Origin: Spizellomyces punctatus DAOM BR117
Lineage: Eukaryota
DNA length: 64,000 nucleotides
Strand: one strand, 5' to 3'
Assembly (NCBI GenBank): GCA_000182565.2
Contig: KQ257452.1
Shown: positions 1-64,000 of the stretch, one piece after another
Layout: every line of letters starts with the position of its first letter
Numbering within the stretch: position 1 is the first letter of the stretch
Translations under genes and position numbers: made by a program
The notes under the pieces: model-generated
What the model was told of the DNA's origin: nothing
The model's database searches: none
What the model saw: only the letters and a program-made list of their open reading frames with translations

Positions 1-3000
1 CCTAAATCAAACCAGCCAATCAGTGAAACTAGCTCTCGAAGAGCCAAAAGGCACAATGTTGTCGCACTTACCCACAGACCGGCAGGTAACCAGCGTCAGC
101 GTGAAAATCTCCTCGTACGCCAAACTGGTCTCCCCAGCAATCATTCCACTCCCTTGCAGATTCTCGACACCCAAGCCATGCGTTCGACCAATCACATCAA
201 TGATTTTGTACCTCGTCTCTCCGTCGGTCGTCACTAGTTTCTCGCACCGGACAGAGGGATTGCTGCCTTGATCAAGGACAAGCTTCTTATGCTCTTCTTC
301 GGTGAGATAGAGATAATCGAATCCTTTAGAAGGATTGCTCGGGTCCAACCAGCATACGTTGAAATGGTTAATTACTTCGTCAGCGAGGCCAATGCGAGCA
401 CCAGAGTTGGCTGAGATGTAAATCCGGGGAATGCCTAATCGTCTCGCGTACTCAGAGGCTTTGAAGAACACCAGGTCCTCCATTGGCCCAAAGGAGCCAA
501 TATTGAACGTGATATCGTTGGCGACAATAACAATATGACGCCCTTCGGGATACTCGGGTGTGAACAATTCAAAGTCCCATGCCACCATTCCGCAAGTGTT
601 TTCGCCTAACAACACAAAACAAAGAAATTGATATACATTTTCCAACGTTCCTGCACAAATGAATACCTACCAGGTTCTCTGACAGTCTCTACCAGCTCCC
701 CATTCTTACCCACGACCAATTCAACCACATTCATAATTACAGCTGGAACCCTTGCTCCACTCTCCTCAGCATATCGAATCCAGCTCTTCTCCACAGCCCT
801 TCTGAACAATTCTGGAAAGTCATAGATGTAGGTTGTACCCATCAAGTGTGCCTTGTACCGTTTGGGCTGGATCGATTCGCGGGTCGGGTAGGGCGCGCCA
901 ACGGCTTGATGATGGAGTGGACCGGGTGGGGATGACAGCGACATGAGCTTTTGAACTCCGGTACCATCGCGCACTTCTTGATAGACATCAACTTTTGTGA
1001 CGTATCCGGTAACCGAAGAGATTGTGAACCGGATAGGTTTAGCTGTTGATGAGGAGGAGTTGGGGGGCATAGGCGGTGGGGAAATCAGACCGCTGCTACT
1101 GTATGGGCTTCCGCTTCCACTGTTCAAAGTATTGCCCCGGCGAAAGATGAACCGCACCTCGGCCGTAGCCACACGAAGTTTCCATAGGCGCTGTCCATGT
1201 CTATCTACAAACTCTTTCAAGCTCGCCTCAGCTGCATCAATATCAATTTCGAACGTGGGGACAAAGTTGATAAAGAGATGATTGCAGTCGGTGTTTGGGT
1301 ATTGCGCTCCGACAATCTCCAAAGCATCCATAATGTCCGTGACAATACGATTTCCCTCGCTGACAAGGAAGTCGTGAGTACGGACACCAGAAACGGGGGC
1401 CTGTCCTGGGTACACGATAGCTCGAACAAAGAACCTCGTGTCGGACGGGTTCTTTCTGCCGACCGCATGATAAACGTGGATGCGACGGTTATCGATAAAG
1501 CATGGCTTCACCTCATAGTTCGCCATGCGTTGGAGCTCGAGCTGATACGCCATGGCAGGCTCGATGTGGCGAATGACGAGATCCTCACTGTAATCCAGTG
1601 CTTCTTTGAACGTAAAGTAATGGGGGAACTGGTTCTGCCTCACGACCATAAATGTGATCCGTCGCACCCGTTTCGCACGGAGAATCGGACGAAGTGATCT
1701 GACAATGGACTCAAACTTGGCATGGGCAGTCTCATCCTTACCCAGTTCGGGTGCACAACTGTCGAGAATGGCTATGTTAAACACATGACGCATTCCAGTC
1801 ATACTTCGACGCTCCTTGGGGGAGCCGGGAGTGGTATCTTCGCCATATCGCTCAACAATATGCGGAAAGTTTTCCTCTAATTCTTTGAGCGAAGAAAATG
1901 CGCACATGGCACCTTTTCGAGTGCTTTTTGTGTCCACACGAGAGGACGAGGTAGACGTTGACGCGTACGAGTTCTTTCGCGACGTCGACTTTCCTTTTCC
2001 ATTCTCCACACTGACAGAGGAAGGCATAACCGGTCGAAGGGTGAATTCCCACTGGAGTACGAGTGGATTCGCATCAATGTGTTGCTTGACAGAAGTGATC
2101 GAGTATGCCTGGTAAGTGTGAAGAACGTAGGTATAGAATGCCGCAGCCTTGACGCCAACATCCTCATGGTAAAAGAATCTCGGCAAGACATCCAAGATGG
2201 CATGATTGGCTGTAATGAGTTTCGAGAGATACGCATGATCGAAAGTGGGTTTCATGGACCCATCCTCGTCCGACACGTCTTTCACGCCGGCGGACAAAAT
2301 AGATAATATTTGGGCATGTCGCTCCCCGTAGCTCGGTAATTGGTAATAGATGAGAGTTTCCCGCGCTTTGAGCGAGACCTTGGCGGTGGACCTTCCCACA
2401 AACTGCGCCAGTTTAGAGACGATAGGCAGGAATACGCTCTTGCCTTCGTCAGTGTCCGCACGCGCTTGATCAAGTAACGTCAAGACGAGATCGCTACGCG
2501 TGATGCCCTTTGAATAAGCCAAAGCGACAGCGGTAACTTTGCTCAAGGCAGATTTGTGTCGATCCCTCAACTGTAACAAAACATCTTCGTACCGCTTCTC
2601 GTTGAAAAGTTCCTGCACATAGACATATCGATCCAACAAATCGGCCAGAACATCCCGTTCGTGACTCTTCAAGCCCCGCGCATACCGGTCAATGACTTCC
2701 TGAACTGGCGCAATTAATACGGTAAAGGCAGCAGCGTCGTCTCGAGACATGGCCTGTTTTGCGCTTGCAATGAGTTGTTGGAAGACTTCAGGGGAAAACG
2801 GCTCGCCGTGTTGGCGGAACTTATCCAGCTCTTGGTGAATAGCTGCGTCCAATTTGCTGGGAATCCGCCCAGCAAGGGAGGACAACACTTGGGACAATTC
2901 CAAAAACGGAAGTTCAGGTTCGCGAAGAAGCTCAAGCAAGGTGCGAACCAGTGCGTTGATGTCACCATGGTATTCGTAACCGTCCAAGATGGAGTCAACC

Positions 3001-5594
3001 GTCTGCTTCACCTGCTCATATCGTTGGTGAGGCTTTTCTCCAACGACTTGAGGTGGTCCATAAGCAGGAAATTCGCCATCAAACAGAGTCGCTCGCTTGA
3101 CGCGGGATGGGTCATCGAGCACCAAAGTCCCAATTACATCACCAGACTGCAAAACACTACCCGCTGGCATAGTAAATCGGATCAATCCACTTTCGCTCGC
3201 AAGGAGCGGCATGTACATCTTCATCACCTCGATTTCAGCAAAAGCGTCACCGGCATTGATATGATCACCATCTTCGACAAGGTATCGAACAAGTTTGCCA
3301 GGTGAAGGAGATCGGAGCTTTGTTGGATCGTTTTCTTTCTCAAGGAGACATGTTTTGCTGTCGAGAACCAAATGGGTCGTACCATGTGCATCCTCCTTGG
3401 GGTAAACAAGATGCTTTTGTCCTCCCAGTAATACCAATAAACCACCATCCGCGAGCTTCTTGGCAACAACCTCAACGCTCGATCCATTGACTGACAAGCG
3501 GAAACGTTCAGGACCCGTTACCGAAGTCGAGATCTTGTATTGGACGTTATTGTAAATGAAGTCGACCAGGGCGGTGGTTACCAGGAGTGACCTCGCGGGG
3601 GTTTGCCCCTTTTCCAACGCACGATGATACTCGGCAAGATTCGCCTCAAATCTAGTGTGCGCTTTAACGACCGCACCACAGATAGCAGTAAGAATGGAGT
3701 CCGGTTTCTCAATCTCAACTTTTCTAGAGATGAGAACGTCCAACCATCCTGTGGTCACGTTGTTGTCAATATAAGTGCCGGTCTCCAGGATCTTGATGAG
3801 GTATTCGACGGTTGTACGAAAATCACCCCGAATCGAGAGTTCCTTCAATGCCATGACGAGGTTTTTACGCGAATCCTGTCGCGTCTCTCCGTAGGAGAAG
3901 ATATGCCCAAACTGCGAATCAGCGTACTCGTGGACGCCACCAGACGAGTTGACGCTAAAGTAACCCCAAACGTTGCTATTACTACGGAAATTGAGCTCAA
4001 GAACCTTGCCGCTGTTCGGCTTAAATCCTGCATCAGGGTTTTCGGCCGTAATACGTGCAGCAATGACGTGACCTTTAGGGGAAGGTTTTCGCTGAATTTG
4101 GTGTGATTGGGGGGAGGAAAAGTCAAAATCGATATCGGAGACGCTGTTGGGAGTAAGACCGTACAGAATGCGGATATCGCGGATACAGCTCAAAGGGATG
4201 CCCATAGCAACTTGGAGTTGTGCAGCGGGTATATTGACACCAGAGACCTGAGCAGAAGCTACACGTTAGATTAAGCATATAGCTACGTATAAGCTGTTGA
4301 CAATACCATTTCGGTCGTGGGATGCTCGACTTGCAACCGCGGGTTCAGCTCCAAAAAGTAGTACTCTTGAGTGGCCGGTTCGTAAAGATACTCGACGGTA
4401 CCTGCACTGACATAGCCAACCAATTTCGCCAACCGGACCGCCGCTTTCTCCATATTGGACAACGTCTCCGGGCTCGCAATGGTGATGGGTGCTTCCTCGA
4501 TAATCTTTTGGTGGCGACGTTGGACAGAACAATCACGTCCGAAAAGTGCAATGGCATTCCCGTACGAGTCTGCCAAGAGCTGCACTTCCAAATGTCGAGC
4601 ATTCCTCACGACTCTCATGATGAAAATTGGAGATCCAGGAACTTCTCGCTGGACCTGAGCGAACGATTGAGCAAAAACAGCAGGATCGTCGACGAGGCGG
4701 ATACCTTTCCCTCCACCACCTTCAGAAGCTTTAATCATAACCGGAAATCCGATCCGTTGTGCATGTGCAAGGCCCTCGTCGACGTCATGAGTAGTCGCTT
4801 CATGGTAAATATCATCCGGAACGTATGCATTGCCGTTCTCGTCTTTGGCATCGACAGTAATGCCTTCACCACTCCAGGAGACGCAAGGGACGTCCGCAGA
4901 TTGCGCAACGATCGTGGAAGCAATCTTATCGCCAAGGGCCCGCATCGCGGACGGTGGTGGGCCGATAAAAACAATCGGGCGACTGAGGGCACTAAGCTTT
5001 TCTGCCAGCACAGGGTTTTCGGATGCAAACCCCCATCCTACCCATACAGCCTTTGCATGCAACAATGTCAGTGATAAGCTAGGTAACCAGCGAGAATAAT
5101 AAGCAATTTGCTCACATCAACACCCGTTCTCTCAGCGATATCTACAATCAAGTCTACATTTGCATAGTTGTGGTTGCTAGTTCCGCCGGGCACTTCGACG
5201 TACTGATCTGCCATTCGTACAAACTCGGCATTCACTCTCAAATCTTCAGGAGTGCACATGGCGGTAAATTGTATGGCTCGCTCGTCGCCAAACGTCTCGT
5301 ATGCCCATTTGTGAATCGAACGAATGGCTTTTACGGCGGCCATTCCATTGTTGGCAATGAGGACTTTGGTGATGGGTGTGTGGCCTCTCGAGCGCAGGAC
5401 AAAATCTCGGACGGCATTCGGTGCCAACATGTTCCCCGAAGGACTGATGGGGCTTGGCACGCTGTCGCCTATGGGATCAATGCAGAGCCATATTCAATAA
5501 CTCGCTTCCACTATCATTTTCATTATGCCAATCCTTTCCATAGTTCACCAGCGGCGCTACGCCCGTTGCTGTCATCCAACTCATCCTGCCCCAT
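1..5594 (-). CDS. ACC1: Acetyl-CoA carboxylase (multi-exon; 3' end lies outside the window)
   Basis: Biotin carboxylase motifs ([27 protein letters not shown]), biotin-carrier motif EVMKM and the start of the carboxyltransferase domain ([19 protein letters not shown]). GT-AG introns join the ORF pieces. Splicing an intron at about 5470-5548 gives the start MGQDELDD at 5594. Confidence 0.96.
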
Positions 5595-7186
5595 CCCCAG
5601 CCGGAGCGCGACGGCCCTGTTACAGCCGCTGGGATACTCCCAGAGCTAAACAGTGTCCAGTTCTCAATCCAGCCAAGTACGAACGTGAGACAAGCGCCGT
5701 CAGTTGCACTCTGCAAGGACAAGGACCGTTCTCTATCTTGCCAAACTCGGCTCCAATGTTCTTGGTACAAGACCGTCGGCGCCTCCTGCCTTCCCAAAGT
5801 TCTATGCCCTGTTTCTACTTGTCTTTACTCACCGTCATCATGCTCTGCAAAGGAATGGGGCATAGTGTATGGTGTGTGATAGAGTGAGCGTAAGGTCAGG
5901 AATTCAGAGATCAGACAAGTGGCAGATGGTTTGGACAGTGGTGGAATGTGACAGGGGAGATCGTATCAAGGGGAGGAGGTTCAAAAGGGTATGGAACCAC
6001 TATCTATATAATTCGTGGGGGGGTAAAGGATGCTCAAGTGTTCCGCCGCGACAATTGTGGCAGTGCTTTTGACTTTGGAAACTGTCTCTACGCGATCGCT
6101 TTGGACGTTGACAGGAAATGGTGTGAAAAGGGAATCTTTAAAGGACCAAATGTGGGGGAAATTGAACGAGACGTCAGGCTTTATACGCCTGTCATATGGA
6201 TAACAACGGGGAAAACTACGAGTTTTTCACGATACGACAACTTGTGTGAGCCGGAAAAAGCCCGTCAATTCAGCCCAAATCAACACCACCCATCGATACC
6301 ATAATCTGTGTGTGTGTTGAATAACTTATTAACCTCTGACGTTTTTCTTTTGGAGCTTCGGCTGAACGGAAAACAAGCTGCTTTTTCCAATGTTGTTTGT
6401 CTCTGTTTTTTATTTTTCATGTCCCCAAATCGCTTTCAACACGGTTGTTGTTTTGCACACTTGCAAAACGCGCTCGCGTAATCTGAGCGGATCGATTGCA
6501 GCAGGGCTTTTTTGCCGTTCTCCCCCCCTTTCGTCCGCTTCGTCCGCTTCTTCTCCGCCTGTGGGCTTTTCATCCTTTTTGCCCCCTGCGTATTGCAAGC
6601 ATGACAGATGGATAGACAAGAATATCGATGGGACTGGATTGATTAACGGACACTTGTTCAAATGGATTACTAGTATGAAGACGCCGTCATGCCAGTCATG
6701 GAAGTTGCTTTTGGAATACTGCTGGGTTTGTTTTTAGAATACTGCTGGTCATCTTGGGCAAGCAGATGTTGCAAGCAGAGAGTATCTGACAATCCTACTA
6801 AATACGTAGCGACAAGCAATACCTTGAGAGATACTTGTGCAGCATGTACATTGCGTACAATGGACAATATAACATTTCGTGAGCCAACGGATGGGCTGCT
6901 GCTGTTGGAATCTCCTATTCATCGCAAGAGTTCACAGTCATACTTTTGGACAATCTTTGTCTCTCTTGTTTGTCCGTGCCAGGGTGAGCAATGAAAAAAA
7001 AAAAAATGTGTTCAAAAAGTTGTTGAAAGCCAACATCTATCCAAGTTCCCATGGCAACAAGCTGTCATTTGTTTTCCTTGACAGTGTTGGAGTTTCCAGA
7101 AGGCAGCACCATAGCTGAGCTCTTGAGAAACCCATCCAGGACAGTGCTCACGCGACCTTATCGCTCCTTGACTTCAACACTCAACC

Positions 7187-8925
7187 ATGGCACCACCAAA
7201 GAATGACCCCGTCTCCGATGTTGAGGAGGACGACCACTCTCAGAGCGAGGATGAAAACGAACTGTCGTCAAATGTGGTGACCAAATACCAAACTGCCGCG
7301 GACATTGCTAACCGTAAGTGTCCTTCTGGGGAATATAAAGACGCCGGATGGAGGGAGGAATCAGCTATTTGAACGTGTCACCTCCGCGCGGGCTTAACGC
7401 TTATGGAAAAGTACTGTCTCTCATTCACAATTCGTACTGGTGCCGGATACGATTCGGGCATGTGCGTCGGTTGAAAGACTGGGGGGATTTGGAAATACGA
7501 TCACAATAATGTGACATCATACCAGTGTTTCCCGAGTGCAGTTCATTGAAGATCAGTGGCTCCGACTAACTGTATATCACATTAGGTGCTCTGAAGAAGG
7601 TGATTGATGCGGTTGTAGATGGTGCCAAGGTGGTCGATCTCTGTGCGTTGGGGGACCGGACGATTGAGGAACTGGCAGAGAAGGTGTTTAACAAGGGCAA
7701 AATTCTGAAAGGTATACCCTCATCTCTAGATCTCGTAGGTAGATGATGAGATTTTGTATTCACGATGCCGAATATCTATCAGGTATCGCTTTTCCTACAT
7801 GTGTCTCGTCCAACACAGCCATCTGCCACATGTCACCATTGTCCACGGATCCTGAGGGTGCCACCGTCTTGAAGAAGGGAGATGTTGTCCGGCTGGAGCT
7901 CGGCGCTCACATTGACGGTTACATTGCTCAAGTGGCGCATACCGTTGTTATTGGAGCAAGCAAGGTTTGGAATGAGACGCGGCTCTACACGATCGGGGAA
8001 TGGATGTCTAAAGTCTCTCTAGGAAACCCCCATTACCGGCCGACAAGCCGATGCCTTCCAGGCCGCATACCTTGCTACCGAGGCTGCAATCCGTCTCTTG
8101 AAGCCAGGAAAGACCAACGTTGAGGTTACTGATGCGGTTCAATCAATTGCTGAGGATTTCGAATGCAAACCTGTGGAAGGTACATTTCCACTGTGGGGAC
8201 GTGTGATGGGAACACCTTGATTGTAATCTGCCTCCAATTGTTAGGTATGCTCTCACACCAGGTGCTCCGCAATGTTCTGGATGGTAGCAAACAAATCATC
8301 CTAAACCCGACCGAAACTCAACGGAAAGACATTGAAACTCAAACCTTTGAGGAAGGAGAGGTGTACTCGCTGGATATCCTTGTGTCAACTGGGGACGGTA
8401 AGCCCAAGACCCTCGAAACCAGAACCACTGTCTACAAACGGCAACCCGATGTGACATACAACCTCAAAATGAAGACATCTCGTGAAGTCCTGTCCAAAGT
8501 CAATAAGCAGTTTGGATCAATGGCCTTCTCATTGCGACACTTTGATGATGAGAAAAAGGCGCGAATGGGTATCGTTGAGTGCGCAAACCACAACCTTGTG
8601 GTACCGTACCAGGTCCTATATGAAAAGGAGGAGGCTGTTGTAGCGCATTTCATGTTCACCGTGCTGCTGATGCCTGGAGGCCCTCTCAAGATTACGAGCT
8701 TCCCATGGGACCAAGAGCTGGTCAAGAGTGAGAAGGAGATTAAGAGCGAGAACATCAAAGAGCTTTTGAAGCAGCCTGTCAGCAGCAAGAAGGCGAACAA
8801 GAAGAAGAAGGTATGCTTTTTTTTCTTTTCGTGATTATCCATAATTGCGCATGCACTGACACATTACCGATCGGCAGAAGAAGACGGCTGCTCAGAAGGG
8901 GGAGAATGGTGCTGAAGCCAAATAA
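7187..8925 (+). CDS. PA2G4: Proliferation-associated 2G4 / Ebp1 / curved-DNA-binding protein (M24 fold, non-peptidase)
   Basis: VVTKYQTAADIAN, GIAFPTCVS, LGAHIDGYIAQVAHT, KARMGIVEC and a Lys-rich C-terminus; multiple GT-AG introns. Confidence 0.92.
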
Positions 8926-9653
8926 GTGCTACTGTGGACGAATCATGTTAAGGGATATGTTTGCAATGGGAGTAGGGATGCTGTGACTTTTTTTTTTTTG
9001 CAATACGCTTTCAAAACGCACTTTGTCTTTTGTCTTTTACCTGTATGCTTGACATTTTACATCCTCGTCAAATTACCATTGGATGGGGATACGTTTTAAT
9101 TTATAGGCAGGCGACAATAAAGCGGGGTACCCAATCCCAAGCCCAATTAGCCTTGAAGCCTTACAATGGCTTGTCTTACATCATTACATCATACAGATAT
9201 GCTGGGTTCATCTCGCCTTGATTGCAAAATGGCGTTTAGCAATGTTCAAAGGAACACTGATCGATTCAGAGTCTATCATGCACACTCTTCTTTAACGGAA
9301 TGCAGAAACTTGCAAATCAACAAATTGCGATTAAATGCATGCAAAATGGGGGCTTGCCGATCGAGAGTCAAAGCCCTTTCATACAAGTTGATACCTTGTG
9401 ATGAAAAGGGGGCTACAGCTTGTCTACTGCTATGATCATCTCAAAAGTAGTGACGTTTTTGTTCATTTGTCTCCCATGCCGTATGAGCACCTGCCCATTG
9501 CTAAATTTTTGGCATTCCTAGAAGAAGATCGGAACCCTCCTTCGTCACACACTCTCAACCAAAAGGATTTTGGAAAACAAGGACGCCCTTGAAAATCGTG
9601 CAGTTAACCTACCTACCTACCCTCGCACGCACCCACAGTACCAAATCGACATT

Positions 9654-11429
9654 ATGACTCGGCTGTCTGCATCCTTCATTGCTGCTGCCGTTGTAGGTGC
9701 TCTGATAGACGGGCTTGTGCCATCTTCACTGGCCTTCGACACTGGCCCTCACAATGATATTATGCGGAATGTGATGGAACGATTTGGTTACACTCCCGAA
9801 GCTCAAGCACTTGGTGCCATAGGCAACTGGTTCACGGACGTTTACGCATTTTCATTTTCGTTCGGAAACCATGTTCCGTTCCTACCGAATCACATTGCGG
9901 ATCTAGAGATGCTCCATTGCAATAATCTCTATTCCATCGTCTATGGAGCAAATTATATAGCGCAACACACTATTAGCAGCCGGAAAGCAATTCAAGATGC
10001 AGTTCGAAGAAATGATACATTATCCTACCTTGCATTACTAGGGACCACCGCTCACGCTTACCAGGACTTCTACGCCCACTCCAACTGGGCAGAACTTCAT
10101 TTGCGCAACGATTGCGACTGTTACAATGTCCACGACACGTTTTTTTCCGACATTATTGCCGCGAACGGGAGTGTTGATGCTATGATCAATAGTCGACCTC
10201 AGTTATCCGGTTGGCAGACGTATTCATGGCAAGACCGCAATTACCCAAACTTTAACATCTTTGGTGGAAATGTCGAACATGGCGAGTATTGTACAGGTAC
10301 CAACAAAGATAGTTATGTCAGGCCGTACTTTGAGGAAACACATGCCTATGCATTTAGCGCAACTGTGGAATGGATCTACAATGTTGAACAATGGGCCAAT
10401 GCGGTTGATCCCAATTTTGTCAAGACGGCAAGAGCCTGGGTGCCGCCCACCGAACAAGACCGGCAAGATCTTTTCAAGAATTTCGAACACGCCTTTGAAG
10501 TCTCTTATTCCACCACGGCGTGGGTATTCGGTGGAGATGATGGACACTGGAAAGGCTATGGATCAGGCTCTGTTCGAACCTTTGCCGCCAGCGTAACGAA
10601 TTTTGCAAAAACGAATACGACATATACAAACCTTTATCTGCGGAAAGATCCCAAACCCGTTTGGTCCCTCGTCACAGAGACCCCGCCGTACGCCTTTCTC
10701 AACAACTCTTACGATCCTTCTGGCGAAATCATTGGAAACGTTGCATTAATCCAAGATGCCATCCAAGGATTCACACCCTTTCCTTCCATCCCCGCTGAAT
10801 ATACAAATATGACCGTCGTCGTCGTTCGAACGCTAATGTACAATGTCTCGACTAGTTTAGGAAACAAAAACCCATGGGCATTAATCGAAATCGATAATTT
10901 CGCCATCAGGGAGGCACCCATGATGGGACAACGGGTTGGCACACCCTACTGGACGGCCATCAAATACATCCCTTCACCAGCCATCAATGCAGCATCTCGA
11001 AACGTCAGTATTAAATACACTCTCATCGGCGCCGGCGATAGCTCATCAGTAAACACTCGCATCCCCATCGCAAATTCTCAAGACGGGACATTATACATGA
11101 CGTTCAATTCAGCCGATAACTCACTTGTTGGAACCGGGATCTCCCCAGGAGTATACAATAGCACGCTGCAGACCCTCAAATCCGCTCAACAGGACAGCAG
11201 CATAGAGATATACGTTGATACCCGCGGACTGACATGTACGAATTCAACTGGTCAAAATGGACACTATGTCACGTTTTGTGCCAATACTGCCTTTGGGGAG
11301 CTAGGCACCGTTGAGGGGTGTCCTGGTAGTAAGTTCTCAAAGAATAGTAAAAATGGAGGAGTGACCATTCGGGCGGGAAAGAGCTTGTGGATTGTGTTGT
11401 GTGGTATACTAGTCGCTGTACTGATGTGA
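9654..11429 (+). CDS. Secreted, probably GPI/TM-anchored Het-C/VWA7-like protein (Zn phospholipase C/P1 nuclease superfamily)
   Basis: Signal peptide followed by FDTGPH; motif LGTTAHAYQDFYAHSNWAEL; many N-x-S/T sites; hydrophobic C-terminal tail; no introns. Confidence 0.7.
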   Translation: MTRLSASFIAAAVVGALIDGLVPSSLAFDTGPHNDIMRNVMERFGYTPEAQALGAIGNWFTDVYAFSFSFGNHVPFLPNHIADLEMLHCNNLYSIVYGANYIAQHTISSRKAIQDAVRRNDTLSYLALLGTTAHAYQDFYAHSNWAELHLRNDCDCYNVHDTFFSDIIAANGSVDAMINSRPQLSGWQTYSWQDRNYPNFNIFGGNVEHGEYCTGTNKDSYVRPYFEETHAYAFSATVEWIYNVEQWANAVDPNFVKTARAWVPPTEQDRQDLFKNFEHAFEVSYSTTAWVFGGDDGHWKGYGSGSVRTFAASVTNFAKTNTTYTNLYLRKDPKPVWSLVTETPPYAFLNNSYDPSGEIIGNVALIQDAIQGFTPFPSIPAEYTNMTVVVVRTLMYNVSTSLGNKNPWALIEIDNFAIREAPMMGQRVGTPYWTAIKYIPSPAINAASRNVSIKYTLIGAGDSSSVNTRIPIANSQDGTLYMTFNSADNSLVGTGISPGVYNSTLQTLKSAQQDSSIEIYVDTRGLTCTNSTGQNGHYVTFCANTAFGELGTVEGCPGSKFSKNSKNGGVTIRAGKSLWIVLCGILVAVLM

Positions 11430-11933
11430 GGGAGGATGCGTCCTTTTCAACCCTGTAATTATTTGTATAATGCTGTAGGTTCAAACTAGTCGCAAACATG
11501 CTAAAATTCGTTAATATGGTATTATGCATCTGTTGCTGATGCACCCATGCACGGTCCTACCCATTTCGCCTTGTAGTTAGTGATCTCATTACTTGAGTGG
11601 ACCACTCATCTGTAAAACAATCTGGATCCATAACCCACATGCAAAAACAAAGGTTGGCCAAGGAAGGAGTTGACTAAAGGGTTAGGGTAAGGGTCAGATT
11701 TTGCGGTGCTAACTATTGGTCTTGCACTCGTGTGCCTCACAATTATGCCCAACAGTGCGGGAGAAGGACAATGTCACATTGAGCAAATGTGGTACACGAT
11801 ATGGTTGCATCAAAACACATGCATCATAAACCATTACTATCAGAATGTAAGGAAATATAAAATAGAAAGTCATACACAAGAAAGAAAAAACTAATCTACA
11901 AAAAGTTGAATGTATCCATTATACCCCTAATCA

Positions 11934-14900
11934 CTACACTGATTCAGAGTCACTACCACTTTCATTCCGAGATTTTCTGGCTTTTGCTTTTCCTTTCCGC
12001 TTGTCCTTTTGCCTTTCCTTGCCTTTCCGCCGGTCATTTTTGGCAGTTTCATTCTTGCGAGGAGGAGGTTTGGACGATTTGGGTTTTCGTCGTTCGTGTT
12101 CGCTCTCGCTTTCTTCTGTTCCGCTAACGCTTCCTTCGGTAGAGTACGCCGACTCACTTTCACTTACGCTCTCACTTGCACTTGAACTTTCGCTTCGGCG
12201 GCTCCTGCTACTCTGCTTTTTCTTGCGGTTCGAAGGTTTCTTGTTACCGCTTTTCCTTGCGCTACGGGTTTTGTCTCTTGATTTTGCGCTACTTTTGGTG
12301 CGCGGTGATTCAAAACTCCGTCGCATGGGCGGGTTGCCTCGTGACATGTACCCTCCCCCAGCATACATGCCCGGAGGGCCATACTGCACAGACGGTGGCG
12401 CAAGATGTTGAGGTTGGTACATGGCGGGATTGTATCCCCCATGCGGTGGCCCATAATGTTGCTGTGGAGGGCCACCATAAGGAGCAGCGTAGCCATGCCC
12501 CGGATATCCGTACCCAACAGGTGGTGCGTTCCCAAAACTTGCTCCCCTTGGTCGCATACGTGCAACAAGCGGCTCATCATCTGTAGATTCACTCTCGCTT
12601 TCTGATGCATCAGATGGGTCACTATCGCTTGGAACTTTCCGCGCCTTTCCCTTTGGATTCGGACCGGGTTTGGTCTTTTTCACCTCACTATCACCGGTCA
12701 CATCGTCGCTGTCACTCTCCGTTCCCTCACTCTCCTCTAGCTTTGACTTTTGAGGTTTGGTTTTCCGCTGGAGGTCAACAGTGTCCTCGGACAATTCCTC
12801 CTCGCTTCCCTCAGTCCCGCTGTCACTCGTTTCCTCGGTGCCGCTCTGCGACTCTTCGTCGTCAGAATCACGTTTTCGATGTGGTCGTCGGTCGGAATGA
12901 CTGGAAGAACCAGAGTATGATTGTTCTCGTTTCCACATAAATTGTTGCGGAGGCGGTGGATGAAGTCCTTTTCGTGGAAATGGCGTTTAGTTAGACGTAC
13001 GGCTGCCATTCAAACCATAATCAACCTCTAACGTACCCATACCCGGAGCGCGCATCGTCGGCAAATATTGCGGTTGTGGACCAGACCATTCTACTTGTCG
13101 CTCCTGCATCCGCTGACGCTCTTTCGCCCTACCCCACAGCAAATGTCAACCTACGTCCAATACGAAAAACTATCAACAAGATTACCTCTCTCTCTCCAGC
13201 CACTGCTGCCTCAGTTCCTCTCTCTGCATAGCCGTTGCCGGGTCCTCGTAGACCTCTCCCATTTCACTCATCGGATACCCGTATGGTGACATGCCCCACG
13301 GCCCCGGAGGCGGCATCATGCCAGGCGGGAAGCCAAACGCACCGGGTGGTGCACCAGCAGGGAAGCCACCCATGGGGGGCATACCCATGCCCATTCCCAT
13401 TGGCGGCCCCATAGGTCCCATAGGTCCCATTGGCACACCCATTCCAGCAGGCGGTCCCATAATTGATTGTCTTTGCAGTCCGGCCATGCCTCCACGAAGG
13501 TAGCTCGGGATGTATGATCCAGCCACTTGTGGTCGGTACATGCCCATCTTCTTCAGCATTTCTTTTTCCTTCTCGCGTCGATCCACTTCGGCAAGTAGTC
13601 CTCCCACAACCTTTGGTTTGCGCTCCTCTTTATCCACTTTACCCAAGAGTGGTCCGTCCTGATAGGGCATGAATGGTTGCATGTAGGCACCGGGTGGTGG
13701 GCCAGAACCGCCGTGAGCAGCTTTTGCCAAGCGTTGCTCCTGCTCCTCAAGCACATCCGGTGCAAGCTGAATCAAAGGACCTGGCCGACGTGGTGCAGCC
13801 TTGTTTCGTTCGTCAAGCTGTGCAAGCAGAGATTGAGGCGCGTACAGATTAAACTCTCCTTGATCTTGGGCTTCTTCGTCGTTCTCGTCTTCACCATTGG
13901 CAGATGCGTTGTCATTTCCCTGCTCGCGTTGTGCAGGAGGTATAGGAAGGGGCATTCCATTTGGACCGATGATCATTCCATTGGGACCCATCATCATTGG
14001 TGGCATACCTGGTATCATTCCAGACATTGGCATCATGCCAGGGATCATACTGGGCATCACACCGGGCATCAGTCCAACGTTGTTCACAGGACCCTCTTTG
14101 CCTTGACCATCCTCACCCTCAGTCTCGCTTTCACTCTCACTATCTTCATCACTCTCTTCGTCATCGCCTTCACTCTTGGTGCCATCCGCTTTAGGCTTTG
14201 ACGTCTTCTCGGACTTATTCTCAGTGTCTTCACCCTCGGATTCGCTCTCGCTCTCCTCCTCGCTGTCCGACGATTCCTTCGCGGCAATAGGGGGAACAGC
14301 GACAGGCATCGGGGGCATCATTCCCATTCCCATCGGCATCATCATACCAGGCATACCCATCCCTGGTATCATCATGCCCGGGACTAGATTTGCTTTGCTT
14401 GTGCTGGCTTCGACTACGCTTGAGTCATCACTTTGCTCGCTTTGGCTACCATCGCCGGTACTGCTACTTTCCTCATCCTCCTCGTTTGTGTTTCCAGGCT
14501 GTGCGGGATTCTGTGCTTGAAATTGTGCATTGTAGGCGGCTGCATCAACATACTGATACTGCCAAGCCCATTGGCCGTTTGGCTGCATAACGGGAACAGG
14601 TACCATCATTACTGGCTGTTGCAGCTGCTGTGGTTGATTGGGAAGGGGTTTCTCCTTTGGTACTTCAGCACCGTTGGCAACATTGAGTTCTTTACTAGGA
14701 ACTTCAGGTACGGTTTCGCTCCCCGGTGTTTGAACGACAGGGGCGCCGGTGATGGAGCGCACACCTTCGGGAAGTGGGATCACAGGCTCGTTTTTCCCCT
14801 CGGTCTCCGCTCCCGGGGTTTCTCCATTAATACCTTGCACAGGTTCCTCGCTACCATCCTCGGGCTTCTCGGCATCCGTAAGGTCAATCTTTTCAACAGA

Positions 14901-17318
14901 CTCCGCCAGTTCAGTTACTACAGCAGGCTGAACTGGATTCATTTCGTTCGTGACGACTTCCGACTCTTGAGTTCCAGCAGCATCTTTGTTCACATTCGAC
15001 GCGTCCTTGACGCGGTCGGCAGAAATGGATTTCCTATTGGCCACCATACTCTTTCTAGATGCGCCCTCACCAGGCTTTTGTTCCTGTGAAGGAACAACCA
15101 TCCGACCAAGCCAGGCCACTAGCTCAGCAGTTTTATGCTCGACTTCTCGGACCTCATACTTTCTCCGTCCTTCTTCTCCTGCTGCAACCGCATCGTTCCA
15201 CTGAATGATAAAGCCGTCCGTTTTCGCTTTTGTCTTGTCTCGTAATACTTCAGCGTACCGGACACTAATACTGGCATACACTTCTCCTTGCATGTTTAAT
15301 CCCCCAATTTCTTCGACAGAGAGATATAATAGACCCCACATGGTCCCGCTGCTATATTCATCACTCTCCGATCCCGAGCCAGAGTCCGATGCATCCTTAG
15401 AAAATTGACCTTTGATACGCTTTGCGATTCCCACCTCGCCTTCCGCAATTTCCTTTTCGCGTCTCGCGAGATCCGAATCGAGGTTGAAGGTGCCCAGTAC
15501 AGCGATCAGCCATCGTGCAATTTCCGACGAATCCACTCCTCGAATATCAACAAACCCTGGGCTCGCTCGGGCGTCTGTCTGATTAGTAAATCCTCGGAGA
15601 GGGTCATCGGCAGTGGCAGCATAGCCTGCTGGTCCAACTAGAGCAAAAGTATCCTTCATAGGGGCATCCATATCGCGCTTCTCAATCCGCTCTCCCGATT
15701 CTGGATCGTACAGAGTCAACGACCCTTCTAAACGCGCAACAGACGCAGCACCCTTTTCCACGAGAGCAAGTGGCTCAGGTTGTAGTATATATGCCATGCG
15801 CACAATATCCATGGTAAACACCGGTTTGCCTTTTTTCACATCGGCTTTTGTCTCGTAAAATCCTACTTGACGCTTCGTACCATTTAATGGGTCAAGGTCG
15901 CTTGGGATAAGCGATGATGCACGTTTCTTGCCTCCGAAAAGCTTCTTTCCCAATGAAGCTGTTCCACTACGCTTGACAACGACATGAAAAGGCTTCCACT
16001 CGTTGGCATAAGTATACTTGACTTCAACCATTCCCTCATACTTTATTTCATGTTTGTGAGTCGCACTGTGGAATGGAACTACACCAATGTCCTTCCAAGC
16101 TGTTGCGTAGGTTGCCCGTTTCAGCATCTTCAACGTGAACAGTTCGCTGACTTTTGCGGCCTCAAAAACTGCCAAGCGAATGGCCGCTACCCAGGTATTA
16201 CACTGAATGGAGGACAGTGACGCTAGATAAAACAGATTTGATCCTGCCGTCGACAGGGCGAAAAGAGTCGTATATGGCACCGGGGGCGGAGTCGCGAGGC
16301 CCGGCCCCTGCTTGACTTGAAAGTTTTGAGGGAGCACCTCGACGACACTCTCCGTAATGTCAATGACAACAGGATGTGGTTGAGCTGTCTTGATGGTAGC
16401 AATGGTAGAAGGCGCGGGATCAAGCTCTAAACGCAGTACTTTATCGACAGTGGGTGTCGGATTATAAGTCAAGGCAATGATATGCTCGGGAACGCGCCAC
16501 AATTTGAGAGTGGTGCCACGTAGTTCTGCCCAGAACTTTCCCCACTCTCCATTAACATCACCCTTGATTTCTGGCTCATCTTTTGCGCTCAATGGTCGAC
16601 CTCGCACTCCAAGTTCATTCTTCTTGTAGATATAACCATCTGTATATTTCTTTTTGGACAAGGTTTGGATGATCGGGAGTAGGTGTTCCATATCAGCAGA
16701 AAGCGGCGGTAGTTCTTCCTGTTGCGTCTGCGCAACGGGAAGAGGAAGCACATTCTTAAGGCGAACCGATGCAATTGCAGAATCACCTACGCTAGGCGGT
16801 GGTGATATGTCCACCAAAGTGGCAGACTTTTGGCGAGCATGGCGAGCATGGCTACTCGGAGATGTGAGAGTTGGTTCAACATGTACACTATCGGTCGACG
16901 GTCGTTTACTCTGTGGAGGTGTAGTTTGCTTCCACAAACTTGAAAAGGGTCGAGATTTGCTACCATCTGTGGACTGGCGGCCCTTGGTAGTAGGGACGAG
17001 AGGTGGGGAATTTGGAGGGGAATCCGGTTTACGGACAGAGAGGCGATTGGGTGACGAAGGTCCTTTCTGTACCGCCCGAGACGCATTTGCATATGATGGT
17101 CCATCAGCGACAGCATGCAGTAATCCACCAATATCAGCGGGCTTGGAGGACCCTGAGGAAAGCTGTGGTTTTGGGACCTTATGCCCTGGCCTCAAGTTTG
17201 CACGCGAAAAACTTGGTCGAGGAGTGGCCTCCGGGTCGGAAGAAGATGTTGTGTCAGAGTCCGACTCGTCAGTGGACGAGTCTGCTCGTCTTGGAGGAGT
17301 ACCTTTAGGAAAAAGCAT
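11934..17318 (-). CDS. Large PH-domain protein of the Skg3/Caf120 type with Pro/Met/Gly-rich and Ser/Glu/Lys-rich tail
   Basis: DGYIYKKN...WGKFWAELRGTTLKLW, LSTAGSNLF, WVAAIRLAVFE and GGLLAEVDRREKEK. Two short introns (13129-13185 and about 12968-13036) join the 1421 aa and 334 aa ORFs in frame. Confidence 0.75.
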
Positions 17319-18101
17319 TGTGAAACACTGTACCTGGAAAACAGAACAACCAAATGGCTCATTGCCAATAGTGCCTTCACGACAACCTTCTAAAGCACCC
17401 TGGCCCTCCTTCGAGGAACTCACCTTTCTGGACTCCCCTTCTCTCATCCCCTCGTGAAACCGGTTTCCTTGACGCTACATTCTGGACCTTGTTGTAGAGT
17501 GCATCCAGTTCCTCTGAAGAAAAGAGGGACATTAATAGTACAACTAGTGTAAACTAGTATGATTCCTGTATGCCGCGACGGAAAGAAATGGGTAATATGG
17601 ACAAGGAAAGATCTAATTAATGACCTGTATGCAAAAGAAGTCTGATGGCCAATGAGCCGTTGACCTCGAACGACTTTCCTCAAAACCAGAGCCATTTTGC
17701 AGCTGTGCCACCCAGTGCCTATAGCCGTTTGCGGACATGGGTTATTTTTAGCTTGGATTTACTATTTCAACGTGCATCCCCAATTTTGCAGATCCATAGC
17801 AAGAAAAAAAAACACATCATTAGCAGTGTCGCTATCCAAAAGATGTGCCCATCTCCTCTTTAGATCATATTCTCTTCCTCGCATATCAAACAATGATTTG
17901 GGATCTTAAGAGGCCACGATCCGAATGTAAATAAAAATTAAAAAAACAAAAAACAACAACAACATAGCCTTGAACAGTCGACGAGTTCAACGTCGACATA
18001 CAAAAAACAACAGAATCAGCCTTCTTATTTGAACACGGGAAATTGTGGTTGGGAGAAAAGATTTCACGCAACAGGCTACTGGACAGCGAGATCAGTCCAA
18101 T

Positions 18102-19660
18102 TTAGTAGCGGTCGAGCATTCTTGAGGGGTCGACACCCTTGTCTCTTATCGGGATGTCTTGAACGCCTTGGGCAACAAGGCATTTCGATAAATCTGTTGA
18201 CTACATGAATACAAGAATGAGAGGCCGGTAACCGCGCAAAGGACGTTCAGGGTCCCAAGATGAAACAAGGAGATAGCTTACCTCCAACATGCCAGGAAAC
18301 TGCTTTGCGCGGTAACATGTAAATACATCCGATAACGTCATTGCTTGTATGGGTATCGCTGATGATAGGGCAGCCTCCTCAGCCATGTTGATATGCTCTT
18401 GCGAGGTCAACGCGGTCGTAACTCTAGAGGTGCTCGCTACCGGTCGGAATGCTGATGGCCCTGATGACGTTCGCAGCCCTCCGGATGTCAGCACGTTTTG
18501 CTCCTCCCCATCAGTTGTGCCCGCCCTGCAAATGTTACTACTATCAGATCCAAGTGACCGGCAACTTCACTCAAATACAGTAATCGCTATACAGAGGGCC
18601 AACGCGGCAGAATTTGCATGTGAACCGATCCGGTTCCACCAGAATCTTTCTTTTCTTTCATTCTCTCTCCCTTCTGTCCCTCGCTACACTATCCTACTTA
18701 CCCTGTTCCTCTCTCAAAAACTGGCCTCAAGTCTACCAATCTAAACTTGAGCCTCAAATGTCCCGGTGGACGAACGGACAAGTCAGGGAATATAAACATA
18801 AGCTTTTTCACACCGTGCACGTCCTTTAGAGGCTGAGCCGTCGCAACCGCGCAACCGACCAATGCGTGCTGACTTGCACCAAGTTCACCGGCCGATTCGT
18901 CGGCGTAAATATTGTTAATGAGACCTCGGTCCTCTGTCCCATCGGCACTACACAACGAAGCATGGCACACAAGGTATGGTTCTTCTTGCGCACTAAAAAC
19001 AACGATCGAGGAAAACCAGTTTCAGTGGAGGTTGGGTCCTTGTATCTAGAAATGCAAGTAGCCACCATGACACCGTGACACCACGATCTCGTCTTACCTG
19101 GAATCTCGGATATTTCTCTCGTCATATTTGATTAGCTCCACTACTGGTGGCTATTATACAGTCGAGCAAAAAGATGATTGCAAAAAGGGACGTGCAGGCG
19201 AATCTCAGCTAGTAGTATGAGAAGGGGATTGACGTGCAGAACTTACAGGATCCACTCGTCGTCGATCTGACATAACGGGAACAAATGATGTGTCAATATC
19301 TTGTTCTGGTAAGAGCATTTTCACACCATTTTTTTGGCCCCATAATGGTGGCAAAAAGACATTCTTCCCAGCAATTCAGCATTTGCGCTGTCGTATACCC
19401 GGCTTATCTTACATCCTAAGCAAACGTGCCTTTTACTACTAACCTTTTGTTCCAAACCCGCAGGCTCGCGCGCGTATAGGCTGCTGCAAGACGCGTAGTT
19501 CGTATCGGACACTCCCTGGCGCTGGACTCTTCAAACTAGTTTGATCGACAAGTTCCACACGACGACGGCGACAAGGTTGAGGTACGTGACGACGTTGGAG
19601 TGCATGCGAGTAGTAAAAGAACGGGAGCGAGGTGGAAACAACGAGATCAATATCCATCAT
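18102..19660 (-). CDS. Velvet-domain transcription factor (6 exons, including a 20-nt microexon at 19247-19266)
   Basis: Spliced product contains [53 protein letters not shown] and SDVFTCYRAKQFPGMLESTDLSKCLVAQG. Confidence 0.9.
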
Positions 19661-21001
19661 GTCAAAAAGTCGCGTCGCTGGTAGACAGGGCAATGAATGG
19701 GAATTTTTAGGGTGTCCCCTCCGAGGGCCCGTCAATCACTCAGCGCAACTCTGTTGGTGACGCGACCCAATGCAACGGAAACATTCCAAAACCAGCGTCG
19801 CCGAGAAAATATCAAAGGAATGGAAGGAATACCTTTGTTCGCTTGGATGAGGCCGGAGCCTTCCTGCGTCAGACTGTTGAAGCGAGGCCATGAGGTTGTT
19901 GCCTCGGCTTTTTGGCTACGATAATGACTGTGTACCGCCAAGCACCCGCAAGACCACAAGAAGGTGAAATGTGTTAGCTCCGGTATCCCGCTAATCAACA
20001 GGTTTAAAGAAGAGTATAACACAACACCAGGCACGGCGGAGCGCGGTCCTTGTTGGCTCGTTTCAAGTCTATATCAAAAGGCGCCCAAAGGACGAATCAC
20101 CATTATCATTCCATTTGTCAAGGGATTTCCATCGTCCTTGTCATTGACAGCAATGGGATTGTGTTTTCCGTCCGCACCCAGTTGATTTCCGACGAGAGGC
20201 TCAAGCGTACCTGTGACAAATATGGTGCTGTTTATAGTTTAATCTATAAATGTCGGCAAACATGCGCCTCGGATCCAAATGTCGGGGCGTTCCGTGCAGC
20301 AGCAGGTAGATACAGCTTGTCGGTGACGTCCTCGACGACGATAAAGTCCGTCTTGCAGCATTCCTGCGGCTTCGTGAAAATCCAGGTCACAACGTTAAAA
20401 GAAAAAACGGGGCGGATGCGACGACGATGAACCATGGCTCAAGGCTTGCCATACTAAGCCTCTTGCGACTAAGCCCCGTGAGTAAGCTGACTCCCAACGG
20501 GACGGAAGGCCTGGATTCTCGCACGGGGACACATTTGACTGGTGGAACCGGGTGAACGGGAAGGGTCGGCACTGGAAGACAGGCAGCCAATCGGAGATGG
20601 ACATAGTGTACATGCACGTGATAATGAGATTGAGTGCGTTACCATTTGCTTACACGAGCCGTCGTAGGAACTTTTGTTTGTTTTGGGCCGAATGGGATGA
20701 AGCAAGTTGCAAATGACTTTAGGCTTCCTTCAGCTGGGCATCCCCGGCTGTCCTCCGTCGATCGCTTGTCCCCCTCGAACAGATGGGCGCCAAGTCCAAA
20801 CGACAAGACCTTTCCAAAGAGGCAAAAAGACCCTTGTGATGGATCCTTACACTCTGCCAAAGAATAGATTTGTTCTGGTTGCTTACAAATCCACGTTCCA
20901 AAGGTGTCTCCGTTTGAATGTTGCTATAGTAATACATGTGGCACAGTTTGCTAGCAGTCATCTGCAAAAGAGTCCAAGCGATCAAGGTTCTGGTCAAGAA
21001 A

Positions 21002-22596
21002 ATGCATGCTAGCATCGCACTCCGGACATGCATTCCGAGGATCCACGTCGCGATTGGCCCATGTAGGTGGAGTTACTGGAGGTTACTTGGAGGCCTTTTA
21101 TATACTCATATGGTATGTCGATAGGTTTAGAAGCGTATCGCTCCGCGATCAACACAACCAATTCAAAGGACAGGATAAAGGAACTTGGCAGTGTTTGCGG
21201 GGCCAATGTAAATGTGACACGGCATCGAACAGAGGCACACCTTGTTCGACAACTGGTTGAACTCTTTGATCAAGAAAAGCCGGACTTGATTATTTTGAAT
21301 CCCGGAATATTAGCCCGGGTACGCTGGTTTTCTGGTTTTGCTGGTCTGCCCGATCTATCCCAACATTCCAATACTTTTACATTTACGTAGGGCGCTGTCG
21401 TACTCAAAGGTGTACTGCGCGAAATACATGCACAAGCAGCGGAATGCAAGCAAGCGGTGAATATCCAAGAAGTTATTCCCAAAGTTCTAGATCCATCAGA
21501 TCTGACTTCACTGTGTCCGGCGGGCTCTATTCAAAATCTCGGCGATGCTTCGTACAGTATCGCCATCACGGAATTTTGTCGGAAATTCCATGAAGCCCAG
21601 GCCAAGGCCGCGCTTGCTAAGACTAACGTATCAGAATCGGATCCTGTGCAGGACGAGAACCCAAGAAATGCAACGGTAACTGGGAATAAGCCAGCGGAAT
21701 CCAGAATGACTGATCTTCAGTTCCAGCCAAAACTTTATTCCCGAAATCGAGCCGTGCAGGCTGCGGTTATTGCAGAATCGATACGATTGGATAGATACCC
21801 CTTAGGGGATGAAGACGAGGAAGAAATCCTGCAACGCAACTCTGAGGCGTTTGCCAAATCAGCTCTACTTGGTGAAGGGGACAATGAAGATGGTGAACAG
21901 GTCGCAAGTACTTTGCTCGCCTCAACGTCTGAACAACATCGCGAAGAAATGACGGAAGGAAATGTCCCTGCGATCACAAGCTCGTCGCAACATTCCGTCG
22001 CTAAAGGACAATCCAAGCAGAGAGGATCAAAAGATCATGCCACCAGATTCTCAGAGCATGTTGCGCGAAAACAATATGACAGGGAGTGGAGGAAAGGAAG
22101 GGAGGTCACCAGAAGCCCGGCAGAGGATTCCACACCGAAACGAGAATGGAAAAGTAGAAAGCGAATTTCAGAAAAAGTTGCCCAAGACACCTTACCTCAA
22201 GACACTTCTGAGGCCCCCGCAAACGAGACAATACCGCAGCGTCCACCACGGCGCACCATAACCGTCCTCGCACAATCAACACCTTCGTCACCGACCTTTG
22301 AAAGAAGAGAGATCACACCACAATCAACACCTTCGTCACCGACCTTTGAAAAAAGAGAGATCACACCACAATCAACACCTTCGTCACCGACCTTTGAAAA
22401 AAGAGAGATCACACCAGATGGACCCGATTATGAAAAGATTGCAGATGAATCTTCGTGGCAATCTCCAAATACTATTTCCGAGCAAATCAATGGTCAACGC
22501 CCAGCCGCAGGAGATTATCTGAATCTATTTGAAGAACAATACTTTGGAGAGCTCATCGACAAGCTTGAACGGTCGACATCCACAAAAGACTGGTAG
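21002..22596 (+). CDS. Type II dehydroquinase-like N-terminal domain fused to a disordered, repeat-containing tail
   Basis: Introns 21063-21124 and 21319-21390 give IHVAIGPCLEAY...TEAHLVRQL...DLIILNPG...GAVVLKGVL...IQEV...GSIQNLGDASYSIAI, colinear with the AroQ/QutE consensus. Start codon uncertain. Confidence 0.6.
22273..22416 (+). repeat. Coding tandem repeat, 3 x 48 bp (QSTPSSPTFE[R/K]REITP)
   Basis: Three near-identical copies of caatcaacaccttcgtcaccgacctttgaaa(g/a)aagagagatcacacca. Confidence 0.97.
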
Positions 22597-22749
22597 TCAA
22601 ACACCAAAAAAAGACTCGCATCGGATCCTCACTAATTCACTGTACAAATTTATTATAATAGAACATGTGTACCTAAACTGCAAAATTACAAAAGACTATA
22701 TCTCATACTACAAAAACCTGATAGGCCATTTCAATTTTACAACAATAGA

Positions 22750-23478
22750 TTACAATGCAATCTTTGCATTTGGCAAAGGAGGCACTACAGGTGGATCGGC
22801 AGGGGTAGGAGCAGCAGGGGCTTTTCCCGAGGCGTGTGTCTCATGAGCCACAGTCGGCTGGTGCGTCTCCGCTGTCAGATCACGCTTGCCTCCGATCGGA
22901 GCCGGTAAACCGGTAGCAGCCCATGCACCCGTGGAATCGTTCACGGCAGCAGGAGCAGCGTGTGCCGGGACATCGTCGAGATTCCCATCCTCCAAATCCT
23001 TGACGGCCACGACGGGCATTGAAGCATGTTTCGCGACATAGTGTCCCACCCCCGTATGAAACAACCTGGAAATAATCCCCTTCCTCTCCAAACTCCCAAC
23101 TAAAATGACATCCGGTTTGGTATCATTGGCCAAGTTGACCAAATACTTGCCAGCTTTTTCCTCGCATTCAACAATGACTGTCAACGGAAAACTCTTGCCA
23201 GCCTTACTACACACTTGTTGAAGTTTAACTTGAATATCTTTGTATGCTTTATCTTTTTCGGCGTGTTTATATTCGGCCCATGCGTCAAGAGATCGGCCCG
23301 TTGGCATTGGGGTATGCCGGACATTGACGGCTGTAAGTTCATCATTGGAGTGCAGATAGTGCTTGAGGACCCATTCGAGATGGTTGTAATCTGCTTCAGT
23401 GTCGTCGAGACAATAAAGGATCTTGCGGCCTTTGGTAGCGGGGAGGGGTGCTGGCGTGATTTCGACAGGTTGCGTCAT
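22750..23478 (-). CDS. Universal stress protein (UspA domain)
   Basis: RKILYCLD...WVLKHY...DVILVGS...GIISRLFHTGVGHYVAKHASMPVVAVK; TATA-like element upstream at about 23621-23628. Confidence 0.85.
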   Translation of the reverse strand: MTQPVEITPAPLPATKGRKILYCLDDTEADYNHLEWVLKHYLHSNDELTAVNVRHTPMPTGRSLDAWAEYKHAEKDKAYKDIQVKLQQVCSKAGKSFPLTVIVECEEKAGKYLVNLANDTKPDVILVGSLERKGIISRLFHTGVGHYVAKHASMPVVAVKDLEDGNLDDVPAHAAPAAVNDSTGAWAATGLPAPIGGKRDLTAETHQPTVAHETHASGKAPAAPTPADPPVVPPLPNAKIAL

Positions 23479-24066
23479 GTTCAATTTGTATATGTGCGTG
23501 GGGATTGGTGTTGGTTTGCTGTTGGCTTTCGTATGGATTCTTTTACGATGTTCTTGCTGTAACTTGAATGCAAAACGTAATAGTGGCAGGAAAAAGGGCT
23601 TTTGCAAATGTCCCTAGCGTTTTTATAACCCCCTCCGATACCAGCCCTTTATCACACATGTTACGTCATGTTCCATCACGTTGTGTACATTACATTGCGC
23701 AGCAGCCATGTGAATCATTTCCAACAACAAGCGATCAAGGCTTGTTGGGAGGAACACTGTTGTGAAAAGTCATTATCATTCACATGGATTGGGGTGTAGA
23801 TTTCTTATCTCCATTGGAGGTCTTTTCTTGCTTTTGACAGCGGGGGGTTCTGTTTGACCTTTAGATTGGACCATCCGCGGTGACCTACGAGGAACAATGT
23901 AAGAGCACGGTTCAAAAACATGCAATGCTCTTTGCGAGCTTTTCTTGAGCTGAGCTGAGGATGTTCTTCATTGGGGGTTGGTCATGTTCTGTATATTGCA
24001 GAGGTTGGATACAAAAAAAGAAAATTCCATCCGCGTAGAGTAAAAACCAAGCGTTGTGTGAAGAAA

Positions 24067-24149
24067 TGGGTGCTGTGAGATTCGAACTCACGCCTCCGGA
24101 GAGACTACGACCTGAACGTAGCGCCTTAGACCAACTCGGCCAAACACCC
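24067..24149 (-). tRNA. tRNA-Leu(CAG)
   Basis: GGGTGTT...AGCACCC acceptor stem, D-loop TGGCCGAGTTGGTCTAAGGC, anticodon arm CTACG-TTCAGGT-CGTAG, long variable arm, T-loop GTTCGAATC. Confidence 0.97.
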
Positions 24150-25245
24150 TGAAGAAATTACGACCGATAAGATATACTTATTGTAATTGTCATGTAGCAT
24201 GGTGTTTAATCCGTGCCCATCCCGACTGCAATCAACTCGGGCCCTGTACTTGGCATGCTGAACAGGAGACCTTCCAAGAGCGACTGGTTTTTAGATCTTT
24301 AAAAATCTACTGGCGCGAACACAGATGTTGATATGAGTAGATATCTATGGTTTGGATAGATTGCTGGTATCAGTTTTGGAACATTCGTGAGGAAAAGAAA
24401 CTAACCCTACTATTGGGTCATGGATCTTTTCATCAGACCCTTCTATTCATATCATTAAAAAAAATAAATCCATCGTTCCTTGTCCCATTATATGTTGTGG
24501 CATGTTTGATTCATCAAGCGTATGTCACCCATATTCTTTATGGCTTTCCAGTTACGCCTTTCAGCCCAATGGCCAAACGATGACTTTTTACCTGTCATCT
24601 CGGACGGAATTGGGCGCCTTGTGCTGAACTGAACTTGCCAATCAGCTCCATGCATATTAACAACATATTGACAAGGCTCAAGACGGTGGAGAGGATCATG
24701 GATGAAGATCTTGCAGACCATTTCGAGTCCATTAGATTTTTGATAGATTCTATTGTAGTATCTAATAAAGAGCAAGCCTTTATCTTTGGGGTCGCTTCAT
24801 GTCAACGATTAAGCGAATCTCACACTCGACGTTTCGCGGAATCCTTCAGACGTCATGGTCGGGTCATATTGCCTTTCGGACATTTTAAGCATGTCGCGGT
24901 ATGTAATTAAATACTGGATCTTTGCAAAATCATTGGGTCAGCAGCCATCAAAGAGATGAGGATCTGTAAGCCACATTTAACGATAACACACACATTGATC
25001 TCATCTTTTGCTTCCAAGTAGATCTAATATTGCCAACTGGGATTTCAAACAAGGTTCGCTCTTGTGACAACTCGCGATCTTTCATCAACTGCTGCCAAGG
25101 TATAAGAATACAAGGATATGTTGTTTTTGGCCCGAGGTATTTCAAAAGCCGTGCACGTTCTACTTTTGAGGATCGCCGTGTCGCGACAGTCCTTTCTTGC
25201 GTCATTTGTTTTGCTTTTTGAGGATCTTCTTTGTTTTTCCTTCCA

Positions 25246-25289
25246 TTTGCTATTGCTTTGCTATTGCTTTCCTATTGCTTTCCTATTGC
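25246..25289. repeat. 11-bp tandem repeat x4 (ttt[g/c]ctattgc)
   Basis: Directly visible. Confidence 0.85.
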
Positions 25290-25807
25290 CTTTAACGCGC
25301 TTGTTGAAATGCGTCATGACGTGTGCATTTGATTGGCTACTTGCATCTCTCGTGGGAAAGGCGAGCAAACGAACGTGAGCGCTGATCCCTTCCGCCATCT
25401 GCCCATTTCCCAAATTACAATACCTTTTTGACCCGCATTTCCCTATTTTTATTTTTTGATTCTCTCCCGGCAAACAGCTCACACTGGCTGGCGAAAAGCA
25501 TAAAGAGCTCCCGTCCCCCACGCCCCCCTTCCCTTTTTTCCCCATCCGCAGCGGATCCCACCCAGTTATCACATGCGCCCACATTACGCTGCCCTCTACT
25601 ATTTATTCCACAATCTAGTAGATCCCACGACCATTACAAAGAGGAACTGCCCAAAAGTCCTAGCATTGCTTCTTGCTTCCGTTTACCTATTTCCGTTTCC
25701 CCCGTCGCTCCTACGTAGAACCGCTGGCTTGATTCATCGCGTTCACCTCCACCGCACCCGAGATACCCAATCCGTATACCCAATAGTATCAACAACACTT
25801 TTTCATA

Positions 25808-28207
25808 ATGGCCAATGCACCGTCCGCGGATCAAATGGTGGAGGCCCTAGATCGATTTTATCTGGAATGGGCCAACGCAAACAATATCGATGTGAACGCT
25901 GCTCTCTTTTGCAGCCCGGCCCGTCGAAGCATAACGATCGACGAAAACGAAATCATCGAACCAGGTGCCCGACTGTTGTCAATTCCTCTTCGTGCTGCTC
26001 TTTCTGCGTGGGGCCCTGGTCACGAAGAGGAAGCCGCCTTCGATATGTGGCTCACGACAGTGCAAGACAGATGCGATACCCGACGCCAACGGGTGCCGCT
26101 TATCGAAGGGTTTGGAGCTGTGCAAGCCGTCATCATGCGGCTCTTATTCCATCTGTCTCTCGAGATGGAATCACGATTCGCACCATGGCTCGCGACCTTG
26201 CGAGTGTTTCCGGTCTACCGGGAATTTCCACCAGACCCACGGTATCTGGGACTGTTTATCCCAAATCTAACACCGGACGAGCGAACGGAACTCCGCGGTA
26301 CATCGTTGCAGGTCATGGCCGACTGCAACGAGGAGATTTCAGAAATGTACCGGTTGACCAAAATCCTGGTGGAGGACGCCAGGCAGATGATTGGTGGATT
26401 TTCCTTCCGCCATTATTACTCTACAAACACCATCACCCAACCCGTCCGCAAAGAGGATCCCGACTTCGATCCAGACGGATTCACGTACGATCTCTTCAAG
26501 CGCGCTCTATGGCTAGTATTTCGCACAGGCTATCACGTCAATGCATTAAAGGGCAAGTTCCAGTCGGTTGCGGCTCAGTTTGCGCAACCGAGTTGGTCGT
26601 GGGAAAATATGGGCAAGCCATGTCATCACCTATACCTGATACCCCTGTTTGAATGCCTGCAACCCCAAGCCGATAGAGCAACGGCTTTTGTAAAGCCGAC
26701 GCGCGAAGAGATTGTAATCCCCAACCCCCGGAGAAGATCAAGCGCTTCCAGCGATGGCACTGCCAAGCATGCAGCGCCCGTTCTACCAGATCCGACCAAT
26801 GAGCCGTACGGTGAGTATCATCGATATTATCATACGATCATTATTCCGTATCCGCTGATACATTCCGACTGGTAGAGCCCGAGTACAGCGTCGTAACGGG
26901 CGTCGTGATCAACGTTCACGCGGCAAACCGGCTTATTCAGCGCCAAAGGCTGACCATTCATGGCCTGAACCATGTAATCAACACCGCCGATATGCTCAAA
27001 GCATATGGTACCATGGATGGCAGCCGCTTTGAATCCTTTGCGATACCCAGTGCAATTGTCGATCGGTCTATTCGACTGCATTTGGGAGGGCCCTCTGCGG
27101 TCGAGTATTCTGCCAAGGGTAAGGCTCCTGCCACTTTTAACCAGGACCTTTATGCTTTGGCTAGGCAACAGTTGCATTATCGCGGGTACTGGCCAGAGCC
27201 GCAAGAAGAGTTCCAGGTTACATGCCGGATCATGGAAAATCCCCACCTGATAACGTAAGTTTATGACTTGTCATTGTTTGTGCCATACCTCGAGTTTGTT
27301 GATGGACTGATTTCTCTGTACCGCTTTTTTTCTCGTTCCACTTGTCAGCTGCGTGGTGGTCGCCCTCATGTCCCATGAGGAGCTCGAAAAGTGGGCTTGC
27401 AAACCTTGCAGTTTCGACTATGGCTGGTTGAAGAGTCAAGCGGAGACACCTGGCGGTATGCAATATGATCGATGTTGCACCATTGCCGAGATACTGGGAT
27501 CGATCATCTTTGAGAGGCTTGCAGCTATACCGAGCAACGACAACCATGATTCCGCCATCATGAACCGCTGCCAAGCGATGCGGACGTGGGATCATAAGAA
27601 GCTGCAGCGTGAGAAGCTTGAGCAATTGCGGAGGGCGGCAGAGGACGTTTTGGATGAGCGAGATGGACGCGACGGCGAGCGGACATCACAAGGTCGACCG
27701 CCGGGTGCATCGAATGGTCATTCACGCCCGCGTGCGCCAAGCAGCAACCTTTCTGATAGCCCACGCAAGCGGAAGCGGGGCCAAGAAGGGGAGACATTAA
27801 GCGGCGAGTCCCGATCGGCGATTCCAAAAGATGATAGCGGGGCCTCACCGCCAAAGACACGGAAGCTGAATGGTGGAGGCGACTCACCCACCACCGCAAG
27901 AACTCCCGTCCGAAGCAAGCGTCACGCTAGGTCCTGCCCATCTACCCCGCCCTCTGGGGGTTCATCATCGTCGTCGTCTGGGTCAAAAAAGCGTGGTCGA
28001 TCAGCCAGTGACGACGAAACTCAGTCATCCTCACCCGAAAAGCGCCGAAAATCAGCCTCGTCGCTCCCACTCTTTGACCCGTTTGCAGATTTCCGTCGAT
28101 GGTGGACCTACGGCAAAGAGATGGCCGTCCTTTTTCGGTGGCGGGAGCGCGTAGCTTTGCAGCATGCTCTCAGCCACCTTCAAAGAGATGCTACAAAAGC
28201 TGCTTGA
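25808..28207 (+). CDS. Divergent SET-domain (Rubisco-LSMT/SETD6/Rkm-like) protein; C-terminus apparently frameshifted and probably extends to 28417
   Basis: IEPGARLLSIP, SRFAPWLATL, LIPLFECLQP (equivalent to LvPlaDmlNH), AANRLI...NTADMLKAYG; introns 26811-26875 and 27255-27348. Confidence 0.6.
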
Positions 28208-30050
28208 TCGGACGGCGGCCTTGTTGGAGGACCTGGTCCACCATGAGCAAAATGAGGATGCTGACGGGGAGGAGGAAGAGGGCAGTGGCACGGAGGATGG
28301 GAGGAAGAGGGGACAGAGGTGGCAGAGAGTGAGTGGGAGACGGGTCATGGGAGTGATAGTGAAGTTGAGGATGAGGAGGTTGCGGATGTGGGGTTGGATG
28401 AGGGGGAGGAGATGTAATATCAAGATTCAAAAGAGGAGGATAATGGACCAGTGCGCGGATTTAAAGAAAGGGGAAAGGCAAAGTGGGGATTTTGGGAGAA
28501 ATGGGAGGGTACACACACACACAAGTTGTGTATTTGCTTGTTTTTTTTTTTGATTATTCTTTTGTGTTGTTTTGGCGAAGAGGTTGTACATAAATATTCA
28601 TTTTGCATTTTGGGGGGGTTTGTTATGGCGAAAACATCCTTTGCAATATTGTCATGCAAAAACTTGGATCTGGGCTCATAACGAGCGGAAGATGTTCAAA
28701 ATACCCAGAAAAGGAATTTGTTTGGATAGGCTGGAGGGCACAAGGTCTCTGTTCAAATCCGAGATGGAGGTCCCAGCCAATGTGATTCTTGCAGGGCACC
28801 AAAATCTTTTTGCTTATCCCGAATTCATTAAAAGCAAAGATGCGCATTGGGTCAACACTGGTCAACACTACCGAGGGTTGGTAATATCAAGTATTTTTAA
28901 AGGGTCATTGCCGACGAGTGCAACTTTCATGAATAAAACGTAGAAATGCAAGAAAACGGGGATATCCTGACTAGGCAACCAGGGACACCTAGTAGATTCA
29001 TTTCCATTTTCTTGCACTCTGCTTCACTTTATAATCCCTTATCTTCCCGTATATATAATTCTTTGTCTTGTTCATTGCATGCTTTATTTACAAAAGTGTT
29101 TTATGATTGAAAGTTTTAATTACTTGATTCTTTGTTGTGAATCGACACGTTGTGGTTGGGATACCGTTCTTTTAGCGACAATACCCAAATCCGATACCAC
29201 CACATAAGACGAATCTATGTATATAATTATCGAAAGTGGGGGAGACATGGAGCCATTCAATATATATTCAAATGTGTTGCATCTTGAGTATTTTTGTCTA
29301 TTTGCAAAAAAAAAAAAACGAAACATCTCTTGGGAAGCTGCTACCAGTGTCAAAGAATTATGCTTTTAAGTGGCGTGGCATCTTATAAACGTCAGCCATA
29401 CATACGCGACGATCGTCTAGTGGTTCCGCCTTTTGCAGAAAACAACATGCAAAAACTATATATCCTTGCAAAAGTAAAAAACGTGGTTGCCAGTGCAAAC
29501 GACCATGAGGTTGCGGGTAATGAATACATTAAATCAATAACTTACAAACCTTGCGTAAATACCATGGATATTCCAATTGTATTGAGAAAAAAGCGAGTAA
29601 CAGTATCAAAAGACAATTTCCATATATTCTCTACCCAAACACCCAACAACATCAAAAGATCCTCTGCCCGCAAGAGTCCAAAACCCGAAGCCCCATCGGA
29701 GTTTAAACAACACGCATAAACAAGTATTGATTATGTCAGCGTGCAAGATGGGGCCATAATGTGTATATGAAGGAGGCGAAGGAATCAATTTTTGAACAAA
29801 ACACAAAACTAGATAGCTCAGCTTCTTGCCCTCAGCCTCTCGTCCCAGATTTTTTATAAAGAGCAAGTGAATTGTTTGTGGTTTGTGAAGGTTCATCCTC
29901 CTCTTCCACCTTCTTGAGCTTTGGTAGGTTTCATTTGGCGGCGGGATTTTCGTCGGGTTTTGTTAACCTCGCTTTTTCAAACTAGGATCTATATCTCTTT
30001 TTTGAAAAACACAAGTTTTGAAATAAAAAAAAAAAACAACAACAACAACC

Positions 30051-30705
30051 ATGCAAGCCCAACCTCAAATGACGACTGTTCAACCCGGGTACGCCCCCCA
30101 ACCCGTCGCAGGGGCCGCTCCCGGTCAAACCAACGTAAATACGACACATCGTTCTAACAACGCGCTTAAAATGATAGTCATGTACTAATGGATAATGTTG
30201 TTTTAGGTTGTCGTTGTCACTCAAGTTGTCCAGCGCCCACCAAAAGATTGGTCTCACAGTCTCTTTGACTGTTTCGGAGACTTTGGAACGTGCTGTTTGG
30301 CGTGCTTGGCGCCCTGTTATGTCTATGCTACAAACAAACAATCTATGAACAAGAATGATGGATGCTGTGGGGTAAGTAGTCTTTTTACGTAGTTTGTAAA
30401 ACACACGGATCTTGATCATCTTTTTTTTGGCTAGGACTGCTTCATGTACTATTGCGCCGCGCAATGCGGATGCGGACCTTGTATCGGATCAGGTGGCCGT
30501 GCGAGCGTTCGGAGCAAGTACAACATTACTGGCGACTCTTGCTCAGATTTCGTAAGTTTTCAAAAGGATTTTTTTTGTATTCTATCGTTAATGTGGTTGG
30601 CTAAAACATTGACTTTTGTAGTGTGCGCACTGCTTCTGCGTCCCTTGTGCTCTTACCCAAGAGAAGCGTGAGATTGATGGCATGATTGCAACTGGAATGA
30701 ACTAG
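30051..30705 (+). CDS. PLAC8-family Cys-rich protein (4 exons)
   Basis: DWSHSLFDCFGDFGTCCLACLAPC...RASVRSKYNITGDSCSDFCAHCFCVPCALTQEKRE. Confidence 0.93.
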
Positions 30706-31337
30706 AGTGACCGGTTCACTCTTTTTTTGTGTTTGTATGCTCCAATATAATAAAAGAAAAAGTTTTGTATGCTTGAATAGAATTAAACAATAAAAACACT
30801 TTGGCGGGGCTTGCGATGTGATGGATATCCAATGACGGATATCCATCACTGGTCAACCCTGCGAGTAGTTTTGTCTCATCAAAACTTGCCGCCTTAATGA
30901 TGGAGTCTACTTTTTGATATCGTTAATTTGCAAAGCCGCCAAGAATCTACTCCTCTTATGATCATGGGCACCAAGTCCAAAGTAACACTGACAGTCCTGT
31001 AACTCGTTTGCAACTCTACAAGCTTATTTCAAAAGACCTGGTAAATAACATTTTAAATTCTGTGTTTGGCAACTTGCATCATTTTGCAACTCAATCAGAG
31101 TATACTTGTTTTTCATTACATGCCATCCATCCAGAAAACATGATGAAGGTCAACAGAACAATCTCCCGCAAAGAAACAACCCACTCGGGATCCTCACAAA
31201 ACATCCCCAACACGCCCAGCTTCTTTGGAACGCAGCAGTATGAAAAAGAAAAAAGAAATACCAACATATTCATGCTCGTCCAGCAATATATTTCAAAAGT
31301 ATATTTACAAAAACGATAGTACAACAGGAATGTGCAT

Positions 31338-31652
31338 TTACACCTTGTTGTCAGTCTCAGTCTCATGTCTGTGCTCGTGCATCATCTTTCTCTGCATATC
31401 AAATGTGAGCAAAAAGGACTTTTAGAAAAAACAGCTCGAGCCGCACAAAGGCGCCCCTACCTTTTCCTCAACCTTGTCCACCTCACGCTTGGCCATCTCT
31501 CTCCTTTCTTCTATGAAATGCTCGTGCCGTTGGTCGGCCGTCAGATGGGACGCCAGGTGATGAGAGTGTTCAGTGTGGTGGATGGCGGCAGTGTGGAGGT
31601 GGGGGAGGGGGGGAGGAGGCGAAGGGGTGCGGAGCGGATCCTTTTCCGGCAT
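31338..31652 (-). CDS. Small (81 aa) His/Glu-rich hypothetical protein, 2 exons
   Basis: ATG at 31652; the GT-AG intron 31392-31460 splices in frame to RKMMHEHRHETETDNKV*. Confidence 0.6.
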
Positions 31653-31937
31653 GTGAAGAGTTATAGTAGATTGAAAGTTGCTACGGGTGAGGTACTGATC
31701 ACCTTCCGGGTGAGCTTTGTCATTTCTAGAGGCCAAAATCCTCTTACGCGACATGACAAGGGCCTGACTCACTGACTCTGAACCGAGTCATTCAAAAATA
31801 ATGGGAAAAGAAAAATATTGCCATGCTGATACAGGTATATATTTGCCAAAATAACCCAAAATAACCAAAAATAATAATAATAATTTTACAAGAGAAAAAT
31901 GATATACAGGAAATGCAAGTGTGAGACTGCAACCACC

Positions 31938-33224
31938 TCATTCAGTGGCCGACAACCTCTCCCGCAAAATCTCAACTTGCTGCTCCAAAGCCTTCAAAAG
32001 AGTAGCCGCCTCTGAACTCGACATGGCCTTGACCTGCTCCCGGAACGCGGCATGCTCAGATTCCGACAAGGGTTCGGGTGACATGCATACGCGGATCGGA
32101 GAGGCGGCAGTGACTTGTCGCTTGGACTCTGATTCGTCTGATGTGTAGCCAGAATCTGTGCGTTGGCGCTTGCGATTCGCAAGGTCGGACGCAGAAGAGG
32201 GGGACAGGGGAGAGGTGGAAATGTGAATCGATGGGAATACGTGTGGTACTTGCGCTTGTTGGGTTTGTGGGGATGCGATTGGCTGTTGTTGTGCGGGTGC
32301 TGGAATCTGAGACGTGACGCGGGGAATAGGCACACGGTCGGTGGTGCTAGAGTTGAGCAAGTTGGCCGGGTTGGCGGGAATGACAATCGGCGCCACGCTT
32401 GTGCGACGGTTCGCGCGATCGATAATGTTGACGGGACGCATGCGGTGATTGGTCTTGAGGTACAGACCACACGCGTTGCAAATGGGTTGTCCGCCGTCAG
32501 GCGTTCGTCGCCACAAGGGTGTCTTTGTCGTCCCGCAGTTCACACACACATTGAAGCGTTGATGTCGCTTTTGCGCTTTCGCATCGTCTGACGCCAAAGT
32601 AGATGCGGAAGAGCCAAATAGAGTCGCAGCGGACGCTCCAGGAGACGCATTTGCAAATTGTTGCGCTTGCACTTGCTGTTGAATGGCAAGCGCAATGGTT
32701 GCAGCCGTTGTCGCGGCCGAATCCAAGCAGTGCGCTTCCAGAGTCTCTGCCGATTTTGCTGCAATCGGAGCCAAAGGGGGACTCAACGGGCTAAACATAA
32801 CGTGCTGTGAAAGGGTATTGGGAGCAGGTGTAGGAGAAGGGGCCAATGCGGTTTCTTGCAGTGGCGATGGCGAGGGAGATCCGTGTTCAGAACCAGCAGA
32901 CTGTGACAGGGAATCTTGCGATGCAGTGTCATCAGAGCTCTGCTCCTCGCTGTCCAACTTGTAATCCTGCTGAGACGCACTGCATGCGTCGCTCAGAGAC
33001 ATGTCGCCCGAGAACCAATCCAAATTTCCCGTCAAATCAAACGTCTCTGAAAAGGGCGTCGTCAAGTACATGTCGAGAGGATCCATCGCCCCTACGGGGC
33101 TCTGCGGTGGAGACTGCTGCTTGTCGCGCTGAGGGGACCATGTATCATCCAATGCACCGCCGAGGGTATTCAGGTCCACCAGCATAAATGGGTTGAAAAA
33201 CGTTCCTTCCAGGGTAGCTGCCAT
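31938..33224 (-). CDS. GATA zinc-finger transcription factor
   Basis: [14 protein letters not shown]...[10 protein letters not shown]-terminal coiled coil. Confidence 0.93.
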
Positions 33225-33974
33225 GATCTTTTTTTGTTGAGGGTATCGTTATCTTGCTTTTTTCAACAAAATGCTTGCCCACTGCCCAAGAAACAAAAAA
33301 GAAAAACCACAACGGGGGGGAAATTTCCCACTAGCTCGCTTTTTATAATCCTCTTAATAACCCCCCCAAACGTCTTTTACCCCAGCCCAAAATCCGTTCT
33401 CCCGGGCCTTTCCTTGCGGGGTGGACCGTCTCCCAACCTTTTTTTCAGACGCTTTGCTGGCGAGTCCTTCCGAACGCGCAAAAAACTATTTTTTTTTTCT
33501 TTCACATGCGTTGCTTTTTTTTCTGCCGTGACCGTGGGAGACGGGAGACAAAAGTAGAACCGATCCAATGGGAACTGTTTCACGTGATGTGTGACATCGC
33601 GTGAGAAGAAATATTTCCTCTTGATAAGATCTATTGTTAACCATGGAGTGAGATCCGGTTCTACGGTAGCGCTTATCTCTGCATCCTTGATCAGAATATT
33701 GATCTTGGTAGCCAATCAGATGCGATTAAAGTGAGATGACGAGAGTGATGTGGATGACTGTGGAGCGTACGACATGCGCGTTCCAAAAGTTACCCGTGGA
33801 ATTTTTTAAACGCCGCATCAGACAACCTTCGCCCCTCTTTTCCTCCACCACCGAAAATGGTAAGAATTTATTATTGGCTGGCAGAATTGACAATTGGTTT
33901 TTGGCCGAGAGGAAAAAACAAGGGTCCAAAAACATTGTGAGAAAACTAATGATTTTAAATTGCTTACGTCCATA

Positions 33975-34075
33975 TGGCAATGACTTGCAAGTCCAAAGGG
34001 CAATGCAGATGGCAATGTAAATGGCAAATGTACAGAAGGCAAATGCAAATATGGCAAATGCAAATGGCAATGCAG
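33975..34075. repeat. Degenerate GGCAA(A)TG / ATGCAAAT microrepeat tract in a divergent promoter region
   Basis: Many adjacent copies of (g)gcaa(a)tg. Confidence 0.7.
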
Positions 34076-34573
34076 TAGTAAAAAAGCCCAAACTGCAAGG
34101 CGATCGACAAGCCATCCAATGCTAAAAGCGCACATGAAAAAGTGTGGAGCAATGCAAATCCCACAAGAAGGGGGATCCCCACAGCGTGGAGAAGGGTACG
34201 CGCTCCCCTCCACAAAAACAAAGGGATGCCACATGCGCTGTGCTTCAAGTTGCTTGCTCTCACATGCCAGCTGGAGACATGCTTGTATCACGCTCTATCA
34301 CGTGAAATTCAACCAATCACGCGCTGACAATGGCGTGATGAATTCATATATCTAAATATGGATAGATGAGATGCTTTATCAAAAGTTTCTTGATATCTTT
34401 GACTTGTGTTATCAGCGACTCTCAAAGGGAAGGGCAAACGACGACGACGAACGACAACGGCAACGGACGGCGAATTGTGGGGAGGATTATAAATAGGGCA
34501 ACGTTTGTCTCCTCCCTCACCTCATCTCTTTTTATTTTAACGTCTCCCACACTGGACAACGAGAAGGATCAGT

Positions 34574-35839
34574 ATGGACGTTTATCCACCCATACCAACG
34601 TCGCAGTCTCCACTCAAACTTGTTCTGCGCCCAACACTTCAACGTCAGTGTCTCGTCATTGGAGGCTCTCGCCTTGCGGCAGCCATCGTTCGGTCCGTTT
34701 TGGCTGCAAATGCTGTCGTCACACTGGTTTCGCAACGATTATGCAAGGAACTCGCCGTCCGGTCGGCCAGAGGAGAAGTAGGATGGTTGGAAAGACAGTT
34801 TGAGGAGAGAGACTTGATTGAAAAGGATTTGGTGTTTGTTGTCGATGAGGATCCCACATGCATTGTAGAGCGTTGCAGGCAGTCCCGGATATGGGTGTCT
34901 GCAGTTCGACATCCAGACTTGGGCGATTTCTCAATATCACATGAACCTGTTTCTGAACAAGACGATATTCCAACGCTCTCGGAACCATCGCAACCGCAAG
35001 CACCATCACGCACTCCCTCACCCGCACCACCAAGACTTCCTGGCAGTCTCACCCTCGTCGGCGCCGGCCCAGGATCGCCCGACCTCCTTACTCTCAAAGC
35101 CCTTACAGCTCTCAAAACAGCCGATCTCGTCGTCTCGGACCGCCTCGTTTCACCCGCCATCACCCGCCTCGTTACCTGCCCCATCCAGTTTGCCCGAAAA
35201 GTATGTGGAAGAGCCCGAGAAGCTCAAGACGAGATTTACAAATGGACATTGAATGCCGTAAAGGAAGGCAAAAACGTTGTGCGACTCAAGGGAGGCGATC
35301 CATTTGTGTTTGGACGAGGGGGAGAAGAAGTCTTGTTCTTTAGAAAGTGTGGAGTAGAATGTGTAGTCGTGCCGGGCATATCATCCAGTTTGGCCGCTCC
35401 TCTTTATGCCGGTATACCCGTCACGCATCGCGGCGTGGCTGACCAAGTCGTCATTGCGACCGGACGCAAAGAGGATGGGTCGGCGCCCACATATCCCCCA
35501 TATCATCCTCAGCGAACGTCCGTCTTTCTGATGGCCATGGGATGCATCGACAGATTGTCGAAGACGCTGGTTAAAGATTTGGGATACCCACCTGAATGTC
35601 CTGTGGCAGTCATTGAGAAGGCAACTTGTGAAGAGCAGCGAGTCGTAAAGGGAACGGTCGAGAGCATTGCTGGACTAGTATCTGGTTTGGGTATAACAAG
35701 TCATGCCACGTTGGTGGTGGGAGGTGTGGTCGAGGCCTTGGCGCCCGAAGAGGACGAATGGTCTGACGAACGCTCCAGTGTTACAGTGGATATGGATGTA
35801 GATGATACGTGGAGTTCTGCAACTGTCGTGAACGATTAA
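34574..35839 (+). CDS. MET1: Uroporphyrinogen-III C-methyltransferase (Met1/CysG-like) with N-terminal CysG dehydrogenase-like remnant
   Basis: LVGAGPGSPDLLT, VVRLKGGDPFVFGRGGEE, PGISS, GIPVTHRG. Confidence 0.9.
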   Translation: MDVYPPIPTSQSPLKLVLRPTLQRQCLVIGGSRLAAAIVRSVLAANAVVTLVSQRLCKELAVRSARGEVGWLERQFEERDLIEKDLVFVVDEDPTCIVERCRQSRIWVSAVRHPDLGDFSISHEPVSEQDDIPTLSEPSQPQAPSRTPSPAPPRLPGSLTLVGAGPGSPDLLTLKALTALKTADLVVSDRLVSPAITRLVTCPIQFARKVCGRAREAQDEIYKWTLNAVKEGKNVVRLKGGDPFVFGRGGEEVLFFRKCGVECVVVPGISSSLAAPLYAGIPVTHRGVADQVVIATGRKEDGSAPTYPPYHPQRTSVFLMAMGCIDRLSKTLVKDLGYPPECPVAVIEKATCEEQRVVKGTVESIAGLVSGLGITSHATLVVGGVVEALAPEEDEWSDERSSVTVDMDVDDTWSSATVVND

Positions 35840-35915
35840 TGGAATGGTCATTGGCTCCCTCAACTTGTAGATTTTGCCCATTTTATATTATTTATCTTTA
35901 TCTGAATATAAAAGC

Positions 35916-37624
35916 TTATATTTTGACCCTCAAATGAAAGTTCTTCAACCTTGTCAAGTGGTCGAAACTGACATTGTAAACAAATGGATTAGCTTGATGA
36001 AAACATAACAGACCAATCGTCGTAGTGTCATGCAAACTCACCCAAACTTTGATAGCGTGACACCTCTCCCAGAGTCTTTCCAGCCGGTCCACGCCATTGC
36101 CGGATCCAGATAATCACAGCGATTCATAAACACCGTGCCAACTTGCAAACTGAAAAAAAAGTTTCAACAAACCAGCTGCCGAACTTGACAAAAGAGACGA
36201 CTTACTCCTCCCCAATGTTCAACCCCTTTTCCACATCTTTTGTCCAAATCGAGGCAGTCAAGCCAAACTCGGAATCATTCATTAACTGAACAGCTTCCGC
36301 ATCAGACGCAACTTTCATGATTCCAACCACAGGCCCGAATGTCTCTTCCCGCATGATACGCATGGAGTGGTCCACATTGATGAGAACTTGGGGAGCAACG
36401 TAGGGTGTGCCGGGCTTGGCTGATGGAAAGAGGCTTTCGTCGATAAGAGGTTTGGCGCCTTTTGAGACTAAAAATGCCAAAGCGTGGTTTGTTTACAATG
36501 CAAAAAGGTACTTTGCGCTCATATATCAAACTTACTAGCGTCCGCAACGTGTTCACGAATGACATGTGCAGATTCAGTCCGTATGACTGGTCCAAGATTG
36601 GTTTCTGGAGCAAAGGGATCACCAAGCTTATACCCTTTGACAACTTGAACAACCTTTTCCAAGAACTGATCCCAAACCTCCTGCCGAACGTAGACCCTCT
36701 CAATTCCGCAACAGCTCTGTCCAGAGTTGTACATGGCACCATCTACAATATTCTCTGCCGCATAGAGAACGTCTGCATCTTGGCGAACGTAGGCAGCGTC
36801 TTTTCCACCCAATTCGAGACCCACGCCAATGAAGCGATCGGACGCTGCTTTGGAAACTTCCTTACCACCACGGACGGATCCAGTAAAGAGAATGTGGGAG
36901 AGAAGGGGATGCTTGATGAGGAGCTCGGTGGTAGGATGGCTAATGTGAAGATGCTGGGTCGTAATACATGTAAACAAGGATTCAAAGAGAAGATGGTAGC
37001 CAGTTTGCACGTTACCTGAAATACACCATCAGGTAAACCTGCTTCTTTGAAGGCCGCCGAAAACCGTTCAGCACAAGGGAAGGTCTGCGGAGCATGCTTC
37101 AAAATAACCGTATTCCCTATTGTCAATAACCATTAGAGATGTTAATACGCGTCGCTCTCAAAGAGACAACACCTACCTGCTAAAAGAGCAGGCACCACCC
37201 CATTCACTGCAATCAAATAGGGATAATTCCATGCCGCAATAACCAGCACAGTCCCCAAAGGTTCTTTTCTCATAAACCTTTGAAAGCCCTCCTTTGGCTC
37301 ACACTCAACGTCCTTTAATGCCTCGGGCGCCACAGACATCATGTACCGCGCACGCTCCTCTAGGCCGCGTAACTCATTATAGTTTTGTTTTAACGGACGA
37401 CCAATGAGGTTGGCCAGCTCGGTAGCAATATCATCCTTTTTAGATAGAATAGACGTCAAAAACTTTTCCATGATAGCAATTCGCTCCTCGAGCGCTGTTT
37501 TACGCCACGACTGAAAGGCATTTGACGAGTGCTTCAAGGCATTTATGGCTTCATCGGGGGATGAGAGGGGAACGGTTTTGTAGGGAGTAGAATCCCCAGG
37601 TGAGACGACAGTGTAGCTCTCCAT
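35916..37624 (-). CDS. Aldehyde dehydrogenase (multi-exon)
   Basis: AWNYP, FTGS, LELGGKD, NSGQSCC, EETFGP, GLTASIWT. Confidence 0.95.
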
Positions 37625-37891
37625 TCTATGCTCAAGATAGCTGCAAGATGAGTGAAAGGGAAACCCACTGCGACGGGATGGGCTTTGTCATTCGGTGATA
37701 CAAGCTGTTGCTATGGTGTGGCAGACTCATAGCCACCTTGGCATTTGCGCACCTGATAGTTCTCAAACCCAATGTCTTATGACGATTACTTTTTATTTTT
37801 ACTTGCATCTGTATATAAAGCAAACGTTTTTGCATTGAGCATCTTGTCATATTCATTAGACTTGCCTATTACAACGCTTACGCCCTAATAA

Positions 37892-39256
37892 ATGCGTTTC
37901 AACTTTGCCCTAGTTCTTCTCTATGTCGTCTTGCTAGCACTTTCCAAGGAAGCGATCGCAGCAAAAGGCAGTAGCGGCGGTGGAGGAAAAGGCGGTAGCA
38001 CGGGAGGTAAGGGAGGCGGAACTTCAAGCGGAGGCAAAAACACTGGGAGCGGGGGAAGCACTGGAGGCAAGCCAAGCGGGATTCCCCGGACCTCGCCGGG
38101 ATCAACAATAGGGAGTGGATACAAGACCAAGGGGTACACACCAGGTGCAGCGACCAACCGCGGTGTATTCAACCCAAGCAATCGAGGAGTTGGATCAGGC
38201 TTTTTTGGAAACGGCCTTGGTCACAATCGACTCTTCTGGATAGCGCTGTTTGGGCCTCTGGCTTTTCACCATTGCGGGTACCATTGTCGCTACGGGCAAC
38301 GATATAACGAGAATGAAGGAAAATACTACGTGCGACAGTATGATCCCTTGGTAAACAATAATACAAAAACTGTTATATACAGCACGGCACGGAATACCGA
38401 CGACGGTGCCGACAATCGTATGCAGTTTGTCTTTTCTACAGCAAGTTATCCTTCCATTCGCGCCACCTACTATGATTCCTCGAATGTGCAAGCAGCGAGC
38501 GGTGAAGGAGATTTTACCTATGGGTTGACGTTGTTCAGGGTATTGGAATACGTTGATGGTGACGGAAACGGCGTCTTTTCCCAAGCGGACAATGTAACCC
38601 GTTCGGTGGACCTGAATCAAGGACAGTGGGGTCCTCTTTCTTTTATTGAGAAATTCTCGGATACAAGGCGGTACTATGAAGCTACCTCTGAGATGGTAGC
38701 TCCCGTTGCCAATTCAACCCAAAATGTCACTTTTGCTGTGACATTTCGTGCGACCAACATCCTCATAAACTCCACCGACACACTTGTGCTTCCGAACGCG
38801 GGAATGATAGATTTCAATATCAAAGGTCTCACACCACAAACCAACGTAGCTCTCCAAGTCCTCCTTCGCTCCTCTGAACAATTCAAGTCAGACCCGAACC
38901 CAACTCTAAAAGACGGGAACCTGACCAAAGGAATTGGATTCGGCGATGCTGCCGGGGGCCGCTTTGAGTGGTTTACCACATCGGCGACAGGCTCGCCTCT
39001 CACATCCGACAACATTACGAACCCCACTGCCGGCACCACATCCGAAGATACCAGGATAGTCGGCGGCAAGAATGAGACTGTCCAGATGCAAACACTGAAC
39101 CTTGTATCTGGGTCGGGTAGTGTCAATGTCCGGGCTATATCGTTTTTAGATGAGGAGATTTTGACCCCAGAGTTTAGCTCTGCAAGGAGGGCTATAAGCA
39201 AGACGTGGGTTGGGGGTCTAGTGGTTTTCACTGCTATGTGGATGTTACTTTTGTAG
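37892..39256 (+). CDS. Secreted/GPI-type protein with Gly/Lys-rich N-terminus, internal hydrophobic segment and DxDxNG-containing domain
   Basis: Signal peptide, GGK repeats, LFWIALFGPLAF, EYVDGDGNGVF and a hydrophobic C-terminus; intronless 454 aa ORF. Confidence 0.75.
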   Translation: MRFNFALVLLYVVLLALSKEAIAAKGSSGGGGKGGSTGGKGGGTSSGGKNTGSGGSTGGKPSGIPRTSPGSTIGSGYKTKGYTPGAATNRGVFNPSNRGVGSGFFGNGLGHNRLFWIALFGPLAFHHCGYHCRYGQRYNENEGKYYVRQYDPLVNNNTKTVIYSTARNTDDGADNRMQFVFSTASYPSIRATYYDSSNVQAASGEGDFTYGLTLFRVLEYVDGDGNGVFSQADNVTRSVDLNQGQWGPLSFIEKFSDTRRYYEATSEMVAPVANSTQNVTFAVTFRATNILINSTDTLVLPNAGMIDFNIKGLTPQTNVALQVLLRSSEQFKSDPNPTLKDGNLTKGIGFGDAAGGRFEWFTTSATGSPLTSDNITNPTAGTTSEDTRIVGGKNETVQMQTLNLVSGSGSVNVRAISFLDEEILTPEFSSARRAISKTWVGGLVVFTAMWMLLL

Positions 39257-39533
39257 ATACATTGTATGTAGAAGCGATTTTGGATATTTTTGGATTTTGG
39301 TAGATTGTATCTAAAGACTTGAACAAGTTAGCTGACAATTCAATTCCAGTCTGATCATTCGTAGATGCATGTATACTTCTAAGCTACCTGTCCCATAAAG
39401 CCCTAAAAGTTGATCAGCTTACGTAAGTCGGCATAAACGGCTGAGGAGGAGTGACGTGACCTTGCGACTTGGCAAGGAAGCCTCAACTCTCAACACTACA
39501 TTGGAACGAATCCCATAAAAACGGTTGAACGAC

Positions 39534-40619
39534 ATGCCAATCATTTACGGCCTGGTCGCCCGAGGCGCCATCATCCTCGCCGAGCATGCAACGACAACAG
39601 GAAACTTTACCACTGTCACCCAACACATTCTCGAACGCCTACCGGAAGGCGATTCGAAAATGACGTTTGTTTACGATAGGTTTGTTGTTTTGAATATTGT
39701 GTTAGGTGCCATTGAACAGTTGGCTGACGGTATATTGGACTATCAGATATCTATTCCATTACATTAGCCGCAACAACATTACGTATCTCTGCTTAGCTGA
39801 CGATTCATTTGGTCAGTAGATTGGGCGACCATGACATTTTTTCACACCGAACTTACAAATCTCTTGCACAGGTCGTCGCCTCCCATTCGCATTCCTGGAA
39901 GATATCTCCCGCCGCTTCGAAAATGCATATGGAGATAGAGCCCAAACAGCGATTGCATATGGGTTGAACGAGTTTTCCAAAGTGATTGCAACGCAGATGG
40001 TGGGAATTGTCTACATGTTGAGCAAAAATGGTCCATCACTAAATACATGTCGTACCACTGTTTAGGAGTATTACTCAAACAACCAGGGTGCAGACCGATT
40101 GAGACAGGTGCAAGGAGAGATTGATCAAGTGCGAGATGTGATGGTGCACAATATTGGTACGTCTGCCTATCCTATGAATGAACCAACCGCTATCTTCGCA
40201 CGCTGCTAACATCATTCCGATGATTAGAAAAAGTTTTGGAAAGAGGCGAACGCATTGAGATCCTCGTTGACAAAACCGACAATCTAAACCAAACCTCTTT
40301 TGCCTTCAAGAAACGCTCAACGGCTCTTCGTCGACGAGAATGGTGGAAAAACACTCGGTTGATGATCATTCTCGTTGCTGTTATCTTTCTGGTCATTTAC
40401 TTTACCGTTGGAGCTTCGTGTGGGTTCCCTGGATTCCACAAGTGCATTGTGGGTAGCTGTTTTATTTTTGATTGACAAGCTTGGTGTTTTAACTACTTAT
40501 GATAGGGTTCTGACTCCGCCAACAATGTCACGTAAGTCATATCCTAGCATGCGCTGTACGTGTTACACATGTCCCTAACGAGATCCTGTAGGCCAAACTC
40601 TGCTCAACTGCTGGAATAA
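39534..40619 (+). CDS. VAMP7: Longin R-SNARE VAMP7/SYBL1
   Basis: MPIIYGLVARGAIILAE longin start, [41 protein letters not shown], WWKN plus a transmembrane segment. Confidence 0.93.
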
Positions 40620-40934
40620 CGTCTCCCTTCCGTTGATGAGGACACGTAGATTTGCGTCATTTGCAAGTTTGCCACTTGTGCTTGTACCTCTGTTTGTAAA
40701 AAGCGACATATATGTGAATATAAGATCTTGTTTGAACATATTGGGGAGGTTGTTAACGGAAACTCTCGGGTGGACATTTAAATGATTGTGATACGATGGA
40801 CTATGAGCTGCACCGACTCTGGATACTTGGTGATGAGACGTGAAATTGATATCCTCCTACAGTCTTGTTCACTATAGAGTAATTGATGTTTGTCTTTCTT
40901 TTTGTCATATTCGTAACGTCAGTCGTTGATATCT

Positions 40935-41400
40935 TTTCTTTTCATCCTTTTTTCACAATTGGTCTATGACCAGTGCCAACGCAACTATCAGTCCATCTCA
41001 GCCAGGTCCTCCCTCAGCCCGAAGACATATTGGGTATAGCAGCCGCCCCAACCATCGCGACTGCAGTCCATGCAACCACCCACATGCAACATAGTACGAT
41101 CCAGGTCCTCCCTCAGCCCGAAGACATATTGGGTATAGCAGCCGCCCCAACCAACGCGACTGCAGTCCATGCAACCACCCACTCAGGCCCTCCCTCCGCC
41201 CGAAGGCATCATTGGGTTATATCCCTCCGCCCGAAGGCATCATCGGGATATAAGTAGCTGCTCCACACCAGCGCAGACTACAGTCCATCTCAACCACGGG
41301 TCCTCCCTCCGCCCGAAGGCATCGTCAGGTATACCTCCGTCCGAAGACATCATTGGTATAGCAGCCGCCCCAACCATCGCGGGTCTGCAGTCAGCGTCAA
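40935..41400 (-). ncRNA. Putative structured ncRNA: four units plus a partial unit containing six UUCG-capped k-turn-type hairpins
   Basis: Unit = GGACT + stem-loop + one or two [CCC-RAT-GAT-GYC-TTCG-GRC-GGA-GGG] + AGGRCC; compensatory changes in the stems; upstream TATA box; no reading frame is maintained across units. Confidence 0.55.
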
Positions 41401-41436
41401 CCGGTGAAGTTCAAAGCAGGGGGACAAGGGAAGTGT

Positions 41437-41450
41437 GCCTTTTTATAACC
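41437..41450 (-). promoter_or_regulatory. TATA box (GGTTATAAAAAGGC) of the left unit
   Basis: Identical 14-mer to 42303-42316 in inverted orientation; ATTGG (CCAAT) about 100 bp upstream. Confidence 0.65.
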
Positions 41451-41762
41451 GAGGGCGACTGCGCGTTTGGGGTTGTGGGGCAGGGCATGCAACGTAAGCT
41501 TTTCTCTCGAGAAGACGATGACGTTCTAGTCCCTTGAGAGTAGCACCAATCGACGTTGATTTGTAGAACGTGCTTCTACCCCTGGCATCTCCTTGACGCG
41601 CTCGTTCTTCTGCGGAAATTCACGACGAACCTTCTCGACCGACTGCGACCGCCGTAAAACAACTGGACATTAAAACGACATTGAGCATTGAAAGGCTGTC
41701 CATATCCTGCATTGCCTGCTGTTGATATGTGCAAAACGGTCGTTTTCATCCTACTCGAGTAG

Positions 41763-42118
41763 CGTGGGAAAAAGATAAATAAATGACTAACGCGCTCACA
41801 TAGTCATCACACCTTCAAAAGGGGGTTTAATCCAGGAGGGCGACCGCAGGGCTTCTTTTTTGAACATTCGTACAAAACCTATCTGATCACGATTAACTGC
41901 TCAAAGGGGCACTGGAGCACCGACCATCTAGTTGCTGTCGGGTTATGCGAATATTGACAGAGCTTTTTCGAGTGCGACAAACCCCCACATCTAGGCTCGA
42001 CGGAGAGCGATCCTTAAGCAAAACAAGTACTGGACATCCTTTGCTGTCTGTGCATACGATATTCGTCTTTCATATCGTTCGGGCAGGACCGTGGGAAAAT
42101 CAAGATAAACAAATGACT
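41763..42118 (+). promoter_or_regulatory. Duplicated composite motif CGTGGGAAAA..AGATAAA.AAATGACT (41763-41788 and 42090-42118)
   Basis: Direct repeat between the divergent TATA boxes. Confidence 0.55.
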
Positions 42119-42302
42119 CGCTTCATCACGCGTTTACATAATCTTGACTCGCGCGCGTGTGCAAGGGGAACGAACGCATGCCAGGAGGTGAAAACGACGA
42201 CGATGATTGGGCGTTCATGGCGTGCTCAGAAGAATGACGTACGCAGGATACGGAATCTTCCGCCGAGAATTCCGAATGGCAAAAAAAAGCGCAGTTCCCC
42301 AG

Positions 42303-42316
42303 GGTTATAAAAAGGC
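42303..42316 (+). promoter_or_regulatory. TATA box (GGTTATAAAAAGGC) of the right unit
   Basis: Inverted copy of 41437-41450; preceded by GCGCAGT and ATTGG as in the left promoter; followed by a pyrimidine tract. Confidence 0.65.
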
Positions 42317-42339
42317 GACCCTCTCTCGCATATCCCCGC

Positions 42340-42610
42340 ATTTCTCTTCATCTTTCCTTCCGCCTCGGGATGGCATAAAACTCGCTCCAGCCATGGGTAC
42401 TGGCGTAAAACTCAACTCGGTCCAAAAGTATACCGGATAACTTTAAAGGCCGTTGTAGTAATGCAACGTGATAACCTCTTTGAGGTGGGCGCCTGGGACT
42501 GATCGTGTGCGCGCGCCAGAAATGGTAGGAGCAACGACTCGCCGGAGCCTTCGGGCGATGATGGCATCCTCTTCGGGGGAAGGGCCTGTGATAAAGGATG
42601 AAAAGGATGA
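42340..42610 (+). ncRNA. Putative structured ncRNA or 5' leader with a permuted k-turn and UUCG/GAAA tetraloops
   Basis: GGACT + stem containing GCCA-GAAA-TGGT, then GCC-GGA-[GCC-TTCG-GGC]-GAT-GAT-GGC, TCCTC-TTCG-GGGGA, AGGGCCTG, and a trailer shared with the left unit. Confidence 0.5.
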
Positions 42611-42699
42611 AAATGATTGCTAGCCAAACTGCCGTTGAAATCCTATCCAGACACACTCTCAAACGAACGCGATATTGCCTACAAGGCAACGCTCACTTT

Positions 42700-45600
42700 C
42701 TTCCCGCGTGGAACCGACACAGAAATACAACCCTATTATCCACCTGTATACGGCAGGATGTTACTACAAGAGTATGAATGGGTGAACCATAGCGCTGACA
42801 CACACGTTAAGCACGATTCATGAGGGCCGCTCTCGACAAACGAAATAAGTGATCTTGAATAAAACGAGCTGCCCCATATTGGAAGGCACAATTGTGTCGA
42901 CATCCATGAAACCTTGAGAGATTCTGGGTCCGTTTTCCGCCATAGGACACCATTGAGTGGTCCTCACAGCACTGGATGCGCTGATGTGAACGCTTTTAGT
43001 TCGTATCATATCGCTGCACACAATCGACTATTGGATATTTTACTGTTGAACTGCGATGCAAAACTGTTCATTGTTATGTTAACAGATCTGATAAATTGGA
43101 TTGTTCCATTTTTGTGTGCGGATGCGATGCAGGGCTGCCGATGGATAAAAGGATTCTCTGATTTCATGATTGATAATGCGATCCTGGTAAACTAGATGCC
43201 ATCTTGAGAATTATGTGATGCTGATTTAGCTGTCTTTATCTCGGAATCCGATCCCTATGATAAAGTCCTGATGCTGATAGTTATAGCCCTGTTGTGGATG
43301 AAATAGTTCTTTACTTTCCTGCAGATTCAAGCCGACCCTCTTCCTCGAATCTCTGACGTAGCTGTTCGAAACCAAATTGTCAGCAAATGACTCCAATAAG
43401 CTCCCCAGTCGGCCATCAAAGTTGCAAGGTAGGGCATCTATTCTGCAAACCTTATTCGAGGGTGTGGGTTCGTTGATAGTCTATGTCGCAGGCCTGAACC
43501 ATGGAGATCAGGCATGCTTATAATGCTAATGGCATTTACAACCATGCTTTAAGGACTGGAATTCCGGTTTATGTCTTCTTCCTATGGATATTTGCTTCTC
43601 GAGACCACTTTTTTCCTTTGGAATTCCAACACTCCCGCAAAGAATGGGCTATTTCCATCATGTAGCATGTTTCCTCTCAATAGAAAAAAGTATGCCAGAA
43701 GCTCTTTCTTTCTCGAACGCACTTTTGCCAACGGTGGGTTCTAATCCTGTTCAAGGTATCGTCTCAACCATAACCATTAGCTTAAGAAAGGAATATCTGT
43801 AATTTATTTTCAGTTCGCACACATTCGGGTAGCCAAACATCGTGAAGATTTTAGATCTTTAGAGCACTTTATACATCCTTTGGTACATTATTTATTTTAC
43901 ATGTCCTAGGGTCACCAGCTACTAGATGTTTTTCATTAAACACCTGGGGACAATATGACAGCTGATGAAAGATTGAGGCGGAGGCCAAAATTGATTCATA
44001 TGCTTTGCTTATTGTCTTTAGAAACAAGCATCTTACGCTGAAAATGGACCTTGAGCGCAAAAGGTGCACAAACCCGCGTCTGGTGAGGGATGCACCCTCC
44101 CGACGACAACAGGGAACCCCAAAAAAGAAACGCATCAATTATGATAGATATTAGGAACATGTATGACCAGATGCGCTGCCCAGGGATTTCGTGAAATGAT
44201 CCAAATGCAAACTTTATTGTTCGCAATTATCTCCAAACGGATTGTACAGCCTGGAACTGATTATCCAGGACATAATATACTTCCAATGCAATTAATATCC
44301 AGGATTCATGCTAGCATCGATACCATCAACGTCAATGTATGTGGTCGATGCCTTCTCTCAAAGCACAAATAATTATTGGTTTAAAGGTGCTCTCGATAAT
44401 CCCACTGCGAACAGTGACAGAGGTGTCATGCCAAGACCATTTTGCTCTCACTCCTTTAATTGGAAAGTGCTGGCAGGAACTGATGATCCAGGTAAGGTTA
44501 TATCATCGTTTATTAATCACACTCACAAGCTCTCGGTCAATAATTCTGCAGCCTAATGATTGAGTGTGTGTAGTGGGAGTATATTCTAGAATAAGGCTTT
44601 GCACCGACGATATCCTATGACTTGCTTGACGATAGGCGAGTCAAAGTTTTTCAATCAGACATTTAGCAATGTTGACTCAGTCGGAGTGATGCATCGGTCG
44701 ACTTGTCTTGTACTCTCTCGATGATTTCGGAAGTGATACATGTCGAGTGCTTGGATTGTGGGGGAGGACACTTGTTCTCGTTGGCAAATTGGAGATGAAA
44801 TAGAAGCATTACGTTGGAGCATCATAGCAAGTTGCAACTTTAGGATAAGGTATGCTACAAGTTCAATGTGCATGACATCCCTTGCGCCCGATCTTGCTTT
44901 AAGAACAAGTTTCGCGTTACTTTCCAGCTAAACGTCTTAAAGCAAGTATCGAATCCCAAGAGAAACAAAGTTCTAGCATGTGAACATGCTTTGTCGGATC
45001 ACCGGTCCTATGTGGTCTGGCAAGACTTTTCACCCGATTTATCTATCCCGCAGATTAGTGAGAATGTCCTTTATTGCGGACATCAGATATACTGCTTTTG
45101 CGAACGAAATGCGTTATGTACTAGAAGAAACAATTGACATGTAAGCTATGGCAGGGAGCGTTAACTAATCATGCAGGTATGCGTAAGGATGGTATCAGGC
45201 CGAAAACATTGTGTTTTGTTTCAAGAATCATTGAAACTATTCACAGAGCATATTGGAGCACAAGTCGCCATCATTGAATAAGGCCAATCATTCGAAGGAT
45301 ACATTTATGCAATCTTGTGTTGAGAAGCTGATGTCTACGGAAAGGCGTTCATAGTGAGCTTTCACATATTGATAACCGACCGGATTATGTAGCAGATGGA
45401 GAGAAGGTACTCGAGTGTGCTTTACACATGACGGATGACCAGGAACAAAATTCAAGTTGGCGGAAAAAGAACTGTACAAATGCGTGTGAAGAAAGCACTA
45501 TGACGCTCGATTTTCTGTTTTCATTTCGGCAAAGATGAACAGCATTAGGGTCTCACAGTTACTAGGCCCAATTTTTTCAACTCAGCATGCAACATTTGCA

Positions 45601-46995
45601 TATAACCATTGAATTCAGAGGCAAACGCTTCAGCCTTAGATAGAACGCTGTAAAGCGTTGGTGACAACGAGACGATCGTGCCGTTGCCAAACTGCCTCAC
45701 TCAAGAACCTCGATCCTCGTCATGTTGAAATGATAATTGCTAGTACTCGCTCCGATGGAACCGATCAAAAAATAGGATGGCAAAGGTGTCACGAATGATC
45801 CGTCAATTAAATAGCGCTCTGATGTGACATAAGTACCGATCTAGATCTAGCTTGCTGAAATGAGTACAAGTGAGGTCATTATAATCATGTCTTCTTTGCA
45901 TGTTGATTCTTCGCTTGAGACGAATTTTCGTCTTTATTTAATCGAAGGAACCCGAGATTTAATTGATGCAATGGATATCAACAAAGGGGCCAAACTAAAT
46001 GTCGATATGTTATGCTTTCAACGTGCCTACTGCCGAAAAGGCAAATGTTGCAGCTACAGTGTCAACCGGTCGCACCAGACGTGATGTCGGTGCTCTCCAC
46101 GCGACCAAAGGATCTCTCTGATGTGGTCGTTCAAGACTGGATAGTAAACAGCAGACGTCAGAATAGTCCACTAAAAGTATTCCACATTCTTTCATCATAT
46201 TCAGTTCAGTTGGTGCAGGTAAAAAGCACATTCGCAAAGATTATCTCAAGGAGATCACGACACTCTGCTGCAGGACAGGAAATAAACCGTGCAAACAAAA
46301 ATGGTGTAGACGGCATTTTCGAGATCTGGTAGATAAAAGTGATTTTACAAACCCGTGTCCCGAGTCAGACGTACTCTGGTCATCCGTGGTGAGAGCGGTC
46401 AGTTGATGAACGCTGCACACAATGCCCTGATCAGCGGGTGCTAAAAATGTCCCCGAGTACGATTCCTACATCTTTGTGCACGTCATTAGCATTACTCCCT
46501 TTCGCGCAGAGCATTTGTTACTAATCCCGAGCCTATAATATACAAAGATATCTCAAATATAATTGATACTGCGGCTCAAAACGTCGGTTTCTCAGAGAAT
46601 ATGACCGAGTTGAAGATCGCTCTTAACGACGCCGATTTTACGAGTATCAGTCTCGTTCTTCTGGCGTGTACAGAGAGTAGCGGCATGTCTGCACAACATC
46701 GTGTACTCTTTGTTTGTGAAGCAGAGGCGGGACGAATCTTGCAACCAGGGTGCAAAAAGGCGTTCCTCAGGCTAAATGAGGAAGATATTTGTTATTCCCC
46801 ACATTTCTATCTTCAGAGTCTTATGTTCGTTTGTATGACAGCCGGATGAATATCTTGTATTCCAAAGGAACGATAATGTCATGCCCGTGCCAGTGTATGA
46901 CATGCCTATTATCCCTGGCTTTGATGATAAAACTGCACATAGAGATAGGATCCGTTAAACGTACTCGTGAATTTATATTTCCTACCCGCACGTAA
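42700..46995 (+). pseudogene. Probable heavily decayed large gene(s), unidentified
   Basis: Lower GC and no long ORF, but protein-like fragments and an intron-like element gtaagc...ctaatcatgcag (45141-45176). Confidence 0.3.
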
Positions 46996-47418
46996 AAATA
47001 TGGAAGCAACTTTAAAACTTAATCGCTTCCATACTTATTTAATTACTAGTCCCAGCACAAATGTTTAAACCAGAGCACGTGCAAACCTCTCACGAGCATT
47101 TCGAAAGTGAAGGTTAAAGTTAAAGTTACTGACATAATTAACATACATAGTGTGGCGGTGATTGAAAATGGCACTAGAACTCATTATTATCCGGATTAAT
47201 CCGGTTAGTCATATCGCATAATCAGCACCCCCTCTGTCGCCCAAAGCGGTGAGGCATGCAGCGGTGTGGCATGCTAATATGATTTTTTTTTTTAAACTGC
47301 GGTGAGGCGCATGCCAAAGGTCTATAAAAGGGGGGCCTTCTGTCTCTTTCCTCTTTACCCATCCTCGACTCTCGAAGCATCTGCGCAACGCTCACGCAGC
47401 ACTCTCAAGTCCATCATC

Positions 47419-47701
47419 ATGAGAATGCCGCTCTGGTGCCGAGGACCTCGCCCTCCCGACAAAAACAACATAACCCCTTGCAAACGCTGCTACTACTATG
47501 CTGCAACGATCGCAGGTATGCATTATCTTTGTATTTTCCCACGCGGATTATCCAGTCTAATTCTGATCTACCTTAGTATCTGAACATCCTCCGACAAAAG
47601 AATTTCGGAATCAAGGGCTTAGTAGGATTTCTCGCGTGGTGGTGGGCTTAGTTACCCGGTTAGAAACAACCGTAATGTATTGCATGTGTAATTGGGCCTA
47701 G
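47419..47701 (+). CDS. Small 2-exon ORF (73 aa), MRMPLWCRGPRPPD..., paralog A
   Basis: TATAAAA at 47323, phase-1 GT-AG intron 47516-47576, homology to 54888-55221. Confidence 0.45.
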
Positions 47702-50116
47702 TGGTAGTTGGTTGGTTGTAGGGAGGGAATTACTTGGCTTTTCCGAACCGGTTGTCGCCGGTTTATTCCCTGGTGTGGTAGCTAGTGCCAGTTTCTGTCA
47801 CCTCTGCACTAAAATATATTAATATGAGGCGCCGATCCATGGATCAAACCCTGGGAGCGGGTTTAACTTCATTGAGTAGCAGAATCAAACCTTGATTGTG
47901 GGCGTTTTATTTTGTTGGTTATTTATCCGGCTGAAAGATCTCCAAATGAGCGATACCGGGCAATTCAAGCAGCGAGGGCATTTATGAGGCAAGGAATGTA
48001 TATAGTCGGAGGCCTTTTCCAAGACACGAGAGCATGGATGCGCATTGTGAGCTCCAGCGATAATTTGAAATATGTGTCAAAGACCTCAACGCATCAAGAA
48101 TGGAGTAAATGGTTTATAGATTGTCGTTTTTGCTTTAACTTGTCCCTGCGGTAATGTTGGGGGTTTTATTCACTTTCATCTGCAAACACGACATCCATGG
48201 CAATTACTGCATTTTGTGTGACAGCTTGACCGTTTTCTGCTGAGCAGATTTCCTGACATACTCTGGCCCCAAAGCGGCCTACTAGAAGAGCGCGAATGGG
48301 CTTTTCTAGGATACAAACTGCGTTAATGAACCTTGGAAAACTCTGTCACCAATGACGTAGGGCCTATGCGTCAAGCGATTTGCAAAGAGGAAACCCTTGT
48401 AACTCTTGAGCGTGAGATAAAACATTGGAGGTAGAAATCGTTCATTGAGGATGGAGAAATCCCGAACAGAAGGGGATTTGTCCGTATTATTGTCTTTTGG
48501 ACATACAATATTAGTTTGAGGAACGAATGTTTGGGGAACGATATGGATACAGAACTGACTTAATGGATGCTACAAGTACTAGGCAAAGCGGTATTACAAG
48601 ACGGCTCAGTTGATTGTTTTATGCGGCGTCACTCCCGTGCGATAAACCTGGATGTCTATCGTCTTCTTGGTTCAGTGATTAGGTCAATACCAGCCCTTCT
48701 TGCCATCTAAGCCCAAAGCGCGGTTAACACGGGAATGCCTGGAAAAAAGAAATAAGAGCGTGCTATTCGCACAGGGCAAAGCGGTGTCTCATGCAGTCTG
48801 TTGGCTTGACTGTACGGCAGGTGCAAAACTTATGCAAGGGTATACTTGTTGGAATGACTCTTCAGGGCCAATGACGTCCATAAGCAGACATCTTGAAACA
48901 TTAGCCAACATAACCAATACATTGTAAGTGGGTTATTGCTAATTACTTGAATTGATTATTCTGGGTGTAACTGATAGCCAATCTTAACTTGTGCCCCACT
49001 TGTCACTTCACTTACTTACTTGACGGTAGAAAGTAACTAAAGAATAATCTGGCGTACACAGGATTGGATGTTGATGGAATATGGTAGCATGCTGTAGAGT
49101 GATCAGATGTGAAAAAGGTAAATAACCAGTGAATGCTTCAATGATTCCAATGCATTTTCCTCATCTTCCTTGTTCCTTAAACTACAAGTAAATGGCACCG
49201 TTGAGTCATCTTTTCAATGCAAAAAGCCCCAGTACCAGACAGTGTGGGATGGCTCGTTGAGTAAAAATTGGGGACTAAACACACCCACTATTATGACCAA
49301 AAGTGTAATTCGGAAAGATACAAAAAGGGTGTTGAAAAGATCTATGAGTGATACCCAATAAGTTGGTATAGAATTTCCCTGCTCTACTTTCATCACGTTC
49401 GTCCAACATCGAATTTCTTTCGTTGTCTATAAGAATGTTGCAAATCGGGTGAACCTCGCAAAGGGAAACTCGGTTTGTGGGATGGTTCCTGCTGGGCATT
49501 AGGTCACGGTATATATACAAGTGCACAGAGTTCCATCTGATACAATTCATCCCAAGCTGCCCCGTACGGAGGAGCATCTAATGGGGTTCAAGATGAGGAA
49601 TGTTGCAAGGCTGCATCCGGTCTCTGGTACTCTGCAAGATCAAATCTTCTTCGAGTGCATTGGTTGGACCGTTGCGTTGGATATTAGATTATCTTCGCAA
49701 TGACATATAACAGTCAGCGTTTTGATAACGGTAATCAGCAGCGAGTTGGGAAAGGTTTGGACTTGTCCACAGCAAGGATGGAGGGCATAGTACAAAACAA
49801 TCTGTTTCCAAGGCATGTTCTTGCGTGCGGGCTACTCGCTACGGCGAATTCTAACATGCGTCCTTTATCAAATGAAAGATGCAGCACTTTATTTCCTTCT
49901 TTACAACGTGACTAGGATGCAGATGCCGAGAGTAAAAGATGGTTCTCGAAAATATGAGGCTCTAAAGATTGTCCAAAAGTCTGGCACGTACCAGCGAGGA
50001 CAATTCCATGCTAACTATGCATGACCAGCGGTTCATGGTCTCTCGCGATACGAAGATGCTTACGGTACATGACAAGACTAAACGACGGAATTGTTCTTTG
50101 TGATTCATGAGCTCCT

Positions 50117-51111
50117 CTAAGCTCCCAGTTTGGTCATTGCCTCCATCACCATCGCATTGCACCTACATATGCAAAACAATTTGAGCAACACAGTTCATAA
50201 TCACGGACCAGATCGCAACGTACATTTTCGCATACGGATTATTCCGCACAGCAGCTTTTGCAACCTCGTTCCCGTATCGTGCTCCTTGGGCAAAATCGCT
50301 CTCCGCACCCGCAGCGTCCCCCTGCGATTTGCGGATAATTGCTCGTTGTGTATATGCCTGATTTGGCAAAGTTGGGTCAGCACACTTGTCGTGTAGTCAG
50401 GCTGGATGGAACAGGTACCTGTTTGAGGACTGATGCATTTCCTACACCGTATTCAAGTGCCCGCTCTAAATCCTCCAAAGCCTCCTTTACTTGTCCTTTG
50501 AGACGGAACGCTTGTGCTCTGCACAGAGGTGAGCACACATAAACAACACAAACTGCACCCGAATCTTGTGCCTTGCCACATACCGATTGTTGTATGCACT
50601 TGCATATTCCGGGCAAAGAGATATGCATTCGTTGAGCTTATCGATACTCCCTACGAGATCATTGTGTTCCGCAAGGATGACGGCCTCTTGTTCAATCATT
50701 TTGAGACGAGTGAGTGTCATGGAATCGATGGCGGGTAGTGTGGTTGCTGTTACGAGGGCATGGGGATGTCAAAATATTTGATCTGCACAGTGTCACCAAA
50801 GACATTTACCATTTCCAAGGAGTGGTTCATCATCCAACGCCAGCCCCGAGTCTATAGAGAGAGAGTGACAAGAGCCGGTTTCGGTCAGGTTGATTTAAAG
50901 AAACTGTTTTGCCGCATGGGTCTTTTAGCACATACCAGGGTTGAAAATGAGATTCAGAATGTTCTTGCAACGCAGCATATCATATGAAAATCAGATGATA
51001 TTCACAAAAAGCGGAGCGGCCGGGGACAATGCATCATTGCTCCTCATGGTAACCCACCTCGTCGTGCCGGCTGACCGCACTGACAGCGGCCCCATTCCCA
51101 GGTTGTTCCAT
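50117..51111 (-). CDS. TTC36: Tetratricopeptide repeat protein 36 homolog
   Basis: Spliced product SRHDE|NILNLIFNP...ASAYNNR|AQAFRL...AYTQRA...NPYAKM|CNAMV. Confidence 0.88.
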
Positions 51112-53654
51112 TGTGGTTGGTCTGCAAAATGGGGTTCCGCTCAATGTACGTGAGCATATTCCGCCCGTTCGAAACCACACTCCATCCGATTATGTCGTTC
51201 AATCACATGCTGCCACATGATCCGATTCCGGTTGCTCTACACCTGCTGACGTTAACCTACACTTGCTGACGGCAGATCGGGCATCCGCCCCATTGGCACC
51301 GGTTCCAAAACCGAGGCTAAGAAGAGGTTCGGATGAGACCGGCTCCAATCACTGCTTTCGGAGGGCAAGTGGCGCCGCCCGAGCCTCTTGTGAACGGCAA
51401 GCACATGACTAAAAGTTTATCCAATCCATCCTTGGGATTGCCCCCCAACCAGTTGCATTACTCCCGCAAGGCGCGGATGAAATATCTCGTTTTCATTGAA
51501 TAGGGGGCACTATGGGGGGGAGGCATGTGTTATCTCTTTGGCTGTTACGACCTGGCAATCTTTTTTATAAATCTGTACATCGTTCCACCTGGCATCTCCT
51601 TTAACGAAGGTTGGGGGCCATGCGTGAGATACGCTTCTTCTTCTTCTTTGACCCTCTGTTCTTGCAACAGACCCCACTCGAAAAAAAAGGCCCACGGACG
51701 AAAACGGATCACATTGGCCAAGACTTCCGGTCCAACGCACCATTTGTGTGATCGTGAGTTAGCCTGGCGCGTATCTGATAAAACTCCTCCTCTCATTTGC
51801 AATATTCCTCTCCTGGAGTTTATTTGGGTGACACGTCGGAGGAAAAGACATCCGCGTTTGCAAATGAGACTTACTCTCCTTCCACAGAGAGAACGTTTTT
51901 GTGGGCCAGACTCTGTCTTCCATGCCTGGAGCGGGTTTTTTTTTCCTTGAAAGCTGATCTCGACTTGAACGGGAATTAATACTTTCCGCGGAACGTGTCT
52001 GTCCATGGATCAGGGTCGTGCGTGATCTCATAATCAGTCGGTCATCGCCACCACATGACGGGGACGCGTGCCGTTCACTCGGTCCCTTGGGTCTGCACCA
52101 GGAGCATCGGGCGCACCTCCCAGGGACAACGGACTCACGGGAAAATGGCAAACGCCCACATGTCCTTGCACAAGCGTTTTGCAACTTCAGGGTCAAGTGA
52201 AAAGCCATGGGAGGCGTACCAGAACAAGAATTTAAAGAAATAAAACTTGTTTACAAAGCCCCACCCGACCAACGGGGTGTGTGTGGTGCATACTGTACCT
52301 GGCGTCTGGCGGCATGTCACAAATCAGGACAAGATGAGAGCGTACCTCCATGTCGTCACTCTGCCGTAGTTTCCAAGGTGTTTTCCCCCCCCCATGCGTG
52401 TGTGTAGTGCGTGTGTTTGTCAATAGTACAATGGGGGCGATAGCGCCCATTCAATTGTGGAGATCACTTGTATATTTTTTCAAACATGGCGTAATTGTTT
52501 TTTTTATTACTAGATGCTAAAACGAGCATGAATCATTCTAGCTTTTCCCCTCACTTTTGCACGCGCATAAAAAGCAATTCTGGGCCTCGACAACAATCTT
52601 GTTCTCTAGCGCGCCGATGGAATAAGTTGGGAGGGGGGGATCCGAGCCCGTGTCTTTCACTCCTCCACAATATGAGTGGTTTACAAGAGCGACAAATTGA
52701 CAGTTGAACGCAAATTGCGGTTGACCCGCATTGTACTGCGGTTTTGATTTTCTCTCGTCTTTTTTTTAATTTTCAATACGAACAATAGGGGGCGAACAGA
52801 GCAAAAGGGCGCTGGCGGTAATAAAAACTTTTTGCGCGTGCAGGTCCGTGTCAAAAAGAAAATAACGGAACAACGGAAGCTCCACGATGATACAAAGGGC
52901 AGACGCATGACTGCGCCATGAGATCAGTGGCTGACTTGTTCACGTGATGCGTCCTGAAGCCAACATTCTGGTTAACCTTCGCAACATCGGTCGAACTAGA
53001 ATCGTACCTTACCACGTTTACGTCACTTGTGTGCGCCGTTCTGGGATTAGAGGGCGGTGCTCCAAACTCTCCGGGAATGTGGATCCATGCAACTAGGTCA
53101 TGGAATTTGAGCCCCCTTCCCCTTTGTTCCCCAAATCTGAATGTTGTTGGCAGGAGAAGAAAGATCCAATTATCCTCCAAGGTCTTACGCATCTGGCCTC
53201 CTTTTCACCCCCCAGGGCATTTCCCTCCCAGAGTCCTTTAGGGTTCAAAAGAGCATTATTGCCACACACACACACGGCGGAATCGTCGTAGACAAGTGCT
53301 CTCGCATTTCCGTTAAACACTTCTTTTTTTTTTTATCCCTTCTTGTGGCCCCCTGCATTCCCTTTTTTTTTCCGTGTCTCTGGGCGGGCTCATTATAACA
53401 GACGCATTTTGAACAAGTCGTTTGGGCTCTGTGCAAGGATCTCTCTTTGAACGTTAACGTAGCCATTATAAAAAGCCCTCTCGTCCTGGTCTTTTTCCCC
53501 GCAAGTCAACTTTCAAATATTCCTTTTTTTTTATCTTGTTACCATTCCTTTTCCCATCGTGAGGCTTTTCGCCATCGGCAAACCTCGTTCAAGCCTCAGA
53601 TCCCAAACGTAAAAACAACAACACGAACAACAACTCCCGCCGTTCATCAAAAAG

Positions 53655-54656
53655 ATGATTTCCATCGCCGACCTTGTATGTCAAGAGTCTCAAGATCCAA
53701 TTCGTAGTAGATCGCAGGATCTCTATCCACCACGAAACGATATCTACAAGGCTTCCCTACAACCTCGCAAACTCGCTCCTCCTCCTCTCGACATTGCCCT
53801 TGCACGGCTGTCGGGGACGCCTGGAGCGCCTCGCGTCGCCACGTATCCTTCCCCGTCTCCTGACAACCGATATGACGCGCTTTCGAGGACGATGCCTCAC
53901 GGTCACGGCAGGACCGCGACTTTCAAGACTGCTGCGATTCCCCTAGTGAACCGGTCCTCGTCAGAGTATGGTCACCTATACCAACCACACCATCACGAGC
54001 CCGCTCAGGCCTGCTGCAGTCACCCGCTCAGTGTCGCGCCCTCACCGTCATTGTCACCGCCAGTACACGCAAGCTCGTCTTGCGGTCGGCACAGTCCCCG
54101 GCGGTCATTTGATCTCGGCAACCAGATATCCCAGGCGCCAGCAGATTGTGAAAAGCAGTCGTCTCATATTGCATACCCCCCAAGTCCCCGCGACAGCGAA
54201 CGTTCCTTTTCGTCTTCAAGTACGGTCAGTGAATCAGAGCCCTTTGAATTGTCACCATCAACTCCCGTCCACCACCACGACACTCAAAAGGATTCCGCCG
54301 ACCAAGAAGCAGCAAATGCTCACTTTGCCGCTGTACTTCAAGCCGCTGCGCTAGAGCACTACCGGGAAGGCAAGGTCAATTGCCCAGATTGCGGCAAGGA
54401 CTTTCATCGCCTGTGCAACTTTCGCTCCCACTTCCGCATTCACCAACGCACACGGCCGTTTGTATGCAAAGTGTGTTCGCAACAATTCCTTCGCAAACAT
54501 GATCTCAACAGGCACGAACGGATTCACGCTGGCGAGAAACCGTTCCGTTGCCGACGTTGTGGCAAGGGGTTCGTACGCAAAGACGCCCTCAGGCGACACG
54601 AAAACATGATTCCGGAAATCCAAAAGTTTCGATGTGTCGTCAAAACAATGATGTGA
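53655..54656 (+). CDS. C2H2 zinc-finger transcription factor (3 fingers)
   Basis: CPDCGKDF...H...H, RPFVCKVC...RKHDLNRHERIH, GEKPFRCRRCGKGFVRKDALRRH. Confidence 0.93.
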   Translation: MISIADLVCQESQDPIRSRSQDLYPPRNDIYKASLQPRKLAPPPLDIALARLSGTPGAPRVATYPSPSPDNRYDALSRTMPHGHGRTATFKTAAIPLVNRSSSEYGHLYQPHHHEPAQACCSHPLSVAPSPSLSPPVHASSSCGRHSPRRSFDLGNQISQAPADCEKQSSHIAYPPSPRDSERSFSSSSTVSESEPFELSPSTPVHHHDTQKDSADQEAANAHFAAVLQAAALEHYREGKVNCPDCGKDFHRLCNFRSHFRIHQRTRPFVCKVCSQQFLRKHDLNRHERIHAGEKPFRCRRCGKGFVRKDALRRHENMIPEIQKFRCVVKTMM

Positions 54657-54887
54657 AGCTAGCCGTTGGATGGATTGAAATTGATGTACATAGTTGCTAT
54701 AGTGGGGGACAAGACAAATTGGGGAGTTAATTAGAAAGCCGACGCATTGTATTGGTGTGAAAACAATGCGTGACAGATTTAGTCTTTGAAGTTTTTATTT
54801 TCCTATCGTCTTTTTGTTAACAAATTATATTTGATGTGCTTTGAGATTGCTTCACTGTCTTTGATAGTGTATTGGCAAAAACAAATG

Positions 54888-55221
54888 TCAGTGCCTCCAC
54901 CACACGCAGTCCCTACTAGGCCATGATCTGGAACTCTTGATGGCATTGAAGCCAGACTCTTGCATCCAGGAGCGAATCGACTGGGCAGCATCACAAGCAA
55001 GAGTATGTTCAGTAACGAAGGCTTGGAGACTATAAACTGCATGTCAGAAGATGACCCGATGACAAGAAATGCAAGAAATGCCCTTGATATATACCAACCA
55101 AGCTCAACAAATGTGGCAGCATAATAGCAGGTTTGTTAACGGATCCAATTGGTTGCAGCTGGTTCTGATCGCTGTTGCTGTCGGGGGGACGAGGACCTCG
55201 GCACCAGAGCAGTATTCTCAT
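54888..55221 (-). CDS. Small 2-exon ORF (91 aa), MRILLWCRGPRPPD..., paralog B
   Basis: TATAAA at 55306-55311 (minus strand), phase-1 GT-AG intron 55037-55094, homology to 47419-47701. Confidence 0.45.
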
Positions 55222-55819
55222 GGTGGACTGAGACTTGAGCGTTGGGCAGATGCTTCGACAGTCGAGGGATAAAGAAACAAGATGGGGGGAAGAGGAAGAG
55301 GGGGGTTTATATGGAAAAACTGAGTCGATAATATTGAGTCATGCAGGTGGCAACTGGAATATTCCTCTCATAGATGGCCGCAAGGGATAGTATCCGTTCA
55401 TTGCCGCAGGTATTGGACCCGTTTTTCATACTGGCCACACATATTGGACCCGTTTTTTCATGATGGAGCATCTCTGTGGGTATAGTTCATTTGCCTAAAT
55501 CGAGGGAGGCATCTTGCATTTCATCTCATTCGATCCAGTGGCTGCATCTGCAGACTGACAGTCTTTCACTATGTTTGCTCTCATGACTGCGCCATGTCCG
55601 AGACGTGTCCGAAAGGACTATGAAGTTCGCCTGGTGGACCTTTTTTCTCCTTTCTGCCAGAAACCTTTTTCCCCAGATCCTGCGCGTTCTCACACCTGCG
55701 CAGTCCCGCTCCTCGTCGCCATCCATTCACACACTCGTTCTCCACTCCTGCGGCCCTCGGTGCAAATCCCCTCTCAAACCTCGGTTGATTCCCGACAATT
55801 CTTTGTTAAAGCCAAAGCC

Positions 55820-56604
55820 ATGACCACTGTTTCCAGTCCACGCAAACCCTCCCACGCCGGTGTGAAGATGACGTCGGATGGCGCCTCCGTTGCCAAAAGG
55901 TGCGGTGATAGCTGCTTTAGCCGTAGGTGGATGCCCTCTTTGTCGACAGACCATTAATACAATGTTACATGCAGGCTGCAGAATGAGCTCATGTCTCTAA
56001 TGGTGAGTAGGGATAATGGCATTCCAGTATATATTGTTGGAAGATGAACGTGAATAATGGTTTGAAATTTTGGACAGATGGCAGGTATACCAGGGATTTC
56101 AGCCTTCCCAGATGCTGATGACCTGACGTGCTGGACAGCCACGATTCACGGAGCACCAGGAACGGTACGATCCGAACATGAGCACTTGTTCTTTGGTTTG
56201 TTTGTTTGATGACTTTTTTATAGGTGTACGAAGGCCTTAAATACAAGCTGTCCATGAAATTTCCTGCAACATATCCTTACAATGCACCGACCGTCACCTT
56301 TAAAACACCATGCTTCCATCCAAACGTGGACATGAATGGTGGAATATGTCTGGACATTCTTAAAGACAAGTGGTCAGCCGTTTACACAGTACAAACGATT
56401 TTGGTGTCTTTGCAGAGTTTGCTTGGAGGTGAGAATGCATACATGTCACGGCGGTTGTCGAGAGTCGACTGGCTGATGACGGCGCATGCTGTAACAGAGC
56501 CGAATAACGATAGCCCGCTCAACAATGAAGCTGCGGAGCTCTGGGATCAGCCCGACCTGTTTCGAAAACAGGTGCTTTCGGTACATCCTGGTAATGACGA
56601 ATAG
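55820..56604 (+). CDS. UBE2C: Ubiquitin-conjugating enzyme E2-C (UbcH10/Ubc11)
   Basis: [59 protein letters not shown]. Confidence 0.93.
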
Positions 56605-58914
56605 ATAATTTTTTGGTTTTGTTTATGATTGTGGTTGTTGGGTGTACAAAAGTGATTTCTTGGGTTTGCATATATAGAACTAGACCAAAGTATCTAGTAG
56701 GCGTACGAGTTGTTTTCAATTGTACAAAAGTCGAAACTGAGGAGGAATAGAACGCTGTGTGGTGGCAAGACGCTGTTCGTTGGGGTTCGGCATTATTGGA
56801 CAAATGATCTGCGCAAACCGTCAACCCGAAGCAACGCGACCATCTCGTCAAAAAGTCAAAAATGCAAAATAGATCCGCGCGTCCTTCCGTGTTTGATTTG
56901 GTTCCAATTGCTTTATCAAAGGATCCGGATAAAGTGCACTATGGCGGCTGGAGGTTAGAGACTGGATGCAACCATTCTGGTGTTGGAGGCTGCTGTTGAC
57001 ATTGATTGTAATCACATGCGAATAGGGCTTGCTGAGACTTGTACGGGAAAAACCTGAAGTCCTCATGCAATGCAATAGGGCTTTTGGAAAGGTGGGCGGG
57101 TGCTCCAGGCCTCGCTCTCTCTGCCACGAGCTCATCAGTCATCACGATCAAATCTGGGAAACTCAATTACGCGTGAAGAGGTGGAGGTGGGGAGGGGGTC
57201 CGACATCATCGGCATTTGGTACAACTCTCTGGATCGATCATCTGAGCTCATTGCCATCAGTGAAACAATCGTAAAGCGATCGGCCGCCCTGCTCAGGCTT
57301 GGTTGAGAGTTGGGATTTGGTTTTGTCGCCACGAGGGTAACTGAGCCTGGCCTGATCAAAGCTTTGATCCCATTTCCCTTCCGACTTGCTGAGAAACAGT
57401 GAACCTTTTTGAAAAAAGCCTCGCCAGCAAAAAATCTTTTTACATCTGTGCTTGTTATTTGTTGTTGCTGTTGGTGTGATTGGAATTCCCCAAAAACCCT
57501 TTTGGCCCTCAACAGGGCATCGGAGCTTTGGACTCCAGGGGCTTGTGGTAAATTGTCTCAACGCATTTACTATCCAGTGAGGTTCTAGTCGATTAGAATG
57601 CGATCATGTGATGTGGTTTCTTTCATTGCCGACTAAACGCGAATTGAAAGTTTCAATGATGAGAAGGGAGAAAACACGGTGGGGTTTGCCCTTCCTTTTT
57701 GTCCCAAAAACTCGCTTTGGAAAGACCGGGTTGTTCGACGACATTTCCCATCTTTCTACGACCTTCCCTTGTCGCCCCCCCATCACCGAAATCGACATTG
57801 CCCTACTTTTTATTCTACAGTATACTTGTCACGCCACGCAGAGAAAGCACAAAGCCACTTGCAGCACACAAGTGTGCGGTCGTGTTTTTCAACCATTCCC
57901 ATTCTACAAAATCATTCTTGTGCTCTTACCGTTTAGCCATTGTTCTTTTTGGCTTGTTCCGTCTTACTGAGCTGTCGGTCCAGCAAACTCGTCACTGCTA
58001 CTTACTATCCTATCCTTCTTTTGCACCTTGCATTGTCGGTGACTTGCTCAAACGGACACCTGCCATCGACACTTTCTATTGTGTGTGACGAGCACTTTTG
58101 GTCTCTCTACTTTGTATTCAGCAAGCGACATTGTAAACGTTGAAAGTGTCCGTACGGTTTTCCTTTTGAGCTACTTTCGTTACGCACATTTGACGCCACC
58201 CCCGCCTTGTCCGCGCGCCCGTTTCCTGCGGATCCGGTTTCCAACTTCTTTTTGTCTACCCGACCGCGGCTGTTGTGGAAGTTCTTGTTCAGGGTCCCTT
58301 GTCGGACGTTTCTCGTTATCTTTGTTTATCGTATTCCACGTTTGCGGACTGGCCATTGTGCTGATTCTACTTTTTGAGCAAGGTAATTGTGAGAGCATCT
58401 TGGAGAACGGTCTCGGTTCTGGGATGGGAGGTTCAAGGGTTGTTGGTTGGAAAGGAAACTAGGCACTATGAATGATAGTGGAGGTGCTAAAGTGCAATAT
58501 GTCGCACATGTAAATTGGCGAGCGAACGTGTATTTGGTCAGTTGGTCTCTATGTGCAGGAAGCGATTGGTGTCTCATACGGATCATGATTCCTGTTATGC
58601 TCGCGTGTAAGATAGTGCGATTGCACCATCTGTTGCTTCGTTGCACCCGTGTGCTTTGGTTCACGGAATGTACCGGCGAGGAGATGCATATCTTTCAGTC
58701 GGAGCTACAAGGATTTTGTAACGCAGATCTGGATCTGAAATCTGACCATTTTTTTCCTTACTTGTTTTCTTAGTTTCCCGGGGAAGGTCACGTAAATGCA
58801 TTAATTTTATGCAGCATCTTCCGAGCGACTATACCACCTAATTATCAGCGAAACACGCGTACCCTGCTTCCCATTTGCCACAACCTATCTGCCTCAACTG
58901 TTACCCTAATTGCA

Positions 58915-61413
58915 ATGTCTCACTTACCGAAAACGACGATTCATGTCACTAATATCACCAAAGACAAGGCCACGCTCAAGAAAATGTTCCAAGACATGGA
59001 AGGTTTCCGGCGCATTTCTTTTCATCAAGATTACTGCTTTGTATGCTTTGATGATCTGAGCTCTGCGACTGATGCGATTGACACCGTGCACAGTCAGGTA
59101 ACGGATCTACAAAACTCTTGTTAGTTGTATATCCGGACTGATTGTCTTTGATAGACCGACATGCTGGCTGCCTACGCCAAACATGGTGTTGCATCCGCAA
59201 CCACACCCACTATAGCTGTTCAGCCAAATCCCATTCTCTACGTCAGTCTCTTTTCCTATTTTACCGAGGTAGAGCTTACCAAGATCTTCCGCTCGTATGA
59301 TGGCTTTGACAGGTATGTACAGCAGATAAATGTGGGATCCTCGGTGATTTGTTAGTAACCTTTGAGGGCGTCTACTAGCTGTCGGTTCTTTCCAAGCCAT
59401 GCTCTCGTTCGCTTCAAGGACGTAGAGTGCGCCAAACGAGCGTTGGAAGATTTGAATTCCACTACGAACCTTTTTGCAAATTATTCCACCAAAGGCGCAA
59501 AACAGGGTAGTAGCAGATCGTCCCGAAGAGGAACAACATCCAGCTCTACCTCAACAACTACAGGTATCGACGGCGATGGAGCTGCCGAACACGCGAGGGC
59601 ATCAGACGCGGGCGGCGTCACCGGATCGACTCATCCCAAACGTACCATTCATGTCACCAACATCGACAAAGACAAGGCACACATCCTGCACCTGTTCTCG
59701 CAATATGAAGGCTTCCGTCGGGTAGCTTTTTACGCAGACTATTGTTTTGTGTGTTTTGCCGACACCCGCACCGCATCGAAAGCAATTGAAGAAATTCTCT
59801 TCAAAACCAAAATGAAGGCCAACTTTGCCAAAGCGGACTTTATTCCTCACCAAATTCCTACATCCGCTATCGGTCACCCAAATTCCATTATTCGCGTCTC
59901 GGACTATCCGTCCAATACCTCTGATTATGACCTTGTCAGAATCTTTGAACGACACGATGGCTTTCAGGACATTCATTTTTACCATGCATCCTGCCTTGTT
60001 TATTTCAAGGACCAAACCAGTGCGCGCCGTGCTTTAGAGAGCGTCAATGCCACTACCAACTTCACCGCCATTTATTCCAAGAAGGGGGTCAACTCGAGGT
60101 CCCGAGGAGGAGCTGTATCCCGTATAGCTCGCTCAGCACAGGCATCAGCGTCATCTGTATCCACCGCATCAGCCAAAACTCTTGCCACTTCTACACCTGC
60201 CACCGCTCTTCCTCCAGCAAACACTTCCAGTCAATCATCGCCGGACTCGTCTGAGACGCAAGAAGACGAATCGTCGTCATCTCCGCGCAACAGCCCCTCG
60301 CCCGAGCTACCTGTGGCACAAGATACCGACGAGGCCTACGATGACGACGAGCTGATTCCGCGGGAGAGCGAATCTCTCACGGCAACATTGACGCATACTC
60401 CACCCAGCATGTTTATACAGCCTGATATGGTAAATGACGTCGTTGTAGCAGCAGCTGCAGAAGCATCCGGAGCTGAAGACGCTGTTCATCAGAATGGGGA
60501 AGAGTTTGGCATAGGTGCATTCACATCAGCAGATCGCAGTGACGGATCCAACAGTGTCCATGGGTCAGATCTGGATGGTCCTGACCTGGTTCTCCATGAG
60601 CACGTCTCACACCACCTTCAACAGCAGCAGCACGATGCGGCTAAACCGCATTTGCACTTTGCTACCTTTTTGCACCAGCAGTTCCAATTATCGCCGCAAT
60701 CCAACCAGGCACCGGAAACACTCTCCGCACCCGGTCTCCTTCCGCCCTTTTCTGCAACATCTACCAACATGGCAAGCCATCTTGCCTACGCTCAGGCCCT
60801 CGCTGACAAAACGGGGCATTCGTCTCTCCCCTCGCACTTTGCTCAAGCACAAAACATGAGCAAAGACTCAACCATTGCCATCGGAAACCAACTTTTAGCT
60901 ACCAAATCCTTCCTTGACGACTTGTTTGGTCGCTACATCCGCCTTGAACAAGAAAACCGCGTGCTACGCCAAACCCATCGCCATTCCCAACACCTCGCTG
61001 CGCACATGCAAGGAACGCAGCACCCACCCCACCAACATCACCCGTCCCAACAATCACAAGACCAGCAACCCCACGACACATCTGACCAATTCCACACCTT
61101 GCACACCCAGCAACAGCTCTCAGATGCTCCTAGTGACCCATCCCTCGTTCCACCCTCCACAACCTCCCAACCACACGGCCACGTTCATGCATCTACCACT
61201 GCATCACAAACGGTTCCCATCACCCCATCCTCTGAAACAGCTGAAGCACCCTGGATCGAACTCGACCGCCTCCGTAAAGAAAACGACATTATGAGGCGGG
61301 AAAACGCGGTATTGAGAGAGGAGCTCTCTAGACGGAATATGGAATATGAACGCTTGGATGCTGCGCACAAGAGTTGTGGAGTGTTGCAGGGGTTATTGGC
61401 CATGTGTGAATAA
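58915..61413 (+). CDS. RNA-binding protein with four short RRM-like domains, a His/Gln-rich region and C-terminal coiled coils
   Basis: KTTIHVTNI...GFRRISFHQDYCFVCF repeated as KRTIHVTNI...GFRRVAFYADYCFVCF; two introns. Confidence 0.8.
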
Positions 61414-62214
61414 TTTGTTTTTGTTTTGTTGTGGGGTTGGATGAGGTTTTATTCAATCGAATACCGCTCTTTGGATTTTTATTTTTCTCTTACTTGGTTT
61501 TTTCCATTTTTGTCGGTTGGTATTTTCGATTGACTGGAAAATAGTGGTGCATCAATGCGCAATGGTAATTGTTTAGGTCCCCGCTTGTGTCTTGGATCTC
61601 GTTGTTGTTTTGTGCTCCGTCTTCTGAACAGAGAATAATCTGATGCGGCCGTGTTTGCGTGGTTTCCTCTGTGGCTGAACGCATTACAAGAAGCAATGAT
61701 TAGGGCAGACTGAACCAAGTTTTAGAAAACGCATTTGGTCTGGATATCTTGCTTCATTGCATTCGTATGGGGAACCATGTCGAGCGTCAATATTCGTCCA
61801 ATTATAGATGGAATCTAATTCCTGTGTGCTTCCCACTTTTGGTTGCATGCCCGAAGGGGGTTTCTCTGCTGCCGTAATACGGCCCTTGCCCACCTCCAAA
61901 CACTCACTGTCTAGGTACACCCGTCTCATCATCAACATCTCAAAACAACACAAAAAGATGCAAAAGATCCACAGACTCAAGAAACTTAATTTTATTAAGT
62001 CCGCTACCTAAATCGCTCAAACAAACACTTTCACGGCTGAAACATTCCCGCGCATCCAAATAAAAGACTACCCTAGAGAAAAAAAAAACAAACGCAAACC
62101 CTCACAGTCTAAAGCAAAACAAATGGCTGTGATCAAACCGTTTCCCTTTACGGCCCAACCACATGGGTATGACGAGAGTCCCTGGAACCCATGCACAATT
62201 CATTGCGAGAAAGT

Positions 62215-64000
62215 TTATTTCTTCAGCAAGCCTTCCAATTGAGCTTCAAGTTGACGTATCCGTGCATCGCGTTGTGAAAGCTGGTTTTTAAGGTCATCAT
62301 TGTCCTTTCGCAAGGTGTGGTACGCGTCTTGGTACTATTTTAAATTCGACATGTTATCAGTTAGATTTCAAAGTAGGAAGGCATATTGAAAGCAAACATC
62401 GCTATCCTGTACCTCCTTTTCTGTCGATGGGAGCTTCTCGGCGCCCGCCTCCACTACAGGAGCAGTTGTTACAAACTCCTTGGCGGGTGCAGCAGTGAAC
62501 CCGGTCTCCAAGCTGATAAGCTTGGGCTGCGCGGTTTTGCCGGCAAAGAACTCATCAACGGTCAAGGCGGGCTCCGGACCAATGGTTTCTGGGTACAGGT
62601 CCGTTTGGAAGGCGTCCGACTAAGTTCAGATCTCGAATTAGAAAAGAAATAGTATGTAACGATGCCAGGAGCAGTCTTGTACCTTACGGGGGACTTTGAA
62701 AGAAATGGGCTCAACAAGAGTGGGATGAACTTTGTACGCACGTGCAATCTCCGTTTCATTGACAGATACAGCACGCTTGGGTAAGAATCCGATGCCACGT
62801 TGAGGTTCAGCTGATTTGTACTCGGAAAGGAAGTAAAGACCCTTTTCATCATCCACCCATTCGTAGTAGCGGATGTTTCCATCACCCTAGTGGAGGACTT
62901 AAATTGTAACTAACTCCTTCTGCAATGGTCTTCAAAATCACGTCATACCTTGCCCGCCAGGTACAGCATGCTCGTGTCACCATCGTAGTAAGGCATCAAC
63001 ATGCTAGCGGCGACATGCGATTTCAGTCCCGGATCAAGCATAAATAGGACAAAATGGCAATACTTTACCCAGAAGCCGTGTCAATGGTCTCCTGTTTAAG
63101 GGGCTCGGCCAAGTTGTTCGAATCGTAAATGAAAACTTGACGATCACTGGTTCTGCTGAAGCCCGTAGTGCAAATACGGTTGCTGTTGCCCATCCACGTC
63201 ACGCGAGCACCTTTGACACCTTGGTGTCCATTGGTTTCCTACTCAATGAAATGCAACTAATTAGCCCACCGGCTATTGACGGCATGCCATCCAATCTCAC
63301 GATAATACCTGGACGACTTTGTTAGCCCGAACATCAAACACTCGGAGTTTCTTGTCCTTGCACGTTGTGACCAGCAAGGTACCGTCGTAGTTCCAAGACA
63401 ATGCTTGGATAATCTCGGTGTGGCCAGTAAGCTCTTGTTTTTCCGCTCCTTTAGAGATATCCCAGAGTTTGATCGTGAAATCCGCACTAGAACTGGCAAG
63501 AAGGTTGTCCGCGGTGGGGTGGAAGAGGACATGGCCGACCTTAACGAAGCATGACGTGTTTAGGTAAGGATTTCTTCAAAAGTTTTTACGCGAATAATCA
63601 CCTTCCGCCCGTGTCCAGTCAAAGTCAGAGCTGGAGTGGAAATGCTCTCAGTCGGGCCTCCCTCAGGAATCGTCCAAACCATAACCTGCATGCATGTTCA
63701 GCACAATGTTACAAAACCGGTGAATTGATCACGCTCTTCGGACCTTGGTATCTTCGGACGCAGATGCGACAACATGGTCATTAAAAGGGTTGAAATCGGT
63801 GTCAAGCACAGCAGCAGTGTGACCGTTGTATACTGGAAGTGTTTCGGGTAACTTTCCGGTGGTTCCATGTGGAATGACCGCAAATGCACCACCTATACGC
63901 ATACCGGCGAGTTAGCACGCCGCCACTTGTTCTCCGTATCATTTCATTTCACAGCGGTCCTAATGTAGGGTGAACGAACCTCCTCCCGCTTCCAAGTTTA
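62215..64000 (-). CDS. CRN1: Coronin (3' part; 5' end lies outside the window)
   Basis: GHGRKVGHVLFHPTADNLLAS, SGMLMPYYDGDTSMLYLAGK, PQRGIGFLPKR, PISFKVPRKSDAFQTDLYP and a C-terminal coiled coil. Confidence 0.95.

Follow-up and report, generated by a model that had tools for sequence, protein, structure and literature searches.

Long non-coding RNAs made by RNA polymerase II can be built of repeated short modules, as in NORAD, with its Pumilio sites, and fission-yeast meiRNA, with its DSR motifs. The locus studied here lies in a 64-kb stretch of DNA (the window) from Spizellomyces punctatus, a chytrid of the order Spizellomycetales. It resembles such modular RNAs in its apparent TATA-type RNA polymerase II promoters, in having no conserved ORF, in a body of repeated short units that could offer multiple binding sites, and in its rapid change of copy number; it differs in that it is known from sequence alone and in that its module fits no motif that we could name. 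To our knowledge, hardly any non-coding RNA genes have been described from early-diverging fungi, and, judged by title and abstract opening, none of the papers that we found describes a chytrid lncRNA locus. Divergent paralogous pairs that arose by inverted duplication offer another comparison: they too stand head-to-head, with mirrored upstream blocks at similar spacing. In those pairs, however, the coding bodies are ordinarily the best-conserved parts, whereas here the similarity of the bodies is limited to a core of 11 nt and a loosely matching module.

We read the locus as two short promoter-plus-transcript units that an old inverted duplication placed back to back, and that probably produce lineage-specific non-coding transcripts. 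Put more specifically, our best reading, which we hold tentatively, is that a single short, TATA-box-driven RNA polymerase II unit was duplicated in inverted orientation long ago, and that its transcripts are most likely non-coding, with at most incidental micro-ORFs. That both units are transcribed outward we infer from promoter-like sequence only. To its left, the locus is followed by the 3' end of a longin-SNARE gene in convergent orientation; on the right, about 7.5 kb follow without recognizable genes or a Pfam match.

Features of the locus, listed from left to right along the window.
Feature	Position	Strand	Description
Whole locus	40935-42610		Two arms, left (-) and right (+), head-to-head
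Left distal block	40915-40957	-	TGTGAAAAAAGGATGAAAAG plus weaker extension; outer limit of arm similarity
Left body	40958-41404	-	G-rich on minus strand; nested tandem duplications
Left core promoter and leader	41405-41468	-	GCGCAGT, TATA 14-mer, pyrimidine-rich leader
Left TATA 14-mer	41437-41450	-	GGTTATAAAAAGGC, exact in both arms
Left GCGCAGT	41458-41464	-	
Left upstream blocks	41546-41590	-	GATTGG plus ATGCCAGGGG at 41579-41588
Left GATTGG	41546-41551	-	101 nt upstream of 14-mer start
Left ATGCCAGG block	41581-41588	-	
Central region between promoters	41600-42170	.	Partial direct repeat, 41735-41830 and 42062-42160, by alignment and repeat family D4
Right upstream blocks	42178-42210	+	ATGCCAGGAGG at 42178-42188 plus GATTGG
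Right ATGCCAGG block	42178-42185	+	
Right GATTGG	42205-42210	+	98 nt upstream of 14-mer start
Right core promoter and leader	42285-42350	+	GCGCAGT, TATA 14-mer, pyrimidine-rich leader
Right GCGCAGT	42289-42295	+	
Right TATA 14-mer	42303-42316	+	GGTTATAAAAAGGC, exact in both arms
Right body	42351-42586	+	One full module and one partial
Right-arm module pieces	42547-42557; 42566-42586	+	GCCTTCGGGCG; CCTCTTCGGGGGAAGGGCCTG
Right distal block	42587-42636	+	TGTGATAAAGGATGAAAAG, then 9-nt tandem repeat AAAGGATGA, 2.8 copies

How similar are the two arms? Their best collinear chain scored 97.4 bits, a value that none of 200 dinucleotide shuffles reached (mean 20.0, maximum 60.5). A sequence-only reading of this DNA had claimed a head-to-head duplication; the chain bears this out, as do the core promoter, upstream blocks, leader and distal block common to both arms. 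The individual elements described in that reading are likewise all present, in place or displaced by a few bases. The alignment of the TATA blocks (41468-41405, minus strand, against 42285-42350, plus strand) has 72% identity over 68 columns, with an E value of 4.5e-6 in a pairwise search and 0.001 against the whole window. Overall identity of the promoters is only about one half, yet their discrete blocks follow in the same order at similar spacing. Blocks that are kept over a background of roughly 50% identity are what one would expect if an old duplicate had been constrained in its regulatory parts.

The TATA element was examined across the window. Allowing up to two mismatches, the 14-mer had three matches against 0.42 expected, a count reached in 0/100 shuffles. 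The third match (23617-23630, minus strand, one mismatch) looks like an ordinary TATA box, because it lies directly upstream of an ORF with a universal stress protein (USP) domain. The shorter motif TATAAAAR was enriched, with 11 matches vs. 3.3 expected; because sites of this kind stand a short way ahead of the USP-domain, GATA and C2H2 ORFs, they seem to function as promoters in this genome. Type-3 genes of RNA polymerase III (U6, 7SK or MRP-like), which also have an upstream TATA box, terminate at a run of T; no run of at least five T was present on the minus strand from 41437 to 40900 or on the plus strand from 42316 to 42700, which argues against transcription of either arm by that polymerase.

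The distal blocks had been described as near-identical trailers that act as a 3' signal. When 40957-40938 (minus strand) is aligned with 42587-42605 (plus strand), 18 of 20 columns match, and weaker similarity (73% over 37 columns) carries on to 40915 and 42636. The resemblance thus holds, but on its own the match is of only marginal significance (pairwise E values of 0.09 and 0.03), and the window contains a third exact copy of its 13-nt core at another place. The 3'-signal part of the claim was not supported: the core, AAAGGATGAAAAG, is also found upstream of the acetyl-CoA carboxylase gene, in a divergent promoter region, and the sequence flanking 11 protein-coding ORFs on their 3' side contained the 7-mers of the trailer no more often than random window pieces did (1.82 vs. 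2.61 per 300 nt). We therefore dropped the trailer as a general 3'-end signal.

Could the locus instead be a non-autonomous DNA transposon, either MITE-like or a deletion derivative, with the trailers as terminal inverted repeats (TIRs) and the modules as subterminal repeats? Its two ends are indeed inverted copies, and short repeats lie symmetrically, in inverted orientation, near both of them, as in MITEs and other elements with subterminal repeats. Such elements, however, have sharp termini, target-site duplications (TSDs) and many dispersed genomic copies. Here, similarity past the trailers fades gradually, and when 105 x 120 candidate end pairs were screened for TIRs and TSDs together, one match emerged, with a 9/12 TIR and only a 3-bp flanking repeat, against a null mean of 0.2 and maximum of 2. 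Moreover, the arms have no further copy elsewhere in the 64-kb window, conservation is highest in the internal TATA region rather than at the termini, and the promoters face outward. The gene family put forward in the sequence-only reading gains no support from within the window. We regard a transposon origin as very unlikely. No signature of RIP was found at the locus.

The left arm has amplified an internal module. Its body holds six copies of a module of about 31 nt, CCAAT-(G)ATG-YC-TTCG-GRC-GGAGGGA (repeat family D2), spaced at 99, 82, 31, 82 and 28 nt. Nested among these are a 99-nt unit present 1.8 times at 41002-41182 (98% matches) and a 31-nt unit present twice at 41191-41252 (93%). 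That one copy of the duplicated unit had amplified its module was part of the sequence-only reading, and these repeats establish it. The left-arm repeats are 98–99% and 93–94% identical; at 98–99% identity, the 99-nt duplication is uninformative on selection. The body motif GCCTTCGGGCG occurs three times in the left arm (minus strand), once in the right arm (plus strand) and nowhere else in the window. All modules follow this polarity (6/6 on the minus strand at left, both on the plus strand at right), so that each lies on the strand that its own TATA box would transcribe. A scan of prokaryotic genome contigs with a 23-nt module sequence gave no matches. A point against our preferred reading is that the left body is G-rich on its minus strand, whereas coding strands in fungi are reported to be C-biased (PMC3315797).

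Do the arms encode a protein? In the left arm, the first ATG past the TATA box, at 41377, opens a 45-aa ORF (MVGAAAIPMMSS...) with G at both -3 and +4; in the right arm, three short upstream ATGs precede a 33-aa ORF (MVGATT...MMASSS...) at 42522-42620. The two ORFs might be small-peptide genes. Both start with MVGA and contain MM-x-SS-x-G; their first five codons differ mostly at third positions, where the first three nucleotide differences all fall. Codon scoring gives the right ORF a log-odds of 0.11, some 1.7 sd above the non-coding null (-0.04 ± 0.09; known ORFs, 0.17 ± 0.11), although the method is weak on short ORFs and yielded no clear coding signal. In view of the third-position differences and this log-odds value, a small peptide product may exist. 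The outward ORFs of the left arm, in contrast, scored from -0.22 to -0.07, the latter value belonging to the 45-aa ORF, and the three ATGs ahead of the right ORF also count against a peptide gene.

Comparison of the arms gave no ORF conserved between them: the best of nine frame pairs scored 29 against shuffled maxima of 30.2 ± 4.0, with 61% of 200 shuffles at or above the observed value, and the pair containing the two MVGA ORFs scored 28, under the mean shuffled maximum. The left-arm repeat periods of 99, 82, 31 and 28 nt break any frame; coding is unlikely because they put one module in different frames, and the 45-aa ORF itself reads the module first as MMSSDGG and then as DDAFGRR. We scanned 46 ORFs against Pfam (8 in the locus, 3 overlapping or just past the end of the right arm, the remainder further downstream). 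At E values up to 0.1, the eight ORFs within the locus (40578-42820) had no match; nothing was found in or beside the locus, and the scan returned only weak TPR matches at 50.4–50.8 kb and a few chance-level matches. For the 45-aa ORF, a k-mer search found no homologue, and phmmer, run against 1.84 billion representatives, returned one match, P0121, a 1323-aa repeat protein aligned in 9 stretches (31% identity, E value of 3.2e-5), which we judged to be a repeat-inflated chance hit and rejected. Small-peptide genes are thus an improbable explanation of the arms; the lack of conserved coding capacity in the frame-pair, codon, Pfam and k-mer analyses fits the non-coding reading that had been proposed.

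Genes for a-factor-type pheromones also have very short ORFs behind strong promoters. In PMC10569646, the precursor is described as a short ORF with CaaX or CPaX directly before its stop, and fungal lipopeptide pheromone precursor genes as sometimes duplicated and usually missed by annotation. The arms differ in this respect: of the 28 ATG-initiated ORFs listed for them, not one has C-x-x-x-stop at its end, and this candidate was rejected. A frame in the right arm that ends in CDKG-stop has no ATG.

We compared the arms with known RNA families. At the gathering thresholds of Rfam 15, the only match in the window was a tRNA at 24067-24149, and at E values up to 10 over 40400-43200 nothing fell in the arms; the sole low-threshold match, riboswitch-like with 17.7 bits against a cut-off of 65.9, lies outside them at 40609-40674. 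The bodies had been called structured, a description that folding does not uphold. Sense folds of the two arms had z-scores of -1.75 and -1.32, not clearly better than shuffles (3/100 and 9/100 folded as well), and the antisense controls gave -1.39 and -0.33, so that the strands hardly differ. The only recurrent hairpin, GYC-UUCG-GRC, has three base pairs; all 23 cells pair, with one double change, but its covariation is not significant, as 255/500 shuffles do as well. A panhandle between 5' leader and 3' trailer was rejected: the duplexes, at -15.8 and -21.4 kcal/mol, were equaled or bettered in stability by 63% and 49% of 500 shuffles.

Small structured RNA genes, such as those for Sm-class snRNAs and box C/D snoRNAs, share with the arms a short unit, a strong TATA box and the lack of an ORF, and the modules here carry AUGAUG(C/U/G) and, in some cases, CUGA. 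A box C/D snoRNA carries RUGAUGA (C box) towards its 5' end and CUGA (D box) towards its 3' end, with a terminal stem that joins the two; an Sm-class snRNA has an Sm site, RAU(3-6)GR, followed by a 3' hairpin. Unlike such genes, the arms have no Rfam match and no significant structure, and the modules are only 31–45 nt long. Within 40850-42700, RTGATGA has two matches (41810 and 42129), each on the minus strand of the central region and neither in an arm, and the Sm site has no match on either strand of the same interval; the arms fit neither class. Telomerase RNA was rejected, CCCTAA being absent from the locus.

A possible, though doubtful, alternative is that the locus is regulatory or decaying DNA: either a duplicated bidirectional promoter or enhancer with binding-site arrays, or dead duplicates that drift neutrally with minisatellite-type expansion. 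CCAAT and GGGCGG are found in every left module (CCAAT in five copies on the minus strand, 40962-41356; GGGCGG in six copies), and ATGCCAGG is enriched in the window (7 vs. 2.1 expected), recurring beside another TATA box at 51562. The recurrence of the trailer core in an unrelated promoter region, the youth of the left-arm repeats and the failure to find a structural or coding signal point the same way. However, ordered discrete blocks over so diverged a background are hard to square with purely neutral drift. The arrays, moreover, lie downstream of outward-facing TATA boxes, beyond which there is no gene to regulate: on the left comes the convergent SNARE 3' end, on the right the interval without Pfam matches.

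If the arms are instead duplicated RNA polymerase II units, as we prefer, the two copies would fire outward from a common regulatory center of about 850 bp, producing transcripts of some 0.3 kb (right) and 0.5 kb (left) that end near the distal blocks. Four kinds of block are preserved in both copies: those of the upstream and core promoter (ATGCCAGG, GATTGG, GCGCAGT and TATA); the pyrimidine-rich leader; at least one copy of the module of about 30 nt, in which a C(UUCG)G mini-hairpin is flanked by AUGAUG and GGAGGGA; and the A-rich distal block AAAGGAUGAAAAG. The left copy was enlarged later, in the manner of minisatellite growth, as its module underwent tandem duplications that are nested and in part very recent. 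The retained module may act as RNA, for instance by presenting a protein-binding site several times over. A bolder version, which we consider a long shot, has the arms as chytrid-specific modular RNA polymerase II non-coding RNAs in which an expandable array of units of about 30 nt titrates or scaffolds an RNA-binding protein; the two would share a stress-type bidirectional promoter, and the module copy number would tune dosage.

If the arms are transcribed and conserved, the locus would be a compact example of an orphan RNA gene in which the body turns over by tandem duplication between a preserved promoter and preserved ends. This idea should be open to experimental test, since a transformable chytrid is reported in PMC7213984. 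If untranscribed, the locus would be no more than an inverted duplication decaying within a long intergenic stretch, of little wider interest. The partial direct repeat of the central region carries TGACTAA and TGACTC motifs, which may be bZIP-like.

The two arms of the locus (40935..42610) are related by an inverted duplication. The sequence-only reading had proposed that a complete non-coding gene was duplicated here, and every element that it listed was found when the sequence was read over 40500-43100. The TATA 14-mer lies on the minus strand in the left arm and on the plus strand in the right; thus, the two TATA-like boxes, separated by 852 nt, point away from one another. With up to 2 mismatches allowed, this 14-mer matched 3 times in the window (0.42 expected), and none of 100 shuffles got to 3. 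When the arms were read outward and compared by pairwise BLASTN, their TATA regions were 72% identical over 68 columns, and the trailers, the distal blocks that end each arm, agreed in 18 of 20 columns. The top collinear chain of inter-arm matches scored 97.4 bits, whereas dinucleotide-preserving shuffles of the right arm (n = 200) averaged 20.0 bits and never exceeded 60.5 bits; the duplication is thereby borne out. In a global alignment, the two promoters agree at only about 50% of columns. This identity is clustered in discrete blocks whose order is common to both arms, which argues that the duplication is old and that some parts of it were retained.

Paired and repeated features of the locus (arms read outward)
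Feature	Left arm or first copy	Right arm or second copy	Remarks
TATA 14-mer GGTTATAAAAAGGC	41437-41450 (-)	42303-42316 (+)	
GCGCAGT	41458-41464 (-)	42289-42295 (+)	precedes each 14-mer
GATTGG	41546-41551 (-)	42205-42210 (+)	101 / 98 nt upstream of 14-mer
Upstream block ATGCCAGG	41581-41588 (-)	42178-42185 (+)	37 / 27 nt further upstream than GATTGG
Trailer	40957-40938	42587-42605	
Partial direct repeat	41735-41830	42062-42160	locus centre (~41600-42170); TGACTAA, TGACTC, GTGGGAAA...GATAAA block
99-nt unit, 1.8 repeats	41002-41182		98% matches
31-nt unit, two repeats	41191-41252		93%

From TATA box to trailer, the left arm spans 480 nt (41437 to 40957) and the right 271 nt (42316 to 42587), the left being longer because of nested tandem duplications. 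A module of about 31 nt occurs six times there, at spacings of 99, 82, 31, 82, and 28 nt; the right arm carries it once in good form and once in part. The module alignment reads CCAAT-(G)ATG-YC-UUCG-GRC-GGAGGGA on the strand that would be transcribed outward. In the window, the module core GCCTTCGGGCG is confined to the two arms, with three copies on the minus strand of the left arm and one on the plus strand of the right, so that all copies lie on the strand predicted to be transcribed from the adjacent TATA box. A 23-nt module query had no match in prokaryotic genomes.

The end blocks are inverted and the subterminal repeats symmetric, a layout that also suggests a non-autonomous transposon. 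However, the similarity tapers gradually past the trailers (to 40915 and 42636; 73% over 37 columns), and preservation is best in the internal TATA block. Among all candidate end pairs scanned, a single weak combination emerged, flanked by a 3-bp repeat (null mean 0.2), and no further copy was found in the 64-kb window. We therefore regard a transposon as very improbable.

The arms are unlikely to be protein-coding. In the left arm, the first ATG past the TATA box (41377) opens a 45-aa ORF, and the right arm has a 33-aa ORF preceded by three short upstream ATGs. Both have MVGA and an MM-x-SS-x-G stretch (alignment score 28), as might a pair of small-peptide genes, a reading that we consider improbable. 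The best of the nine inter-arm frame pairs scored 29 for protein similarity, whereas the maxima from shuffles averaged 30.2 ± 4.0. As the repeat periods are not divisible by three, one module is read in several frames, even inside the 45-aa ORF. Codon log-odds were -0.07 to -0.22 for the outward left ORFs and 0.11 for the right ORF (non-coding null, -0.04 ± 0.09; known ORFs, 0.17 ± 0.11). None of the eight ORFs tested within the locus matched Pfam at E up to 0.1. For the 45-aa ORF, a k-mer search returned no homologue; phmmer against 1.84 billion representatives found only a 1323-aa repeat protein (nine stretches, 31% identity), in our judgement a chance match inflated by repeats. A pheromone precursor is defined in PMC10569646 as a short ORF with a CaaX end; this idea is removed by the absence of a CaaX box from the ends of all 28 ATG-initiated ORFs.

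Do the arms instead specify a known or structured RNA? No Rfam family matched in either arm, at the gathering threshold or at E up to 10. The folding z-scores of the outward strands were -1.75 (left; equalled by 3 of 100 shuffles) and -1.32 (right; 9 of 100), with similar values for the antisense strands (-1.39 and -0.33, respectively). The sole recurrent structural element is a 3-bp hairpin closing on a UUCG loop. It pairs in 23 of 23 cells, with a double change in one copy (C-G to U-A, with U-G intermediates), but this covariation is not above chance, being equalled by 255 of 500 shuffles. Leader-trailer pairing was likewise matched by shuffles. Given these negatives, the “structured body” proposed earlier is not supported. 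On the transcribed strands of the arms there are no T runs of at least 5, which counts against RNA polymerase III. Three known classes were also rejected: a motif search found no Sm site in the locus (Sm-class snRNA), neither arm has the RUGAUGA box (box C/D snoRNA), and CCCTAA is absent from the locus (telomerase RNA).

The trailer is a distal element conserved in the duplicate. A third exact copy of its 13-nt core, AAAGGATGAAAAG, is found at 6566-6578 (-), and up to 1 mismatch yields four matches in the window (0.09 expected). That third copy falls in an unrelated intergenic region, flanked by the acetyl-CoA carboxylase gene and by a plus-strand gene that starts near 7172, the two genes being divergent. 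Moreover, at 11 ORFs, trailer 7-mers are not enriched in the first 300 nt past the stop codon (1.82 vs. 2.61 in random window pieces). The trailer is thus not established as the 3′-end signal that it was taken for; its core is possibly a recurrent cis-motif. As a rival reading of the arms, regulatory DNA that was duplicated, or DNA in neutral decay, seems to us rather unlikely.

Of the sequence-only interpretation, then, the duplication and the lack of coding capacity stand, and the structured body and 3′ signal do not. We tentatively read the locus as one short, putative RNA polymerase II unit that was duplicated in inverted orientation long ago. From a control region common to both, each copy would be transcribed outward into non-coding or micropeptide transcripts; the left copy was enlarged afterwards, when its module underwent recent tandem duplication. 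In the chytrid non-coding RNA literature, nothing relevant appeared among titles and abstract openings. The locus is at most an orphan, lineage-specific transcription unit of an already familiar kind, and would be of more than modest interest only if it proved to be expressed and conserved.

The central direct repeat resembles an upstream regulatory segment that has been duplicated; its TGACTAA and TGACTC motifs may be bZIP-type sites. TATAAAAR is overrepresented in the window (11 matches vs. 3.3 expected; e.g., 23620 (-), 33340 (-), and 53467 (+)). Several of these sites closely precede ORFs (USP-domain, GATA, C2H2), and strong TATA boxes therefore appear to be common, ordinary working promoters in this genome. 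The upstream block ATGCCAGG is also overrepresented (7 matches vs. 2.1 expected) and could be a shared upstream element. Another copy (51588-51595 (-)) lies 19 nt upstream of a TATA box at 51562 (-), and the related ATGCCAAAGG immediately precedes an isolated TATA-like unit at 47323 (+), within 47311-47330 (+).

The latter sits in a gene-poor stretch right of the locus (42700-50200), in which no ORF of at least 130 aa, Pfam match, or RIP-like dinucleotide bias was found; its length of ~7.5 kb is unusual in a compact fungal genome. On the left, the locus is bordered by a convergent longin-SNARE gene, whose 3′ end is at 40475. By-eye mapping of this gene's introns (39682-40225) gave varied 5′ splice sites (GTTTGT, GTCAGT, GTGGGA, GTACGT) and a 44-nt micro-exon; with so weak a consensus, hidden small exons are difficult to exclude in this genome. 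The window's longest ORFs include acetyl-CoA carboxylase, an aldehyde dehydrogenase, a GATA factor, and a C2H2 factor, whose best named relatives (51-61% identity) are from Geranomyces variabilis, Thoreauomyces humboldtii, and Powellomyces hirtus, all Spizellomycetales (Chytridiomycota); the source organism is accordingly a chytrid of that order. The window's only Rfam/ARAGORN match is a tRNA-Leu (anticodon CAG, long variable arm) at 24067-24149 (-). At 12001-16000, AT skew is strongly negative (-0.24 and -0.17) and GC skew is negative; this falls over a 1430-aa ORF (13182-17474 (-)) with a fungal PH-like domain and probably reflects low-complexity coding sequence.

What the first reader, a model, noticed from the sequence alone, without database searches (positions are those of the whole stretch)
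40935..41400. Tandem array of UUCG-capped kink-turn RNA hairpins with covariation (candidate new ncRNA)
Seen on the minus strand: six hairpins. These are TATACC-AAT-GAT-GTC-TTCG-GAC-GGA-GGTATA (41330-41360), CCT-GAC-GAT-GCC-TTCG-GGC-GGA-GGG (41305-41329), TATATCCC-GAT-GAT-GCC-TTCG-GGC-GGA-GGGATATA (41218-41252), CCC-AAT-GAT-GCC-TTCG-GGC-GGA-GGG (41192-41216), and two variants lacking the 1b G, CCC-AATAT-GTC-TTCG-GGC-TGA-GGG (41110-41133, 41011-41034). Stem changes preserve pairing (GCC/GGC, GTC/GAC, GTC/GGC). The upstream stem of each unit also covaries (GCAG/CTGC versus GTAG/CTAC). Established: a C-stem, 3-nt bulge and tandem G.A/A.G pairs form the canonical k-turn (U4 5'-SL, box C/D, SAM-I P2) bound by L7Ae-family proteins (Snu13/15.5K, eL30, eL8), and cUUCGg is an RNA-stabilising tetraloop. 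Inference: a Pol II transcript acting as a multivalent scaffold or sponge for L7Ae-family proteins, or an array of processed small RNAs. I do not recognise it as a known snRNA, snoRNA, ribozyme or riboswitch.
Basis: partly seen in the sequence, partly recalled or inferred. Interest (0 to 1): 0.9.

Follow-up and report, generated by a model that had tools for sequence, protein, structure and literature searches.

The report
Expressed RNA gene of repeated kink-turn hairpins
A strongly transcribed non-coding RNA gene in a eukaryotic (probably fungal) genome consists of four repeated modules carrying small hairpins that look like binding sites for the Snu13/L7Ae protein family; it matches no catalogued RNA family and may be a new protein-binding scaffold RNA.

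Summary
Six cUUCGg-capped hairpins lie on the minus strand at 41011-41360: 6 matches against 0.15 expected. Four of them (H1-H4) fit the standard k-turn consensus. Two (H5, H6) lack the 1b G. They sit in four tandem modules. Each module opens with an 8-bp stem that keeps its pairing through two double compensatory changes.

New here: stranded RNA-seq covers exactly 40938-41405 on the minus strand at depth 44-731 and falls to 0.3 upstream. A TATA element lies 35-50 nt upstream of that edge. A divergently transcribed sister gene (about 42345-42600, + strand) shares a 32-nt promoter element and a 3' motif. It carries the same k-turn core in permuted topology. RNA and DNA reads show further non-identical copies elsewhere.

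Rfam gives nothing, even at E<=10. No relatives turned up in the collections I could search or in five literature searches.

Best reading: a Pol II non-coding RNA family that presents guide-less, box C/D- or U4-type k-turns as a multivalent platform for an L7Ae-family protein, most likely Snu13. Binding and function are untested. It is a new variant of a known kind.

The parts
41437..41468 (-). Shared promoter element, including GGTTATAAAAAGGC (TATA at about 41440-41447)
   Evidence: The 32-nt arm is 84% complementary to 42285-42316, the promoter of the sister gene (I1). The 14-mer gives 3 matches in the window against 0.42 expected. See also the alignment.
40945..41405 (-). Transcribed region of the array RNA (ends approximate, about 460 nt)
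   Evidence: In run X8 the first-mate-on-minus depth is 731, 447, 192 and 44 in the four bins covering 41405 down to 40938. It is 0.3 in 41406-41522 and 3.8 in 40821-40937. The strand is calibrated by the neighbouring + strand gene, whose GT..AG introns are read first-mate-on-plus (table 5).
41361..41388 (-). Module A stem-loop S_A (8 bp with a 2-nt bulge)
41330..41360 (-). H1: k-turn hairpin with a 6-bp C helix, bulge AAU and NC helix U.G + GUC/GAC
41305..41329 (-). H2: k-turn hairpin with a 3-bp C helix (one G.U) and bulge GAC; it abuts H1 with no spacer
41254..41281 (-). Module B stem-loop S_B (GUAG-U-CUGC / GCAG-CUAC)
   Evidence: It has two double compensatory changes relative to S_A, S_C and S_D.
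41218..41252 (-). H3: k-turn hairpin with an 8-bp C helix and bulge GAU
   Evidence: and (z = -2.67).
41192..41216 (-). H4: k-turn hairpin with a 3-bp C helix and bulge AAU; 1 nt after H3
41138..41163 (-). Module C stem-loop S_C (8 bp)
   Evidence: z = -3.13.
41110..41133 (-). H5: variant hairpin without the 1b G; the 3' strand reads CUGA, with U.U at 3b.3n
41039..41064 (-). Module D stem-loop S_D
41011..41034 (-). H6: identical to H5 (a 99-nt duplication, 98% matches)
40938..40956 (-). Shared 3' motif TGTGA[A/T]AAAGGATGAAAAG at the end of read coverage
   Evidence: (I2, I3).
42285..42316 (+). Promoter element of the sister gene RNA2
42345..42600 (+). Sister non-coding RNA gene RNA2 (ends approximate)
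   Evidence: First-mate-on-plus depth in X8 is 600, 884 and 87 in the three bins. A 214-nt contig of RNA run X1 is identical over 42377-42590. Folding gives z = -2.43, with 3 of 200 shuffles as good. There is no Rfam hit.
42541..42566 (+). Permuted k-turn in RNA2: the UUCG cap sits on the C helix, with the same core (bulge GAU, GA, U.G, then G-C)
   Evidence: MFE frequency 0.91.
42593..42614 (+). 3' motif of RNA2 (two overlapping copies)

Best explanation
The region is an expressed, TATA-driven (probably Pol II) non-coding RNA gene of about 460 nt on the minus strand. The RNA consists of four tandem modules. Each module has an 8-bp stem-loop followed by one or two small hairpins. Four of the six hairpins are consensus k-turns: a C helix, a 3-nt bulge, tandem G.A/A.G, then U.G and G-C, capped by cUUCGg. 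Their 5' strand is a 6-of-7 match to box C (consensus recalled). Their architecture is that of the U4 5' stem-loop. They have no guide sequence. The gene belongs to a multi-copy family that includes a divergently transcribed sister gene with the same k-turn core. Inferred mechanism: each k-turn binds one molecule of an L7Ae-family protein, most likely Snu13. The RNA would then be a multivalent RNP platform that scaffolds, stores or titrates that protein and possibly its partners. Shown here: sequence anatomy, pairing-preserving variation, strand-specific expression, family membership, and absence from Rfam. Inferred: polymerase, protein binding and function.
For: Six hairpins are found against 0.15 expected. 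The consensus anatomy is, and the expected fold is the MFE for every hairpin. Strand: UUCG caps, G.U pairs and lower energies on the minus strand (H1 -7.4 vs -5.1, H3 -15.1 vs -11.2, H4 -7.4 vs -5.1 kcal/mol). Conservation pattern across modules A and B: k-turn cores are 89-100% identical, the S stem-loops of module B are 69-75% identical to the others, and spacers are 49-71% identical. Variation keeps pairing. The 5b-5n pair occurs as C-G, U-A and U.G. In the S stem, two pairs change C-G to U-A on both sides, one changes to U.G, and none is broken. Expression: minus-strand depth is 44-731 with sharp edges. A TATA element lies upstream. The sister gene shares the promoter and 3' motif and has the same k-turn core with the cap on the other helix. 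This argues for selection on the k-turn itself. Other copies exist: 30-65% variant letters, joints that reorder hairpins, and DNA contigs matching only a hairpin or only the promoter (tables 3, 5, 8). No ORF is conserved across modules. By the rule in PMC4382518 (abstract and passages read), 3n = G favours ion-induced folding.
Against: No protein binding was or could be tested. All comparison is within one locus and its sister. Five distinct hairpins and three distinct S stems give little statistical power. Gene conversion between repeats could mimic conservation of the core. H5 and H6 lack the 1b G and are probably not k-turns. H2 has C rather than U at L3, and three C helices are only 3 bp long. 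Global folding energy is not exceptional (z = -1.34, 10 of 100 shuffles as good). Most single-hairpin z-scores are weak. Most reads were laid only in part (7916 of 8468), and about 1000 reads diverge from the window beyond 41395/41396. Part of the signal therefore comes from other copies, and expression of this exact copy is not proven. No homologue was found outside this genome.
Confidence: 0.5

Rival explanations
1. The transcript is a polycistronic precursor. It is trimmed into small, guide-less or short-guide box C/D-like RNPs, either single hairpins of 25-35 nt or hairpin-to-hairpin pieces of about 110 nt. This would be comparable to snoRNA clusters or to the tiny SNORDs of mouse.
For: The 5' strand AUGAUG[C/U] matches box C at 6 of 7 positions, and H5/H6 carry an exact CUGA (consensus recalled). 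[quoted passage not shown] The modular repeats resemble polycistronic snoRNA genes.
Against: Reads of 60 nt span neighbouring hairpins and modules, and no positions where many molecules begin or end were reported (table 6). There is no room for a guide, since UUCG closes the helix after 4 pairs. No box C/D family scores on the array even at E<=10. No small-RNA library was available.
Confidence: 0.2
2. It is a fast-evolving tandem repeat inside a transcribed but functionless (or merely cis-acting) non-coding locus. The hairpins look conserved only because the copies are young or are homogenised by gene conversion.
For: Modules C and D are 98% identical over 99 nt. H2, H3 and H4 cores are identical. 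Unit number and order differ between copies (joints). No homologue was found elsewhere. Folding z-scores are weak.
Against: Module B has diverged to 69-75% in the S stem-loop, yet all its stem changes are compensatory. H1 carries a double compensatory change. The sister gene keeps the same k-turn core in a different topology within an otherwise unrelated body. Expression is high, promoter and 3' motifs are conserved, and the sister RNA was assembled from a second, random-primed RNA run (X1).
Confidence: 0.17
3. It is a protein-coding gene for a small repeat-containing peptide: the 60-aa minus-strand ORF at 40988-41170 encodes the same stretch of 23 residues twice, differing at one of them.
For: The ORF exists, and its two repeats are in frame because the duplication is 99 nt.
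Against: The frame is not kept in modules A and B, where stops and other frames appear. The in-frame repeat is explained by one recent 99-nt duplication. 0 of 4 ORF translations are in the protein collection. The 122-aa antisense ORF has no relatives. Changes between modules preserve RNA pairing, not codons.
Confidence: 0.03
4. It is a member of a known catalytic or sensing RNA class (a self-cleaving ribozyme or riboswitch), or a diverged known snRNA or snoRNA (U3, U4, U8).
For: K-turns occur in U3 (B/C), U4 and SAM-I. There is a weak SAM-I P2-like hit of 14.7 bits at 41205-41231.
Against: All 4227 Rfam models were searched at gathering score on the whole window and at E<=10 on both loci, and nothing came near threshold. 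The SAM hit is 14.7 against 44.4 bits and covers only the k-turn. I saw no Sm site, U6-pairing region or U3 A boxes on reading the sequence (motifs recalled).
Confidence: 0.05

Closest known systems
U4 snRNA 5' stem-loop (15.5K/Snu13 site)
   Same: A hairpin with a C helix, a 5+2 asymmetric loop holding a 3-nt bulge (AAU in H1 and H4) and tandem G.A/A.G, and a short capped NC helix. It is a stand-alone protein-binding hairpin without a guide (U4 features recalled and named in PMC4382518).
   Different: The NC helix is 4 pairs plus UUCG rather than 2 pairs plus a pentaloop (recalled). 3b.3n is U.G, whereas the U4 k-turn has G-C (PMC4382518). By that paper's rule, U.G predicts folding without protein, unlike U4. 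There is no U4 body and no Rfam U4 hit. The hairpin is present in 4-6 copies per RNA.
Box C/D and C'/D' motifs of snoRNAs, including tiny SNORDs
   Same: The 5' strand AUGAUG[C/U] matches box C at 6 of 7 positions. G-C at 4b-4n and U at 3b are as in stem II. H5/H6 have CUGA and U.U (consensus recalled). Pairs of adjacent k-turns (H1+H2, H3+H4) recall the two k-turns of one snoRNA.
   Different: The 3' strand is CGGA, not CUGA, in H1-H4. There is no guide region and no terminal-stem or box D arrangement. No box C/D model scores on the array. The transcript comes from its own TATA promoter as a repeat array.
U3 snoRNA box B/C motif
   Same: The sister RNA's k-turn has the bulged strand 3' of the cap, as in B/C (recalled), in a Pol II-type transcript of about 250 nt.
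   Different: There is no U3 hit at E<=10, and I saw no A/A' boxes or C'/D terminal motif.
Archaeal L7Ae autoregulatory k-turn hairpins in 5' leaders
   Same: Small stand-alone k-turn hairpins act purely as L7Ae-binding switches (PMC5539422 and PMC6298567; abstract openings seen in the listings).
   Different: Those are single sites in mRNA leaders of archaea. This is a eukaryotic array in a non-coding RNA with no downstream ORF.
Multivalent protein-binding repeat lncRNAs (PNCTR; NORAD and meiRNA recalled)
   Same: Tandem modules each present sites for one RNA-binding protein, giving a scaffold or decoy (PMC6224606; abstract opening seen).
   Different: Those use short linear motifs for PTBP1, Pumilio or Mmi1. 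This one would use structured k-turns for an L7Ae-family protein. None of my searches found such a case described.

Membership tests
Standard k-turn (structural motif) | C helix, 3-nt bulge, then tandem trans sugar-Hoogsteen G.A and A.G pairs, then the NC helix | tested here: met
   At the sequence level, H1-H4 (4 of 6 hairpins) and the RNA2 element meet it. H5 and H6 lack the 1b G and do not meet it.
Standard k-turn (structural motif) | Kinked three-dimensional conformation, or binding by L7Ae-family proteins | not testable with these tools
   There is no RNA 3D or RNA-protein tool. The 3n = G rule of PMC4382518 predicts folding.
Box C/D snoRNA | Box C (RUGAUGA) paired with box D (CUGA) next to a terminal stem | tested here: not met
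   H1-H4 have box C at 6 of 7 but CGGA in place of CUGA. H5/H6 have CUGA but a box C lacking G.
Box C/D snoRNA | Antisense guide of 10 nt or more upstream of box D or D' | tested here: not met
   UUCG closes the helix 4 pairs after the G.A pairs, leaving no single-stranded guide.
Box C/D snoRNA | Match to an Rfam box C/D covariance model | tested here: not met
   There are none on the array. On RNA2 there are only ceN40 at 13.2 against 35 bits and sR43 at 10.1 against 45 bits.
U4 snRNA | U6-pairing stems, Sm site and an Rfam U4 match | tested here: not met
   There is no hit at E<=10, and no Sm-type word in the sequence (motif recalled).
U3 snoRNA | 5' A'/A boxes, C'/D and B/C motifs, and an Rfam U3 match | tested here: not met
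   There is no hit at E<=10 on either locus.
SECIS element | AUGA/GA quartet, followed by a helix II of about 12 bp and an apical A-rich loop | tested here: not met
   The helix after the G.A pairs is 4 pairs long with a UUCG loop. There is no Rfam SECIS hit. The feature list is recalled.
Self-cleaving ribozymes / riboswitches | Match to a curated model | tested here: not met
   The only hit is SAM-I at 14.7 against 44.4 bits, covering the k-turn alone.
Multivalent RBP-array lncRNA (functional class) | Several copies of one protein-binding element in one abundant non-coding transcript | tested here: met
   There are four consensus k-turns in about 170 nt of an expressed RNA.
Multivalent RBP-array lncRNA (functional class) | Demonstrated simultaneous binding of the protein and an effect on its availability | not testable with these tools
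   This needs CLIP, EMSA and genetics.

The most novel reading that the evidence does not exclude
An abundant, multi-copy family of fungal Pol II RNAs is built from guide-less box C/D- or U4-type k-turn hairpins. The arrays store or titrate Snu13, the subunit shared by the U4 snRNP and box C/D snoRNPs. This would couple spliceosome and ribosome-biogenesis capacity, or nucleate a nuclear body. It would be a structured-motif counterpart of NORAD or meiRNA-type decoys, and no such case is described for any L7Ae-family protein.
Probability: 0.22. Interest if true: 0.8.

Novelty: new variant of a known kind. Interest (0 to 1): 0.66.

Why it matters
K-turns bound by Snu13/L7Ae are known as single architectural sites inside snoRNAs, U4, ribosomal RNA and a few leaders. 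An independently transcribed, highly expressed RNA whose body is mostly an array of such sites, with sister genes that reuse the same core, would be a new use of the motif. It would also give a handle on how cells buffer a protein shared between splicing and ribosome biogenesis. The shared promoter element and 3' motif define a small-RNA gene class in this organism. These can be used to find further unannotated RNAs.

Tried and rejected
Rfam. The whole window at gathering score gave only a tRNA at 24067-24149. E<=10 searches on both loci gave nothing relevant.

Whole-genome search. No genome is held for this window.

Relatives by DNA pattern. The degenerate 21-mer of the hairpin found 11 stretches in metagenome contigs. 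All are single matches in 60-67% GC contigs, with no second hairpin and no matching C helix; the flanks look like bacterial coding sequence. By my rough estimate this is about the number expected by chance, so I rejected them. The same pattern found 0 matches in viral contigs.

Relatives through spurious ORFs. 0 of 4 translations are in the protein collection. The 122-aa antisense ORF gave 1 candidate, which did not score.

More copies in the window. nhmmer with the module profile finds only the 4 modules, and RNA2 finds only itself.

Protein Atlas. I used the 454-aa neighbour to place the organism and got no usable hit. Pfam on three neighbouring ORFs hit only an aldehyde dehydrogenase fragment.

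Literature. Five searches found no description of such an RNA (one search used the hairpin sequence itself and found 0 papers). Supplements were not seen.

Coding reading. Rejected on the basis.

Template-switch tags. I considered the loose read ends at 41395/41396 and at 42375/42408/42531 as tags marking 5' ends. I rejected this because their C-rich consensus resembles diverged versions of the window's own upstream sequence. I read them as other copies (table 7).

Alignments. The MAFFT alignments A4 and A5 misplace the single-base gaps, so I did not use the count of structure pairs. I tabulated the pairs by script instead.

Run X9 laid nothing; this is no evidence of absence.

Full report
**1. 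The observation**

Read on the minus strand, 41412-40985 contains four tandem modules. Each module starts with ...GGACUG, followed by a 26-28 nt stem-loop (S), the word UAUA, one or two small hairpins, and a G-rich spacer that begins AGGRCC.

The pattern GATGYCTTCGGRCGGAGG with up to 3 mismatches gives 6 matches in 64 kb, all on the minus strand in 41011-41351. Shuffles expect 0.15, and 0 of 100 shuffles reach 6.
- Tandem Repeats Finder reports a 99-nt period (1.8 copies, 98% matches, 41002-41182) and a 31-nt period (2.0 copies, 93%, 41191-41252).
- The repeat finder reports six copies of a 31-nt unit at 71-100% identity.

**2. Anatomy**

H1-H4 read: C helix (6, 3, 8 and 3 bp), 3-nt bulge (AAU, GAC, GAU, AAU), G-A, U, three pairs, UUCG, three pairs, G, G-A, C helix.

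- This is the standard k-turn layout, with U.G at 3b.3n and G-C at 4b-4n.
- The 5' strand AUGAUG[C/U] is a 6-of-7 match to box C. The 3' strand reads CGGA where box D would read CUGA (both consensus words recalled).
- H5 and H6 are identical to each other. They lack the 1b G but have CUGA and a U.U at 3b.3n, so they are probably not k-turns.
- H1 and H2 abut directly, and H3 and H4 are separated by 1 nt. The double modules therefore present two k-turns side by side.
- RNAfold gives the stem / 5+2 loop / stem / tetraloop fold as the minimum-energy structure for all five distinct hairpins.
- The minus strand folds better than the plus strand: H1 -7.4 against -5.1, H3 -15.1 against -11.2, and H4 -7.4 against -5.1 kcal/mol.

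**3. Is it more than chance or recent duplication?**

Against:
- Thermodynamic significance is weak. The whole 428-nt stretch has z = -1.34, with 10 of 100 shuffles as good. Only H3 (-2.67) and S_C (-3.13) of the 8 minus-strand array elements have z < -2.
- A loose k-turn-hairpin scan returns 31 and 32 rows on the two strands of the window, so single look-alikes are common.
- Modules C and D are a very recent duplicate.

For:
- The k-turn cores of modules A and B are 89-100% identical. The S stem-loop of module B is only 69-75% identical to the others, and spacers are 49-71% identical.
- The changes that did occur keep pairing. Pair 5b-5n is C-G in H2-H4, U-A in H1 and U.G in H5/H6.
- In the 8-bp S stem, two pairs are C-G in A, C and D and U-A in B (changes on both sides). 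One pair is C-G or U.G. None is broken.
- By my own rough count, four stem substitutions falling into two exactly compensatory pairs by chance is of the order of 0.002. This is a post hoc figure from three distinct sequences.

**4. Expression and gene structure**

Ten runs were listed for the 3.5-kb stretch, and four were laid.

Run X8 holds raw RNA-seq reads with the same species label.
- The array is covered only by first-mate-on-minus reads. Depth is 731, 447, 192 and 44 in the bins from 41405 down to 40938. It is 0.3 in 41406-41522 and 3.8 in 40821-40937.
- The neighbouring gene has two introns with GT..AG on the + strand (40449-40505 and 40532-40591; 46 and 62 reads). It is read first-mate-on-plus. 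The array RNA is therefore minus-sense.
- The minus strand carries GGTTATAAAAAGGC at 41450-41437, 35-50 nt upstream of the coverage edge.
- Coverage ends at a conserved word, TGTGA[A/T]AAAGGATGAAAAG.
- AGGATGAAAA occurs 6 times in the window against 0.32 expected. Two of these lie far from this cluster, at 6567 (-) and 7248 (+), which points to a general 3'-end signal.
- I saw no T-run of the Pol III terminator kind downstream. Pol II is inferred, not shown.

Caveats:
- 7916 of 8468 laid reads fit only in part.
- About 1000 reads diverge from the window just beyond 41395/41396.
- Many positions show 15-65% other letters (tables 1, 3, 7).

These features show that other, non-identical copies (paralogues, alleles or strain variants) contribute. 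So do joints that reorder hairpins, such as 41090 to 41299 with 7 inserted letters, and DNA contigs of run X2 that match only one hairpin (34 nt of a 554-nt contig) or only the promoter (40 nt of a 1162-nt contig) (tables 5, 8). Expression of the family is shown. Expression of this exact copy is likely but not isolated.

**5. A sister gene**

About 900 nt away and divergently oriented, 42345-42600 (+) is covered at depth 600-884.
- Over 42377-42590 it is identical to a 214-nt contig of a second, random-primed RNA run, X1.
- It has the same 14-mer TATA element inside a 32-nt element that is 84% identical to the array's.
- It has the same 3' word, twice.
- It folds with z = -2.43, with 3 of 200 shuffles as good.
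- It has no long ORF and no Rfam match at E<=10.
- Its 3' part shares short modules with the array (I4, I7, I10).
- It contains GCCG-GA-GCC-UUCG-GGC-GAU-GA-UGGC. This is the same k-turn core (bulge GAU, G.A/A.G, U.G, then G-C), but with the UUCG cap on the C helix instead of the NC helix.

The k-turn geometry is thus kept while the topology is permuted and the rest of the RNA differs. To me this is the strongest internal argument that the k-turn itself is under selection. nhmmer finds no further copy of either gene in the window.

**6. What it is not**

- All 4227 Rfam models at gathering score give only a tRNA at 24067-24149.
- At E<=10 the array yields four chance-level rows. The only meaningful one is SAM-I at 14.7 against 44.4 bits over 41205-41231. 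This is the k-turn of P2, formed in register shift between H3 and H4.
- It is not coding. The 60-aa ORF of modules C and D is in frame only because the duplication is 99 nt. The frame is lost in A and B. 0 of 4 translations are in the protein collection, and the antisense ORF has no relatives.

**7. Relatives elsewhere**

No whole genome is held for this window, and the eukaryotic collections reachable from here are few.
- A degenerate 21-mer of the hairpin found 11 metagenome stretches. All are single matches in high-GC contigs (bacterial coding sequence by the look of the flanks), and I reject them as chance.
- The same pattern found none in viral contigs.

The family is therefore known only from this organism. 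This is a limit of the search, not evidence of restriction.

**8. Mechanism**

Established knowledge:
- Members of the L7Ae family (Snu13/15.5K, L7Ae, eL8, eL30, Nhp2) bind k-turns in U4, box C/D and the ribosome (PMC4382518, passages read).
- 3b.3n decides whether a k-turn folds in metal ions alone. Watson-Crick pairs fold poorly, whereas 3n = G permits folding (same paper, abstract and section 7).

H1-H4 and the RNA2 element have 3b.3n = U.G, so by that rule they should fold readily. This is unlike U4, whose 3b.3n is G-C, and unlike box C/D k-turns, neither of which fold in metal ions alone according to that paper.

My best reading, at confidence 0.5, is a multivalent platform that binds about four copies of an L7Ae-family protein. 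Snu13 is the most likely candidate because of the box C-like strand, U at L3 in 3 of 4 hairpins, and the U then G-C start of the NC helix. The RNA would then scaffold, store or titrate that protein.

Rivals:
- a precursor of tiny guide-less C/D-like RNPs (0.2; compare the tiSNORD preprint, abstract read);
- a functionless, fast-evolving repeat (0.17);
- a diverged known RNA, ribozyme or riboswitch (0.05);
- a peptide gene (0.03).

**9. Novelty**

Five literature searches, including one with the hairpin sequence itself, found no description.

The elements are known (k-turn, UUCG cap, box C-like strand). What is new is the architecture: an independent, abundant transcript made of an array of guide-less k-turn hairpins, in a gene family with its own promoter and 3' motif. 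I rate it a new variant of a known kind, with interest 0.66. The bold reading, a Snu13-buffering decoy or body-forming RNA, stays open at about 0.22.

Noticed in passing
window 42345-42600 (+), promoter 42285-42316: A second, highly expressed non-coding RNA gene (RNA2). It is divergent from the array and has the same promoter element and 3' motif. It also has a permuted k-turn at 42541-42566 and an internal 30-nt duplication (GGC[A/G]TAAAACTC, D8). It has no Rfam match.
   Followed up: partly
window 41745-41850 (-) and about 42070-42135 (-): A possible third small gene. It has a promoter-like word GCGGTCGCCCTC, a GUGAUGA box C-like word, a 6-7 bp hairpin, and the AGGATGAAAA 3' word. A diverged duplicate lies about 330 nt away (D5 and D7). 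RNA-seq depth is below 1 in X8.
   Followed up: partly
window 6567-6576 (-), 7248-7257 (+), 40939, 41743, 42595, 42604: AGGATGAAAA occurs 6 times against 0.32 expected. It occurs both at the ncRNA 3' ends and at two sites far from the ncRNA cluster. It may be a general 3'-end or polyadenylation signal of this organism.
   Followed up: no
window 41205-41231 (-): The 3' half of H3 and the 5' half of H4 can pair in register shift to give a k-turn with the cap on the C helix. This is the weak SAM-I P2-like Rfam row. Tandem k-turn hairpins therefore have two alternative registers.
   Followed up: partly
window 24067-24149 (-): A tRNA gene, the only Rfam match at gathering score in the window (54.9 bits).
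   Followed up: no
window 22287-22409 (+): Three copies of a 27-nt word spaced 48 nt apart (GTCACCGACCTTTGAAA...) inside the 21391-22596 reading frame, seen in the hairpin scan. It is probably a coding repeat.
   Followed up: no
window 39300-51500: There is no stop-to-stop frame of 150 aa or more in about 12 kb. This region holds the intron-rich + strand gene at about 39534-40820 and the ncRNA cluster. The rest was not examined.
   Followed up: no
window 23617-23630 (-): A near-identical TATA word, GGTTATAAAAACGC, lies upstream of an ordinary protein-coding frame. The TATA part of the shared promoter is therefore not specific to the ncRNA genes; only the flanking GCGCAGT..CCC part is.
   Followed up: partly

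What the first reader, a model, noticed from the sequence alone, without database searches (positions are those of the whole stretch)
42340..42610. Divergent paralogous unit carries the same k-turn in circularly permuted orientation
Seen on the plus strand: the same architecture as the left units. GGACT (42496) is followed by a stem GA-TCGT-G-TGC/GCA-ACGA-C-TC enclosing a GCCA-GAAA-TGGT GNRA hairpin. Next come GCC-GGA-[GCC-TTCG-GGC]-GAT-GAT-GGC (42541-42565), TCCTC-TTCG-GGGGA and AGGGCCTG. Here the UUCG caps the canonical stem rather than the non-canonical stem, so the k-turn geometry survives despite strand swapping. Further hairpins lie upstream (TGGC...GCCA, CGTTGTA...TGCAACG, ACCTC-TTT-GAGGT). 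Inference: selection acts on RNA structure, not on a DNA repeat. It could alternatively be the structured 5' leader of the decayed gene downstream.
Basis: partly seen in the sequence, partly recalled or inferred. Interest (0 to 1): 0.8.

Follow-up and report, generated by a model that had tools for sequence, protein, structure and literature searches.

The report
Abundant small fungal RNA with k-turn hairpin
The flagged stretch is a real, strongly expressed, roughly 220-260-base non-coding RNA gene of a fungus-like eukaryote that matches no catalogued RNA family and carries a textbook kink-turn protein-binding motif, wired the other way round from the four copies in its neighbouring sister gene.

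Summary
42541-42565 (+) reads GCCG-GA-GCC-UUCG-GGC-GAU-GA-UGGC, a full k-turn consensus with the loop on the canonical stem. The sister unit (40950-41396, minus strand) has four hairpins with the loop on the non-canonical stem.

Stranded RNA-seq shows a discrete plus-strand transcript at about 42340-42600, depth 245-905. Depth is 6 just downstream and at most 1 in the 800-base spacer. The left unit is transcribed on the minus strand. This is an RNA gene, not a gene leader.

Both units share a TATA element and a 3' box. Read variants and alternative contig flanks point to a multi-copy family.

No Rfam family matches, and no Pfam family matches the ORFs scanned.

Chance gives a k-turn consensus in about 2% of shuffles, and three tetraloop hairpins in 0.1%.

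Weak points:
- Energy models put the k-turn pairing at about zero probability in the full-length RNA.
- A near-isoenergetic local alternative exists.
- No orthologues were found, so protein binding (Snu13/L7Ae type) is inferred.

The parts
42285..42316 (+). Shared promoter arm of the right unit. It includes GGTTATAAAAAGGC (42303-42316), a TATA-like element about 30-60 nt upstream of where coverage starts.
   Evidence: Inverted repeat I3 with 41437-41468, 84% complementary. The 14-mer has 3 matches with up to 2 mismatches; 0 of 100 shuffles reached 3. blastn of 41405-41468 against 42350-42285 gave 72% identity, E 7e-5.
42340..42600 (+). Right-unit RNA. The transcribed body is about 220-260 nt and the ends are approximate.
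   Evidence: X9 sense-strand depth by bin: 245 (42301-42400), 683, 905 (42501-42600), then 6.4 (42601-42700). Antisense depth is 0-1.2. The X1 RNA-library contig of 214 nt covers 42377-42590 with 0 differences.
42451..42468 (+). Hairpin CGUUGUA-GUAA-UGCAACG, with a GNRA loop.
   Evidence: Sequence. It is present in all MFE folds. It appears in the tetraloop scan. A paralogue variant changes GUAA to GGAA (42459 T>G).
42474..42486 (+). Hairpin ACCUC-UUU-GAGGU.
   Evidence: Sequence. It is present in the MFE folds.
42496..42540 (+). GGACUG module start, followed by hairpin A: stem 42501-10 / 42531-40 enclosing GCCA-GAAA-UGGU (42515-26).
   Evidence: Pair probabilities are 0.98-0.99 in the local fold of 42490-42600 but about 0 in the full-length fold. 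GGACUG recurs at 4 left-unit module starts (41286, 41168, 41069, 40994; a fifth, at 41395, reads GCUGACUG).
42541..42565 (+). Permuted k-turn: NC strand GCCG, GA, C stem GCC-UUCG-GGC, bulge GAU, GA, NC strand UGGC.
   Evidence: Descriptor hit. Strand table. Local energy is -10.0 against -10.5 for the rival pairing. This is the most deeply covered part of the RNA, depth 1347-1520 at 42556-42571.
42567..42580 (+). Hairpin UCCUC-UUCG-GGGGA.
   Evidence: Sequence. Pair probability is 0.83-0.88 in the 42377-42590 fold. The paralogue variant 42571 C>U keeps a U-G closing pair.
42581..42614 (+). AGGGCCUG module end, then the 3' box AAAGGATGAAAAG (42593-42605, repeated at 42602-42614). Coverage ends here.
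   Evidence: 4 matches in the window, and 0 of 100 shuffles reached 4. Depth collapses after 42600.
41437..41468 (-). Shared promoter arm of the left unit, with GGTTATAAAAAGGC at 41437-41450 on the minus strand.
40950..41396 (-). Left-unit RNA, made of repeated modules.
   Evidence: minus-sense depth is 16, 81, 358, 368 and 835 across 40901-41400, and 0.64 in 41401-41500. Repeat families D1, D2 and D9.
41192..41357 (-). Four consensus k-turn hairpins of the ordinary order (C stem, 3-nt bulge, GA, UGYC-UUCG-GRCG, GA, C stem): H1 41333-57, H2 41305-29, H3 41223-47, H4 41192-16.
   Evidence: The H3 k-turn secondary structure is the MFE of 41184-41262.
41011..41133 (-). Two 99%-identical modules whose UUCG hairpins (41110-33, 41011-34: CCC-AAU-AU-GUC-UUCG-GGC-UGA-GGG) have lost the 5' GA.
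   Evidence: (D1).
40938..40950 (-). 3' box AAAGGATGAAAAG of the left unit.

Best explanation
42340-42600 (+) is one gene of a lineage-specific, multi-copy family of abundant small non-coding RNAs in a fungus-like eukaryote.

Shown:
- The RNA is made from its own TATA-type promoter (42303-42316).
- Coverage ends at a shared purine-rich 3' box.
- It is not part of any mRNA.
- It has a divergently transcribed sister gene about 850 bases away, behind the same promoter and 3' box.

Inferred:
- It folds into a row of tetraloop-capped hairpins.
- Bases 42541-42565 form a box C'/D'-like kink-turn (CGGA ... AUGAUGG around a GCC-UUCG-GGC stem).
- This k-turn is the docking site for the cell's L7Ae-family protein (Snu13/15.5K type). 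The protein nucleates and stabilises an RNP, as it does on U4, U3 B/C and box C/D RNAs.
- The sister RNA carries four such sites in the ordinary C/D order and would be multivalent.
- The swapped strand order, with identical core letters and compensated stems, argues that the three-dimensional motif is what is being kept.

The downstream function of the RNP is unknown.
For: Transcription:
- The synaptobrevin gene next door (Pfam PF00957 on the + frame) has GT..AG joints read by 46 and 62 first-mate-on-+ reads and 0 on the minus strand, so the first mate reads the sense strand.
- The right unit has 245-905 sense depth against 0-1.2 antisense.
- The spacer 41401-42200 has at most about 1.
- Downstream 42601-43200 has 2-7.
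- X1 (RNA library of a root metagenome) holds only a 214-nt contig, 42377-42590, with 0 differences.

Family:
- 14 listed variant letters in 42423-42589 occur at 10-55% of reads.
- Loose ends occur at 42375, 42408 and 42531 (184, 208 and 376 reads).
- Two X3 contigs cover 42477-42603 (3-4 differences each), and an X3 loose end shows sequence unlike the window beyond 42603.

Paralogy.

Non-coding:
- No Pfam hit for any of the 5 ORFs scanned (4 overlap the units, 1 lies just downstream).
- No protein relatives of the 113-aa antisense ORF.
- The short sense ORFs differ in frame and length between copies: 13, 45 and 33 aa (reading of A1).
- The 33-aa ORF's stop (42621-23) lies beyond the coverage end.

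Structure:
- z -2.68.
- Tetraloop hairpins in 2 of 2000 shuffles; k-turn in 103 of 5000.
- Core strands identical to H3, with three both-sided pair changes.
- Left hairpin A and the UUCG stem keep pairs through 3 both-sided changes.
- The H3/H4 junction matches the k-turn segment of Rfam's SAM-I model, positions 15-40, E 2.6. This is not significant and only illustrates the motif.
Against: - No protein binding, RNA end or cap was measured.
- Energy models do not favour the k-turn pairing. Probabilities are 0.000-0.002 in full-length folds. The cost is +4.5 to +8.4 kcal/mol when forced, though only +0.3-0.5 locally.
- The rival pairing UCGCC/GGCGA uses the same bases.
- Modules folded alone are not more stable than shuffles.
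- The five k-turn instances come from one locus and share descent, so the compensatory changes are few events.
- Two of six left hairpins have lost the consensus.
- No orthologue was found, so no independent covariation test was possible.
- Much of the read depth comes from paralogues. Most reads at the left unit's 5' edge carry other letters beyond 41395/6 (605 + 398 reads), so expression of these exact copies is less certain than expression of the family.
- No canonical terminal box C/D pair and no Sm site were seen by eye.
Confidence: 0.55

Rival explanations
1. It is a transcribed, multi-copy repeat family (selfish or neutral) whose hairpins are simply stable GC hairpins. The 'k-turn' in the right unit is then a leftover of shared descent or recombination between repeat modules, it folds otherwise (UCGCC/GGCGA helix), and no protein recognises it.
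For: - The rival helix is the MFE in every context folded.
- The k-turn consensus arises in about 2% of shuffles.
- Modules are shuffled between paralogues, as shown by the loose ends.
- Adjacent ordinary hairpins automatically create a permuted register, seen at 41205-41231.
- Two left copies have already lost the consensus.
Against: - The core 8 + 5 letters are identical to H3 while the flanking stems differ by three both-sided changes and no one-sided break.
- The 3b-3n U-G and the -1 C-G pairs are kept.
- The k-turn module is the most deeply covered and most widely shared part of the family (depth 1347-1520 against about 400 upstream).
- Nearest-neighbour models give no credit to tandem G-A pairs (established knowledge, recalled), so their preference is weak evidence.
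Confidence: 0.22
2. It is an unusual box C/D-type guide snoRNA. 42543-46 (CGGA) and 42559-65 (AUGAUGG) would be its D'/C' pair, and the adjoining single strands would guide 2'-O-methylation.
For: - The D'-then-C' order with a short capped stem is how internal C'/D' motifs are arranged (recalled knowledge).
- A CUGA lies at 42499-42502, and GUGAUAA / AGGAUGA lie at the 3' end.
- The RNA is abundant, discrete and Pol II-type, like independently transcribed fungal snoRNAs.
Against: - No snoRNA family scores anywhere. The only C/D model listed is a 17-nt antisense fragment at E 4.4.
- There is no RUGAUGA near the 5' end paired with a CUGA near the 3' end by a terminal stem.
- At 220-260 nt it is long for a guide snoRNA.
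- rRNA of this organism was not available, so no target could be sought.
Confidence: 0.12
3. It is the structured 5' leader of a downstream (decayed) gene, or a short mRNA for a micropeptide.
For: Small ORFs exist: 33 aa from 42522, and 15 and 13 aa upstream. The left and right copies both begin MVGA.
Against: - Coverage drops 140-fold at 42600, and no joints leave the unit.
- The 33-aa ORF's stop lies beyond the coverage end.
- ORFs are not conserved in frame or length between copies.
- No Pfam or protein relatives.
Confidence: 0.04

Closest known systems
Internal box C'/D' motif (k-loop/k-turn) of box C/D snoRNAs, and the U3 snoRNA B/C motif
   Same: The GA-bearing D'/B-like strand (CGGA) comes first and the C'-like strand (AUGAUGG) second, around a short capped stem. 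There are tandem sheared G-A pairs and a non-Watson-Crick 3b-3n pair. The expected binder is Snu13/15.5K. The family knowledge is recalled; the layout here is.
   Different: There is no terminal C/D pair, no U3 boxes A/A'/GAC, and no Rfam snoRNA or U3 hit. No guide target is known. 3b-3n is U-G rather than U-U.
U4 snRNA 5' stem-loop k-turn
   Same: The left-unit hairpins read C stem-AAU-GA-...-GA-C stem with the loop on the non-canonical stem. This is the U4 layout with the same AAU bulge (recalled).
   Different: There is no U4 Rfam hit. No U4/U6 pairing regions or Sm site were seen. The NC stem has 4 bp and a UUCG loop, not the short stem and pentaloop of U4 (recalled).
SAM-I riboswitch P2 k-turn (Rfam RF00162)
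   Same: It has the permuted order with the loop on the C stem. The H3/H4 junction 41205-41231 aligns to model positions 15-40.
   Different: E 2.6, 14.7 bits against a gathering score of 44.4, and only the k-turn segment aligns. That family is a bacterial cis-regulator; this is a free-standing eukaryotic RNA. Motif likeness only.
Independently transcribed multi-copy small nuclear/nucleolar RNA gene families
   Same: Conserved external promoter with a TATA element, a conserved 3' box, a discrete abundant 200-450-nt product, and several genomic copies.
   Different: No sequence or structure match to any of the 4227 Rfam families. Bodies are built from shuffled, tandemly repeated modules.

Membership tests
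k-turn (kink-turn) motif | Canonical stem, 3-nt bulge, tandem G-A / A-G pairs, then a non-canonical stem, with both strands reading GA 5' to 3'. | tested here: met
   42541-42565 fits with a 3-bp C stem, GAU bulge, GA/GA and a 4-bp NC stem starting U-G. H1-H4 fit in the other order.
k-turn (kink-turn) motif | The motif actually folds: kinked geometry induced by metal ion or protein. | not testable with these tools
   Energy models give it probability about 0 globally and a near tie locally. Probing, FRET or binding assays are needed.
k-turn (kink-turn) motif | Stems covary while the GA dinucleotides stay fixed across homologues. | tested here: inconclusive
   Across 5 instances the GA is invariant and 3 pairs changed on both sides between the left type and the right type. 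All instances are from one locus, and no orthologues were found.
Box C/D snoRNA | Box C (RUGAUGA) near the 5' end and box D (CUGA) near the 3' end, joined by a terminal stem. | tested here: not met
   No such pair in 42340-42600. The only C/D-like pair is internal and in D'-C' order.
Box C/D snoRNA | Match to a curated snoRNA covariance model. | tested here: not met
   None at gathering score, and none meaningful at E up to 10.
Box C/D snoRNA | A guide of 10 or more nt complementary to rRNA/snRNA, ending 5 nt upstream of D/D'. | not tested
U3 / U4 / RNase P / MRP / SRP / telomerase RNAs (known k-turn or abundant small RNAs) | Match to the Rfam model. | tested here: not met
   cmscan of the whole window and of the two units found only a tRNA at 24067-24149.
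Protein-coding gene or leader | A conserved ORF, or continuity of the transcript with a downstream coding region. | tested here: not met

The most novel reading that the evidence does not exclude
A previously undescribed class of fungal RNP. It would be a multi-copy family of abundant Pol II small RNAs assembled from shuffled modules, whose defining element is a Snu13/L7Ae-type k-turn hairpin. That hairpin is present singly (permuted, C'/D'-like) or as a tandem array of four or more (C/D-like). The array would give a multivalent k-turn-protein platform or sponge with a function outside rRNA methylation guiding. It would also be a natural example of a k-turn kept through circular permutation within one gene family.
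Probability: 0.3. Interest if true: 0.75.

Novelty: new variant of a known kind. Interest (0 to 1): 0.58.

Why it matters
If the k-turns are real protein sites, this is an abundant eukaryotic RNA family built around the Snu13/L7Ae docking motif that is neither a guide snoRNA, U3 nor U4. That would widen the known clientele of a core RNP protein.

It would also offer a natural experiment: the same core letters in two strand orders, one to four copies per RNA. This bears on what a k-turn needs in order to be kept.

It also shows that raw-sequence reading picked out a genuine, unannotated, highly expressed RNA gene pair.

Tried and rejected
1. Rfam at gathering score on the whole window, and at E up to 10 on 40500-44500, 42300-42650 and 40900-41450. 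Only a tRNA and chance fragments came back.

2. The whole genome is not held.

3. Metagenome scan with a stem-tolerant 20-specified-base pattern of the k-turn plus the next hairpin. It returned one GC-rich bacterial-looking contig (L001) with no other likeness, which I take as chance.

4. Prokaryote genome scans with the right-type 21-mer gave 1 hit in a Dehalococcoidia MAG (L002, not examined, presumed chance). The left-type 23-mer gave 0 hits.

5. Protein search with the 113-aa antisense ORF, as a proxy for mis-called paralogues, gave none.

6. Runs X2 and X3. X2 holds only spacer 41965-42212 at 90-95% likeness. X3 is of unknown kind. I use them only as hints of extra copies, not for habitat or expression.

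7. Paper searches: the motif strings gave 0 papers. Searches on k-turn / Snu13 / fungi / permuted terms gave listings only, with nothing on such a family. No paper was read.

8. Other places in the window with the promoter or 3'-box words (23617, 6566) are an ordinary gene TATA and an unrelated stretch.

9. Reading the paralogue variants in hairpin A (42502, 42504, 42505) as compensatory was dropped. No partner changes are listed, and 11 rows were not shown.

Full report
**Setting.** The window is eukaryotic and fungus-like.
- It carries a synaptobrevin gene. The ORF 40236-40475 matches PF00957 at E 2e-21.
- RNA reads show two introns of 57 and 60 nt with GT..AG ends.
- There are long ORFs for an acetyl-CoA-carboxylase-like protein and others (the naming is my own reading).
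- No whole genome is held.

**The observation.** In RNA terms the plus strand reads, in order:
- GGACUG (42496).
- A stem 42501-10 / 42531-40 around GCCA-GAAA-UGGU.
- GCCG-GA-GCC-UUCG-GGC-GAU-GA-UGGC (42541-65).
- UCCUC-UUCG-GGGGA (42567-80).
- AGGGCCUG.
- Upstream: a GUAA-capped 7-bp hairpin (42451-68) and ACCUC-UUU-GAGGU (42474-86).

**K-turn descriptor scan.** The descriptor required 3-bp C stems, a 3-nt bulge, GA/GA, a 3-5-bp NC stem and a 3-8-nt loop, in both strand orders.
- It finds the permuted k-turn at 42541-65.
- It finds four ordinary ones on the minus strand of the left unit: H1 41333-57, H2 41305-29, H3 41223-47, H4 41192-16.
- Elsewhere in the 64 kb, both strands, it hits 9 loci.

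**Comparison with shuffles.**
- 103 of 5000 shuffles of 42340-42610 give any k-turn hit, and 48 of 5000 give the permuted type.
- 2 of 2000 shuffles have at least three 4-bp UUCG/GNRA hairpins.
- The whole unit folds at z -2.68; 1 of 200 shuffles folded as well.

**It is a gene for an RNA.** I laid a stranded RNA-seq run of the same species label (X9, raw reads) on 40201-43200.
- The synaptobrevin introns are read only by first-mate-on-+ reads (46 and 62, against 0). First mates therefore read the sense strand.
- The right unit has sense depth 245, 683 and 905 in the three bins 42301-42600.
- The next bin has depth 6.4. The antisense strand has 0-1.2.
- The spacer 41401-42200 has at most about 1.
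- The left unit is read on the minus strand only: depth 16 to 835 across 40901-41400, and 0.64 beyond.
- A second RNA library (X1, root metagenome, contigs) holds just one piece of the 3 kb. It is a 214-nt contig equal to 42377-42590 with no differences.
- This rejects the leader reading. It fits a promoter about 30-60 nt upstream.
- Exact ends were not resolved; table 6 lists none.

**Two sister genes, and more elsewhere.**
- The two units face away from each other.
- Each sits behind one arm of a 32-nt inverted repeat that contains the identical GGTTATAAAAAGGC.
- blastn aligns 41405-68 with 42350-42285 at 72% identity, E 7e-5.
- Each ends at the identical AAAGGATGAAAAG.
- MAFFT lines the right body up collinearly with the left modules: GGACU ... 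AUGGU-GG-GC ... CCUUCGGGCG ... GGRCCUG.
- In X9 many positions carry a second letter in 10-55% of reads.
- Hundreds of reads leave the reference at 42375, 42408, 42531 and 41395/6.
- Depth jumps from about 400 (42450-42526) to 1347-1520 (42556-71).
- X3 holds two contigs over 42477-42603 (3-4 differences each), and an X3 loose end leaves the window sequence beyond 42603.
- I read this as several expressed paralogues that share modules, with the k-turn module the most common. A consequence is that part of the depth, especially on the left unit, comes from other copies.

**Not coding.**
- None of the 5 ORFs scanned, 4 overlapping the units and 1 just downstream, has a Pfam family.
- The 113-aa antisense ORF has no relatives.
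- Sense ORFs starting MVGA run 13, 45 and 33 aa in different copies, with different frames after the first six codons.
- The right copy's stop lies past the coverage end.

**The k-turn comparison.**
- H3 reads CCC-GAU-GA-UGCC-UUCG-GGCG-GA-GGG.
- The right unit reads GCCG-GA-GCC-UUCG-GGC-GAU-GA-UGGC.
- The bulged-strand core C-GAU-GA-UG and the other strand's CG-GA-G are identical, but their order along the RNA is swapped.
- In the right unit the UUCG therefore caps the canonical stem.
- Pairs -2 and -3 of the C stem and pair 5 of the NC stem differ on both sides (C-G to G-C). None is broken.
- H1 adds U-A at pair 5 and A-U at pair -3.
- This is the relation between terminal C/D and internal C'/D' (or U3 B/C) motifs, as I recall them.
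- The junction of H3 and H4 also forms a permuted register. Infernal aligns that junction to the k-turn segment of the SAM-I model at E 2.6, which is not significant. This suggests how a permuted copy can arise from a tandem array.
- RNAalifold on the five modules keeps left hairpin A (two both-sided changes in module B) and the UUCG stem (CG, UG, UA). It does not find a common fold for the right unit's hairpin A.

**Against.**
- In full-length partition functions the k-turn pairs have probability 0.000-0.002.
- The MFE pairs UCGCC (42539-43) with GGCGA (42554-58), and builds long-range helices such as GCUCC-A-GCCAU with AUGGU-A-GGAGC.
- Forcing the k-turn costs 4.5-8.4 kcal/mol globally but only 0.3-0.5 in the isolated hairpin.
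- Modules folded alone are no better than shuffles, z -0.61 to +0.56.
- An ordinary-order register (42539-61) with a weak UCG/UGA stem is also possible.
- Two left hairpins lack the 5' GA.
- All instances share descent.

**Comparison with known families.**
- No Rfam family matches.
- The defining terminal C/D pair of guide snoRNAs is absent.
- Searches outside the window found nothing related.
- Paper searches found nothing on such a family. Searches were listings only, and one search returned 0 papers.

**Verdict.** This is a real, abundant, uncatalogued small RNA gene. It is one of a pair in the window and probably one of a larger family. It carries a well-formed k-turn in the permuted order. 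Binding by an L7Ae-family protein and the RNP's role are inferences.

Noticed in passing
window 41758-41788 and 42085-42118 (+): A 31-34-nt direct repeat (82% identical: GGGAAAA..GATAAA.AAATGACT..) lies in the silent spacer between the two RNA genes. X3 contigs and an X2 contig (another organism label) also hold the right-hand part of the spacer (41965-42300), so the upstream 250-300 bases seem to belong to the repeated gene unit. It may be an upstream promoter element.
   Followed up: partly
window 41840-41860 (+): A run of seven T after a GC-rich stretch in the spacer looks like a Pol III-type stop. RNA depth there is at most 0.6 in X9.
   Followed up: no
window 24067-24149 (-): tRNA-Leu (CAG), 83 nt. 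It is the only Rfam match at gathering score in the window.
   Followed up: yes
window 22271-22416 (+): Three 48-nt tandem copies (98-100% identical) lie inside the ORF 21457-22596 and encode a repeated ...TPQSTPSSPTFEKREI... peptide.
   Followed up: no
window 47363-47467 and 55173-55267: Two adjacent inverted-repeat arm pairs (85-94% complementary) lie 7.7 kb apart and bracket a region poor in long ORFs. They may be the ends of a mobile element or an inverted duplication.
   Followed up: no
window 42601-47000: The region downstream of the right unit is AT-richer (41-44% GC) and has no ORF of 180 aa or more. Plus-strand RNA depth is only 2-7 up to 43200. No sign of the 'decayed gene' was found, but it was not searched for by homology.
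   Followed up: partly
L002 601-621 (-): The right-unit 21-mer GGAGCCTTCGGGYGATGATGG occurs once in a Dehalococcoidia MAG contig. I presume chance. Whether it sits in a bacterial k-turn RNA was not checked.
   Followed up: no
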